NCBI GenBank assembly: GCA_964035545.1
Contig: OZ037767.1
Span: forward strand, 3,111,680 to 3,175,679
Direction of reading: 5' to 3'
Source of the DNA: Bugula neritina
Taxonomy: Eukaryota; Animalia; Bryozoa
Length of the DNA stretch: 64,000 nucleotides
Shown here: positions 1 through 64,000 of the stretch, in pieces
How the letters are laid out: each line of letters starts with the position of its first letter
Position numbering within the stretch: the first letter of the stretch is position 1
Translations under genes and position numbers: made by a program
The notes under the pieces: model-generated
What the model was told of the DNA's origin: nothing
Database searches by the model: none
Seen by the model: only the letters and a program-made list of their open reading frames with translations

Positions 1-869
1 TGCTAATGTTTCCTTTTACTCCGCTGCACTATTTATACAGGTGAGTAGCATCTTTAGTTAAACTAGACTCTGCATATATTGTCTGTAGCCGAAGCGTGTT
101 TAGAATTCCTCTCAACAGTTATTATTCCTGTTTCTAGTCGGTGTCTTCGTAAAATTACTTGTAACATTGCATGGTATGAATAAATAAGTACATCACATTA
201 CACTTTCTTTGAGTAGTTTGTACACATGACACATAGTGAACTTAAGTTGATTATGTAACTCATTGTGTATGTATGTTATATGCTGTGTAGTTTCTTGAAT
301 ATAAGTTGATCATGTTTACAATTACTAACTGCCATATGTGTGCCAAAACTAGAAACTGTTCAGCTTATTTAGTATTTCTGGTATATCTGCAATATGCAGG
401 GCTATAATATAATGTGCTATGCTCCTTGAAATTATTTATATTTTTATCCTACACAGGATTGCAATGAACAGCGCCAACGAAGCTGGTGCAGTAAAGAAGC
501 TTATATTCCTAAAACAGCCAATGAGAAAAGACTGTACATTCTACAAGGCCATCAACCCACAGGTGATAAATTTAAGATAGGATTTAGGGCATTCTTGGCA
601 AGTTTTTTTAAAAACATTGAAATTTAGAATTACTTATAGCTGCTTCACTCATGCTTTAGATGAGAGAGCCCTTGACTGCCGGGAAAGCTAATGAACAGTT
701 CGAGGGGCTACTCATAGCTTCACTGAAAGAACTAACATCTCTCTCTAAGAAACAACGAACTGATTTGGGGCTCGCAATACCTTCATCAACTCGACTGAAA
801 AAGATGATGAAAGATCGTCAAAGGAAGTTAGAGCTTGGTGTTATTTACGCTTTCAACAAACCTCCGTAG
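1..869 (+). CDS. 3' end of an unidentified multi-exon gene (exons <1-40, 457-562, 660-869)
   Basis: GT-AG sites (ACAG|GTGAGT at 40/41, ACACAG| at 456, CAG|GTGATA at 562, TTTAG| at 659) join into one open frame ...LMFPFTPLHYLYRIAMNSANEAGAVKKLIFLKQPMRKDCTFYKAINPQMREPLTAG...NKPP*. AATAAA at ~945. Family not recognised. Confidence 0.7.
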
Positions 870-1126
870 TAAACAGTATATTCTACTTTACTTGTGCAAT
901 CATAAATTTTATACCACTCACTTACTTTGTTACTAATTTATTTCAATAAATACTTGTCACATTGAAAATTTTTTTTTATTTTAATTTTTATGGTATGCAA
1001 ACTAAAAGATACAATACTAAATTACAATATTACAAAATTTACATCAAATTACACTGAAAATTAAAACAATAAATATCAAACAATATATCACAGCTGTTTT
1101 CAGAAAAGTTGCATCAAAACAAAATT

Positions 1127-1702
1127 CTATAATTCATCTTTATGCTTCACAGGCTTCGGGAGCTTTACTTTGTCTCCATGCTCTTTCATCAGATCTTCAA
1201 CCGTGGCACTGAAGTGCTTATCTTCTGTTTCAGTTTCCTCTGCGGTCTTTTTCGGTTTCTGGTCCGCTATCCGCTTATTGCCCACACACTGTCCAGTAAT
1301 TTTAAGGCAAACTTTTCGCTCCAAAGAAACCCGATCCATCCGATTAGAGGTAGAGTAATATTTCACAAACACAGAAGCTAGTTCTTCATCATCAACCAGA
1401 TCCATGAACTTTTTACAAGCGCCAACCATTTTAGGAGGAATAAAATCGTAAGAGCCAAAGTTTGACTGCTCACAGAGCACATCCATGAGCTCATACACTC
1501 TGCTTTCAACTCCATCAAAAGATCTTTTATTCATTTCTTTATCCACAATATCAATAACAGCCAAGCAAGCAGCGCATTTCAAGTCACTTTCATCGACACT
1601 GTCATTGGCGGTAAAGATGGGTTTGTTCGGCTGACTTAGAACTCCACAGACGTTCATACACAACAGGTAACTGACCAACATGTAACGTAAAGACAGTGCC
1701 AT
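1127..1702 (-). CDS. ER-lumenal saposin-fold protein, Canopy/MZB1-like (191 aa)
   Basis: Hydrophobic N-terminal signal peptide, six-Cys saposin-B pattern (CAAC...LC...AC...VC-x6-C), charged tail ending HKDEL. The coding region has no intron; a likely 5'UTR acceptor (CTTCTCTCTGTAG on -) lies at 1795-1807. Confidence 0.85.
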   Translation of the reverse strand: MALSLRYMLVSYLLCMNVCGVLSQPNKPIFTANDSVDESDLKCAACLAVIDIVDKEMNKRSFDGVESRVYELMDVLCEQSNFGSYDFIPPKMVGACKKFMDLVDDEELASVFVKYYSTSNRMDRVSLERKVCLKITGQCVGNKRIADQKPKKTAEETETEDKHFSATVEDLMKEHGDKVKLPKPVKHKDEL

Positions 1703-4700
1703 TGTAAGAAAGTTTTGGGTTTAGCAAGATCCTATCTGTTGTGCAGATTATTATTTGTAATACTGTTCAAAGTTCCAAAAATATCTTCTCAGACCTACAG
1801 AGAGAAGTACTTTTCAGGTGGCTTTGAGATGCTAACGCTAAAGTAAATTCAAAATAGGATCTTTAAACATCTTTCAGCTCACTTATCAGTAAATTCAAGT
1901 AAATTTTTTCAACTTTACATGGCAAATAAAAAGCTACAAGTACATGGGCTACATCTAGTTCATACCAAGATTGGAACTGCTAAAGTAATCTTATGCTAGT
2001 AATAGTCTACTAATGCAGCCACTAATATTTTTCATGTAAGAGTAATGATTTCAAGCTAATGTGTGTACATAGCAACAATGAGTTTTGGACCATGCTTCAG
2101 TGGCACTAGCAAATATGGCTAAGATAGGAATTCAATGCATTTACTCATATTTATAAGTCATCGTGATCAATAGCATATTAATATTAACAGAAGTATAACT
2201 ATTCTGGCATAAGTAAATGGAAAATAAATTTTTTGATGTTCATTATTAATTACACTCTCTAAGCATAACTTTACTATTAAGTTTAACATTAATATGACTA
2301 TAAGTATAAGTATAAGTATAGGTAACAATATCAATATGACTATTAGATTTAGTATTACTATAACTATGTCTATTGCAGTAAATATTAGCCTTATTTATTT
2401 GTAGCATCAGTTAGTAATTTCACATTTTTTGCTCTTATCATTGCTATAAGTATAAGCATAATAAATACGATGGCTATCACATTCACTATGAGAAAGTTTA
2501 ACTTTACTAGTCTAACTGAATGCACTTTGACTTATAATTAATATTATAGTAATAGTTTACTATTTACCTTTAAGTTTAACTTATAAGTTATAAGTTATAG
2601 CAGAGTCAGGAGAGTGCCGTTAGGCAGAGAAAAGGAGCTTACGAAAAAAATCAAGCGACTAGATCTTGTGTAAATCTTGATCTGAACTACAATGACAATG
2701 GCTACGAGTATCACTGTATCAGTCTGAGTGAGACACCGACAGTGGCTTGTACTTGTAGAAATAATTCTAAATCAGAATAAGCATGTAACAGCTTTTCCAA
2801 CTATCAAATGAGTAAACTGCTGTAAGATTATGCCAAATTATTTGTTGTAAATTGCTATTTGCTAAGCCAATCTAGGTTAGTGCATCGTGGCAATAAGCTA
2901 TTGAATGATTAATTCTAAAAGGTAGTAATCGGTGTGATTGATGGCTTTTGTTCTTCATTCACAATGCAGTTGTTTACATTTTCAACGAGCCAACTATTGC
3001 CAAACGTTCAACAGAGAAAAGCGCTACCAATTGCCTCAAATATATTATTCTGGCCAATTAAAATATATGAGACACATTAGTTTGCTCGCCTACTCGCTGT
3101 TTGATTGCATCGTTTTATCAATCATTTTATTGGTCCGAAAATATATGGTTGGCATAACAACGAATTCATAGCACGTGATTACTCATAGGGGACAGCAAAG
3201 CATGCAAGAGTATAGGCAAATAATTTCCATAATGGGAATTGAAAAAAAGTAATAAAGATAAGATTCAACATTACTTACATCTCAATAAGAACTTATTTTT
3301 TGTCATTGAAAAAAATTATCTCTTGAATTTTTTTAATGCATAAAATGTAGGGTCACATTTTTATTTTTATGTACAAGTAGCTCAGCAACTATTTCATTTG
3401 ATTTTTCCTTATCATATGGGTGAAGTATTCTATAAGAGTATACTAACAAACTGGCTGTTGAAAAAACTTATATGTTGCCTATACTTGTGAATTATTTAAA
3501 ATAAAGCCCCAGATACTTGGCAAACAAAATTTTAATATGCTACTTAACCAAGCTAAATTGTCAGTTAACCTGCAACACGTCTGTTTATTTATTGTAATTA
3601 AATTATTTAATGTAGTATACATTGCTATAAAAATTAGAAATGAAAGTCAAATATCAAATAATTTGGTGCCACATTTTTCAGACTCCAATTATTGTGAAAT
3701 AACTTTCAATAGCTGGTTTTGCTAACTTGAACAAACAGTATACCTATTTTACAGCGACATTTCTACAAATTCTGCTTTGTCAATCTTTAACACCAAGTAT
3801 TTTTATACCCACACACATGGTATGAGAGTTTAAAACCATTTCATAGATGATTAATTATAACTATATTATAATAACAAAATCAAATGTCATTCATGATGTA
3901 CATGTGCTGGGGGCTTAAATTTATTTGTTTAAATGTTTTCTGACGGGGTCTAAATTAAACTGAAAAGTTATAATTCTTAAAATACAATACAATATTATAA
4001 TATATATAACAATTATAGTAAAAATTACACTGTATATTATACAGTTTAATATTCTAAAATATATAATATAGTAGTATATACACTATATAATATAAAATTA
4101 TTTTATACTATAATCATATATAGTATAATATAATATAATTCAATATAATATGATGTAAACTTGCTACAATATCAGTGCAATTTTACTTTGTTTATAAAAA
4201 GTAAAATCCTTCATCTGTAATAAGACTAACATGTTAATATTTATTTGGCTATCACTCATTGTTCTTTATACTTCTTTGAAGGTACGGTAACTGCTCTTCA
4301 GACCAACGTCTGCTCCACTATGTTTAAAGAGGCGCAATTGTCTACTGCAGTTCATCATTCTGTATATGTCAGTTTTTTAACTATTGACTCAATATCAAAA
4401 TCAATTATCAATTGATCTTCTTCTATTTGTATTTGTTTAGACTATTTGACTTTTAAATTAAATAAAAGACTGACTGGATGCCATCAACTGTTACTAAACT
4501 ATCATATGACGCAAGAATATTCTGGACAACTTATAATTCTAAATCCTCATTGATTAAATCTAGTTTATCTGATTTTTAAATACTATAAAAACACTATAAT
4601 AATTAACACATTTAAATAACATAACAGATTAGTATACTATGTAAACATGCCAGATTTTATGTACATACATTGCACGTCACAGCTAAATTAATGCTTAATA

Positions 4701-4905
4701 CTAATTTACATTAAAAAATTATTGTATTTAATTTGAGGTATTGATTTGCTACTTTTTTTTTAATTAAAAAAATTTCTATTCAACATAAATACTAAAACAC
4801 TAATAAGTTACAGTTTCAAGTGGCAAAAGCTCATTGTTTATTATCTGTGTATACAATAACTATATAATGATGCGATTGAAGTATAAGATAGAATGCTAGA
4901 ACATT

Positions 4906-7900
4906 ATGGAAGTTCCAAATCGGATTTACATCTCTCTTGGTATGCTAAAATTATCTTATACAAGACTAAACATTTCTGATTAAAATTTCCCTAAAACATT
5001 CACAATATAAGATTTGAAGTAAATATATGTTGGTGTTTAAAAAGTTTTTTTCAAAAAATTTTTGCATGTTGAAAATTCTATGCATCTAAAAAATTATCCA
5101 ATTATTTACATTAATATGGACATTATACTTGATGTTATGAATATTATATTCAACCTGGTTATGCCTCAACAATGCTATTTTGTGTTAAATTAATTCTAAT
5201 ACAGTATATGATAGAATAAGATACAGATGGGAAATTTGTTTAGATAATATCATATTGGGGCTAAAAATGCAAAATAATATTATTTTTTATATATTCACAG
5301 TAAAACATAGTTGATTCAGTCATGCAATGTATCATATTATATAGATAGTAAAAGTAATGCACTTAATTTATTATCATTATTATTATTATATAACACTTTA
5401 TATCATAAAATTGCTTTATGCAGTTTTTTCTATGTTGATTATTTTGCAGCAACCCTTCTAAGAGTTTACTTTGCGCTGTCGGCATCATGTCCTACATCAT
5501 TTCCTGTTTCAATTTCCAATTTCTGCTACAAGCTATCAACAACAAAAGCCAACGCTGTCAATGCCAGGCAGCAATGCGCTCTCTTAGGGGCTGACTTAGC
5601 AAAGATATACGACATAGAGGCAGCAGTGGTAGACGAGTTTGCTGCTGTGATTTCTACCAGTCTGGGAAATAAAGGTCAGCAAGACATCTTGTTTTAACTA
5701 TACCATTTACTTAAATAATATCGATACAGTTTATAAAGTTTTCCAATATGCAATGGTTGGAGATCTATAAATGTAATTGTATAAATATCATATGTTCTAT
5801 ATGCATATAAGATAAGAAAATACAATTTTAAGACAAAAAACACAAATATGAATAGCAATACAAGTTGATTATCAGTGTCTCAAAGTTTATAGTTAATTTA
5901 CTAAGTCTCTTTCTTTATCCTCATTCATCATGAGTATTCTCACATTATTAGGACTTGTAGGGAAGCAGAATTTAGAAAAATCTTGGTAAAAACCATGCTG
6001 CTTCCAGTGGGAATAAAGCAGCAGACATCCAACTTGCAAGCACGCTAACCCTTATACTAAGGGAGCTACTGGGGAATCCCGACACCACAAATTCCATTTT
6101 TGCTAAATCTATGAATCAATGCAGTATTTTTCCGATACAGCTGTAATTCTTTCAACTGAATTTCAGCGATTTTAATCCTATTTACAGTTTTATATGTAAA
6201 ATAAATAAAAAATAAAATCAATTAAGGATTCAAGTCCTGACTCCTACTTTAAAAGCAAAAATATGCCAAAATAAAGTGAAAACAGTTTGTGGCAAATAAA
6301 TATTTGTGAGTCATTGAAATTGTTCAACTATTTATTTTGCCTATCAATGTTTTATCATTCCATGTCTGTATATGTAACAAAAATTTAGCAGGTGATCGGT
6401 AACTACAAATTTCACCTGAAAATCTTATATTTCAGAAGATGATGCCATATTTTTTCACAAATACTTTTACATCCATTTACAGTTGATAGTTTTAGCTCTA
6501 AAGTTTAATGTTAAAGTTTCAATTTATACCCAATTATATGTATGTAATGAAAAAAATGACAATATAATTATACCTAGCAGAAAAAATTGTAATTTGTTAA
6601 AATTACAGACTCATTATTACTTGAACCAGCTAGGCTTATGTAAGCTGTATGACATACTTGAGAGGATGATGAATATTGTTTCTAGCCGAAGTTTATATTG
6701 GTCTGACCAATCTAGTGGCTGATGCAAATAATCCGAAGTTCATATGGCTGATAGACGATGAACAACTACCTCTAGACAAAGTAAAGGAGCATGTTAAAGA
6801 TAATGACTACGAACATCTCAACTGCATTTCATTTTTGAAAGCAGGTATGTAATTGGACGGTGCTCAAGTACCGTAAGAGATAACACTGTTAGGTTTTGGG
6901 GTTTGGAGAGCATAAATCATATGGCACGTTTCTACTTTTTAAATTCTGGACCAGAGGAAATTCAATAAAGATCTATAAGGAACTAGGCTGGTTTTTGCAA
7001 TTAGTCTTTACTGGTGCTTATTTTATTATGTTTATAGATTACACCACATCATCAATTGATCATTATGCTACATAACATAACTTGTCCACTAGCACATATT
7101 TTTGTCAAGTGGCTGCATTTATGAGCTAGGACCTCATTGAAGACACAGCTTTTCTGGAGAAAGCTTAGGATCAAGCTTTGCATATATTTTTTCGCTACAG
7201 CATATATGTTGAACATTATTTTTTAATACTTCAACAATCGAACTGCTAATTAAGTTAATTGAAACAATAAGAATTAAGTACTTTTGGTTCTCACTATAAA
7301 TGTTTATACTGCAGCAAAAGTCTCTAGAGCTGAACTACTTCATAACTATTAGCTATTAACCAAACGTGTCATTAAAATATATGCAAAATGTCACGGGATT
7401 ACAAGCTGTAACATGGTCACCTCTGTATGTAGCAACATACTCTGTTGAAATGCTTTGAAAATGTTGTAACTTTTGATAACTATCATTATTAGCGTATACA
7501 TTGCTCTCAAGACTTTTTTATCAAACTATTTCTGTATAACATACTATAGATTATAGGATATTATAATATATATATATATTAGTATATTAAGCATCATAAT
7601 ATAATATGTTACATAAATTATATATTGTGAATGTTTTTATATCATGTTGATTGTCAAAGTTATTATTGTCACTATATGTAAAATATCTATAATAATTTAT
7701 AACTTCTGAAAAAATTAGTTTTGTAGTCTATAATGCACCTTAAGATTAAAGATTTCATAAATTGTATTTATCTAATTTTTTTTAAATTTTGCATAAAATA
7801 GAAAAATTAGTATAAATGTAAAATCTGTGAATTCTTGACTTTGATAGATAAACAGGAGATCCACTGCCACAAGGATTATGAAACTAAAGAAAAGTACTAC

Positions 7901-8776
7901 CTCTGTCAGGAGAAACTCACAACAACTACAACTACTACAACACCAACTACAACAACTACTACAACCACTACAACAACTACAACTACAACCACTACAACCA
8001 CTCCACCAACTACCACTACACCAACTACAACCACTACACCAACTACAACCACTCCACCAACTACCACTACACCAACTACAACCACTACACCAACTACAGC
8101 CACTACACCAACTACCACTACACCAACTACAACCACTACACCAACTACTACTATAACCACTACAACACCAACTACTACTACACCAACTCCAACACCAACT
8201 ACAGCTACTACTTCAACTACAGCCACTTCACCAACTACAGCTACTACACCAACTACAGCCACTACACCAACTACAGCCGCTACACCAACTACAGCCACTA
8301 CACCAACTACAACCACTACACCAACTACAACCACTACATCTACTACAACCACTACTACCACTACACCATCAGTTTATACAGCCGAAACATCTCTAACAAT
8401 TACCACCACAGCACAAACTGCTACACTTATATCAACCCCTGTCAGCACAACAAATACTGTTAGATCCACCACTGCCACTCCTTTAATATCAAAATGTCGC
8501 CAGGGTACGTCGTACAAGAAAGTCACTAAGAAGTTTAATTTTTTACAGCTCCACACACACCAGAACTTCCTAGAACATACAGAAGTGCAGACGTACAGCT
8601 ATTGTGTACACTGGTGCTCGGTTCATAAAGATTGTAACAGCATTATCATATTTGATGAAATATCATGCTGGTTCTTTTCTAATTTAATGCTGTCAGAGGA
8701 AGTAGCTGATCGAAGTGGCAGAAGCGGCCTACTCTGGTACAAACACGAAACTAACAGTGCGAGTCATGATTTGTAG
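4906..8776 (+). CDS. Lectin-mucin-PAN gene A (exons 4906-4939, 5450-5674, 6686-6844, 7848-8776; 448 aa)
   Basis: Three phase-1 GT-AG introns give an open 1347-nt CDS: signal peptide, CTLD ([35 protein letters not shown]), ~190-aa Thr/Pro stalk, PAN/Apple-like Cys pattern ([19 protein letters not shown]). Exon 1 is the least certain. Confidence 0.85.
5998..6068 (-). mobile_element. Degenerate tRNA-derived sequence (possible SINE head)
   Basis: The minus strand reads GCTCCCTTAGTATAAGGGTTAGCGTGCTTG...TTTATTCCCACTGGAAGC, with A-box-like and decayed B-box-like motifs. It cannot form an intact cloverleaf. Confidence 0.3.
7918..8370 (+). repeat. Coding (ACA/ACT/ACC/CCA)n repeat encoding a PTTTTT mucin stalk
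   Basis: Degenerate 15-18 nt units such as CCAACTACAACCACTACA inside gene A exon 4. Confidence 0.9.
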
Positions 8777-8919
8777 TTGCACTAAAAAGTTACATTAGGT
8801 TTGTTGTGGAAGTTGTTTAGCTTTTAACTGCTCTTGTTTTGCTAAATTGAATCCAGTAGACACTGTTGTTATATAATATGAAAACTAAATGTTAAATAAT
8901 TGAAGACAGTATAAATTAC

Positions 8920-9348
8920 AATTGGGTCATTTTACTTAATTTAGTACACACTCGAAATCTTCAGTTTTTGGCTATTTTTCACAAGTTAGCTGGTAATGAA
9001 CATGGTTTTTTGGCCAAAACTAGTAAAACACCAATAAATACACCTAAATAATCAAAGTTATTTTTAATTTTGCTTCATTTCCGATGTTTTTCCCTAATTA
9101 TTCAGCTAGTTTTGGTTACGGACCCGTTGAGGTTTTTCGTAAGCTCCACACATATAGAATATTAAGTGCATATGACAATGACCTGTGCTTTAATGTTGGG
9201 GAATCCCCTTCCAGCCTTTTCTGTTATGCGTAGTTAAAACCAGCACATAAAAATAGCACGTATAGTAAATTTCAATGGATTTTGAGCAAACTTTAATGTT
9301 AGGTCATAATTTGCTGGTGTGTACTAAATGAAGTAAACTGACACAATT
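8920..9348. mobile_element. MITE-like element with ~32-bp imperfect terminal inverted repeats
   Basis: AATTGGGTCATTTTACTTAATTTAGTACACAC (8920-8951) versus the reverse complement of 9317-9348, AATTGTGTCAGTTTACTTCATTTAGTACACAC. Non-coding interior; no clean target duplication. Confidence 0.65.
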
Positions 9349-9997
9349 TATATCTTGATAGTATTAGCGGTTGTAGGACCTGCCATATAAAGCAAAATTT
9401 GGTTTGTTGGAATTCACAAATGAAAATATTTGGAGATTTTTCTTTTACACAGGAAAAAAGTATAAAGCTAGAACAAATTTTATTTTGAAATCATCTCATT
9501 TATTCGTTCCTAATAATGCACAATCATAGTTATTGATACAAATACTAACGTAAGAACTGCAAATGTGAAAATTGTAATTGCAAAACAGTATTTGGTTGGT
9601 TATGCAAAGACTTTTAGGCTCATTGCTCAGCATTTTATTGCATAAAATTGCACACAAAACAGCTACAGTTTTCTGTGTCTGCAAATTTATCGCTTTCGGT
9701 CTGTAGAAATTAAATTTATATGACATAATATGTCATTATTCTTATATGCTTGCATGTAAATAGAAAAAAACTTCCTAATCGTTGAAAGAAAACAATCATC
9801 AAACCTAAATATAATGCAGTACTTTTGATTTATGGTGTATGTAGGGGTTACTCAGTGCTCACTATCAGGTCAAATCCTGAAAGATTAGTTACAGTTAGGC
9901 CGGTTATAGATATAATATGTAATATAGCTAAATGCTATTGTTAAGCTCTACAGTTTCTAGCACTTGATCACAACTTTATGCATGAACAATAATATAT

Positions 9998-10392
9998 TGT
10001 AAAGAGTTTTAGTATTGTGTTTCCAATTAGTTAGTTTATATCGAAGGAATAACTCTATTTCGGACAGTTACATGATGCAGCCAGCATCATGTCGTTAGGA
10101 TGGCACCACCATGTTAACCAATGAGAGGTGACTAACAATTATTAGGAGGCGGAGCTGCAAACGTGTAGTGGAAGCTTGTCAGGTAGCGTAGCCGGCAGAG
10201 TGGATCGAGTTCTAATCATGCAAAGTTGTGTATAAATCACTCTCTATTATGTAATCGTGTGCATTAGTGTTTTATTAGTTTTATTTCTGTAAAATTCGTA
10301 AATAATAAAGTCTATTCAAATTGTGAGCAACCTGGTGAAGTGGCATTGAATAAGTAGACCCACTAATTATAGTGAATCGTAAATTCACTACA
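9998..10392 (+). mobile_element. Solo LTR (395 bp, Gypsy-like 4-bp target duplication)
   Basis: TGTA...TACA termini flanked by ATAT (9994-9997 and 10393-10396). Internal CCAAT (10118), GC box (~10146), TATAAA (10231) and AATAAA (10304) in the expected order; less AT-rich than the flanks. Confidence 0.75.
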
Positions 10393-11354
10393 ATATGCTA
10401 CTACAAAAATACTAATATACTTATGCTGCTGACACAAAACATTATAAAGCAATCAGACCAAAAGTGTAACTATTTATACAAGTTTGTAATTCATACTTGT
10501 AATCATATAGATTGGCTAAAAGTTTTAAGAAGCAAATCTATCTTAGAAATTGCCGGACTATCAAACCTTCATAGACTAAAATATAGTCATGCTTATATAT
10601 AACAGATATCACAGGTTGATTAAAAAACAGGATAAGTCTTAATTCATGGAAGTTTTTATAAGAGCAGATGTAAATTTACTCTATTAATAGAAACCTTTTC
10701 CATGGCAGTGCTGGATAGTCTCTATGCAACACATGGTATTACTGCAGCATTGAAAACTATATCTGCACACAAACCTGCGTGACAAATATCTGAAGCTTTG
10801 TGTACAGGTAAAGCAAGCTCTTTTATTACATAAGATACTACTTATAAAGATAAAAAAAATCTATTTTATTGAAAGTATATTTATTTTGTCATTTCAGGCA
10901 GCAAACATAAAATCAAACACTTATATAGAGAACAATTATTAGTATAGTAATTGTTAATACGGTATATATATATATTGCTTATTTATGTTGAAACTCTAGA
11001 ATTCAAAATGCTTGCTGTGTCAAATATAGGTTAGGCCTGACCTACAAAATCTATAATTTGTTTTCCTGTTATTTTAAGCAATATCCATATAACATTATTG
11101 ATGTTTTAGTAAACAAATTCAATCAATTATTTTTAGCAACAAAACCTTTGCATGGCATAGCAGCTATATCCTAAAACTAATAACAAAGCAAATTTAATTT
11201 AAGAAAATTTTATAAACACAATATTTTGATAGTTATAAGCTTTCCTTCCTTTATTGATCACTGCAAGGCTGTAAAGAATATATAAGATGTTTCAATATAA
11301 TACATTCAACAACTAATGCCAGTAATACAGTGAAGAGTAGATGTAACAGAAGAC

Positions 11355-13467
11355 ATGGAGATAACCAGAGTATTAATTCTGGCAATGCTAGGTAAGACTG
11401 ACTGCTAGCTCACTAAGTGACAGCGCTATAGTAGTTTATAGTGTTTTAAAAGTATCAGCCAGATGAAACCATTAGTAGTTAATTTTGGAATAGAAAAATG
11501 AAGAATTGAAAAGTAAATATAATACTGACTAATCACATGACTTCCTGTAAAAATAATATCTGAGGGTGTATCATTCAGCCATCTTTTTACTACTTTAGTT
11601 GCAGCACAATGTGCCAGCTGATGTAAAGTTGACAAGACCAACTGTGCTCTATTTACTAGTTGAAAACAAGCTCCTATACAACCCAATCGCCGTTTTCTTT
11701 AATAATTGAAATTAGTTTAAATTTAAAGGCATTAGACCTTCTAGTTATATATACATCTTATATGTACATAATTGCTTTTTTTGACAGTAAAACTGGGTTC
11801 CACAGTGTGTTCTGGAAATTTCCCACATTCTCTTAATAATCAGGACTGCTATCATGTTCCAAACACCTCAAGCCCCAAGTTACCTCGAGTTGCAGCAGAA
11901 GCTGTTTGCCACTCCATGGGGGGACAACTGGCCAAGATACACAACTTAACTGATGATCAGGTCTTAGCTGATTTTATGGACATGGTGCTTCAAGAAGGAT
12001 ATAATGACAGTGAGCAGAATCTTTTGATGAAATATATTTTCTAGTTTTACAAATTGCTAATGTTTGATTACCTAATTTGCCAGCAATTATTGATAGTTCT
12101 CAACTAATACATATAAATAACATTATTTTGCATATAATGAACATTCAGTGTGACTAAACTGGTCCCTGCTTTAACTCCATATGGTGTTGAAGATTTATTT
12201 TGTTAATGTTTAAGACTAACCCTATTTTAATGTATGTAGAGGAATTCCATATGGGACTGGTGAAACAGAATGGTGTTATTTTCTGGTCTTTGGATGAAGA
12301 AATAATGACAGATGAAGTTATCGAAAGCTCTATTGATGAGGATCATGAAGATTTTCAAGACTGCACTTTCTACTGGAGCTCAGGTTGGTACAGGCAGAGG
12401 GAAAATTAGTTTCTGTTTCAGTTTCACCAACATAAATCACAAAATAATTTGAATAGGTTCAATGTTGCAACATTTTATCAAAATTAAAAACAATTATGGT
12501 GGCAAAATTATCTATCTGTAACTTTACATTTGTGTAATACAGCAAGAACAATTATTAGTATAGCAATAGCAGTAGTGTTGATCATGTGATGGTAAAAGTT
12601 AGGAATGAACTTTTGTGTTTAATTGCAATAATAATGAAATCTGTGAGAATATTGTTGTGAATTAAAACATAAGAATTATGGAAAATAACCACTAGAAAGT
12701 TTTTTCTACTATGGCAGCTTTACAACCAACTATCATAAAATATGGCAATGGCAACTTGCATATTTGTAAGAATTCTCTTTTAACCTCTTATAGAGAACGG
12801 CACGTTCTTTCCCCAAAATATGGCATCTATGAGTAAAAAGCACTATATTTGTGAACAAGCTGTGAATAATGTTTCGTTGTCATCCACCACCACACCAACT
12901 ACAATACCCACAACAGCTACATCAACCTCTATGGTACCACCTGTTACTACAGCTGATTCCACAACTACCAAAGTTATAACAACTGCTGCAGACCCGACCA
13001 CAACTTTAAAAACATCAACTACAACAAGCTCTACCACACCTACAACTACAGCAACATCAAGTAATACAACAAGCTCTACCACACCTACAACTACAGAAAC
13101 ATCAACAACAACAACAAGCTCCAGTACAACACAAGCCTCAACAACCACAACAACAGATCTCACAACTACAACAGCGAATATGGATCCTGAATCTACATGC
13201 ATCTGGTACAAGTATGTTACAGAGTCACTGGATGAACAAAAGTTACAGCTACATGAGAACTTTCTGGAACACAAAGATTTGCCAGTTTACAGTGAATGCC
13301 TCCGACATTGTTCAAGTAACCCAGCCTGTAACAACTCAGTGGTATTTGATCAGACATCCTGCTATCTCTTCTCTGATCTTCAAGTAGCAGATGTGAAAGA
13401 AGGTTCTGGAACAGTTGGAGTTGTCTACACAAAAAGAGAAAGCTTTTGTACTCATTGTAAGCCATAG
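11355..13467 (+). CDS. Lectin-mucin-PAN gene B (exons 11355-11391, 11788-12009, 12240-12383, 12794-13467; 358 aa)
   Basis: Phase-1 GT-AG introns give an open 1077-nt CDS: MEITRVLILAMLVKLGSTVC signal, CTLD (DCY..AEAVCHSMGGQLAKI..HMGL..IFW..DC..YICE), Thr/Ser stalk, PAN-like domain (ECLRHCSSNPACNN..SCYLF). Confidence 0.9.
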
Positions 13468-14282
13468 AAACAAAGCTTTTCTTTTTAAAATAGCATTTTT
13501 AAAATAGCAATTGAGCTTAAATTTGAACGTGTTGTTTTAAAGGGAACAAAATCCATTTTATTCAAGTTTGGCTAATTAATATAGTTTTATAGTAAAGTTA
13601 TTTCATGAATGGTTGCATTTTATTACTCGAGTTTGAAAAAAAACAAGAAAAACATGACTAGATACGTAAATTCCTTTCACTTATAGCTATATTAATTACC
13701 TTCTTATGCAAAATGTATGACATTTTATACCATTACTTTTATTAAAACAGCATGTATGTGTTGACTTCAATGTGGTGTTTGAAAACACTATGTTGGAGTT
13801 GTCTACACTATGTTGTAAAACTCAAATTTTAGGTTGAACAGCAGACTTGCTTTTAAAAACTTCAGTTATTTATATTTCTGTCAATAATAACTTATTATAT
13901 GTTACTATGTTATATTTTATATATTTTAAAATACATACTAATAGTATATATTATATTTATGCAACATATTAATGACAACTTACTAGATTATTCTTGTAAT
14001 GCAGTTGTGTTGACTAAACTTTGAAAAAGAGTGAATATATTTCTGCCAATAGTAATATTGTGATAAACTTTTCATTTCTATGTTTTTGTGCTTTTTCTTT
14101 ATCTAAACTTTTCAATTATCTGCTGGCATGCTTGACATCAAAGGCTGATTAGAGTAAAGTTTCTTGAGCTGTTTTTTGAACAATAAATTTTTTTTGTAAA
14201 TCACCAACAATAAATGGAATAATATTTGCATTTCATGAAACGAAAAGTCTTAAGATGCTGTAAGATATGCTCTTTGTACTTT

Positions 14283-14425
14283 ACACTCTGCACTTTGCAT
14301 GTGCACTCTGCTCTCTGCAACTGCATTCTGCACTCTGCGTCTGCACTCTGCACTCTGCGTCTGCACTCTGCTTTCTGCTCTTTGCGTCTGCACTCTGCTC
14401 TCTGTACTCTGTACTTTGCACTCCT
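14283..14425. repeat. (CTCTGCA)n 7-mer tandem repeat
   Basis: Visible 7-nt period. A second copy with the same flanks (AAAGTCTTAAGA...AAGTTATCTAAGACAC) lies at 18693-18848. Confidence 0.85.
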
Positions 14426-15309
14426 CATTTTGTAAGTTATCTAAGACACTATATATTTAAAAAAAATTTCTAGCTAAATATTCTGAAAGTTTTAATCTAA
14501 CACCTATAACATCAACATTTGTATGATTTTTTAGCTTATGCAATACTTTGATTGTGCTAGAATCTTTTTGTATCCTCTAACTGTTGATGTTATAGCATTC
14601 TACATGCTACACCCAACTAAATCAAATTTTAGTCTATCAGCGGTCTAATCAAAATTCAAAAAGTTGGCTCATATTAGAAAACTCTTAACTTAAGCAAGTG
14701 TCACTTAGAAATTATATTATAGTATCAAATATTTGAATCTCTGTCTGCAGGTAAAGCAAACTTTTTTATTGCATAAAAGTCCATTTATTCAGATTAAAAA
14801 TAATTATTCTATGTTACGGAAGAAATGTTTTATTTTTCTATCATTTCTGATAAGAGACTTGAAATCAACCATAAGTTAATATTTTTTAGAATTGTCATTT
14901 TTACTAGTGTATATATAATTCATTTATGTTATAACTCTGAGGTCCTAAATGTTTGTTTTGTCAAATATAGGCTACGCCTGACCTACAAAATGTACATTTA
15001 TTTTTAATAATATACTGATATATAACAATATAGATGCTTTGGTAAACAAAATCAATGGTTTGTTCCTTTTAACAAAACCTTTGTATTACATAATGTTTCT
15101 TTGCATTACATGCCGCTTCCAGCACCCATATCCTGCCAATTTGTAGCAAAGTAAACTTAATTTAATAAAATTTAATCATCACAATATTTATAAGTTTTCC
15201 TTCCTTTATTGACCACTGCAAGGCTTTAAAGACTATATTAGATGTTTTAAAATAATGCATTTAGCAACAGACACCAGTAATTCAGTAAAGGATAGATGTA
15301 ACAGAAGAC

Positions 15310-17618
15310 ATGGAGATAATCAGAGTATTAATTCTAGCAATGCTGGGTAAGACTGATTATTAGCTGAGTGAAAGTGTTAGTAGTTTATAGTGTTGTATTT
15401 ATTCACTTGAAATCACTAGTAGCCTATAGATAAATAAATATTTGAAAAGTAAAGATAAAACTGACTGATCGCATGACTTTATGTAACTGCAAAGTAATAT
15501 CTGAGGTTGGCTCGCATTTTTTAGTCATATTTTCACTACTTCAGCTGCAGCGCAATGTGCCAGCTATTATAAACTAACTATGCTCAATTTATTGGTTAAA
15601 GCAAGCTTTTATAATATATTACCCAATAGCCATAATTTTTACAGTTAGTTGAAGTTAATTTAAATGAGCTGCATTAGAACGTCTAGTTGTATACATTATA
15701 TGTTGACAGCAAAGTTGGGCTCCACAGAATGCTCCGGAAGTTTCCCACATTCGCTTAATAATCAGAACTGCTATTATGTTCCAAACACCTCAAGCCGCAA
15801 GTTATCTCGGACTGTAGCAGAAGCTACTTGCCATTCCATTGGGGGAGAACTGGCCAAGATACACAGCTTAATTGATTTTAACACCATTCTTAATTTCACA
15901 GGCATGGTGTTTCGAGAAGGCTATAATGATGGTGAGTGGAATTTTCTGATGAAATTATATCTGTATATTCCAGTTTTACAAATTGCTATAATACTCCGTT
16001 ACGTAATTTGATAGTTAGCAACTAATACATATAAATAACATTATTTCTCACAGGAACGTTCAGTATGACTAAACTGGTTCCTGCTAACCCCATATGATGC
16101 TGAATACTTATTTTGTTAATGATTTAGGCTAACCCTATTCTAATTTGTCTGTAGAGGAATTCCATATGGGACTTGTGAAACAGAATGGTGTGATTTTCTG
16201 GTCACTAGATAAAGAAATAATGACGGATTGGTCTATCAATGAATTTGTAAATAATAGTCACACTGGTTACCAAAACTGCACTTTCTATTTGAGCACAGGT
16301 TAGTAAAGGTAGTGAAGTAATTGGCTTTTGTCTCAGTTTTACTCACATAACTCACAAAATGATTGGTTGGGTTTAATCTCGCAGTGTTTTATCAAACTTA
16401 AAGTTTATAATTCCAAACATATGATGGGTAAGTTATCTTTTGCAACTCTAAATTTGTTTACTACAGTAATAGCAATTAATAGTATAGTAGTAGTGTAACA
16501 ATGATAGATGTTAAAAGTTAGAAATTAACTTTTGTGTTTGATTGAAATATTAATGTGTGGATATTATGTATGTTGTGAATTAAAGCATATAAATACTAAG
16601 GAAATAGCTATTAGCAAATTATTTTTTCTTCTATGAAAGCTTTATAATGAACTATCATAGAATGTGGCAATGGTAACTTTCATATTTGCTAAGAATTCTC
16701 TTTTAACCTGTTATAGAGGAAGGCATGTTCTATCCTCAAAATATGGCATTCACTAGTCTAAAACATTATATTTGTGAACAAGCTTCATCGTCACCCACCA
16801 CCACATCAGCTTTAATACCCGCAGCAGCTTCAACAAATTCTACAGGACCACCTACTACTACAGCTGATTCTACAACTACCAAAATCATAACTACTGATGC
16901 AACAACTACGGGAGACCTGACCACAACTAGCACTACAGAAGCATTGACAACTACAACAAGCACTACCACACCAACAACTACAGAAACAACAACAACTACA
17001 ACAAGTTCTACCACACCACCAACTACAGAAACATTGACAACTACAACAAGCACTACCACACCAACAAATACAGAAACATCAACAACTGCAACAAGCTCTA
17101 CAACACCAACAACTACAGAAACAACAACAACTACAACAAACCCTACCACACCAACAACTACAGAAACATCAACAACTGCAACAAGTTCTACCACACCAAC
17201 AACTACAGAAACAACAACAACAGGCACTACCACAACTACCCAAGCATCAACAACCACAACAAGCTCCAGTACAACAACTACACAAGCCTCAACAACCACA
17301 ACAACAGATCTCACAACTACAACAGCGAACATGGATCCTGAATCTACATGCATCTGGTACAAGTATGTTACAGAGTCACTGGATGAGCAAAAGTTACAGC
17401 TATATGAGAACTTTCTGGAACACAAAGAATTGCCAGTTTACAGTGAATGCCTCCGACATTGTTCAAGTAACCCAGCCTGTAACAACTCAGTGGTGTTTGA
17501 TCAGACATCCTGTTATCTCTTCTCCGATCTTCAAGTAGTGGATGTGAGAAAAGGTTCTGGAAAAGTTGGAGTTGTTTACACAAAAAGAGAGTACTTGTGT
17601 ACTCAATGTAAGCCATAG
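15310..17618 (+). CDS. Lectin-mucin-PAN gene C, recent tandem duplicate of B (exons 15310-15346, 15710-15931, 16155-16298, 16717-17618; 434 aa)
   Basis: Same exon 1-3 lengths as B (37/222/144), alignable introns and UTRs, open 1305-nt CDS, longer stalk. Confidence 0.9.
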
Positions 17619-18692
17619 AAACAAAGCTTTTCTTTATTAAAACAAAATTTCTAATTTTGAAATAATTGAGCTTAAATAAATGTGTTTTTTTTAAAAGTAT
17701 ATAAAATCCATCCTTAAAGGACATGGCGATGAAATGTTAACACAGTAAGATTAGGCCTTCTAGAAAACATTATTGATGAGATTACAACAATCTTGTATAA
17801 AATGTGACAACAAAACAATTTGTTGCACGTGTATAATATGCTGTTTAATTTGCAGTGTGGTTTTTTTCATAATCTTTTAGCAAGTTTTATTGTTTTCCAT
17901 TTCTTGCGAGTTAAATGTAGCCAATTAATTTAGTTTTATAGTGAAATTAATTAAACTTTGTTGCATTCAATCAAGATTTTATTGTAGACATTTTGAAACA
18001 ACAAAAAATTTAACTGGTTACCAAGTGATATAGTGATATAGTATGTAAATAAATTGCTTTAACATGCTGCATGCCACCATCTTCTGTAGTTAATGCAAAT
18101 GAAATTTAAAACCATTTATTTTGTTAAAGCAGGTCCTGTTTTCCATGAAACACACTACTGAAACAATTAAACACGAAGTTTAACAGCAAAATTGCTTTCA
18201 AAACTTATAATTTATTTATTCTGGTAATAATAACTTATTATATTATAATGTTATAGAGTTTATATATATACAAGTATATTAACATAAATGTTGTTAAAAA
18301 TATCATATATATCTTTATTAATAATCTATTACATTTTATTTCAAGTAAAATATATTAACAAAAACTTATTAAACTATTATTCTTGCAATGTCATTTCAAT
18401 GATTAAACTTTCATAAAGTGAACATATTTTTGCTAATAATGATTGCTTTTGTAATAAACTTTTGATTTATACATGTATAATGTTAAGTTTTTTTAATTTC
18501 ATTTTTCTCGATTCATGCAAACTTTTTCAATTTTGTGATGACATGTTTAATATTAGTGACTAAACAGAATAAAGGCTGTTGAACTGTTAGTTAAACAAGG
18601 AATGTTCTTGTAAAGTACCATCAGCAACAAATTGACTAATTCGAATTTCATGAAGCATGGAGAATAAAAAGTCTTAAGAAGTAAATAAGATG

Positions 18693-18848
18693 CTCTCTGC
18701 ACTCTGCATTCTGCACTCTGCATTCTACACTCTGCACTCTGCACTCTGCATTCTACATTCTGCCCTCTGCACTCTGCATTCTACACTCTGCCCTCTGCTC
18801 TCTGCACTCTGCACTTTGTGTCTGCACTCTGTTCTCTGCATTCTGCGT
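18693..18848. repeat. (CTCTGCA)n 7-mer tandem repeat, paralogous to 14283-14425
   Basis: Same unit and flanks; marks the 3' end of the B/C duplicated block. Confidence 0.85.
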
Positions 18849-20039
18849 CCACAAGTTATCTAAGACACAGTGCTGAGTCTATGATCACATTACATGTATT
18901 ACACAACTTGGCAGTCAAAAATATGCTTCCAAGAAAGATATAAAAGACACCAGCTGCTTTATTGCAAACAGTGTTGAGTATAGCAGCCTTAATATACAGA
19001 ATTAGAAAGAAGTTGTCTTCTCTACATATTGTGTGGTGAATTTAGAGACATCTGTTGATTGAGAGATTAAAGAACAAAGTGATCATGTATCTACCGCATC
19101 ATATGATGTTATAGACAGAAAGGAAGCTTTGATTTTGCAAATGTTAATGATTAAAAACCACTTTAAGTATTACAACAAATAACTGGGCTATTTTTTCCTG
19201 CAATCGATAGAAATTTAAACTTGTTAAACAAAATAATCCAATTCACGGCCCTTTTCAAATTTATTGATTACAGATTGCTATAATTAGCATAATTATAATA
19301 CCCTGAAGCAGTTACTGCATTGAGCAAATCAACCTGCAAGGTTACACCTTGAAATTTATTAAAATATCAATAATTATGAAAGTTTTGCGAGTTGCAAGCC
19401 ATAAATATTTGGAATATTTGGTAATAATCACATAATTTATAGAGCTGTTTTAAATCAATCTATTTTTGCACATATATTACAATCAGTAAAATATTTAGTA
19501 AAACTTGATATTTTAGCTTAAAGACTATATAAGCTATTGGGAACTTTATCAAAATGATATATGTATAAAATATAATGATGTGTGTCAATGTTTGGAAATG
19601 TTGAAAAACCGGTCTATGCTATATCTATATACCACCTGCATATACTTCCTCACACCTACACATAAGCACACATACACACATGCATACATATACGCACAAA
19701 AACATACATAAACACACATATGCATACATATAATACATACATATACATATATTAAATCCCAAGTAAATGTTATGTTGCACAAAATGATTTTTTTCAAGTT
19801 AATCTCTACAAGCTTGGTAGTACAGCATATAAGTTAATTTAGTGAATAGAAAAGTTATCACGACTTGGTTTACTATCCATTTAACTGGTTTTCTGGCACA
19901 GCTGAGTGTATATTATAGTAGAGAGAAAACCAGCTACTGCATCATAGAATACAGACTGAGCGAGAATAATAAAACTATATAAAAATAGAAAGTAGCTCAA
20001 TTAGCTAATTTTTTGTTCACCAGGATTCATGTCTATGGC

Positions 20040-22480
20040 TCACAATAGACATGAGTTTTCTAATTTTGTGTAGACAACTCCAACTTTTCCAGAACCTTCC
20101 TTCACATCCGCTACTTGAAGATTAGAGAAGAGATAACAGGATGTCTGATCAAACACCACTGAGTTGTTACAGGCTGGGTTACTCGAACAATGCCGGAGGC
20201 ATTCAAGGCTATTTGGCGAGTCTCTGTGTTCTAGAACGTTCTCATGTACCTGCAACTTCTGTTTATCCAGTGACTCTGTAACATACTTGTACCAGGTGCA
20301 TGTAGGTTCAGGATCCATGTTCGCTGTTGTAGTTGTGAGATCTGTTGTCGTGGTTGTTGATGTTTCTGTAGTTGTAGGTGTGTCAGAGTTCGTTGTAGTT
20401 ATTTGTTCTAATGTAATTGGTAATCGTGATGCAGAGGTTAATGTGCTTGTGAAGATTTCATTAGTGACTTCTGTCGCTATGGTGGTGAAAGGTGAAGATG
20501 CTGTCGTAGGCGTTGAAGTGGCTGTATCATCACCTTCACTTGTTACGAGAACCGAAGAAGTAGAAATCGAAAGAACAGGTTGCGTCACAATTTTGGAGAA
20601 AGAGGAGTTTTCACAAATATAGAATCTTTTCTTTACAGAGTCTGGTGACTGGAAGTTCAATTGGTTGCTATCTGTGGGATATAATTTATATATATTGATT
20701 GGAATTTTGTAAATTGAATTATTAATCATTATATTCCATTGTTCTATACAATATTTATTTGATCACATTATGTTTTCTTACATTTGAAATATGTTCATTT
20801 AGATGCAGCAGTAAAGAAATTGAAATAGAGGTAAAGTTTTTAATTTTCTTAATAAATTTGGGTTTTGAGAATGGGGCTAAAATTTTCACAAGAGCATGAC
20901 TTCTTTTACTTCATTTTTGATCTAGAACACAGGCTAGTCTCAACTTTGTCATTACAGCAACCACTTCAACATGTTGGCTGACAGGTCAACAATTACTGCA
21001 ATGACAAAGATCTAAGTAGGCTACAGCTATTAGTATCTGCCAACGATTTAAATATTATTATACCTGAAAATCAAGAGTTGCAATATTATAAATGTAGTTA
21101 ATTATGACCTGAAAATGCTACTTATTAAGAAATAATATAATATCTGTCTTGGTTAGTAATAACCAATGTGAAATGCTTTTAAATCCTGAACATAGAGTTG
21201 ACTGCTTTATAGTAATGCAGTTTAATTACGCGGTCAGTGGAATCATCAGATCTCATAAAACTTAACAATTATTATGTGAATTTCCTTATTTATTCATAAA
21301 TAATAAACCAGTGACATATAAGTGGAAGTAGGTAGCAGCTGTGGTCTAGGGGTTAGAGCGTTTGCCTAGTAATCACATTGGCGATGTTAGGAAGAGCATC
21401 CAGTCATAATTGCTCCTGTGCCCCATCTGAATAAGTCCTAAGCCCGATTTAACAGAATACCTTTTAATCAGGGGTTTCTCACAGGGATAGTGACTATAAA
21501 CCTGCGTGAGTTTTATATATAAGTAGAAGTAAGTTATAGTTATTTAGTAAGTTAGACTACATTTCATTAGTATAATAGGTAGACTGTATTTTATACTTTT
21601 ATAGTGCAAGCAAGTAGGCTATATTTATAAATAGTTATAGTAAGCATAAACAAAAATTATAGTTGCATAGTTAAGTATGTGTATAAGTTATAGTTATATA
21701 GTAGGTGAAAGAAAGTTATATACTTATATAGTAAGTATACCTGAAGACACATAAAATGTACAATTCACATCCCCAGCATGATCTTTCTTTATGAGAGAGT
21801 GACTAACTCCCAACTCTACTGTCTCTCCATCCGCCAGCCAGATAAACTCATTGTTTTCTTTGATGAGCCCAATGTGAGCTTTTTCTAAATGCAATATTTT
21901 GTTGGATAAAATGTATTATGGGTATGCAACAGGTTTTAAAAATGCAGGCAAGAATATGAAAATCTATGGTAAAGAGCTTTTTGACCAATATAATATATTA
22001 CATTGTATTGATAAAATTAGGCTCAACAAGCTATTTCTGCTTACAATAATTATTTTGTTTTCAACTATAGATGGGATGGACAGGCATATGATTCATACAG
22101 CTTGTAAATGTTTCAACAATTTAAACTGAGTCTTCATAGCAAGTACTTATGGGACAAGCTTACCACTTCCTAAAGTGTTTAGTATCACATTGGAAAAGCT
22201 TTGAATTGAGGCAAGACTTAGGTCGTATATTCTGGCCAAGTCCCCTCCCATGTCTTGGCAACTTTCTCTTGCTCCTTTGAAAACCATACTGGAATTTGAA
22301 ATGAAGTAACAATGTGCATTTATTTCTACAGGGTATTCTTCTGGGCATGATGCCATATTTGTTCCTGCTACTGCAATTAGCAACCCTGAAAAAATATTTT
22401 TATAGATGTATAGTTATATTATTATATATGCAATATAATATATATACATTAATAATATATTAATATATATAAATTGTTTA

Positions 22481-22538
<58 letters not shown>

Positions 22539-22750
22539 GGTAATTCAGTGTACTATGTACAGCTAAGGTTATCTCATATGTTATATATAGCCATTGATAT
22601 GAAGTATACATATACATGCTGTTATGTAGTATATTACATATAGCATGTTTTCTCGATATAAACTTAAATAATTTGCAGACATTTAAAATCATGATTAAGC
22701 AATTTTATGCTATACTTACTCCATAATATGATATTTGGCCAAAGCTTCAT
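20040..22750 (-). CDS. Lectin-mucin-PAN gene D (exons 22750-22720, 22385-22164, 21884-21741, 20671-20040; 342 aa)
   Basis: Phase-1 GT-AG introns give an open 1029-nt CDS: MKLWPNIILWRLLIAVAGTNMASC, CTLD (HCY..ARESCQDMGGDLARI..HIGL..FIW..NC..YICE), Thr/Ser stalk, PAN-like domain closely similar to B/C. Confidence 0.88.
21331..21516 (+). mobile_element. tRNA-derived SINE in intron 3 of gene D
   Basis: tRNA-like head (TGGTCTAGGGGTTAGAGCG). 15-nt flanking direct repeat ATATAAGT(G/A)GAAGTA (21316-21330 and 21517-21531). The 3' half recurs at ~57056-57150. Confidence 0.7.
22478..22535. repeat. (TA)n microsatellite in intron 1 of gene D
   Basis: Direct inspection. Confidence 0.95.
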
Positions 22751-23980
22751 TACCCAAGAATCTGTTAAACTTATTCCATACAAGCAAAAGTCAGCCTTCA
22801 ATTAAAAGCCAAAAAAACTCTAATGTTCTCAAAATTGGTCAGTATGTCAAACACTGATTAACCATTGATTTTTAAATTAGCTCATAGGTAATATTATTTT
22901 CTTTTATACCTTTCTTTGTATAAAAATCTTTGCATAATTGTACTTTCAACAATACCAGAAATTGCCAGCTTTATAATCCTTTGCTCTGCATTTGTTTAAC
23001 TCTGATTGGTGGACAAAAACCTGGTGAGGTATGTTTTGTGCATTAGTTTCGAGTAGCAATTTCATAAGTAGAATTCAATATTAAAATCGACTAATGTTGT
23101 AAAAATACTTTATGCTTTAATTGACAACCGGTATTGCTTTGTCACAATAAATATGTTAGTTGACAACTTTAGTTGTATGCACATTTTGCTCTATTGCGGG
23201 CACTCGCCTACCGTTCACACAATTTACCTGGGACTGTAAGAAGTACCTTGGCTACAGCTGAGGCTAATTCATGAACATAAAATGTCCAATGCAAATTAAC
23301 TAATTGCATGTAAAGTATAGTATTTTATAATGTTTATGGTTGGTACATGAGAAATTGAATCATTACTCATATTTATCAAGGTTTTCAATTTCATGAATAT
23401 TTCAGAAAAGTACAATTATCTCTGTTGTTGATTTTATTAATCAAATTAAAAAGTTGATAAAATAATAAGAAAAACAATAGAATTAATGATACCCTGTTAT
23501 ATATTGTTAGTTTAAACTTTAAGTTATAAAAAAGCAGTTTAAAAATTAAAATGATTTTGGCTGTAGAACCGAATTATATTGAACAATGAAATAAGAGCCT
23601 ATGAAACAAGCAAGATTGCATGAACCACTAATCATCAACCAATATTGACATGATGTCCATTAGTGAAGTAGCCATGCTGAAAGATGACAGATTTATAGTC
23701 ATTGTTATAGTGTAATACAATACAAATGTAAATACATTCTTCTGGAACACTATTATAAATAAAATATTCTAGAATAAAAAAATCTGATCCGTTTTAGAAT
23801 GTGATAAGAGGAAGGGAATCTCTCATTTTTAATTTAAAGTAGTTTATTTGCATATATAATATTTCAAAAATGACTTCTTCAAATAAAAAGATATAATGTC
23901 AAGTAGATCATATAATAACTGAACAATTGTTGACTTTCACAATTTTCAAAACCCAATTTAAAAATTAATGGAAAGCCAGG

Positions 23981-23990
23981 TATATAAATA
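23981..23990 (+). promoter_or_regulatory. Candidate TATA box of gene E
   Basis: TATATAAATA about 35-43 nt upstream of the ATG at 24024. The AT-rich background lowers confidence. Confidence 0.4.
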
Positions 23991-24023
23991 GAGGCAATTT
24001 GTCACATTCAGGGTTATTTGAAA

Positions 24024-26010
24024 ATGGGGCTAAATTTTACCAGCTTTTCTTTCATATTTCTTCTTTTAGGTAAAATTATATCTTTAATCAACAAATTTTC
24101 TACAAATTTTATTACAAGTACCAACAAGCTCATAGTATTCTTACTTCATACAATACACTATGTATAATAATATTAGACATGTATATATACAAGTATTTTA
24201 TATAATATGTAATATACTACATATATAGGTGTGTGTTTTAAGGGGGGGAATAGAAGTTTCTAATCTTTGGTAAGTATTATGCTTAGAACTGAGACTATAG
24301 ACCTTAAAAAGAACTACACTTAGGTACCTATTTTTCTCTTTCAATTTAAATAATATAACTGTGTATGTTATAAAAACATTTAAACAGATGTATAGTTATA
24401 AGTTCATGTGTCACACTATACAACCTTTGTGCAGCTTTTAAAAAACTAATATATTCTTAGGGTGGGCGGTAGCTACCCCCTGCCCGGCAGAGTATCCAGA
24501 GCAGTTTGGTGACTCATGCTTTTCTGTGAGAGGCTCAGAGTTGGTGCAGCCTCTGGAAGCTATGATTAGCTGTAATGGAATGGGAGCCTCCTTGGCACAC
24601 ATTCCAAACTTCAGTGTTCAGGCAGCTAAGAACTTTGCTGAAAGACTTGTTGGAGATTACAATTTGAGTGAGTTGAAAACTTTACCCAGCCTTCCATTTA
24701 AAGTAGCATGATTTCTAATTACATGGTGACATTATTAGGTTGTTAAGATGATCTTTAGAATATCTATTGTGCTTTATATAAATATGTATGGTAGTTTTCC
24801 CACTTGTGGCGTATGTATTAAGCATTAAAACCTTTTCTTCTAACATTTGCTCAATATGTGGGAGGGAGGGGATTAACATAACAATAAACAATTAATTAAA
24901 AAGTGAATAGCATTTAAAAGAATTTTCAGTTTACAGTTATTTTGTGATTACAAAATTTGCGCATTTAAATCTCAAATTAAACCATTATAATACAGTTATA
25001 ATAGAGATGTAGCTACTACAGTATATCTGTTACAGCTGATGCCTACATCGGCTTGCTCTCTGTTGGAAGAGGTGATGACTTCTACTGGACTGCTAGCTCT
25101 GAGACCATATTGAATGAACAGCTGAACCTGGGCTACAACGTCACTGAGCAATGTCTTTTTTCTATCAGCAACAGTAAATACAACTACTAAAACAATAAGA
25201 TTAAAGTAACATACTAAGAAAAGGCTCTGTTTTAAAGTTCATTCCATTAGAATCTTTCTATAACACTATACAGCTTTCAAATTAATAAAATCAATTTATA
25301 GGAAAATATCTATAATAATGTTGAGAGTCAAATATCCATGATTATAAGTAAAAAGTGCAGTAGTATATAATAATAGACTTCATACAATTACTGCCAGTTA
25401 GTATATCAAACAGGATGTACCAGTGAATAAATTTCTGTCAATATAACAGAGAGTTGAAGATCGTTTATCTATGCACCTTATGAAACCCAATAATTACCAA
25501 ACAAATGCATCTAAAATTTAAAGTAAGTAAATATAGCATTAAGATTTTGTATAAGCTTTTGACTCTTATTTGATAGGTGGAGAGCTCATCTGCCACGCTA
25601 CCAACAACCTGGCTGCTCCACGTAAACCATACATATGTGAGATAAATATTCCACCGACAGTCAACGCGAGCACATCCACTGTAGCATCTACATCGACTAC
25701 TGAGACTACCATCAGCTATTCTCAAACCACAAGTAATGCCACCCAAGAGCTGAAGAAATGTCGTCCCACATGGTACAAGTATCTCGCTACAGCTATAAAC
25801 CAACAGCAGCTACACCTGCACCAGGATTTCCTGGAGCACAAGGACCTGCTGGTCTACAGTGAATGTCTACTATATTGTTCAACTAATCCAACTTGCAGAA
25901 AGGTGGTGGTATTTGACCAAACGTCATGCTATTTTCTTTCAGATGGTCCGTTGCCAAATCTAGAAGCTTCACTCCCGGGGACACTGGGAGTTGTCTACAC
26001 TAAATATTAA
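24024..26010 (+). CDS. Lectin-mucin-PAN gene E (exons 24024-24069, 24461-24667, 25036-25173, 25577-26010; 274 aa)
   Basis: Phase-1 GT-AG introns give an open 825-nt CDS: MGLNFTSFSFIFLLLGWAVATPC signal, CTLD (SCF..AMISCNGMGASLAHI..YIGL..FYW..QC..YICE), short stalk, PAN-like domain (ECLLYCSTNPTCRK..SCYFL). Confidence 0.9.
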
Positions 26011-26917
26011 AGAAGTAATCAACAGGTTACTAATAAGATTCTGCAAAAGTTGCTATTTTCTATACCCCATTCAACATTTATACACTTGCAGCAAAATACT
26101 TTGCACTTTCTTTTTGAATATTTTATTTTTTTTAATACACACACCTGCACTGACATGTCAAGCTAGGCTATGGCACCTCAAATCTAGTCTACTTTTCTAA
26201 CAGCTAAGAGTAGATGTGAGTAACGTTAGGTAACATATCAGGTTTCTTGTTTGTTCACATTGTATCTTATGTGTAAAAATGTGCATTATTTTATTGATGA
26301 AGTTTTTAAAGTTATTCATATTACTTATATTATTATATAAATTAATGTTGTATGAATTAATATATACTTCTTAACTATTTTTTTGAAAGTATTTTTGTGA
26401 AATAGTTGTGTATCCATAAAAAATTATGTGTAATACGTATACGGATTTTTTTATTATTGCCTTTCCTTCGATAGACATCAACCAATTAAGTAGAATTGTA
26501 ATCACTATGATATAGATAGCTAACAGCCTTTGCACTCAGTTGATGTTAATATTCAAAATCACTCCAACAAGTAAACTAATGCAGCACAAGTGAGTGAAAA
26601 AGCTATATTTTTCCCTTCTTTGAGATTGTCAAATTTAAAAAGTGCTAGAACAGACTAAAACTGAATTGGTGTGGTATAGCTTTTAAATTTATTCCATACA
26701 CTGATGAACATACAAAACAAGAATACGGAATATTAAAATGATTAACAAAATAACGAAAAGTCACCATAAGAAATAGTTGTAAAATTGAGGACTAAGAAAG
26801 AGACAGTGAGTGTGACTGTGACAAATGGTAAAGAGTCAAGAGAACGTTAATAAATAATCAGTTCAATAGTTACTATGGCGATTACGTAAATAATCAGTGA
26901 AATAGATCAGGCAGTGT

Positions 26918-29900
26918 TCATGAGATGTCTTCTTCAACTTCGAGATTCTCCAGAATTGAGAGAACCGCTCCAATGGTGTCAAGGACATTTTCTACCATCT
27001 CAATCTTTCGCTTCATCTTATTTATAGCTTCGTTATTTGCTACGCATAAAAGTATGTGCACCATTATTATGGAGGTTAAACATGCTGTTAAATAGATGAA
27101 GATATACAAGCTATATGACATGACAATACAATTTGGTGCAATATTTTGATAGATCATACAGTAGAAATTTGGCACATTTAAAAGGAAATGTTTATTGGCT
27201 ACAGTTTGGAACCCGTATGAAAACTGTCTTTCGGTATATAGGGTGTATTATTAAGCCAGCCATATCAATCGAAGGCTGGATAGCAAGTCGATAAGAGCCT
27301 TAATTCACTCTACATCCTTTACATAGTTTAGATAAGTCAAACATATTTCATAATTTTATTTTTTACCTGCATCATAATTGATAGTATAGCAGATTAGGCA
27401 AGGAGCACTTTACCCTGTTATGCATTCAATCAAATTAAATAATTTTTAGTAATTAAAAAATCCGGCAGAAAATATTCTACAGAGTTGAATTAACACAACC
27501 ACCTGACAAGACAACTAAACCAACATGGCAATGGTATTCACACTCAACAAAGGTCAAGGATTATCTGAGTAAGACTCACCGGCATCAACACTCGGTAGAG
27601 GTGACTCGGCCGCACCCGAGCTGCCAACGACCTTTGACTCTCGAGCCAACTGGTTCTTTGAACTTCCACTAGCAGCTGATTGGCCAACAAGCGACTGATT
27701 AGAAGACGATTGGCTGGTGGAGGGTTCGTCACTCATTGGTAATGATACCTCTGCGCTCTCTTCAGGCTGAGCAGTGGTTCTAACAGAACAGGTCAAAAAT
27801 GTAACCAAACTTGAAGTCTAACTACAATCCTACTTAGTTGTGACACAAACTGGCCTGGATTAAAACCCACCAAACAAGGTAACTATAAACTGCATTAAAC
27901 CCTTGAACCTGTTCATGAGCTTGAATCCGGGCATATAAATTCACCAACAACAATATTCAAGAATAAAAAACTTGTTACAGAACTAAATCTTCGCCTCGAG
28001 TTGCTACTTACTTTACAGGAGAAGATTGGTGTGACTTCTTAGCAGGAGCTTTTCCTTTGTTTATGCTGGCTGGTCGGCTCTGGCCCTTGCTGGTAGCAGA
28101 CGAACTGTTATCAGCAGACGAACTGTTATCAGCAGACGAACTGTTATCCGCAGAAGAACTGTTATCTGCATGATACTCTATCTTCACAGAGGGAGTGGGT
28201 TCTGCAGAATAAACACACATTCATTACACATACAACATCAAGTGCAAGCAAACCACGCCGGGTCTGCAGCTATTCATAAAGCTATTTTCAGAAATAATGA
28301 AACCAAGTTTCATATGTTCAACTCTAGAAAGAACCGACACGGAGGCAATACACACCGACAACGTCCTCTGAGCTTGTTGAGGGTAACGCCAACTTCCTCT
28401 TCTTAGTGAGAGGTTCTGATTCCGGCACTTTCTGACTGTCCTGTACTCTAGCTGTCAGCATCGTCAGCGTGTCACTGATGTGTTTGTGCAGCCTAGACTT
28501 GTACTCCATACACAGACTCTTCAGAGTGGTGAAGGTTGCAGCAACGTAGGGGTCATACTCCGTCGGCGGCTGTGATTGGTAGATTAGTAGCAGGGCTCTC
28601 AGATCCTGTAAATCATACACAAAATGTTAAAACCTTGTACTACGCTTAGAGAACTGTGTAGCTTTCATATTAATACTAGATATAGTAAACACAATCGGTA
28701 AAATTTTGCAATTTTGTCTAGGTTGTAGAACAATTTTGATTTCAATAAAATAATTGCGTTTGTTATAAAATCTAAACTAAAACTAAGAAGCAGAGCAACT
28801 CAAACATTTACAAAGTGAACGTACAGCGTGGGATCTATGAATAACACCGTGTAGAGTGCTGGAGGGAGATTGGATGACAGCCATTCGAACAAACGAGTGA
28901 ATGCTCTGAATTATAGAATTTATGAGATTAAGTCCTTCAGAACCTGAGTCTTCACATAGCACCAGCTGTTGAACTTGATCTGGCTGGAGCTGCAAAAACA
29001 GTAGCAGACGTATATCAACAGCAGAAGTATAGTTATAGCAAAGGTATAGTAACAGCAGACGTATAGTAGTAGCAGAAGTTTAGTAACAATAGTTGTTAAC
29101 ATAAACAAAATATGAACTATTAAAGACAAGTATTGGAAAGCTGAAAAGTCAAAAGTACCGGAGTTCAGTTTATCAGGTCAAGAAAAGACGAACCTTTTTG
29201 AAGTAGTTAGTGAAAAACATGTAGATGTGTTGGTTGCTTAGACAGCTCCTGTCGTCGTGAAGAATTCCCTCCATGTAGTCTATGAGGTAATTACTCTGAC
29301 ACAGCCGCTCCACTAACAACTTATCTGATTGGCCAGTTCTCTGAGCCTGATATATCTCAGTCCACAACTTAGCAAAGTATGGGAAGTGTAAGGGTATACC
29401 CTCATATGCAACTAAGGCACCTATAACAAGAACAAAGGCTAATAAATGAAGAGCTATGCAACAATCCCACCTAAATACTGTAATACTAACTGTATAGTAA
29501 AGGAACTTAGGCAATTCTTACAAGGCATATAGTGTAGAGCATTAGTTATATACAGCAGTCTTATTATCCAAAGAAATAATCATATATCTTTCATTTGACT
29601 TTTTAACAGTTACTCTAACATAGTCCAAAGGTCATGAACCATTAGTTTAATTTGTAAATATAAAAACACACAATAATTTCATAAGCTCCGCATACACTAT
29701 TGTCTGTTTCCACATTGTACAGAACATCTCACTAGATTTCACTTACTGAGACTAAGAAGTTCATCGGTCAGACAATTCTTGTTCACTGCAAGTCGTACCA
29801 TGAAATCCACAAACAGGTGGTAAGGTGCATAGAACTCCTGTAGGGCATGGTCGTATACACTATCATGTCCCTGTAATACAAGCAGTGTAATGTGTATTAT

Positions 29901-32900
29901 TGTTATATATCATGATCATATACAATATCGTGTCCCCGTAATACATCACTGATGCTATATTTTGCTACATGCAAACCAAAAAAGGCTTGTATAATATAAA
30001 AAAAATCTCTACTGAATAAAACAGAAGATAAAACTATTACACCTGTAGATATATTACACCCGTATATACATTACACCTGTAGATATATTACACCTGTAGA
30101 TACATTACACCTGTAGACATATTACACCTGTAGATATATTACACCTGTGGACATATTACAGCTGGAAATATATTATACCAGTAGATATATCTCACATGTA
30201 AATATACTACACTTGTAGATATGACTCACAGCTAAGAGACCCACCTTGTTAGCCTCCACCACGCTGGGGTGGAGGAACATGCCGAACTGAGGGTGAGGGG
30301 GTCTGATGCTGATCTTAGATGCCTGCAGACGTTTGACACTGGACCGAGTCGGGAAGTACGGCCCCTCCAGACAGCAGTGTGAGTTGGGTGACTCCAATCC
30401 CTGGAACAAGACGTGCTGGGCCAGTAACTGAGGGGCTATTTGACTGATGGCACACTCCGGCACGAGTAACGTCAGCTTCTTCAATACGTCTGCAGAAAAA
30501 AAGACAGTAGAATAAAGATCTCCCTTCTCAGTGAAATACGGCAGACCTTTTTGTTGGTTACTAAGTAAAGCGGAGATTCTTCAACCATAACTTGACCAAA
30601 ACATGTTGTAGCCTGAAAACCTAAACTTCCCTTTTACTATTGCCTCATTTTTACACACAATTACCACATTACATAGCATAGACATCTTTCATACTAATAG
30701 AGATATCCTAGCTGTTTAGATGCATACAATACACTGCAGCTAAGAAAGTTGACACTGTAAATATACATTTTTAGACTATTGCATTCTCGAGATTTAGTAA
30801 CTTTATGTTTCGACAGACAATAAAAAACTACGCTATAATCTATTAGCATAGGGGCCGAGTAGAAACACCCCAACCCAACACTGACCACAAAGGAACGACT
30901 GCTATACAGTCAGAAGCAGAAGGCATACCGAGGCAGTGGAGTCGGACTTCAGACGGGGAGTAGGAGTTGAGCAGAGTAAGACAATTCTTAATGAGAAACG
31001 TCTTCTCCCAGGCATTCAGCACGTTGAACAAGGTTATTGTTCTCTCGGTTCCGTCAAACAGCGTCACGGCTAAAAATAAACATTAGATATTAAATGATTT
31101 TCCCAATTATAAGTGATGAACCAGAACTAGACAAGCACACAGCATCAACAGAGGGTAAGAGACTGGAAGAATGTCACCGAGACACCAGAATGTAGCCTCT
31201 CACCTTCGTTGCCGTCCTCTACCTTGCTCAGAGCTACTGTGAGTAGAGATATGATGAGGGAGAGACAATCACTCATGTCTGTCAGCACGTGACACGCTGT
31301 CGCCTCGTGGTACATGCCGTGTATGAAACCAAAGGCTTCAGAGAGCATGGTGAGACCCGACATGAGCACCCAGGTGTACCTGTCTTCATCTGTCACCAGC
31401 ACTATCTTCAGTACACTACAGTAACGTACACAGTATACTACAGTACACCATAGGAATATACACTACACATACAGTACACTACAGTAACATACACAGTAAC
31501 TACAGTACACCATAGTAGTATACACTACATATACAGTACACTACAGTAACGTACACAGTATACTACAGTACACCATAGTAGTATACACTACACATACAGT
31601 ACACTACAGTAGCATACACAGTAACTACAGTACACCACAGTAACATACACAGCATCTACACCATAGCAGTATACACTACACATACAGTACACTACAATAG
31701 GATACACGGTAACTTACGTAATGATGGTCTGCCAATCAGATCTGGAGTTGAGACTTTGCTGGTGCATATACATGACTTTCCTCTTGAACAGAGTGACAGC
31801 CTGTTTCTCCTCAGGTGAGCTGTCAGGGTGGGTGGTCGACATCATCTCCAGAATGTTCAGCAACTGGCTGACGGCCTAAAGTCATCAGCAAATATAATCC
31901 TGACATTATTGCTAGTATATATACCATGTAATATATAGTATATATATTGTATAATTTATACTAATAATTATACTGCATATACAAATAATCGTTATGTATA
32001 TTTTGTAATAATAATCACAGTATATTATAGCAAAAATAAATAACGGAAAATGTCAATAAATCTCATCTAGTGAAAATACTGTAGTACAGTAATACTCTGT
32101 TTACACTACAACAGAATATATAATATATCATACTATGTACTACTGTCATATGACACAGTATATATTATGTAAGCTTAGCCTACTAATTACCAGGACGTAT
32201 TGGTTGGGGTAGGGGAGGATGTGCTGAAAGGCCCACATCATATTCTGGTGCTGTGCCAAGTGTCTGGTGAAAGAGCGCGACTTCTTGCAGCAGGCAGCGA
32301 GGATGCCGTAGTAGGCCGGCAGCATGCTACGGTTGTAGGACACGACCTCCTGGTCATCGTGGTCAGCTCTGAAACAGTTCCACCATCTTGATGAACACAA
32401 ATATCTCAACTGCATTATTTTATAGGGCTTTAGGAAAAAACTTTAAAACAAATCTTTGATCGGAAAAATTATCACACCAAGTTTGATTTATTGCACACTC
32501 ACTTTTCCATTAGAATTTTATGAAATAATAGTTACATGCACTTTGGAAAGAAACTTATTTGTTTCAACGAAGTATAGACATTTCTATCTGATGATGAGCT
32601 ACATTTGGGAGTTGTCGTCCACGTAGAAAATTCACACAAGTCTCATGAGATGAATTACTAGGAGACTATGCTAGAAACAAGAAGTCTAATCACGGAGGCA
32701 ACTCACAGGATGTAGTTGAAGCCGATGTTCTTTGTGACGGAGAGGTTAGAAGTGATGAGGTGAAGGTTGGGAGGACAGTCATGACAGGCATGGTACCAGA
32801 ACATGAGCAGAGCCAGCTTGTTCTGGTTCCTGCTGATCTGTGAGTCCGTCATCTTAGGCTGAAACATCTGCCACATGTGCGGGAAGTACGGCGAGAACTA

Positions 32901-35900
32901 TAACAGGAAGTAGTGTCGTGACTACCACCTGCTTTACCACCTGCCTTACCGGACCTTCACTCAGACGTAAGGTAAATGTATTCGCTGCACTATTTAATCA
33001 AATTGGCCAGTTACTATTCTGTTAATTCTATAATTGCTACATAAAAACCAATGTGTAAGTCAAAGCAGTGTTTAGCCATTGCTTAGCAACATGTGTACAT
33101 AGAAGGTCATCTAGCAGGTATGGTACAACTCTAGGTATACTAAATTGACTTAGAACAAGCATCTGCGACACAGGAAACAGTGTTTTGCCAAGGTACTATG
33201 TAAGGTTGAATAATAATCAAAGACAATCAAGTTGGCCATAACAGGTCTCAAACTTTCTATCATAACTGAAAAACATTCACCATCACTTCGTCGCACTCAC
33301 GGAGATTTCTTTGTACTCACCATGAGTTTCTCGTCCTTAGAGATGAGGCAGAGCCGAAGGAAGTTAAGGTAAGACACAAGCTGATTGGTGCTGTATTTAG
33401 TGAAGTCAGCGTACTTCTTAGCTCCCGGCATCAGCTCCAGCAGGTAGTTGTAGATGTCGTGCAGCACGGAGATGGCCTCTGGTGACATCTACAGGATACA
33501 GTGCATTGTGGGATATTACGGTGTACAGGATACAGTGCATTGTGGGATGCTACGGTGTACAGGATACAGTGTATTGTGGGATATTATAACGTACAGGATA
33601 CAGTGCATTGTGGGATGTTACGGTGTACAGGATACAGTGCATTGTGGGATGTTATGGTGTACAGAATACAATGCATTGTGGGATATTGTGGTGTACAGGA
33701 TACAGTGCATTGTGATGTATTGTCAGTTCTTTCACTGACAGGTGCTGTCTGCTGACGCAATGCTGCCAGCAACACTGACCTGTGACTTGACTTGAGTAGA
33801 TCCGTTAATAGCATCGGCTTGCAGAGCGCGGGCGTAGTGCTTGAAGGCGTGACCGGGTACAAGGGAGACGAGAAGCATCATAGCCCAGGCTCTGACTTTG
33901 TGTAGCTTGTGTGCGAGGAGGTACTTCTCTACCCAGTGATTCAGACTCTCCAACACGAAATCGTTGGCTACGGAGTTGTGGCACACCAAGTTGGACATCC
34001 ACTCCAAGAACTGCTGAGGCTTTCTCTCGCATGCCTACATATCCCAACACAATTTACCTCTTGATTCAAAGAAACATATCAGTGTGCACCTTGAAAACTC
34101 ATGACGTCAAAAAGGCTTTTTATGTGAATATTTTGAGTTACAAAAAGCAGTGAAAGGTGTCGAGTTGCGTGAATTATACGAAACTGCAGGCTAAGAAAAA
34201 TGTCAGATAAGCTCGCGTCTGCAGAGACATGTCATCATATTGACATGTATGACGTTTGTTGTTGTTATGTTGTTTATTAGAGAAGACTTACGGCCCAGAA
34301 ACTGGAGAGGATAATTTCTGTGAACTTGGGTAGTCCTGAGGGGTTGTTCACCAGCTCTGTGGTCATGGTGAGAACTTGGAGGAAAGTCTGTGGAGTTATA
34401 CAGATTGTGTGTATTGCAAAGAGTATACAGTATTTTATACGGATTATAAAGTACTTTACAAAGAGTATACAGTACTTTACAAAGAGTATACAGTACCTTA
34501 CAGAGAGTATACAATACTTTATAAGGTTTTTAAAGTACCCCATTGAGTATAATTTACAAAAACATAAAATGACCAAAAAATATATAGAACTTTACAGAGC
34601 ACCTATATATGACACTATCAGATAATGCCTATTTCGTGCACTTACTCCCTCTCTTCTAATAAAGTAAGTTAAACCCTGCATATACCAGCAAGCTAACTAT
34701 CCTACATACACACCTGGCTAGCTAGGGGGCTCCTTGCGCGCACCGCATTGTTGAGTATAATCGAGACTATGGCAGTAGCCAGCTCCTCGTTGTTCCGACT
34801 CAGAGAGAATATAAGTTTACAGGTCTGTTTAGGGTTTATACAGTCTTTGATCTGATTTACAAGAAACTTCATTCCCTGAAAAAGCACAATCAATTTCCAT
34901 CCCTCTTTGGTACAATGGCAAGAAAAAAATAACTCAACAACCACATTACTCCTTTTAATATAAGGACTGATAGCTATTGGTTAATGCAAAAAAAACCAGC
35001 AGACTATTACATTATAGCCACATCAGTTACGAAAGCTTCACTGAATCATGTCATATGCCCTTTGTTTAACTCTTGGTACTTCAACTAATAGAATGTTGTA
35101 ACTGCACACCATAGAATACTACACGTACGTTGAGATACATTATCAGAGCAAATAACAGAAATCTGTAGACTGCATGAAGCCACCTTTCTTTAAATCTGGT
35201 ATTGCTAGTCTTGTCTTAATAAATATTACTGATTTTATATATTATACTAATTAGCTTAACCGAAGAATGAGTATTTTATCAAACTTCAACTAGCTGGAAA
35301 GACTATGCATAGTACACGAGGTCAGTATAATGAAGCTACACAAGAAGCCTGGATGTAGACGCATCTACACACAAAGGAAGTGATGAACTCACTTTTCCAC
35401 CAATGAGAAGCTCCATATCCCCACCACTCAGCACCAGCTGTTGATCCACACGAGAACTCTCCACCAACATGGCTACCAGGTGAACCATCTTCTCCAGAGA
35501 CGTCACTTTGAACCGCTCCTCCACCAGAGCGGTGAGAGCCTCGTCTTCGTCTTCCTCACTCGACCCACCGGACTACAAGCGCAGTAAGCGATGATGTCAC
35601 ACCACAAAACACTGACATAATCACCATGCATTGCAGCATTAGTAAAATGACACTTCAAACCAGTAAATAGTGTTACACTGATTACAAATTGTGTCACATA
35701 AGTCAACTACGAAGTCACATTACTCAACAAGGTCAACAATGGTGTCACATGAGTCAACTATGGTGTCACATGAGTCAACTAAGGTGTCACTTGAGCCCAA
35801 GATATTGTCACAAAAGAGTCACCAGAAGTTTTAGCTAACAAGGGCAGGGCACGCTCAGTACCGTGTGTGTGTGTGTGTTTAAATCACCCAACAGCTCACT

Positions 35901-38900
35901 GGTTTGACGCCATACCTTGGTTAGTAACTGACATGAAAGAGTTCACCAAACCTACCTGACTGCTGTCAGAAGGAGCCTTATCCTTGCTGCCGATATAGAA
36001 GGTGATCATGATGGAGATGCAGTCAATGCGTATGAGGAAACGCTTTTCCTCCTCGCCAAGACGGGCAAACTCAAACAGGAAGGAGAAATACTCCGGCAGA
36101 TATTTACAGTTATTTAGCTGAATGTCCGGGTGCTGTAAGATCTGTAGCTGCTTCAGGATGAACCTTGACACGACGTTACTGTAAGTATATGATAGTATAT
36201 TACACTCACCTAGTATACAGTATATTACACTCACCTAGTATACAGTATATTACACTCACCTAGTATACAGTATATTACACTCACCTAGTATATAGTATAT
36301 TACACTCACCTAGTATACAGTATATTACACTCACCTAGTATACAGTATATTAGACTCACCTAGTATACAGTATATTACACTCACCTAGTATACAGTACAT
36401 TACACTCACCTAGTATACAGTATATTACACTCACCTAGTATACAGTATATTACACTCACCTAGTATACAGTATATTACACTCACCTAGTATACAGTATAT
36501 TACACTCACCTAGTATACAGTATATTACACTCACCTAGTATACAGTATATTACACTCACCTAGTATACAGTATATTACATTCACCTAGTATACAGTATAT
36601 TAGACTCACCTAGTATACAGTATATTACACTCACCTAGTATACAGTATATTACACTCACCTAGTATACAGTATATTACACTCACCTAGTATATAGTATAT
36701 TACACTCACCTAGTATATAGTATATTACACTCACCTAGTATACAGTATATTACACTCACCTAGTAGAGACGTTACCCTCGCTGTCATGCAGCCAGGGGGT
36801 GTTGGGGGAGTCAGCGTAGTGTCGAACTCGCAGCTGGTTGATGACATGCAGAAGAAGTCTCTGGAACATCTGTCTAATGGTCTGATTGGAGCAGCTGATA
36901 AGAATCTGCTGAGACCAGTGGTCGTCGGTAGACATCTTGTCCAGCAGCCACTGAATATCATAAACACAATGAAATAATGGTGGCTAGCGTCATTAGCTAC
37001 AAACATGTTATACAGAACGAAAGGTTAGCTGCTTTTTATATAAATGCACTGATCTTATTTTATTGCGAAAAACATACTTTAAACTTTCTTATATGAAAAC
37101 TATTGTGGATGTTGAGAACACAACTCTTGAAATTGCTGACCTCGCACGCCTCGTGACACTGATTGAACTGTTTAGTCAGGAGTTCAATCCACTGCACCAT
37201 GGTGGGCTTCTCCTTAGCGTGTATGAACGTCTCGAGGAGGAAAAGACTGCTGAGCTGGGCGGGTAAGATGAGCACCGAGGTATCTGACCGGGGCAGAGTG
37301 GCAGGAACTATGGCACACATCTGCCACATGAAGCTACGACAAACCAAATTACACAAATTATGACACTTGATAGAAAATTGTCTAAATGCTTTTACACTCA
37401 GTGTCAACTTCTTACTGTGAGTCCAAAAGATACAAATTTTATTATTTAAATTCAGCAGCAAAGGCAAAAAATTTGTAGAATTTTGCATATTTTTAGAATA
37501 AGTAACCAAACTCCAGTCAAGCTAAAGACACATAGTTTAAAAGTGAATAGAAATAAAAGCACTAAGGATCTGCCACATACAGACGGTAGGAGGGTTGGTA
37601 TGCATCTACTAAATAATCATATTGTATGCTGTTGAATATTGTACAGGTGTTGGATACTCACCTGAAGTAATGGTGGCAGAAGATATTCTTATCCTGGAGG
37701 AAAGAAGTGTTGTCCTTCCAGATCCAGTCTGCCAGCTCATCTGACATTTCAAACTTGTACTTGGGGGAGGGGAGGGGCTCGGTGGGACTCGAAACTGAGG
37801 CTGACTGCTCGGCAGCAACATCCTCCCTTACAACTCTCTCGTAGAACAGCATGTAGGCGGAGTTAGTCTGTCCATATTCAATATATGGTTATGTTTAATG
37901 TGTTGATATTTAATGTATTCATATAGATATTATAGATTATATGTTTATGTTTCAAATATGTTTATAGCTGTAGCTATTGGCTGATGGTGAAAAGCATGAG
38001 GCGACGACTTCAAGTACTGACTCAGTAGCACTTTAGCATAGAGTGATTCACTAATGTCAAATGGATTTAATTTCAAGTCACGAAACAATAAAATACTACT
38101 TAAAAAAAGAGGAATCAAGATAATGTAAATGTCAATGTGTGAAATTAGACATATGGAGATGTTGAGCAAATGCCAAAAACATGAATCTACATTAAATAGA
38201 ATTGGTATTTGAATAGAACTGTTACTGAAATAGAGCTAATACTTAAATAGAACTGGTACGATAGACTATAATAACACATACATATTGTTATCTGATATTA
38301 GCAATAACTACCTTCTCAAAAGAGAAATCCATGAACTTGTCAGAGATGGTATCATAGGTGGTGCTTGTCATCTCGCCACCGAAACACTCTTGAGCAACTT
38401 GTGCCGGGTCAAACGGCTTCACTTCAGAATCATTAAACAAGAACCTGCACAGAAATATTAAATTTCATTATATTTATTAAAATAATTCCGTGACCTAATG
38501 AGCTACATAAAGTTTGTGTATAACTACAAAGAGGATACTGAATCTCACCATTTATCGGGTTTTCCCGGCTCAACTGCAATCTTGTCCCTGATGAAGCTGT
38601 AGTAATGGCCGCCATCTGCCGTCCCAGTGTGCACTGTCACACCAATTAGTTCATAGTCGGTACCCTCGTCCACCACATCTCCCTCTTCACTAACGGACGT
38701 CTCCCCACCCTCACTGTCTGCCTTAGCTGACACGTTCTTAGGCTAAGAAAATACATCAGACCATCAAATGCTGCTTATGGTTATAAAACATGTTGGCATA
38801 CAGACTACGACACACAACATGTATAAAATAATGAGTGTCCTAAACCCTTTCCCTATAACCTGTGGTAAACTAGCACCTGATACACACAATATCAACTCTG

Positions 38901-41900
38901 TGCACAAATTTTCACGATCTATTACTCGCGAATATCACAATCAAAACTTGCTATAAAGATTCAATCAAGTACAGGTTCTGCTTCTTTCAGTCGCATTTAG
39001 TGAAAAGCAATAACTGTGAAACTCTAGCTTAAAATAATTAACATACTTTCACACTCAGTCTAGACCACATACTATTTTAGAGACGAACCTTGAGCAGTGT
39101 AGACTCCATGTAGTCGGCCATACTGAGTTGCTGTGGAAACGAGAAGTGAGTATTTATCTTTTCCTTGAGCATGGTGATCATGTTGAATGTATACCTCATA
39201 GTGTTGAAGCAGAGGATCTTGGGAAGGCGTTTGAAGCACGCCCTCTTTTCAGCTCTCACCTTCTTTTGACACTTAGAGCAGGTGTACATGTTGTCACCGT
39301 CCAACGTGTCCTTGACACATACTTCATCCAGAGATTCCTGGTCAATATAAGATTATATGTAATGTAAAATATTAATTTTATATGATGTTAATATACAACA
39401 ATGCCATTATATATCGTATTATATATAATAATTCACCATCACATCAATCCTACTGAAAGATATAAAAAAACTTTGTTTAAGTTCAGCTGTGCACATTGGA
39501 AACGAGTAAAACAAAATATAAAAGCTATATTACCATTCAATAAAAAACAATATAATTTAATACTATACCAATATATTATATTGCTTTATAATATGACATT
39601 GATGGGAATATATCATATAAAAGATGACATAACACTGTTGGAATAAATGCAAGAGAAAACAATAAATATACACTGAAAAGGCCAATAGAAATACACTAAA
39701 ACACAAACTGTATCTCAGATAGTTCACAGGGCATACGATGCACACATAAACACAGTCTGTACAATGCATTGCACTCAACTACAGACACATACATAGAGAT
39801 TCCTCATATCGGCCACTGGGCAGCGTATCGTATAAAACTCCTCCAGGGTTTTACTGACGTGTGGGCAGTCCAGCGACACGACGTTGTTGGACGTAACGCC
39901 AACAAAGAGATCTTTGACTAGAGATTTCTAGAATACAAATATGCTATGTATATATTATGTAGGGGTATTATAATAACACGATATATATATAATAGTTTCA
40001 CAGTATATTACAATTAGTCAAGCATAATATAATTATATAATTTATAATGTCAGGTATTACAACCACATAATATACTACATATTGTACATATCATATAGCT
40101 TTAATTATATAATATACAATCATGATGTAAAGTTATTCACAGCCAACATGGCGGACAGACGCCCACCACTCACCAAATCAGGTGACATTTCTTCCAGCTT
40201 CGTTATCAGATCTGTGAAGAATTCCGTCATATCCTTCTGCTCTCCGGTGTTGAGGGGTTGTCTGTCCATCTCATACACCTACACAAGTATTATACTAATT
40301 ATATCACTGTATAATGATGACTAAAAAGGTGGTACTGCTAATCTTTAAAACCACCAACAGCAGAAATAAAACAAGGAAATGTGATTACAAATACTAAAAT
40401 ATGCAGTAATACATTTGGTAAACAATATTCTATGGTATAAATTAGCCAGACACATTGCATTAAGTACACTATAGCTGTATAAAATAACAGAAGGTTGTAG
40501 TTATACTAGAATACCAGAGACTAGAATACTAGAGAGTAGAATACTAGAGAGTAGAATACCAGAGACTAGAATACTAGAGACTAGAATACCAGAGACTAGA
40601 ATACTAGAGACTAGAATACCAGAGAGTAGAATACTAGAGAGTAGAATACTAGAGAGTAGAATACCAGAGACTAGAATACTAGAGAGTAGAATACTAGAGA
40701 GTAGAATACCAGAGACTAGAATACTAGAGACTAGAATACCAGAGACTAGAATACTAGAGACTAGAATACCAGAGAGTAGAATACTAGAGAGTAGAATACC
40801 AGAGACTAGAATACTAGAAACTAGAATACCAGAGACTAGAATACTAGAGACTAGAATACCAGAGAGTAGAATACTAGAGACTAGAATACTAGAGACTAGA
40901 ATACTAGAGAGTAGAATACTAGAGACTAGAATACTAGAGAGTAGAATACTAGAGAGTAGAATACTAGAGACTAGAATACTAGAGAGTAGAATACTAGAGA
41001 GTAGAATACTAGGGAGTAGAATACTAGAGAGTAGAATACTAGAGAGTAGAATACTAGAGAGTAGAATACTAGAGAGTAGAATACCAGAGACTAGAATACT
41101 AGAGACTAGAATACCAGAGACCAGAATACCAGAAACTAGAATACTAGAGAGTAGAATACTAGAGACTAGAATACTAGAGAGTAGAATACTAGAGACTAGA
41201 ATACCAGAGAGTAGAATACCAGACTAGAATACTAGAGAGTAGGGTAGCTGACCTTGCAGAAGTTCTGGGGGTTGTAAGACTTCCGCTCGCTCTCCATCAG
41301 GTAGGCAAACATCTTCTTCATTTCCTTCAGAGTCTCCGAGTAGAGTGGACTCACTCGATCAACCTGCAGTGTTATACGCAATTTTCATTTACCTTTTTTT
41401 AGACAATTATTTAGAACTGCGCTCACTCTCAAAGGCAAGAAATATGAAAAATATTTTCAACACGGTGTCACACAAGATGATTGAAACTGGAAACTATATG
41501 ACTAATCATAAACCGACAATGCAAACATTTTGTGAAATAAATTGTGTTACTACTCAAAATTCGCAAAACTGATTTTTTGAAAACCCAATAAACCCTTTCA
41601 GGTGTAATTTGTTGTGTTACATAACTGCTTAAAACAGCCTTTAAGCATCATTAACTATGACTATATAACTATTTCGAATTGTATTTTTGCTGTAACATTT
41701 GAAAGAAGACGACTCCAACATCCAACTCAAAAACCCATTTTATGAAAGTGAAAACATAGAAGTTAACTGAGGAATAATGGTGACGTACGTTAGCCTGTAG
41801 AACTGACTGCCTAGCCTGAGGGATCATGTACAAGTGTTGCATGCATGTGGCCATGTAGCAGGTGGCCCCCAGGTTCTGGAGTCCGACGTACCCGCTAACT

Positions 41901-44900
41901 GACCTCACATCCTCTACCGGCCAGTAGTCCCAAGGATAGCCGGCTGTGCAGTCTGCAATGAGAAACTAGAGACCTGAGGCTAGATGCTATACCAAAATAG
42001 TGTGGTGACATAGTCAGCACTATACGAGTAGGGGACGGGTGGGCTCACACCCCATCAGACATTTTTTCAATAATAAAACGTCTATTGAAAAGCTCAGAGC
42101 AAACATCGGGACTGAGCTTAGCTGTTACATGAAATACGTAGAACACAGCCAACACTACTGTTATATAACATACAATAGAGAGTATCATATCATGTGGGGA
42201 TAACTACTGTTACACACCGTGCTGCTGCATGAGCTTAGAGTGGAGGAACTTGTAGTTGTCGGGAGAGTCCTTGACCAGCTCAACGAGCAGGTCATACGCA
42301 GAACACCTGGATGTGTTACTCTTGCACTTCGGCAAGTGTCTTCTCTTTATACACGGCAATAGGAAGAGGCAGTCGAATATCTCTGATATCAGCTCCTACA
42401 CGTTATCATACAATAACACACTTACCAGCTCCAATATGTTACCATACAATAATACACTTATCAGTTCCTATATGTTACCAAACAATAACGCACTTACCAG
42501 CTCCTATATGTTACCATACAATAACACACTTATCAGCTCCTATATGTTACCATATAATAACACGTCGTAACAATACCACTCATATTTTTCAAGTTTATAG
42601 ATGTTATTATTTTAAAATCATTGCTTCGACATGTATTATAAGCAAACAGAACACAAAACATAGCGGAATGACAACTCCCGCGGCACCAACCTTGGCATCA
42701 GGAGATTGTTTGAAAGACGCGTCGTGTTTGATGACGGAGGTGAGGAGGTTGAGGAGACCAATCAGACCCTCGTCTTCTGCTGCAGAATGCCTCTGCTCGT
42801 AGAAAGCTCTAGAAAACACCGACTTCCTGAGCGTGTCAGCCAGACTTGGCAGGTCGAACTGAAAAAGATGCACAGTTTAGATAGCCAATCAGCAGCCTGA
42901 TTTAGTCACATGATCCACTCACACAGACAACTACACACAATATCAGACACACCAGCAACATGCTTAGCTTTAGAACTGAAAACAATGTAAATTTAAAACA
43001 TGAAAAGTTAACCAAAGCTTGCGCAGCTCTCCTTCTAATCAAACTGGAATGCTCCAACTGGATTCGATACTTAAATGTTATAACAATGTTACAAGTTTAT
43101 TGCTGCCTCCCTCTTAGACTTTAGAGTGTAGTAGAGGGCAAAGCATAGGACTTGTCTAAGTTATTTTCTCTTTTTGGCTTTTAAAAACAGCATATTATTT
43201 TAAAACAAAGTCGTATGTTGCTTTACAGTAATCTTTTATGTTGAGATGCAGTTATTTCTGGTACTTCGTGTAATAATTTCATCAAACCTTCACTATCAAC
43301 CTTAGTAATAGTGCAGTGAATGCAGCTGCGACTAGTTGTACATGGGCTAGATCTAGTAACAGATATGATTGCTGTGCAAGTGAGCGAAAACCGACCTGTT
43401 TGATGTTGGTCTCATCCATATTGTCTATCAACAGCCCGGCCAGCCACATGAAGTCCTGACTAGAAGCACCGAGTTTACACTTCCTGTTTTCCGTAGACTC
43501 ACAGGCTTCGTTCATGAGTGGCTGCATGCTCGCTGCCATCGACATCAGCTCCAGCAAAGCTGACAGAGTCATGACAGCATAAGGTGATGGAGAATTGTTG
43601 CTCGAGCTTTTACGTCGGCCTAAACAGAGCTGGTATAAACTTCGACAGGCCTCTTGTCGCAGTTGTGACTAAAAAGAAATAAATAAAAATACTTGAAACT
43701 TGCAAAAAAACAACAATAAGATATGAGAAACGGGTATAACTTTTTATGACTGATGAAAAAAATTTGGGCTTGTCCGGGATTTGAACCCGGGACCTCTCGC
43801 ACCCAAAGCGAGAATCATACCCCTAGACCAACAAGCCACCATACATAACACGTAATACAATCATGTCCAGACTTGCCCACAATCAGTTGTCGCCCTTGAC
43901 AACCACATGTCAATAACTGGCTATGGTATTTATTATTTATGCACAGTTAGATTAGAAGTTGTGGGGATTTTGTGAAAAGTACAGCCGATGAAAACAGCCA
44001 CAAAAAGTTGAAACTATCACTAGCCACTTCATAGATTTTGCCTCGGAACATTTTGTCACGTGCAAAAACTTGTACATCCGGAAAGAAAAGAGTAGAATAT
44101 ATAGCTAATACATCGCCCAATCAATCACAGAGCATCAGCAAACAAATGTCTGTTAGCAGTTGATCAGAGGAAAAAGTGTACAAAATAAACCGTATCTGAA
44201 AAATTATTGGTTTACTAAAAGCAGAAGTGAATAAAAATTGTCGTATTCTCACCAAAGCATACAAATTTAAAGAGACCTGTAAAGGCGATTTTAGTCATTT
44301 CATTTTTAATGTGGCTACAAAACACAGCAGCAGCTAGAAAATCGTAGTGTTAACACTCTACAAATTGATTCACTAACACCTCTAGTAATAATACTTTGGT
44401 ATCCATTACTAAAGTCCACTAAAATGATCTATCACCCACAACAAACTTGTCATTCATAACACAAAAGTAACTATGAATATTGTAAGTGCGATTCTTTGAA
44501 ATTAAAGGCATATCTAAGCTTCGTAGTATTTTATTAAACAGTAATCCCACAGGCAGCAGAGTGACAGCAGAGCGACAGAAAGGCAGCGTACGGTACCTCA
44601 GAGGCTTGAAGAGTGAGTCGTTTCAGCCAGAGATGGAAAGTTGGGTTTGTGGTGCTCTGTAGTCCATTGAGAACTTTGTCATCAGAATATGCCCAGAAGA
44701 CGAGAAATATCATGGCCTGGTGCAGCACTGCAGCAAACAATAGCCAAACAGTTATTACCATAAACAATATCAATACTTCTGTTTATTCAACCCTTCTGTA
44801 GTACAATAAGCTAATCATTCTCATATATATAGACACACCTTCTCTCTCTTTTACACACATAAATACACACATTCTGTAGTACTATACGATAATCCACCAC

Positions 44901-47900
44901 AAACCACAATTTAATGGCTCTATAGAGGGTACTCTCGGAATATTGTGTACTCTTAATTTATAAATGGGCAGCATTGGAAGTCACCCTTAAAAAGCCCGAG
45001 GACCAGATACTAAACAAGGACACGGCTCACTGGCTTACCCAGCCCTTATTTATTACATCACACACTAAAGAACATAACAGAGTCAAGTGTTACAACACAG
45101 GGAAGAAAAGATTACTGCCCTAAAACTGGCCTGGCGGAGTTCCTACCTTCGAATCTGCCCCAGATGGGGGAGGGACTAGAAGCTGGCAAGACAGAGTCGT
45201 AGATCACAGTATAGATTATGGTAAATATGTCCTCGTATCTAGAGTCCAGCATCTTAGCCATCACCTGAACATTAAACCAGGTGTAGGGAAAGAGAACACA
45301 ACTCTCAAAGGAACAATAAGCTACTACTTAACCTTACTCCTCTTATGTTACAGGTACTACTTAACTTCACCCTTTCTATGTTACAGAATTGAACTCTCAA
45401 CGCAGTCTGTCCATGTAAATAGAGTTAATATCAGGCTAGTTAATAGCATATAATGGTGAAAGCAGTAAATGATAACAAAACCGTTTACTAAAAGAGCACA
45501 TGAAATGCTGATACAAAGAGAAGAGATAATTTTGAAGTTGACTGCTACCAGAAATCCAAACACTTATAATAACATTACGGGCGGGTCCATCCGCCTACCT
45601 TGTTGAGTGAAGGAATCTCGGGTCTCTGAGGTGAAGGTCGTGCGATCTGACTGGGAGCAGACGGACTGCCGGCCAATTGGTCCTCCGAAGAAGAAGTTGT
45701 TGAGTTAGAAGTGGAGGCGGGAGAAAGGGCGGGCGACTCCTCAAGAGGGACAATAGCGAATTGACAGAGTAGTTTCAGGAGATAGGCAAAGGCATCTTGA
45801 TACCACTAGAGAGAAATATTCCAGCAGCATGTTAGATATATTTATTTATTTAAAAGCTCTTAGAATACATTTCAACTGTTTAAATGTTTTCACTTGGAAG
45901 CTCTTAGAATTTATTAGTGTTTACTAGAATGCATATTAATTCCAATACTATAACACTATAATACTGTAACACTGTAAAACTATAATACTACAATATTATA
46001 CTACTATAGTTTTATGGCACGGTAATACTATAATAATGTATTACTAAAAGTATAGACTATTAACTACATTGTAATTTGACTAAAATGCTATACTACAATG
46101 CTACGATGCAATAGAGTGGGTAAACCGACATACGTCATTCCAGGGAGATCCCTCCTGCTGTTCCAGCTTACGACTCGCCAGTATATCAAACAGATGAGAG
46201 AGTCCACCATCAGTGATAAACTAAACCATTACACACATCAGTAACAAAAGCGTACAGTAGAACAAAAGATACTCTTCAAGTGAAAATTCATAATACTTAG
46301 AAAAAAAAGTTCACTTACTTTGACCTACTTACTTACTATGACTCATGTATTGGCAGTAAGTATCTAGTACAGCATACGGTCACTCACCTTACTAGTCCAC
46401 ACGACTTCCTTGCCTGCTGTCTGCATCTCCGCATCTTCTGATCTCATCACCACTTGCTCGTGATCAGAGCAGATGGTGAGACTAGGACCTGGTCTCTTCT
46501 CCTTCTTGGAGAGGGCCTCTACTATCTACACACCAAGTAAACTTAACCATACAGCTGGCTTATATTCAATCATATAAATATTCAGTCTCAACATACATGT
46601 ATGTACCACACATTTGTATTCTGATAAATGCTACTAGTTTTGGAGAATTAGTGCATTATGTATGAGTCATGAATACAGGGATACACTGTTATCAGCTGAT
46701 ATACTCACACACAGCTAGACTCACTAATCACTCACATACAGTTAGACTTACCAATTACCCACACACAGTTACTCACTAGTTACTCACACACAGTTAGACT
46801 TACCAATTACTCACACACAGTTAGACTCACTAGTTAATCACATACAGTTACTCACCAATTACTCACACATAGAGTTAGACTCACTAGTTACTCACACACA
46901 GTTAGACTCGCTAGTTACTCACACACCGAGTTAGATTCACTAGTTACTCACACACCGAGTTAGATTCACTAATTACTCACACACAGAGTTAGACTCACTA
47001 GTTACTCACACACGGTTAGACTCACTAGTTACTCACACACCTGCATAGAGTAAATGAGTTTAGAAGGCTGAGTAGGATCAAGAAGCTGGTCGAAATCCAG
47101 CAGGGAGTCGTCAGCTTCTGTTGAAAGTTCCGAGATAGCCTTGAGTATGGATGGGCTGGTGGGGACCATCATGAGGAGCTCCCAAACTCTTCTGGATAGA
47201 ACTCGGGCTCTGCTGCACATTATAAGTCTGTTGCTGGTCTTTTTTGGTAAAGTCTGTAAATATAACAGGGCATCAATTGTTGTCAGGTAGGTGCACAACG
47301 GACTCCCCCTTCCTCTAACAACACGATGGTAGTGTGGTTACACTTTAGGTTTCATACTCTAAGACAGCTCCATTGAGTCAGTGAAGACATTTGAACAACC
47401 CATGGTGTCGCCTGAAATTAGGTCGTAAGCAGAAAGAAGATGGCTGAGATGTTGATAATAAACTAATTTTAAATGAAATAAAATTATGCAAAACTTTTTT
47501 AGAGGCCTCAGTATTAAATTATCAGTATTTTCAGACTAAAGCACAACTATTACAATAAAGTGAACCAGTGGAGAGGAAAACCGACCTCGTGTGCGTTGCT
47601 GAGCTGCTCCAGCATGTTGAACAGATTGTCAAAGTGAGGCTGTTGAACTAAAATCAACATGGGGATGAGATGAGGCATTTGGTGAAGCTGAACAGCTCCT
47701 TCTTGCTTCAACTTCTGGCGGTTTGAGCTCACGTTGACCAGCACCATCTGTAAATGCCATAGCGTAATTGTAGCACATATCCTGGTATTATTACAGTCAT
47801 ATCCTAGCATGGCTGTAGCACATATCCTAGTATTATTACAGTCATACCATAGCATGGCTGTAGCACATATCCTGGTATTACCTGCTCATTCTTGATGGGA

Positions 47901-50900
47901 ACCTGATGCAGAGGTTTCCTGTCTAGGTCCATAGACAGCTCCTGTCCACCGCATATCATCCTGACGGGCACAGCCAACATATCGGCAGCGTGTTTACTAG
48001 CACCACCTGCTGCCGCTGACCCTTCAGGTTTCTGCTGCTTGACCAGAGTGTTCCACCAGTTGGTGACGTCGGCTCTCAGCTCTCCCAGCAGCACCGAGGA
48101 CAGAACCTCAACTTCCACCTGAAGACATCAGAGGAGACATGTGATGCAGTGAAGGCAGCAAACAAATAAATTCAAAATTAGAAAAAATGTGACAACTAAT
48201 TATACATAGCAACTGTCAAATTCTTTGTGTTTTCCGTTTTCACCACAATGTATGGATGTCGAGAGAAATCGACTTTGCGCTATGCAATGCAAGTAGAATA
48301 ACATTCCACTATACCTTGTAAGGAGTGGACGGTGTTCGAATGTTTTTTAGAACAGACGCACTCAGCTGTAGCTTCAGCATTTGAGTTCCTTTTTCCTCCG
48401 GTTGGGGTTGGTGACTCACTACCCCCTTTCCTTTTAACTGCCACATTCTCAGCTGCAACAAAACAGAAACAGTCAGTTTCCCATCATTATATGAAAGTCA
48501 AACTCACAATGAGAAAAGGAACTAAAAATACTATCAAGGTATAAAGTGTATACCTGGTAGGCGTACTTCTGTCGGAAAGTCTCCACGTGGTTGCGGAGTA
48601 GATACAGCCCTCGGTCTATTATCTGCATGCTGGTCTCACAGTCGTTATTAAAGATGTTCAGCGCCTTCATTAGACACCTCATACACCTCTCCACAAACTC
48701 CGGTTCTCGGGATAAATCCTGGTCTACAGTGTATGAATAGAATGTAGATCAATATATTGTATGTACAACTTGTGACCTACACATACAATGACAAAATTCA
48801 TGAGTAGTATTCTTTAACATAGAAATAAAAGATTAAAAAAATGCACAGCATAATAGGTAAAGTTTTATCAAATAAATCAAATTTAAATAGCAAGATCAGT
48901 GTCTACAGATGTCTGCAGGTGTAACACTACTTGCAAGTGTCTGCACGTGTGACACTACTTGCAGGTGTCTGCAAGTGTGACACTACTGACAGGTGTCTGA
49001 AAGTATGACACTACTAACAGGTGTCTGCAAGTGTGACACTACATGCAGGTGTCTGCAAGCGTGACACTACTGACAGGTGTCTGCAAGTGTGACACTACTT
49101 GCAGGTGTCTTCAAGTGTGACACTACTGACAGGTGTCTGCGAGTGTGACACTACTGACAGGTGTCTGCAGGTGAGACAGACTCACCATTCATGTAGCAGC
49201 TGTTGAGGTAGTCGATGGCGGAAAGGCTGACCTCAGTACACTGTGACTTCAAGGCTATGTCCCACAACTGAGTGTCATTTCCTTTCACTTCTGCGGCGTT
49301 TGCCTGAGAGAGCATCTCGTGGAGGAAGTGAAAGAGATTAAAACCTGTCATCGTCATGTCTTTCTGACTCAACAGGGTCAGCTGAAAGTATACAGAGTCA
49401 GCTCACATTTACATGCAGTGACATCACATAGTCACAATGTGAGCTTGATTTGTATTTTCCAATAAACTCAATAGCCGATTGATACTGATTGATTATTTTA
49501 CATTGATTGATACTAATTGATTTCCTTATATTGGTTGACTCAAATTGACTGATTGATAGTGATTCTGGGTATGAGAGCACTATTTCTGTGAGACAAAATT
49601 ACAGATTTAAAAAAAGGAATATCACAGAATTCAGAGGACGATTCAAAAGAGTGACTGACCAGCAACTGAAATTGAGATTGCCATGCCACGTGTCAGAGAA
49701 TATCTCAACTCAGCACCATATATACTCAGTTTATAAAAACCGCCTGAGCCCAGAGAATTCCCCAGATATTCATAAACAGACACAAGATAGAAAAGCTCTG
49801 TAGATGTGAACACTGAGCAAACATAAACATGTAAGCAGATATAAGTACCTTCTCGCAGTATATATACTTGAACGTGTCTAAAGTGAGGGCGTGCAGATCC
49901 CTGGAGTTAGCCTGGTTATAGAACCAGTTCAAGGCGTAGTCTCCTGTATCTTTATGCATCACCAGACACTCCCAGATCACGTCTATTTGCTGTTTACTCA
50001 AACCTAAAATATCAGCATTAAGAACTAAGGCTATGACATCACCGTCTCCTCGATTGGCCAAACATACGGCAGTCAACAGAAACTATATCCTGTGTGTAAA
50101 TGATAGTATGAACACTGATGGGTTATTCTGAAAGCATTAGTGATATTGTTAATGGCCTTGAATATGCAAAGGTGATTTCAGTTTTGTCAATGGAAATACA
50201 TAATATTTAAAAAAAATCATATATCCTTGCAAAAGCTTGCTAGGATTAAATACAACAGAAACACACTGCGGGACGGCGACTGGCCACCCATTAGGACTCA
50301 CAGAATTGTTCAGGGGAGGCTACGTATGAGTATATGAAAGAGAGGAACTGCAGGCGTACACCGATGTCTACTTTCAGCCCATATCTAAAACAAGAGATCA
50401 TTGATGTGATGGCTTTACAGATGGCAGAGGAAATCACTTTGACAACACATTAAATTGCACTGAAGAGTTGTTATGGGCAGCTAAAAGCACATTGTGTTTA
50501 CCAGAAGCATGCAGTTCACATAAACTCAAAATGATGATGATATGAACAGCTTGAATTAATTTGCTACTAGTAGGAAGTAGGCAGCAAATCAAGGATTGAA
50601 ACTAAATTTCCTAAATTTATGTATATAATATTTTCTTAGATTAAATAAAATAAAGGAAACCCTGCATGACAAAACCTGCATGGGGAAACAACTTACAATG
50701 AAGTAGAAGGATAATCCTTATCGTTGAGTTTTTCCCGGAATGCGTGAAAGTGGTTAAAGAAAATATTCATCATGGAGAAGGTTTCCTCCAAGTACCTACT
50801 TGGAGAAAAAATAACTTCAATCAAGTGCTACATGTTCGTTGAAAACATCAGCAATGTAATATTTATTCCAACAAATTTATGTCACATATCACATTACACC

Positions 50901-53900
50901 ATATTGTTGTAAATCCTAGTTAACCATAATAAAACTCTGTAAAGTTCCCAATACCCAAGTCTTTATTTACTTAGTAATCAAACTAACATAACAGACATAA
51001 TGTAAAAACAAAGGCATACAAAAATACTGACAGGCAGATAACAATATTTATAGTAACGTGAAAAGCCAAGGAAACAAAAACAGTTCATGACAAAAAAATT
51101 AGAACTTTGGAAAAATTCTAGATGAACAATATAGCGATGCTGGGCTATTACACTAACAATGTTGACGCCATAAAAGTTAGTATAGCTTTAGCTATACAGA
51201 TAGTGAGTGATATGATATTATAGAAGCTAAGTACACATATCATAGTGATGTCATGGTATAAGTGTCAGAACTGCACACAATATGGTGATGTCATACTCAC
51301 AAAGTAGTTGTGTGGACTTCTCTAGCGATACGATAGGACTGCTGGAACGACGATATCAACTTAGGGAGAAGCTTCAGAGAGACTGTAGAAGATCTATATA
51401 TAGAACAGATGAGATATAAGTAAGTAGATAATTTATAGGTATAACAGGTATTGTATTGACAAGTAGGTAATTCATAAATAGAACAGATAGGCTATAATTA
51501 AATGGAGGATCTATAGATAGAATAGATGGGATGTTAAAAAGCAGGTGATCTACATATTTATATAAATAATTATATGATTTACATATAAATAAATAGAATG
51601 ATAACATGATATTAATATATTATTAAAATAAAACTAGCAATGCAAACACAGCACTAATAATAGCACTGCACTATACAGCTATACAACAGGCTACTGAAAG
51701 GGAAAGGCATAGCCTGGGAACCTACCTGTTGTTCTCAATGTTGTTGATGCAGGCTTGTATGAACTGAAGCTTGATGGTGACCGACATGTCGTATGGACAG
51801 AGTAGAACACCGAGCAGCTTTTCTGCTTCATTGGCCAGACCTTCGGGTAGTAACACCTGCAGCAATACATACAGAGCAAGTTTACACAAAGTAAGTATAT
51901 ACAAAGTAAGTATGTATACAGAGTAAGTGTATATGCATTTTAGCAATTACTCCCATAAGGTTTTAATCTACAGATGATTATCTAACTTTATGATCTAAAG
52001 CTTGGTACTTGTAACAAATTACGCAATAAAATATTTTTACGATTAATTTTATTGTAAATTTTTTGCCTAATTAAATATTTCGAATTATACAGATATGTAT
52101 ACATAGCGTACATTAGACATATATACATAGTCAGTATGAATAGAACAAATATAGGGTAAATATATGCAGAGCAATCATATAACCGCATAACATACAGAGC
52201 AAATAAAACACAGAGTATCATATACATAGTAATCACACACAGAGTATTATATACAGAGTATCATACACAGAGTATCATACACAGAGTATCATATACATAG
52301 TATCATACACAGAGTATCATACACAGAGTATCATACACAGAGTATCATACACAGAGTATCATACACAGAGTATCATACACAGAGTATCACACACAGAGTA
52401 TCATATACAGAGTATCACTGCAGACTCTTACCGCCTTGTCCTCCTGAATCAAGTCCCAGAGTATGGTGTGCCCCGGCTCCGTTATCTTAGCAATATCCAG
52501 GTACTTGGCAGCGATAGACAGCTGGTCAGCTAATAGCATGTTCAGCTCTTCGTGCATTGACCCTGAGCTCGATCTCATCCCTTCAATAAGTAGTGACTTA
52601 ATTCAGTATAACAGACAGTACGATACAGATATTATATACTAACTTGTAGCATAGCTTCAGTATTACAGTAGTACACATTCTAATATCACTGAATACTTAT
52701 AAGTATCACACACAATGGAACCAAAGCAACAAAATACTGTTACTGGCTAATCCAACTATAGAAATAAAAAGTCACACTTGGAGCAGATACTCAAGTGTTT
52801 AATCTAAAGATAATGCTAATACTAGTTGAGCCAATCAGATCACAGCTTACATTTACTAGGTGGAGATGGCGGTGTCGTAGGACTGTGCGGACCCGCCGAG
52901 GCAGCGCAAACCTTGGCGCAATTTTTCCGGTTCATTTCGTTGTCGATCCTCTCCAATTCCTCCTCCGACGCATTGTAATCTTCACCGTCAAAGTCGGTCA
53001 TGTTTTTCTCCGACTTGGTAGACCCATCGTGAGAGCTGGCCGGACTGTGAACTCGTTTGACTCCTTCAGATGTGGAGATTCTCTCCAGATCTTCTATGGT
53101 TACAGGGAGACTGGGGTGGAGCAGGACACCACCCTCACCACCTGCGCCTACAGCCATCTGATCCATGGCGCTGTCAGCCTTGGGAGAGGAGAGATAGGTT
53201 CTGGTGATACCAGGTAGGACAGAGGTTGTTGGGCTGGAGCTGTCCTACAAAGAACATAACAAAGAAGATTGAAACAAAAATGTACAATTGATCACAAAAT
53301 TTCTCAGGAACTGAAAATATACATACATGTGCAGTGACAGCAACACTGTAATTGTCAATAGACAATAGACTATTGAGCAGTTTTGACCGGCTAGAATGTT
53401 ACACACGCACTCAGACATGCACACACACAGCTGCGGCTGTAATACTCACCCTTGGAGACTCTTCAGATGGTGTAGGCTTGTTGGTGGATCCTTCGGGTAA
53501 GTCATAGACAATCTGTACCGGGTTTTCAGTACCTCCCATCTGAAACCACAACAAATCTCCTACGGCAACTGAGAACTCATGGAGAGGTCATTGTTAATAA
53601 TAACTGCTGATGCATAACCATTACATTATGAATTGAATAACCAAAGGTGAAGGTCACTATAGATATTCTAAATAAACAGTAAACATGTGACAGACATTGG
53701 TAAGTGACTCACTCTTGAAAGGACGCTCAAAGGCAACGCTCTTTTGGGACGGGAAGGAAGTTGCATATCGCTCTCACTTTCACTCGACTCTTCCGATTCC
53801 TCGTCTGTCGAGCAGACGCTGATCTCTTGATCCATTGATGTCTCCAAGAAATCTGACAACATGTTGATAAATATCTACTGGTGTTAATGGCGGAAGCAGT

Positions 53901-56900
53901 GGGATGCATATATCTATTGATAACACCAGTATACTTCTGCTGTCGCTATTGTGAGGCAGCAATCGCATACTAATTGTAAAAACTCTGCAACCAATATTTT
54001 AGATCCGTTTATCCACTTCCTGTTTAGAAATGCATTCTAATTGTAAATAAAAATAAAAACACAGCACTGTTAGCTTACAGGCAAGATAAATTGAATTTTA
54101 GTAACATCCCACAAGGCATAGCCACTAAATATACATTGATGTTTTAAATCACAACAAAATACACAATATGGCTGCTGGTAAGAGATCCGATTTCTTAAAA
54201 CAGGTAGGTCAATAGGTCCTCAACCTGCAGGTACTGTGAACACACTTACCTGTGCTAGCACCTTTAGCACCGGTTTTCTCTTCTTGACTCTGGATGAGCC
54301 AGAGCCTTTTAGTGAGAGAAGAGAGAAGTAGAAGCGTCTGTTCAGAATGAGAGGGGGGTTCTAGTGACCCCAACAGATCCATGAGATGAACGAGAGGAAC
54401 ACAGGTTAGATGTTTGACTAGTAATATCAGCACATCCTGTACTTGTCTGGAGCAGTGCTTTTGCTATAACAAGGTACATCACATGAGGTAAATACACAAT
54501 CACCTAAACAGTACTACTTTACAGTATTACTACAATATATAGTACTACTACTATTCAGCAACTCTACAATATTACCATAGAGCTTCACTATGCTGTATTA
54601 TTATAAAGTATGACTATACAGTATTACTATAAAATATCACTATACATTGTTACCATTCAGTATTACCATACAGTATTACTATACAGTGTCACTATAAAAT
54701 ATCACTAAAAAGTATTACCATACAGTATTACTATACAGTGTCACTATAAAATGCTGGATAAGTTTCAATGGTTTAATAAAGTAATTTATTGCTATATTTA
54801 TTTTTACATTAGAATACAACATAAACGAAATACTTTTGCTACATGCTATAAGCCTGATTATACACACTACAGCTGGTAGCACACCATAACACAAAGTCGA
54901 TGCCTACCATTCCGGCAGCCCACATGCTGTCAATATGCTCAGCTGTTATCTTCCCCTCGTTTGCGAGAAAGTTCAATACTATTTGGCTTTGTTTGACTAG
55001 TTCGTTGTGGAGATTTGGTCCAAATATGTGTTCTATAATACGATTGGTCACTAACCATTCAGCCAATAACAAACCAGCTCTAAAATATACATTACATAAT
55101 AATTAGTACGTACAATAAAACTCTCAATATAAGAGAATACAACTCTCAATATAAGAGAATACAACTCTCAATGAGACAAAACTCTTCTAAAAAAAAATTC
55201 ACTTGGTCCATCATTGAAGTAATGGAACACAACTGTATCATCTGTTGCCAATAGCAAACACATTTTGAATAGCTATCTGTAGAAATAGTAGAAATAAATA
55301 GGAAAGAATGAGAGTGAAAGTTAAGTGCTTATAGTGTAAAAAGAACATTGCAGAAAATGTTGGTAAAGGAGAGGGAGATAGAAAGAAGAATTAGAGAGAC
55401 CAAAGGGGGAGAGAGGAGGATACAAGAGGGGGAGAAAGGGGAGATTAGAAGAGAGAGGGGAAGAGAGAGGGGAAGAGAGAGGGGAAGAGAGAGGGGAAGA
55501 GAGAGGGGAAGAGAGAGGGGAAGAGAGAGGGGAAGAGAGAGAGAGAGGGGAAGAGAAAGGGGAAGAGAGAGGGGAAGAGAGAGAGAGAGGGGGGAAGAGA
55601 GAGGGGCAGAGAGAGGGGAAGAGAGAGGGGAAGAGGCAGGAGAGGAAATAGGAGAGAGTAGAAGAGAGAGGGGAAGAGAGAGGGGAAGAGAAAGGGGAAG
55701 AGAGAGGGGAAGAGAGAGGGGAAGAGAGAGGGGAAGAGAGAGGGGAAGAGGCAGGAGAGGAAATAGGAGAGAGTAGAAGAAAGAGGGGAAGAGAGAGGGG
55801 CAGAGAGAGGGGAAGAGAGAGGGGCAGAGAGAGGGGAAGAGAGAGGGGAAGAGGCAGGAGAGGAAATAGGAGAGAGTAGAAGAAAGAGGGGAAGAGAGAG
55901 GGGAAGAGAGAGGGGAAGAGAGAGAGGGGAAGAGAGAGGGGAAGAGAGAGAGAGGGGAAGAGAAAGGGGGGAAGAGAGAGGGGGGAAGAGAGAGAGAGGG
56001 GAAGAGAAAGGGGAAGGGAGAGGGGGGAAGAGAGAGAGAGGGGAAGAGAGAGGGGAAGAGAGAGGGGAAGAGAGAGGGGAAGAGAGAGGGGAAGAGAGAG
56101 GGGAAGAGAGAGGGGAAGAGAGAGAGGGGAAGAAATAGGAGAGAGTAGAAGAAAGAGGGGAAAAGGGACATAAAGAGAGTTGTATACTCACGCTATCAGC
56201 TGCTCCCCTTCCTGAGAGTTTAGAGCTTCATTGAACAGTGCCACTTGACCCTTCAGAAATAACAACAGAATAAACAATTCTCCAACAGCAAGCATAGCAA
56301 TCAATTACATGGTGCAACGTCAAACATTAACAGATAAAAACCTTAACATAATCTCTTATGTTTCGAATTTATTTCCTGTTGCATGTGCAGAGCAGTCATC
56401 AAGTGGTAGAATATTTAGCTTAGTGAGTTTAATCTGCACCTGTCAGAATGAGAATGCTGACTTCTCCAGTCAACATCCATTGAAAAGGAAATCAATCAAT
56501 AAGTTATAATAACAGCAGCCACTAATTTAACCCCTCCTTTCCTGAATATGTCAATTATTGGCGTGGAGAGCCATTTAAACATAATATTATTATTACAGTT
56601 AACATTGAAGTCAATAAATAATGAATTTAAAATTACAGTTTGATAATGTTAAGAGATATATAAATATTTATGTACAACATCCAATAAATTAGGAGAACAT
56701 ATAATATTATGCTTAACGCTTACATACAGTATAAATGGAACTCACATTAAGTTGCTGGAGACCAGCTATTCGTATCTTGAGAGTTGAACAGATAAAGTAT
56801 TTATATGACAGTCTCAGATAGTCTCTGTCAAACAGGGCTTTCACCGGACTGGGTTCCTTGATCAAAGACATGACTAGTTCGGTGACGTTCCTACTCCCAG

Positions 56901-59900
56901 CCTGTCTCAGCTGATCATCTGACAGACTACACATGTACCTGCAACACCCCAACACTCAACTACCATTTGACAACTAATCCACTAGTAAACCAATTACTAT
57001 ACTATCATTTCTATTATCTTACTATTCCTATATTACTATTACATTAATATATATACATCTGAATAAATCCTTAGTCCAATTTAACAACAAAAAACCTTTC
57101 CATCAGCGGTTTCTCACAGGGATAGTGACTATAAATTTGTGTGAATTTTATTAATATATTACTGTATTGCTACTATTTTTCAGTATTATGTTTTATTTTA
57201 TGGATCTGAAAGCAGATTCTTTGCACTCGGTGGGTATACTATTTGCTGTAATTGTATGTTTTACAGTAAATTAGGTATTTAGACACCCCACTGCACTCCA
57301 CTAAAGCATGCTATAAACTGGCATTTACACACACATGCCTTTTATCTGATACGTAAAACTCACCTTACTATCGTTGGCTTCAAAGGGAATATATGTGTTT
57401 CTATAGCACCGACTGTTAACCAATGTTTTAGCTACAAAACAAATCATAAAATTATGTAGCAATGAAAAAAATTGATGAAAAAGTGCTACAAACACAATTT
57501 TGAAAGATATTCAAGTATGCTAGCTTTTGACATTCTCTACTCTATATAAACATATGCAGATAAAGTAATCCAAAAACATGGAAGTGGACAACTCCACACT
57601 AATACCAATGTAACCGTACACCAATACTAACAGCATGCTCATTTCCAAAGTTTAGGCCTTGAAATCTAACCTTTATACTTCAAGGCCTAAACTTTGCCAA
57701 ATATCAAACGCCACATGAATTAGTCCTACGCTACAGCTATGACTTAGTCCTACACTACAGCTATGACTTAGTCCTACACTGCAAGAAGTCAAATAAAAAA
57801 TTAAGTGCAAACTCTACCAGTTCTAACAATTGAGCAAGATTTTAAATGTCAATCATTGAAATGCCAAATCAGCGCTCAGTATGTTAGTCTAACTTCCTCT
57901 CTCCCTACTAGTCTGGCAGAAAAACACCAATTTTTGACTTAGGTTTGCACTCCCGGATAAAGTTTTTTTCTCTTCTGATTATTCAAATATAGGGTCTAGG
58001 TAAATGTTTCCAGGAGGGTGTGGACTTCTTACCCTTGAGCATTTTGAGAAATCCAAGATGGCCGCCAGGCACTAGACGATTCTCTATAATTCAAATGTAT
58101 CTACCCGCCGAGGCTAAATTTAAGGTTCCAATGCTTTGAAATCTTTAGAAATTAATATAATAAAGATGCATGTGCCTTTATCATGTGTATTATTGAGTAA
58201 TAGGCAAATGATCCCCAAGGGTAACTAAGCTAAGCCTTAATCATTCATTTTCTTAAGTTTAAACTAGCCTTGCCGTGTTTATAATTTCCTTGCATCTCTG
58301 CATCAGTTTGTTCTAAATTCATGAAAATTTACTGTATGGGGTGATTTTATATGCTGATTACAAATATGTCCAACAAATAAAACTGAAAGGGGTTCTGTAA
58401 AATTGAAATGCAACGTCATTGTCATTTGAGCTAAATAGCAATTTATTTCAAACTAGCATGCCTATCAAAAAGGTTTGTTGAGCTGCCAATTTAATAGTTA
58501 TTTCCAGTTTTAAAACTTTAGCCATGTTTTTAAAGTTAGATAAAAGGGGTCAACAACCTTAATAACACAATACCCTGACTTCTTAACATAATTTAATTGC
58601 TTTATTATTGACACATCATTTATCTAAATATTGACATTTTTGCTTTCGAAAACTACTTCTACTATCAGCACATTTGACTTTTTCTCTAAAAATATTTGTA
58701 AACAGTTTTTTTATGAATAAGAATCCATTTTATGCTGGGGAAAGTAATACATCTATTAGAACAGTGGTTCCCTACCTTTTTCATACCAATCTCCTTTCAT
58801 AAAAGTTTACTATTAATTTCTCCACTTTAATGACCTATGTTCAGTGCAATGGAACACCAAATGGTTGAAACTGATTTGGTAAAAGTAGTTAATTCTACTT
58901 TTGGTAGTTTCCTCAAAATGCTAAATAGAAAAAGTTTTCCCATAATGCACGGGGCCTGAGAATATTGGTGGGAGAGCTGTTGAAGCCAGTCTTTGATGAA
59001 AGTGTAATCACTAGCATGGAGGACCTTGAAAAGATGTTGACCAAGATTTCAGAGAGCTCAAGAACAGCAAAACTGTGGGCCATGTGCTTTATTAGACCAA
59101 TTTTTACCATCAACACCCACATCATAGCTGATAGAGAAGGAGACTGGGCCTTACACCTAGCAATGGAAGAGGAAACGTATTTATATCGGTATAGCATGTA
59201 GGTCATGCCACAAGATGTAAGGATTGAATTCGTGGCTGGTAACCACACAATGCATCATAAACTCGGCCAGCTCGACGGCATCTGGCCGGACATGACCATT
59301 GAGGTGACCTTCGTGAGATTTGGTCACAACAAGGGGGAATCATTGGTATCACCAATAAAACTGAAATTGTCAAGGTGTGGGTGTATAGCACTTCTGCATG
59401 CAACAAGATACAGTAAGGCCTCAGTGACATCAGAGATGAGTCTGAAATAAATGCTTCCACTACTCATAAGGATGAGATGCAATCAAGAAACCAATCTGAT
59501 TCAAAGGACAGGGAGTCTGCCAAAAGGAAGATTGAATTCTGCAATGACTACTCAAAGAAGGATGCACAAGAAATTAAGAAAATGTCCACCAAGCAGGAGG
59601 TTCTGTTATACAAGATGACAATAAAAACTACACTGATGTATGGATATCAGACAGGGCCACTGACTCAAAGACAAGAGAACAAGATAAGTGCAACTGAGAT
59701 GAGAATGCCTTGTCACATTTACAATATAGAGTGGGAAGACCATATAACAAATGATAATATAAAGAGGAGGCCAAAATAAAAGCCATCGCAATAGGCATGA
59801 AGAGAAGACCTCTTCAATAGTATGGACATGTGCGCCGAAGAGATAGGGATGAAGATATTATAATGGTGGCTGAGATGAAGATACAGAGAAAAAGAGGGAG

Positions 59901-62900
59901 GCCAAAGAAAAGGTTAATGAATACAGTGAAGGATGTCATACTGAAATGTGGCCTCTCAGATGAAGATGTTGACGACAGAATCAGATGACACTCTCTGATA
60001 GCACTTGGTGCCCTGCAAAACCACCACCCATCTTAGACCACAGCGTACTAGGTGAGAAAGTCCAAGACAAATTCCTATAATGGACAATTTGCTGCCGTCC
60101 CATGGCCTCTCAGGGTGTGATGTAGTGGCAACAATGTAAAACATTGGAAAGGGAGTCATACTAAATGTCGTGGTAGAAAGAAAGTGTGATTTGGTGACAC
60201 TAGGGCTTTTTTCAGGATTACTATTCATACAAGCTACCAGGTTTATGCTATGTTGCTACGCTTATGCAAAGTGTTCCTCCATGACATCTACAAAACAAAA
60301 GGCTTAGAATACCAAGGTCAGCAATGCTATTTGCGATGTGACTTAAGCTTATGTACTTTGCCTGCTACCGATGAAGCTATTGGACAATGTCACCAGAGCA
60401 CGCCTCCAGGTAGCCATATGAAACTGCGGCATTAAACCCACTAGAACATTGGCGATTTTTTACACTTTAGCTACTCTTGTATATAGATTTTAGCCTCAAA
60501 CTATTGAAATTTTAGCAAATAAAACTGAATATTTTAGGCTTTTTCAATTATGCATGATTTTCTTTGCTTTTTCCTAATTTATTAGTACATTGAGATATAT
60601 TATATGAACCATGATGGTTCACAAATATATATTTAGCTCCTATGACATGACGCTGCACTTATATGTTGCAGGACCTCTTCCCAGTGTTTTTGCTATGCAT
60701 AGTTAAAATCAGCAAATTCTATTACTCTATAATAGCAAGTTTTCATGAATTTTGAGTAAACTTAAAAATTTTTGATCATAATCTGTTGATGTGTGCTAAA
60801 TAAAGTAAAATGGCCTAAATTCATTAGATGCTCCTGTGGAAGCCAACAATCATGCAAAACAACGAGATATGGCTGTTCTAGTACATATCTATCCCATGCA
60901 CAGAGTTCTCTCCTTGTGAAGCAGTAACAGGGGTGTGCTGCAATGAACTAACATGTCTAACAAATGCTAATGATAGAAAAAAATGAGAAAGGTGCTTAAT
61001 ATGAACATGAGCAAAAGTTTGTCACATCTGTTTGATTATATATATGTTCCATTTTAATTTTAGCTGAGCAATATGCCTCTATCTTTTTCACTTTTTATTC
61101 ACTGGCAATGAGCAATGTTTTTCTTTATATATCTGTCCAAACAATTGTTCAAAAACCTTGTATCATTTCTCTGCACCATATGTGATGTTTTATTGAAGCA
61201 ATTCCGATTTTTGAGCTGAACAACATGTCTCTTGGCTCTTTACTTTGATTAATTTTGCAAGCTGGCATGGCACATATTCATTCCAAAATTGCACATCTAT
61301 TTGAATCATTAAAAAACTTTTGTTTTTGCAACATAATATAGACTTTATGCCTATTAGATGACGACTTTTTTCATAATTGGCGGCCATCTTGGATTTCTCG
61401 AAATGCTCAAGGGTGGCGGGTCCACACCCACCTGGAAATATTTACCTGGACCCTCAAGATAAATAATCAAGAGAGAAAAAAACTTTATCCGAGGTTGCGA
61501 ACCTAACCCCCAGTTCTGCCAGACTATACCAGAATCCTAATAATAGTTTAAAAGCTAAATATATATAGAGAACTTGAGTACATGTTCAATTAACCACAAG
61601 GAAGCTATAAAAGGACAGCTGTAAATTTGCTAACACAATAAATACAACAAGGACAGTAATCATGAGTTCAAGTGCACTTTTATCAATAAGAATCAAATAA
61701 CCAATAATTAGATTACATAAGAAGGCATAGACAACAAGAGAGTATTTAATAATTCTGACACAAAGAAGTTGTACGATCTAGAGATGAGATAAGAGTTTCT
61801 CAATGAATAAAATGGTCCCATACTCTGCTTTTTGAAAATAAGAAAAGTTTCACAAAGCCAAACATCAGCATATAATTATTCTAAGGTAAAGGCAAGCAGG
61901 TGATGTAAAGCAAATCGGTTGCATCATTGTCTACACAGCTGGTGTCAGTATGCCAGACAGACAAATAGCTCTAAGTATTCTGCAATTAGGTAAATTTTAC
62001 TATCTTATAAAAGCTGGGTGTTAGTAAACAGCGCCTGTGGTTTTCATAAGCTGGTTAATCTATTGGAACTTGATCACACATTATACTAAAATAAACATTG
62101 TCAAAGAAGCCATGGTAAATTGAAAACCCAAAGCAACTACAAATGCCAGAAACATTTTAGTAGATACATAATTCCTAACCCAAAAGTCAATAGACTTTGA
62201 GCAAGTTACAACTAAATAAGTTCTACGTGCACTGAATATGTTTCAATCAGGAAGGAAATGCAAGTGCTTACAGATAGGAGCTATATGTTTGTGGTAAGGA
62301 GTCTAAGAGGTAAGTAGAGTGAGTAAGTAAGAGCTACATGTCCATGACGTAGTAGGAAGAAGTTGAGTATCCAGTCAATACACACCCTTACTAGTAATTA
62401 CCAGAAACTGAGTTAAATGAAAATAGAGAGGAAAAACTGTTGTATCTCTGTCAGCATAAAGTATATATATTGATATGATATTTTGATATTGATATGATGA
62501 TATTGATATGATATATTGATATTGATATTGATATGATGATATTGATATGTTAATATTGATAGATATGTTAATCGTCTTTAGCTTCAGTTTTTCAAGTAGA
62601 AGAGAAAACATAAATACTACATCTAGCTAGAAAGAAGAACGGATCTACACTAGCACAACTAACTACCCAATACATTGGTTGCAGTATACCAGTAGCCGTG
62701 ACTTACATTAGATAGGAAATGTACAATGTGACTGAGTAACGGTATGGACAGTCTGTGGGAATACTCTTCAAAGCACTTTTTAATAGCCTGAGGCCCACCG
62801 GAATCACAAAAGAAACAGACATTTCTCAATAGCATGACCGACAATGAGTCAGGGTCCTGTAAAGTATAGCATAGGAAACTCAACTCAGGAATACAACGTG

Positions 62901-64000
62901 CCACTAAAAATCCCATTGCTCATGAGTGTTGAAATCAGAGTAGGAAACAAACAAATCGCAGTTTCGTTATGAAAATGATGAATTGAAAGTTAATATGACA
63001 GATCAAGTTGTATATATATGTCATTGACGTTCACAATTTGTTAATTCATGGATTCAGAAAATAAAAAATATTACCTTAATTCAAGTTCAAAAAACCTTAG
63101 AAAAACATGAAATAACCCGGCTAAATCATAACATCTAATAATTATAAAAAAATGAAAAAGGCATTCAAACAACTTCAATTAAATTTTACCAAGTGTCTAT
63201 TAAATATATTTTGTATTAAAGATTTCAAAAATTCCCATATTAACTGTAAAACTTGCTAGTCAAGTGTGAAAAGCAGCATATGATATGAGAACTCTACACT
63301 TACCCCTGAATCCACATCACAGTACGTGGCCAAGATGGCCGAGTCCTGAGCAGACAATTCCTAAAAAACACGTTGGTAAGAATGGAGAGCAAGATATACT
63401 GACTTTCCAAGGACAAATTAAAAACTTTCTATTCATTCTGGGTAAAACATGATGGCTTGTGCATTTTTGTTGCACATAAGAACTTGCAGTGAGAATGATT
63501 AGTAAGATAACTGCAGCAGATAACAAACATACCTCGATGCCGCATATGCGATTATGTTTACACAGTATATACAGCGGGAATGTCATCATCATTGCGTTAC
63601 TAAGAAATATGAGTAGATGCTCCAGTTCCGTCACCGTCCACACCGCATCTCTAGCCTCTTTCTCATTCTCCGAATCTTCGTCCTCCGCACTAACGTTGAA
63701 AAAAATCGTAATTTAGGATTATATAAACAATCAACATGTTACTGCCTAAAAGCAGCAACATAAAAATATGCATATGTATATTTCAGAACAGATGTACTTG
63801 ACGAAGCAAATTATTTTTTAAAAATAATTGTTATGGAATACTACTTTCATGTAAATAAAACCTGACTAGCAACAAAAGCTGCTCAATACCACAGAGATAT
63901 GATATGTGATGAACAACAGCCAATTTACTCACGGAATATTTGTGTTGGTTATCTTGTTTTCATCATTGAAGTTTTGCAACAAACTTATTGCAGTCACAAT
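26918..64000 (-). CDS. USP34: Ubiquitin carboxyl-terminal hydrolase 34 orthologue; many exons, 5' end beyond the window
   Basis: Cys box GYVGLQNLGATCYMATCMQHLYMIP and His box YELIGVTVHTGTADGGHYYSFIRD. USP34-type segments GDNMYTCSKCQKKVRAEKRACF, LETFIHAKEKPTMVQWIELLTKQF, IEHIFGPNLHNE and LLRNVCFFC occur in the expected order. Last exon inferred as 27039-26918 (phase-1 junction from GCCG|GTGAGT at 27580); AATAAA on - at ~26690. Confidence 0.95.
30035..30165. repeat. Intronic ~17-19 nt minisatellite (TATTACACCTGTAGATA)n
   Basis: Direct inspection. Confidence 0.85.
31408..31712. repeat. Intronic minisatellite rich in TACACTACAGTA/ACACAG
   Basis: Fills almost the entire intron. Confidence 0.85.
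33490..33720. repeat. Intronic 34-nt minisatellite (TACAGGATACAGTGCATTGTGGGATATTACGGTG)n
   Basis: About 6-7 units; the array runs into the splice acceptor. Confidence 0.9.
36194..36765. repeat. 25-nt minisatellite (TATATTACACTCACCTAGTATACAG)n, about 23 copies, built from a USP34 splice donor
   Basis: On the - strand each unit contains TACTAG|GTGAGT, identical to the real exon/intron junction at 36760/36759. Confidence 0.95.
38549..38742 (-). CDS. USP34: USP34 exon carrying the catalytic His box
   Basis: YELIGVTVHTGTADGGHYYSFIRD; the next exon (~38445-38311) supplies FLFNDSEVKPF. Confidence 0.95.
40505..41241. repeat. 15-nt minisatellite (TAGAATAC[C/T]AGAGA[C/G])n
   Basis: About 49 units with two variable positions, starting ~10 nt from a donor site. 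Confidence 0.95.
41789..41952 (-). CDS. USP34: USP34 exon carrying the catalytic Cys box
   Basis: YPWDYWPVEDVRSVSGYVGLQNLGATCYMATCMQHLYMIPQARQSVLQAN between AG and GT. Confidence 0.95.
42385..42562. repeat. 36-nt minisatellite duplicating a USP34 splice acceptor
   Basis: Units contain CAGCTCCTA (TAG|GAGCTG on -), as at the true acceptor at 42396/42395. Confidence 0.85.
43766..43837 (-). tRNA. tRNA-Pro(TGG), intronic in USP34
   Basis: GGCTTGTTGGTCTAGGGGTATGATTCTCGCTTTGGGTGCGAGAGGTCCCGGGTTCAAATCCCGGACAAGCCC forms a full 72-nt cloverleaf with intact A and B boxes; a T7 Pol III terminator follows 3 nt downstream. Confidence 0.97.
46702..47040. repeat. Intronic ~27-29 nt minisatellite (AGTTAGACTCACTAGTTACTCACACAC)n
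   Basis: Begins at the donor; contains many GTGAGT motifs on the - strand. Confidence 0.9.
48900..49172. repeat. Intronic 28-nt minisatellite (CAGGTGTCTGCAAGTGTGACACTACTGA)n
   Basis: About 9-10 units next to a donor. Confidence 0.9.
52208..52417. repeat. Intronic 14-nt minisatellite (ACAGAGTATCATAC)n
   Basis: Direct inspection; next to a donor. Confidence 0.9.
55365..56168. repeat. Near-homopurine/homopyrimidine tract (GGGGAAGAGAGA)n
   Basis: About 0.8 kb of almost pure purine on +, 12-nt period, intronic. Confidence 0.95.
57056..57150 (+). mobile_element. 5'-truncated copy of the SINE at 21331-21516
   Basis: Shares CATCTGAATAA..CCT.AG.CC.ATTTAACA...GGTTTCTCACAGGGATAGTGACTATAAA. Confidence 0.7.
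57909..61526 (+). mobile_element. Defective Academ (AcademX-type) DNA transposon
   Basis: Imperfect inverted repeats of ~150 bp (57909-58067 and 61378-61526) with TAGTCTGGCAGAA...TTCTGCCAGACTA ends and a 3-bp TAC duplication on both sides. Broken + strand coding remnants: SRTAKLW..FIRP..IIADREGDWALHL, XPG-like LLPSHGLSGCDVVA..IGK, and LPATDEA. Confidence 0.85.
59576..60068 (+). mobile_element. 5'-truncated RTE-like non-LTR retrotransposon fragment nested in the Academ element
   Basis: Degenerate RT C-terminal motifs LYKMTIKTTLMYG..TEMRM..WEDHITN..LQ*YGHVRRR..RGRPKKR. Possible AAATT flanking duplication. Confidence 0.8.
62465..62565. repeat. (GATATT)n simple repeat
   Basis: Direct inspection. 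Confidence 0.85.

What the first reader, a model, noticed from the sequence alone, without database searches (positions are those of the whole stretch)
4906..26010. Five-gene cluster of secreted 'dumbbell' proteins: atypical C-type lectin - mucin stalk - PAN/Apple domain
Seen: five intact 4-exon paralogues, all introns phase 1, each with a signal peptide, a CTLD, a Thr-rich linker and a C-terminal PAN-like Cys pattern. None has a transmembrane segment or hydrophobic GPI tail. The ORF track shows only fragments of them. Established: CTLD and PAN/Apple domains are both glycan- or protein-binding modules, and O-glycosylated Thr stalks act as extended spacers. Inference: a lineage-specific family of bifunctional cross-linkers, with a variable recognition end and a conserved anchoring or effector end, acting in mucus, adhesion, skeletal matrix or innate recognition. 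I do not recognise this architecture as a named family.
Basis: partly seen in the sequence, partly recalled or inferred. Interest (0 to 1): 0.8.

Follow-up and report, generated by a model that had tools for sequence, protein, structure and literature searches.

The report
Bryozoan secreted CTLD-mucin-PAN gene cluster
A moss animal (Bugula neritina) carries five neighbouring, intact genes for secreted proteins with a lectin-like head, a sugar-coated threonine-rich stalk and a PAN/apple tail. The domain combination is undescribed, but it is one more product of a genome full of PAN-plus-lectin families, and its function is untested.

Summary
Window 4906-26010 contains five intact paralogues (four on +, one on -). 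Each has 4 exons, GT-AG introns all in phase 1, and no internal stop; products are 274-448 aa.

Each encodes:
- a hydrophobic N-terminus;
- a long-form C-type-lectin-like domain (CTLD) split over exons 2 to 4;
- a Thr-rich tandem-repeat stalk of 33-198 aa;
- a C-terminal module that AlphaFold2 folds confidently (pLDDT 87) and that matches about 40 solved PAN/apple domains (Z 6-8.2).

None has a second hydrophobic segment.

The genome is B. neritina (216 Mb). A diverged cryptic sibling assembly keeps the cluster with conserved splice sites, only in-frame exon indels and dN/dS of 0.12-0.3 for most parts. One unidentified metagenome contig holds a 31-40% identical homologue with the same exon plan.

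The CTLD lacks EPN/QPD and WND, so canonical Ca2+-dependent sugar binding is unlikely. The "conserved tail" is partly gene conversion: PAN dS is 0.25-0.30 where the heads are saturated.

No named family has this architecture. However, this genome has at least 120 PAN exons, and earlier notes of this scan report PAN+CTLD, PAN+F-lectin, pentraxin-PAN and NHL-mucin-PAN families on other DNA of it, not this cluster.

Verdict: real genes and a new variant of known kinds. The cross-linker function remains an inference.

The parts
4906..8776 (+). Gene 1 (448 aa). Exons 4906-4939, 5450-5674, 6686-6844, 7848-8776. CTLD spans exon 2 to about 7897; mucin stalk 7898-8491 (198 aa, 66% Thr, 18-bp repeat about 25 times); PAN module 8495-8773 (five Cys, no sixth).
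   Evidence: The sibling-species orthologue has all parts and a conserved exon 1 ATG and donor. This is the copy closest to the metagenome homologue L015.
11355..13467 (+). Gene 2 (358 aa). Exons 11355-11391, 11788-12009, 12240-12383, 12794-13467. Mucin 12862-13197; PAN 13198-13464 with a C-terminal C-x2-C.
   Evidence: PAN dN/dS against the sibling species is 0.12.
15310..17618 (+). Gene 3 (434 aa). Exons 15310-15346, 15710-15931, 16155-16298, 16717-17618. Mucin 16785-17348 (45-bp unit, 6.4 copies); PAN 17349-17615, which is the folded model.
   Evidence: Head exons have dN/dS 0.83-0.86 and PAN 0.15 against the sibling species.
20040..22750 (-). Gene 4 (342 aa, minus strand). Exons 22750-22720, 22385-22164, 21884-21741, 20671-20040. 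Mucin 20543-20301; PAN 20300-20043.
   Evidence: The orthologue EB796_021390 (P0002) is annotated without exon 3. PAN is homogenised with genes 2 and 3: dS 0.25-0.30, where head dS is above 2.
24024..26010 (+). Gene 5 (274 aa). Exons 24024-24069, 24461-24667, 25036-25173, 25577-26010. Short stalk 25648-25746 (33 aa); PAN 25759-26007 (five Cys, no sixth).
   Evidence: The orthologue EB796_021391 (P0003) is annotated as the last exon only.

Best explanation
SHOWN: a five-gene tandem family of Bugula neritina, real and under purifying selection. Each gene encodes a protein with no membrane anchor, built as follows:
- an N-terminal secretion-signal-like segment;
- a long-form C-type-lectin-like domain that lacks the canonical calcium and sugar ligands;
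- a Thr-rich tandem-repeat stalk of variable length;
- a C-terminal divergent PAN/apple domain.

INFERRED mechanism: the proteins are secreted and the stalk is densely O-glycosylated and extended. This holds two independent binding modules 10-50 nm apart, so each molecule acts as a bivalent bridge or tether in an extracellular layer such as cuticle or apical matrix, mucus or larval adhesive.

The PAN tail is the more conserved end in four of the five copies and is homogenised between copies. It most likely docks to a common partner, a matrix protein or polysaccharide, as PAN domains do in HGF, LAPP and microneme lectins. The CTLD heads, 21-40% identical between subfamilies, most likely bind different protein or non-canonical ligands without the classical Ca2+ site.

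An odd cysteine count (11 in genes 1, 4 and 5) leaves room for disulfide-linked dimers. That point is speculative.
For: Gene reality:
- Intact frames, canonical phase-1 splice sites.
- In the roughly 84-88% identical sibling assembly, splice sites and exon-1 ATGs are kept. Exon indels are 36, 15 and 3 nt, whereas intron indels are mostly not multiples of three.
- dN/dS is 0.17-0.29 for genes 4 and 5 and 0.12-0.25 for PAN.
- There are six copies in the sibling assembly against five here.
- A 31-40% identical homologue with the same four phase-1 exons lies on metagenome contig L015.

CTLD:
- The exon-2 profile hits 72 solved CTLDs. DEC-205 scores 2e-14; single-domain hits score 2e-5 to 1e-4.
- The profile hits nearly every CTLD of 13 multi-CTLD proteins, and the exon-4 head matches the ends of those domains.
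- Exon 3 aligns to a WIGL segment in register.

PAN:
- AlphaFold2 pLDDT 87.4.
- Foldseek top hits are MANEC, LAPP and HGF N, with probability above 0.9.
- VIA-align Z is 6-8.2 for about 40 PAN/apple entries.
- The nearest ESM Atlas clusters with a Pfam family (ranks 2-3, 0.92) are PAN_1/PAN_4; the rank-1 cluster (0.94) has none.
- Sub-threshold Pfam hits fall only in MANEC, PAN_1, PAN_3 and PAN_4.
- The profile hits bona fide PAN_1 exons of this genome.

Stalk: composition and repeats.

No anchor: hydropathy.

Head/tail asymmetry.
Against: - No expression, secretion, glycosylation or binding data were obtainable.
- SignalP was not run, and gene 1 has a weak h-region.
- The whole CTLD could not be scanned or folded because that needs joined exons. 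Single exons stay below Pfam's cut-off (16.2 bits against 22.6).
- The exon-3 profile has no match in the PDB.
- The two NCBI models with CTLD exons skip exon 3. Skipping would keep the frame, because the exon is symmetric.
- Tail conservation is partly conversion rather than functional constraint.
- Gene 1 shows no head/tail asymmetry.
- PAN matches have middling Z values (6-8), and Foldseek E-values are above 0.02.
Confidence: 0.55

Rival explanations
1. Soluble immune or symbiont-recognition receptors. The diversified CTLD heads would recognise microbial or non-self surfaces. The PAN tail would recruit a common effector or cell-surface partner, acting as an opsonin or agglutinin rather than a matrix tether.
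For: - The heads differ strongly between copies (21-40% identity).
- In the gene 2/3 lineage, head exons evolve at dN/dS 0.8-1.1 while PAN stays at 0.12-0.15.
- Copy number differs between sibling species, 5 against 6.
- The genome holds many expanded PAN-plus-lectin families that earlier notes read as recognition repertoires. Those notes are unchecked leads.
Against: - There are only five copies.
- Genes 4 and 5 have heads under clear purifying selection (0.17-0.29).
- The canonical sugar-binding site is absent.
- dN/dS near 1 rests on about 30 substitutions and on orthology blurred by conversion, so positive selection is not shown.
Confidence: 0.25
2. Plain gel- or coat-forming mucins. The Thr-rich stalk would be the functional part (lubrication, hydration, antifouling coat). 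The terminal domains would serve only folding, oligomerisation or secretion, not two-ended bridging.
For: - The stalk is the largest part of genes 1 and 3 (198 and 188 aa) and expands by tandem repeats.
- Odd cysteine counts could support disulfide multimerisation, as in gel-forming mucins.
Against: - Gene 5 has only a 33-aa stalk but fully conserved end domains.
- Both end domains are under purifying selection.
- In the gene 4 orthologue comparison exon 4, which holds the stalk, has 36- and 15-nt indels, while the head exons have none.
Confidence: 0.12
3. Annotation mirage or decaying genes. The models would not be expressed as drawn, for example with exon 3 not used, so the N-terminal domain would not be an intact CTLD.
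For: - The AUGUSTUS models of the sibling assembly, EB796_021386 and EB796_021390, omit exon 3.
- That annotation used transcriptome hints (PMC7576161).
Against: - Exon 3 is 138-159 nt in all five copies and open in all orthologues.
- It is 96.5% identical with dN/dS 0.17 in gene 4.
- It has conserved splice sites.
- It is present in the distant homologue L015.
- The same NCBI models are clearly incomplete in other ways: one lacks exon 1 and the CTLD end, and another is the last exon only.
Confidence: 0.05

Closest known systems
Group XIV CTLD glycoproteins (CD93, thrombomodulin, CLEC14A, endosialin/CD248)
   Same: An N-terminal non-sugar-binding CTLD is held on a Ser/Thr-rich mucin-like stalk, and the CTLD binds proteins rather than glycans. 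The CD93 CTLD is among the PDB hits of the exon-2 profile.
   Different: Those proteins are type I membrane proteins with EGF (and sushi) repeats, a transmembrane helix and no PAN domain. Here there is no TM segment and the C-terminus is a PAN/apple fold.
Lecticans (aggrecan, versican, brevican, neurocan)
   Same: The same dumbbell logic: two globular binding ends, one of them a CTLD, separated by a long, heavily glycosylated extended region. They act as extracellular cross-linkers. This rests on established knowledge.
   Different: Lecticans have Link modules, EGF and CCP domains and glycosaminoglycan attachment, and their CTLD is Ca2+-dependent and C-terminal. None of these is present here. 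The only Xlink signals are weak N-terminal CTLD-like hits (E 0.04-0.18).
PAN-plus-mucin apical matrix proteins (C. elegans LET-653, Drosophila NompA)
   Same: Secreted proteins that combine PAN/apple modules with an O-glycosylated linker and act in apical extracellular matrix. This is from my own knowledge and was not tested here.
   Different: Those carry a ZP domain and N-terminal PAN modules, and have no CTLD.
Plant G-type lectin S-receptor kinases and apicomplexan PAN lectins (SRK, TgMIC4, SML-2)
   Same: A lectin head together with a PAN/apple module, or PAN acting as a lectin itself. SRK, MIC4 and SML-2 PAN domains are among the structural matches (Z 6.0-6.7).
   Different: The lectin folds differ (bulb-type rather than CTLD), those proteins have kinase or membrane context, and they have no mucin stalk.
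Other PAN-linked families of the same genome (pentraxin-PAN cluster at C3:29.76-29.81 Mb; PAN+CTLD and PAN+F-type lectin arrays in earlier notes)
   Same: Secreted recognition-type domain plus PAN, in tandem arrays. Earlier notes also report PAN-limited gene conversion. I confirmed PAN_1 exons beside pentraxin exons and at least 120 PAN_1 exons genome-wide.
   Different: This cluster has the order head-stalk-PAN with a mucin spacer. Its PAN is too divergent to reach Pfam's cut-off. Its CTLD has no close relative elsewhere in the genome.

Membership tests
C-type lectin-like domain superfamily (CTLD; Pfam Lectin_C) | N-terminal half: long-form Cys pair (C-P-x-x-aromatic ... C-Y/F) and the helix-1 Cys with the G-x-L-A-x-I motif | tested here: met
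   Alignment A2. The profile hits 72 PDB chains, all CTLDs; the best single-domain E-values are 2e-5 to 1e-4. It also hits nearly every CTLD of 13 multi-CTLD proteins.
C-type lectin-like domain superfamily (CTLD; Pfam Lectin_C) | WIGL motif and the following aromatic-x-W-x-D strand, collinear with the N-terminal half | tested here: inconclusive
   Y/H-I/M-G-L followed by F/I-x-W is present in all five copies. hhalign places it on a WIGL segment about 14 residues after an exon-2 match in P0008, but only at E 0.017 and probability 2.7%. The exon-3 profile finds nothing in the PDB.
C-type lectin-like domain superfamily (CTLD; Pfam Lectin_C) | Core disulfides C1-C4 and C2-C3 | tested here: inconclusive
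   C1, C2 and C4 are present in all five copies. C3 is present only in genes 1 and 5, so C2 is unpaired in genes 2-4. Disulfide pairing itself cannot be tested here.
C-type lectin-like domain superfamily (CTLD; Pfam Lectin_C) | Pfam gathering score, and CTLD fold of the whole domain | not testable with these tools
   The domain is split over three exons. Single exons reach at most 16.2 bits against a cut-off of 22.6. Scans and folds of the joined sequence were left out.
Ca2+-dependent carbohydrate-recognition domain (C-type lectin in the strict sense) | EPN or QPD tripeptide plus WND motif forming Ca2+ site 2 | tested here: not met
   None of the five exon-3 peptides or exon-4 heads contains these motifs (alignments).
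PAN/apple domain (Pfam PAN clan) | Core cysteine pattern C-x3-C-x5-C-x10-C (two nested hairpin disulfides) | tested here: met
   These cysteines are invariant in all 11 rows of alignment A4, including the distant homologue.
PAN/apple domain (Pfam PAN clan) | Outer (apple-type) disulfide, first to last Cys | tested here: inconclusive
   The first Cys is present in all copies. The last Cys is present in genes 2, 3 and 4 and in L015, and absent in genes 1 and 5.
PAN/apple domain (Pfam PAN clan) | Fold: five-stranded sheet packed on a helix | tested here: met
   AlphaFold2 pLDDT 87.4, pTM 0.76. VIA-align gives Z 8.2 for the plasminogen PAp domain, 7.3 for HGF N, 7.1 for LAPP, 7.0 for MANEC and 6.2-6.7 for FXI and prekallikrein apples, with 70-88 of 100 residues aligned. 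Foldseek's top hits are the same set.
PAN/apple domain (Pfam PAN clan) | Pfam gathering score for PAN_1, PAN_3, PAN_4 or MANEC | tested here: not met
   The best scores are 13-17.7 bits against cut-offs of 21-27. Support is indirect only: the profile matches bona fide PAN_1 exons of this genome at E 8e-5 in a 30-kb six-frame set and at hhalign E 0.0018.
Mucin-type (PTS) domain | Long Thr/Ser/Pro-rich tandem-repeat region | tested here: met
   33-198 aa with at least 13 T/S/P residues in every 20-residue window; Thr up to 66%; 18-bp and 45-bp repeats. O-glycosylation itself cannot be tested here.
Secreted, non-anchored protein | Cleavable signal peptide, no TM segment and no GPI signal | tested here: inconclusive
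   The N-terminus is hydrophobic, there is no other hydrophobic segment, and the C-termini are hydrophilic. Exon 1 is conserved in the sibling species. No signal-peptide predictor was available.

The most novel reading that the evidence does not exclude
In bryozoans the PAN/apple module would be a universal docking tail (or head). It would plug many unrelated recognition domains (CTLD here, and pentraxin, NHL propeller and F-type lectin elsewhere in the genome) into one shared partner in the cuticle, matrix or a cell surface. That would amount to a phylum-specific modular recognition or matrix-assembly system, kept compatible by PAN-limited gene conversion. This cluster would be the version with a long mucin spacer.
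Probability: 0.15. Interest if true: 0.65.

Novelty: new variant of a known kind. Interest (0 to 1): 0.42.

Why it matters
Bryozoans are a phylum with almost no characterised extracellular or immune proteins. B. neritina is also a model for larval settlement, biofouling and a vertically transmitted bacterial symbiosis.

A small, clean family with two different binding ends on a mucin spacer is a tractable candidate for cuticle or adhesive assembly, or for surface recognition.

It is also a compact example of two processes:
- domain-limited gene conversion, where the PAN tail is homogenised across inverted neighbours while the heads are anciently diverged;
- a CTLD that has lost the sugar site.

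The value is moderate. All the modules are known, lineage-specific shuffling of them is common in invertebrates, and nothing about function has been shown.

Tried and rejected
I switched to coordinates only.
- Pfam on single exons gave only sub-threshold hits.
- The exon-3 profile against the PDB gave nothing.
- Two word-index protein searches found only Bugula proteins. No correctly spliced full-length protein exists in the databases reached, so the whole CTLD could not be scanned or folded through a database id.
- The 1.84-billion-protein search used alignment A1, which carried the CTLD half of P0002. Thirteen of its 15 hits are therefore generic multi-CTLD proteins that match only that half.
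- A JGI metagenome scan with the PAN alignment found no further relatives.
- A weak PAN-profile hit at C3:16834142 (L022) is not a PAN gene.
- The WSC-propeller array region (L032) shows the Cys pattern at the ends of ORFs, but no significant HMM or Pfam match to this PAN.
- Literature searches for CTLD + PAN + mucin, for bryozoan apple domains and for lectins in the B. neritina transcriptome paper found nothing relevant.
- Rejected readings: a Link module (the hits are the CTLD-like N-terminus only), an antifreeze-type function (merely CTLD homology) and pseudogenes (all frames are intact in two species).

Full report
ORGANISM AND SETTING

The window is AT-rich (26-35% GC over the cluster). 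It lies at C3:3111680-3175679 of a 216,009,554-base, 321-contig assembly. The nearest database proteins are Bugula neritina hypothetical proteins EB796_021386, _021390 and _021391. The size matches the 216.00-Mb Darwin Tree of Life assembly tzBugNeri2.1 from Plymouth (PMC11480708).

The older GenBank draft (VXIV02003181.1, loci L016 and L033) is syntenic. It is about 84% identical in BLAST pieces and 86-91% at aligned intron and intergenic sites. It therefore serves as a diverged sibling; B. neritina is a complex of cryptic species (PMC11480708).

GENE MODELS

Splice sites were scanned from coordinates and assembled into five models:

| Gene | Strand | Exons | Product |
|---|---|---|---|
| g1 | + | 4906-4939, 5450-5674, 6686-6844, 7848-8776 | 448 aa |
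| g2 | + | 11355-11391, 11788-12009, 12240-12383, 12794-13467 | 358 aa |
| g3 | + | 15310-15346, 15710-15931, 16155-16298, 16717-17618 | 434 aa |
| g4 | - | 22750-22720, 22385-22164, 21884-21741, 20671-20040 | 342 aa |
| g5 | + | 24024-24069, 24461-24667, 25036-25173, 25577-26010 | 274 aa |

All introns are GT-AG and phase 1, and there is no internal stop.

The exons were joined only inside a script. That was used to count length, frame, cysteines, hydropathy and composition.

Every search was made exon by exon, by reference. The whole-CTLD Pfam scan and fold are therefore missing.

ARE THE GENES REAL?

- Against the sibling assembly, every splice dinucleotide of g4 and g5 is kept.
- Exon indels are 36, 15 and 3 nt, while introns carry many indels that are not multiples of three.
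- All orthologous exon pieces are open.
- dN/dS is 0.17-0.29 for the g4 and g5 head exons and 0.12-0.25 for PAN modules.
- Exon 1 keeps its ATG and GT donor in all orthologues.
- The sibling has six copies (three of the g2/g3 type) against five here.
- Metagenome contig L015 (ENA ERZ27264286, k141_469815) carries a homologue 40%, 40% and 31% identical to g1 in exon 2, exon 3 and PAN. It has the same phase-1 junctions and a 440-aa ORF for exon 4 that ends in the PAN module and is 36% Thr overall.
- Whole-genome searches with exon-4, PAN and exon-2 profiles find only the five window copies.

HEAD DOMAIN

The exon-2 profile (A2) hits 72 solved structures, all CTLDs: DEC-205, PLA2R, mannose receptor, CLEC4, CD69, type II antifreeze, CD23, DC-SIGN and CD93.

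In 13 multi-CTLD proteins it marks nearly every repeat. The exon-4 head marks the end of the repeats, just before the next exon-2 match.

Exon 3 has a WIGL-like motif and aligns in register to a WIGL segment, but weakly. It has no PDB hit of its own.

EPN/QPD and WND are absent. The C3 cysteine exists only in g1 and g5.

The head is therefore a CTLD with a degenerate long-loop region. It is not a predicted Ca2+-dependent lectin.

STALK

The stalk is 33-198 residues, with Thr up to 66%. It is built from 18-bp repeats (g1, about 25 copies) and 45-bp repeats (g3 6.4 copies, g2 2.4 copies). In the g4 orthologue comparison, the exon that contains the stalk carries 36- and 15-nt indels.

TAIL DOMAIN

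- Single-sequence Pfam hits fall only on MANEC, PAN_1, PAN_3 and PAN_4, and all are below cut-off.
- AlphaFold2 on an 11-row alignment (A4) gives pLDDT 87.4 and pTM 0.76.
- Foldseek ranks the MANEC domain of HAI-1, LAPP, HGF N, SRK PAN and FXI apple first, with E 0.02-0.3 and probability above 0.9.
- VIA-align gives Z 6-8.2 for about 40 PAN/apple entries, covering 70-88 of 100 residues. The tool warns that Z below 8 can be a common arrangement. Here, however, nearly all top rows are one fold, and the C-x3-C-x5-C-x10-C pattern fits it.
- In the ESM Atlas the rank-1 cluster (0.94) has no common Pfam family; the next clusters (0.92) are PAN_1/PAN_4.
- The profile also finds bona fide PAN_1 exons (Pfam E 1.6e-10) in the pentraxin cluster of this genome.

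HEAD-TAIL ASYMMETRY

Between g2/g3 and g4, the heads are 27-40% identical with saturated dS. The PAN modules are 76-81% identical with dS 0.25-0.30, although g4 is inverted. This is the signature of gene conversion, or recent exchange, of the 3' part of exon 4.

g5 against g2 shows PAN at 56% and head at 21-26%, with both dS values saturated. That indicates real constraint on the tail.

g1 shows no asymmetry.

In the g3 positional orthologue, head exons have dN/dS 0.83-0.86 against PAN 0.15. The counts are small, so this shows relaxation or diversification but not proven positive selection.

HOW WIDESPREAD IS IT?

In 1.84 billion representative proteins, the PAN part matched only P0003 (the Bugula g5 orthologue) and P0005 (the L015 protein). 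The other 13 hits matched the CTLD half only. A JGI metagenome scan added nothing. Literature searches found no description.

This genome has at least 120 PAN_1 exons over Pfam's cut-off.

Earlier notes of this scan describe related families on other DNA of the same genome: PAN+CTLD arrays, PAN+F-type lectin families, pentraxin-PAN, WSC-propeller-PAN, NHL-mucin-PAN and PAN-limited gene conversion. I verified only the pentraxin-PAN neighbourhood and the PAN expansion.

INTERPRETATION

Shown:
- the anatomy of the proteins;
- purifying selection;
- lineage restriction;
- conversion of the tail.

Inferred:
- secretion;
- O-glycosylation;
- a two-ended bridging role in an extracellular layer.

A soluble recognition role is the main rival. 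The architecture is a new variant assembled from known modules.

NCBI MODELS

EB796_021386 and _021390 omit exon 3, and _021391 is the last exon only. They come from AUGUSTUS with transcriptome hints (PMC7576161). They do agree with my exon 1-2 junction and my exon 4 acceptor.

Noticed in passing
window 14284-14423 and 18691-18846: Heptamer minisatellites (units CACTCTG and TGCACTC, about 20 copies each) lie downstream of g2 and g3. The sibling assembly has a much longer array of the same unit (L016 about 13.2-14.1 kb), so the satellite was duplicated with the gene unit.
   Followed up: partly
window 20672-21740 (g4 intron 3): About 757 nt of this 1069-nt intron have no counterpart in the sibling assembly. 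This is an insertion here or a deletion there, possibly a mobile element.
   Followed up: no
L033 (VXIV02003181.1:202740-225521): The sibling species has three g2/g3-type copies (six genes in all) against two here. One copy is annotated as two separate genes of 134 aa and 296 aa.
   Followed up: partly
L015 1-3931 (ENA ERZ27264286 k141_469815): A metagenome contig of unknown, probably bryozoan, origin carries a g1-like CTLD-mucin-PAN gene with the same four phase-1 exons. The gene caller annotated the antisense Val-rich ORF of the stalk as a 280-aa protein.
   Followed up: partly
window 7906-8361, 12843-13274, 16766-17425 (-) and 20164-20622 (+): Long Val-rich ORFs lie on the strand opposite the stalks. 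They are mirror images of the Thr codons, not genes.
   Followed up: yes
window about 28000-64000: GC rises from about 0.30 to about 0.40. ORFs of at least 110 aa there have no Pfam match, apart from a weak DUF3517 hit at 35896-36234 (-), so a different, intron-rich gene probably lies there.
   Followed up: partly
G000 genome-wide (for example C1:2.8-4.2 Mb, C9:4.9-5.2 Mb, C3:29.75-29.81 Mb): At least 120 exons match Pfam PAN_1 over its cut-off, clustered in large arrays. This is a very large PAN expansion in this bryozoan.
   Followed up: partly
window 22415-22535: A (TA)n microsatellite of about 60 units lies in intron 1 of g4.
   Followed up: no
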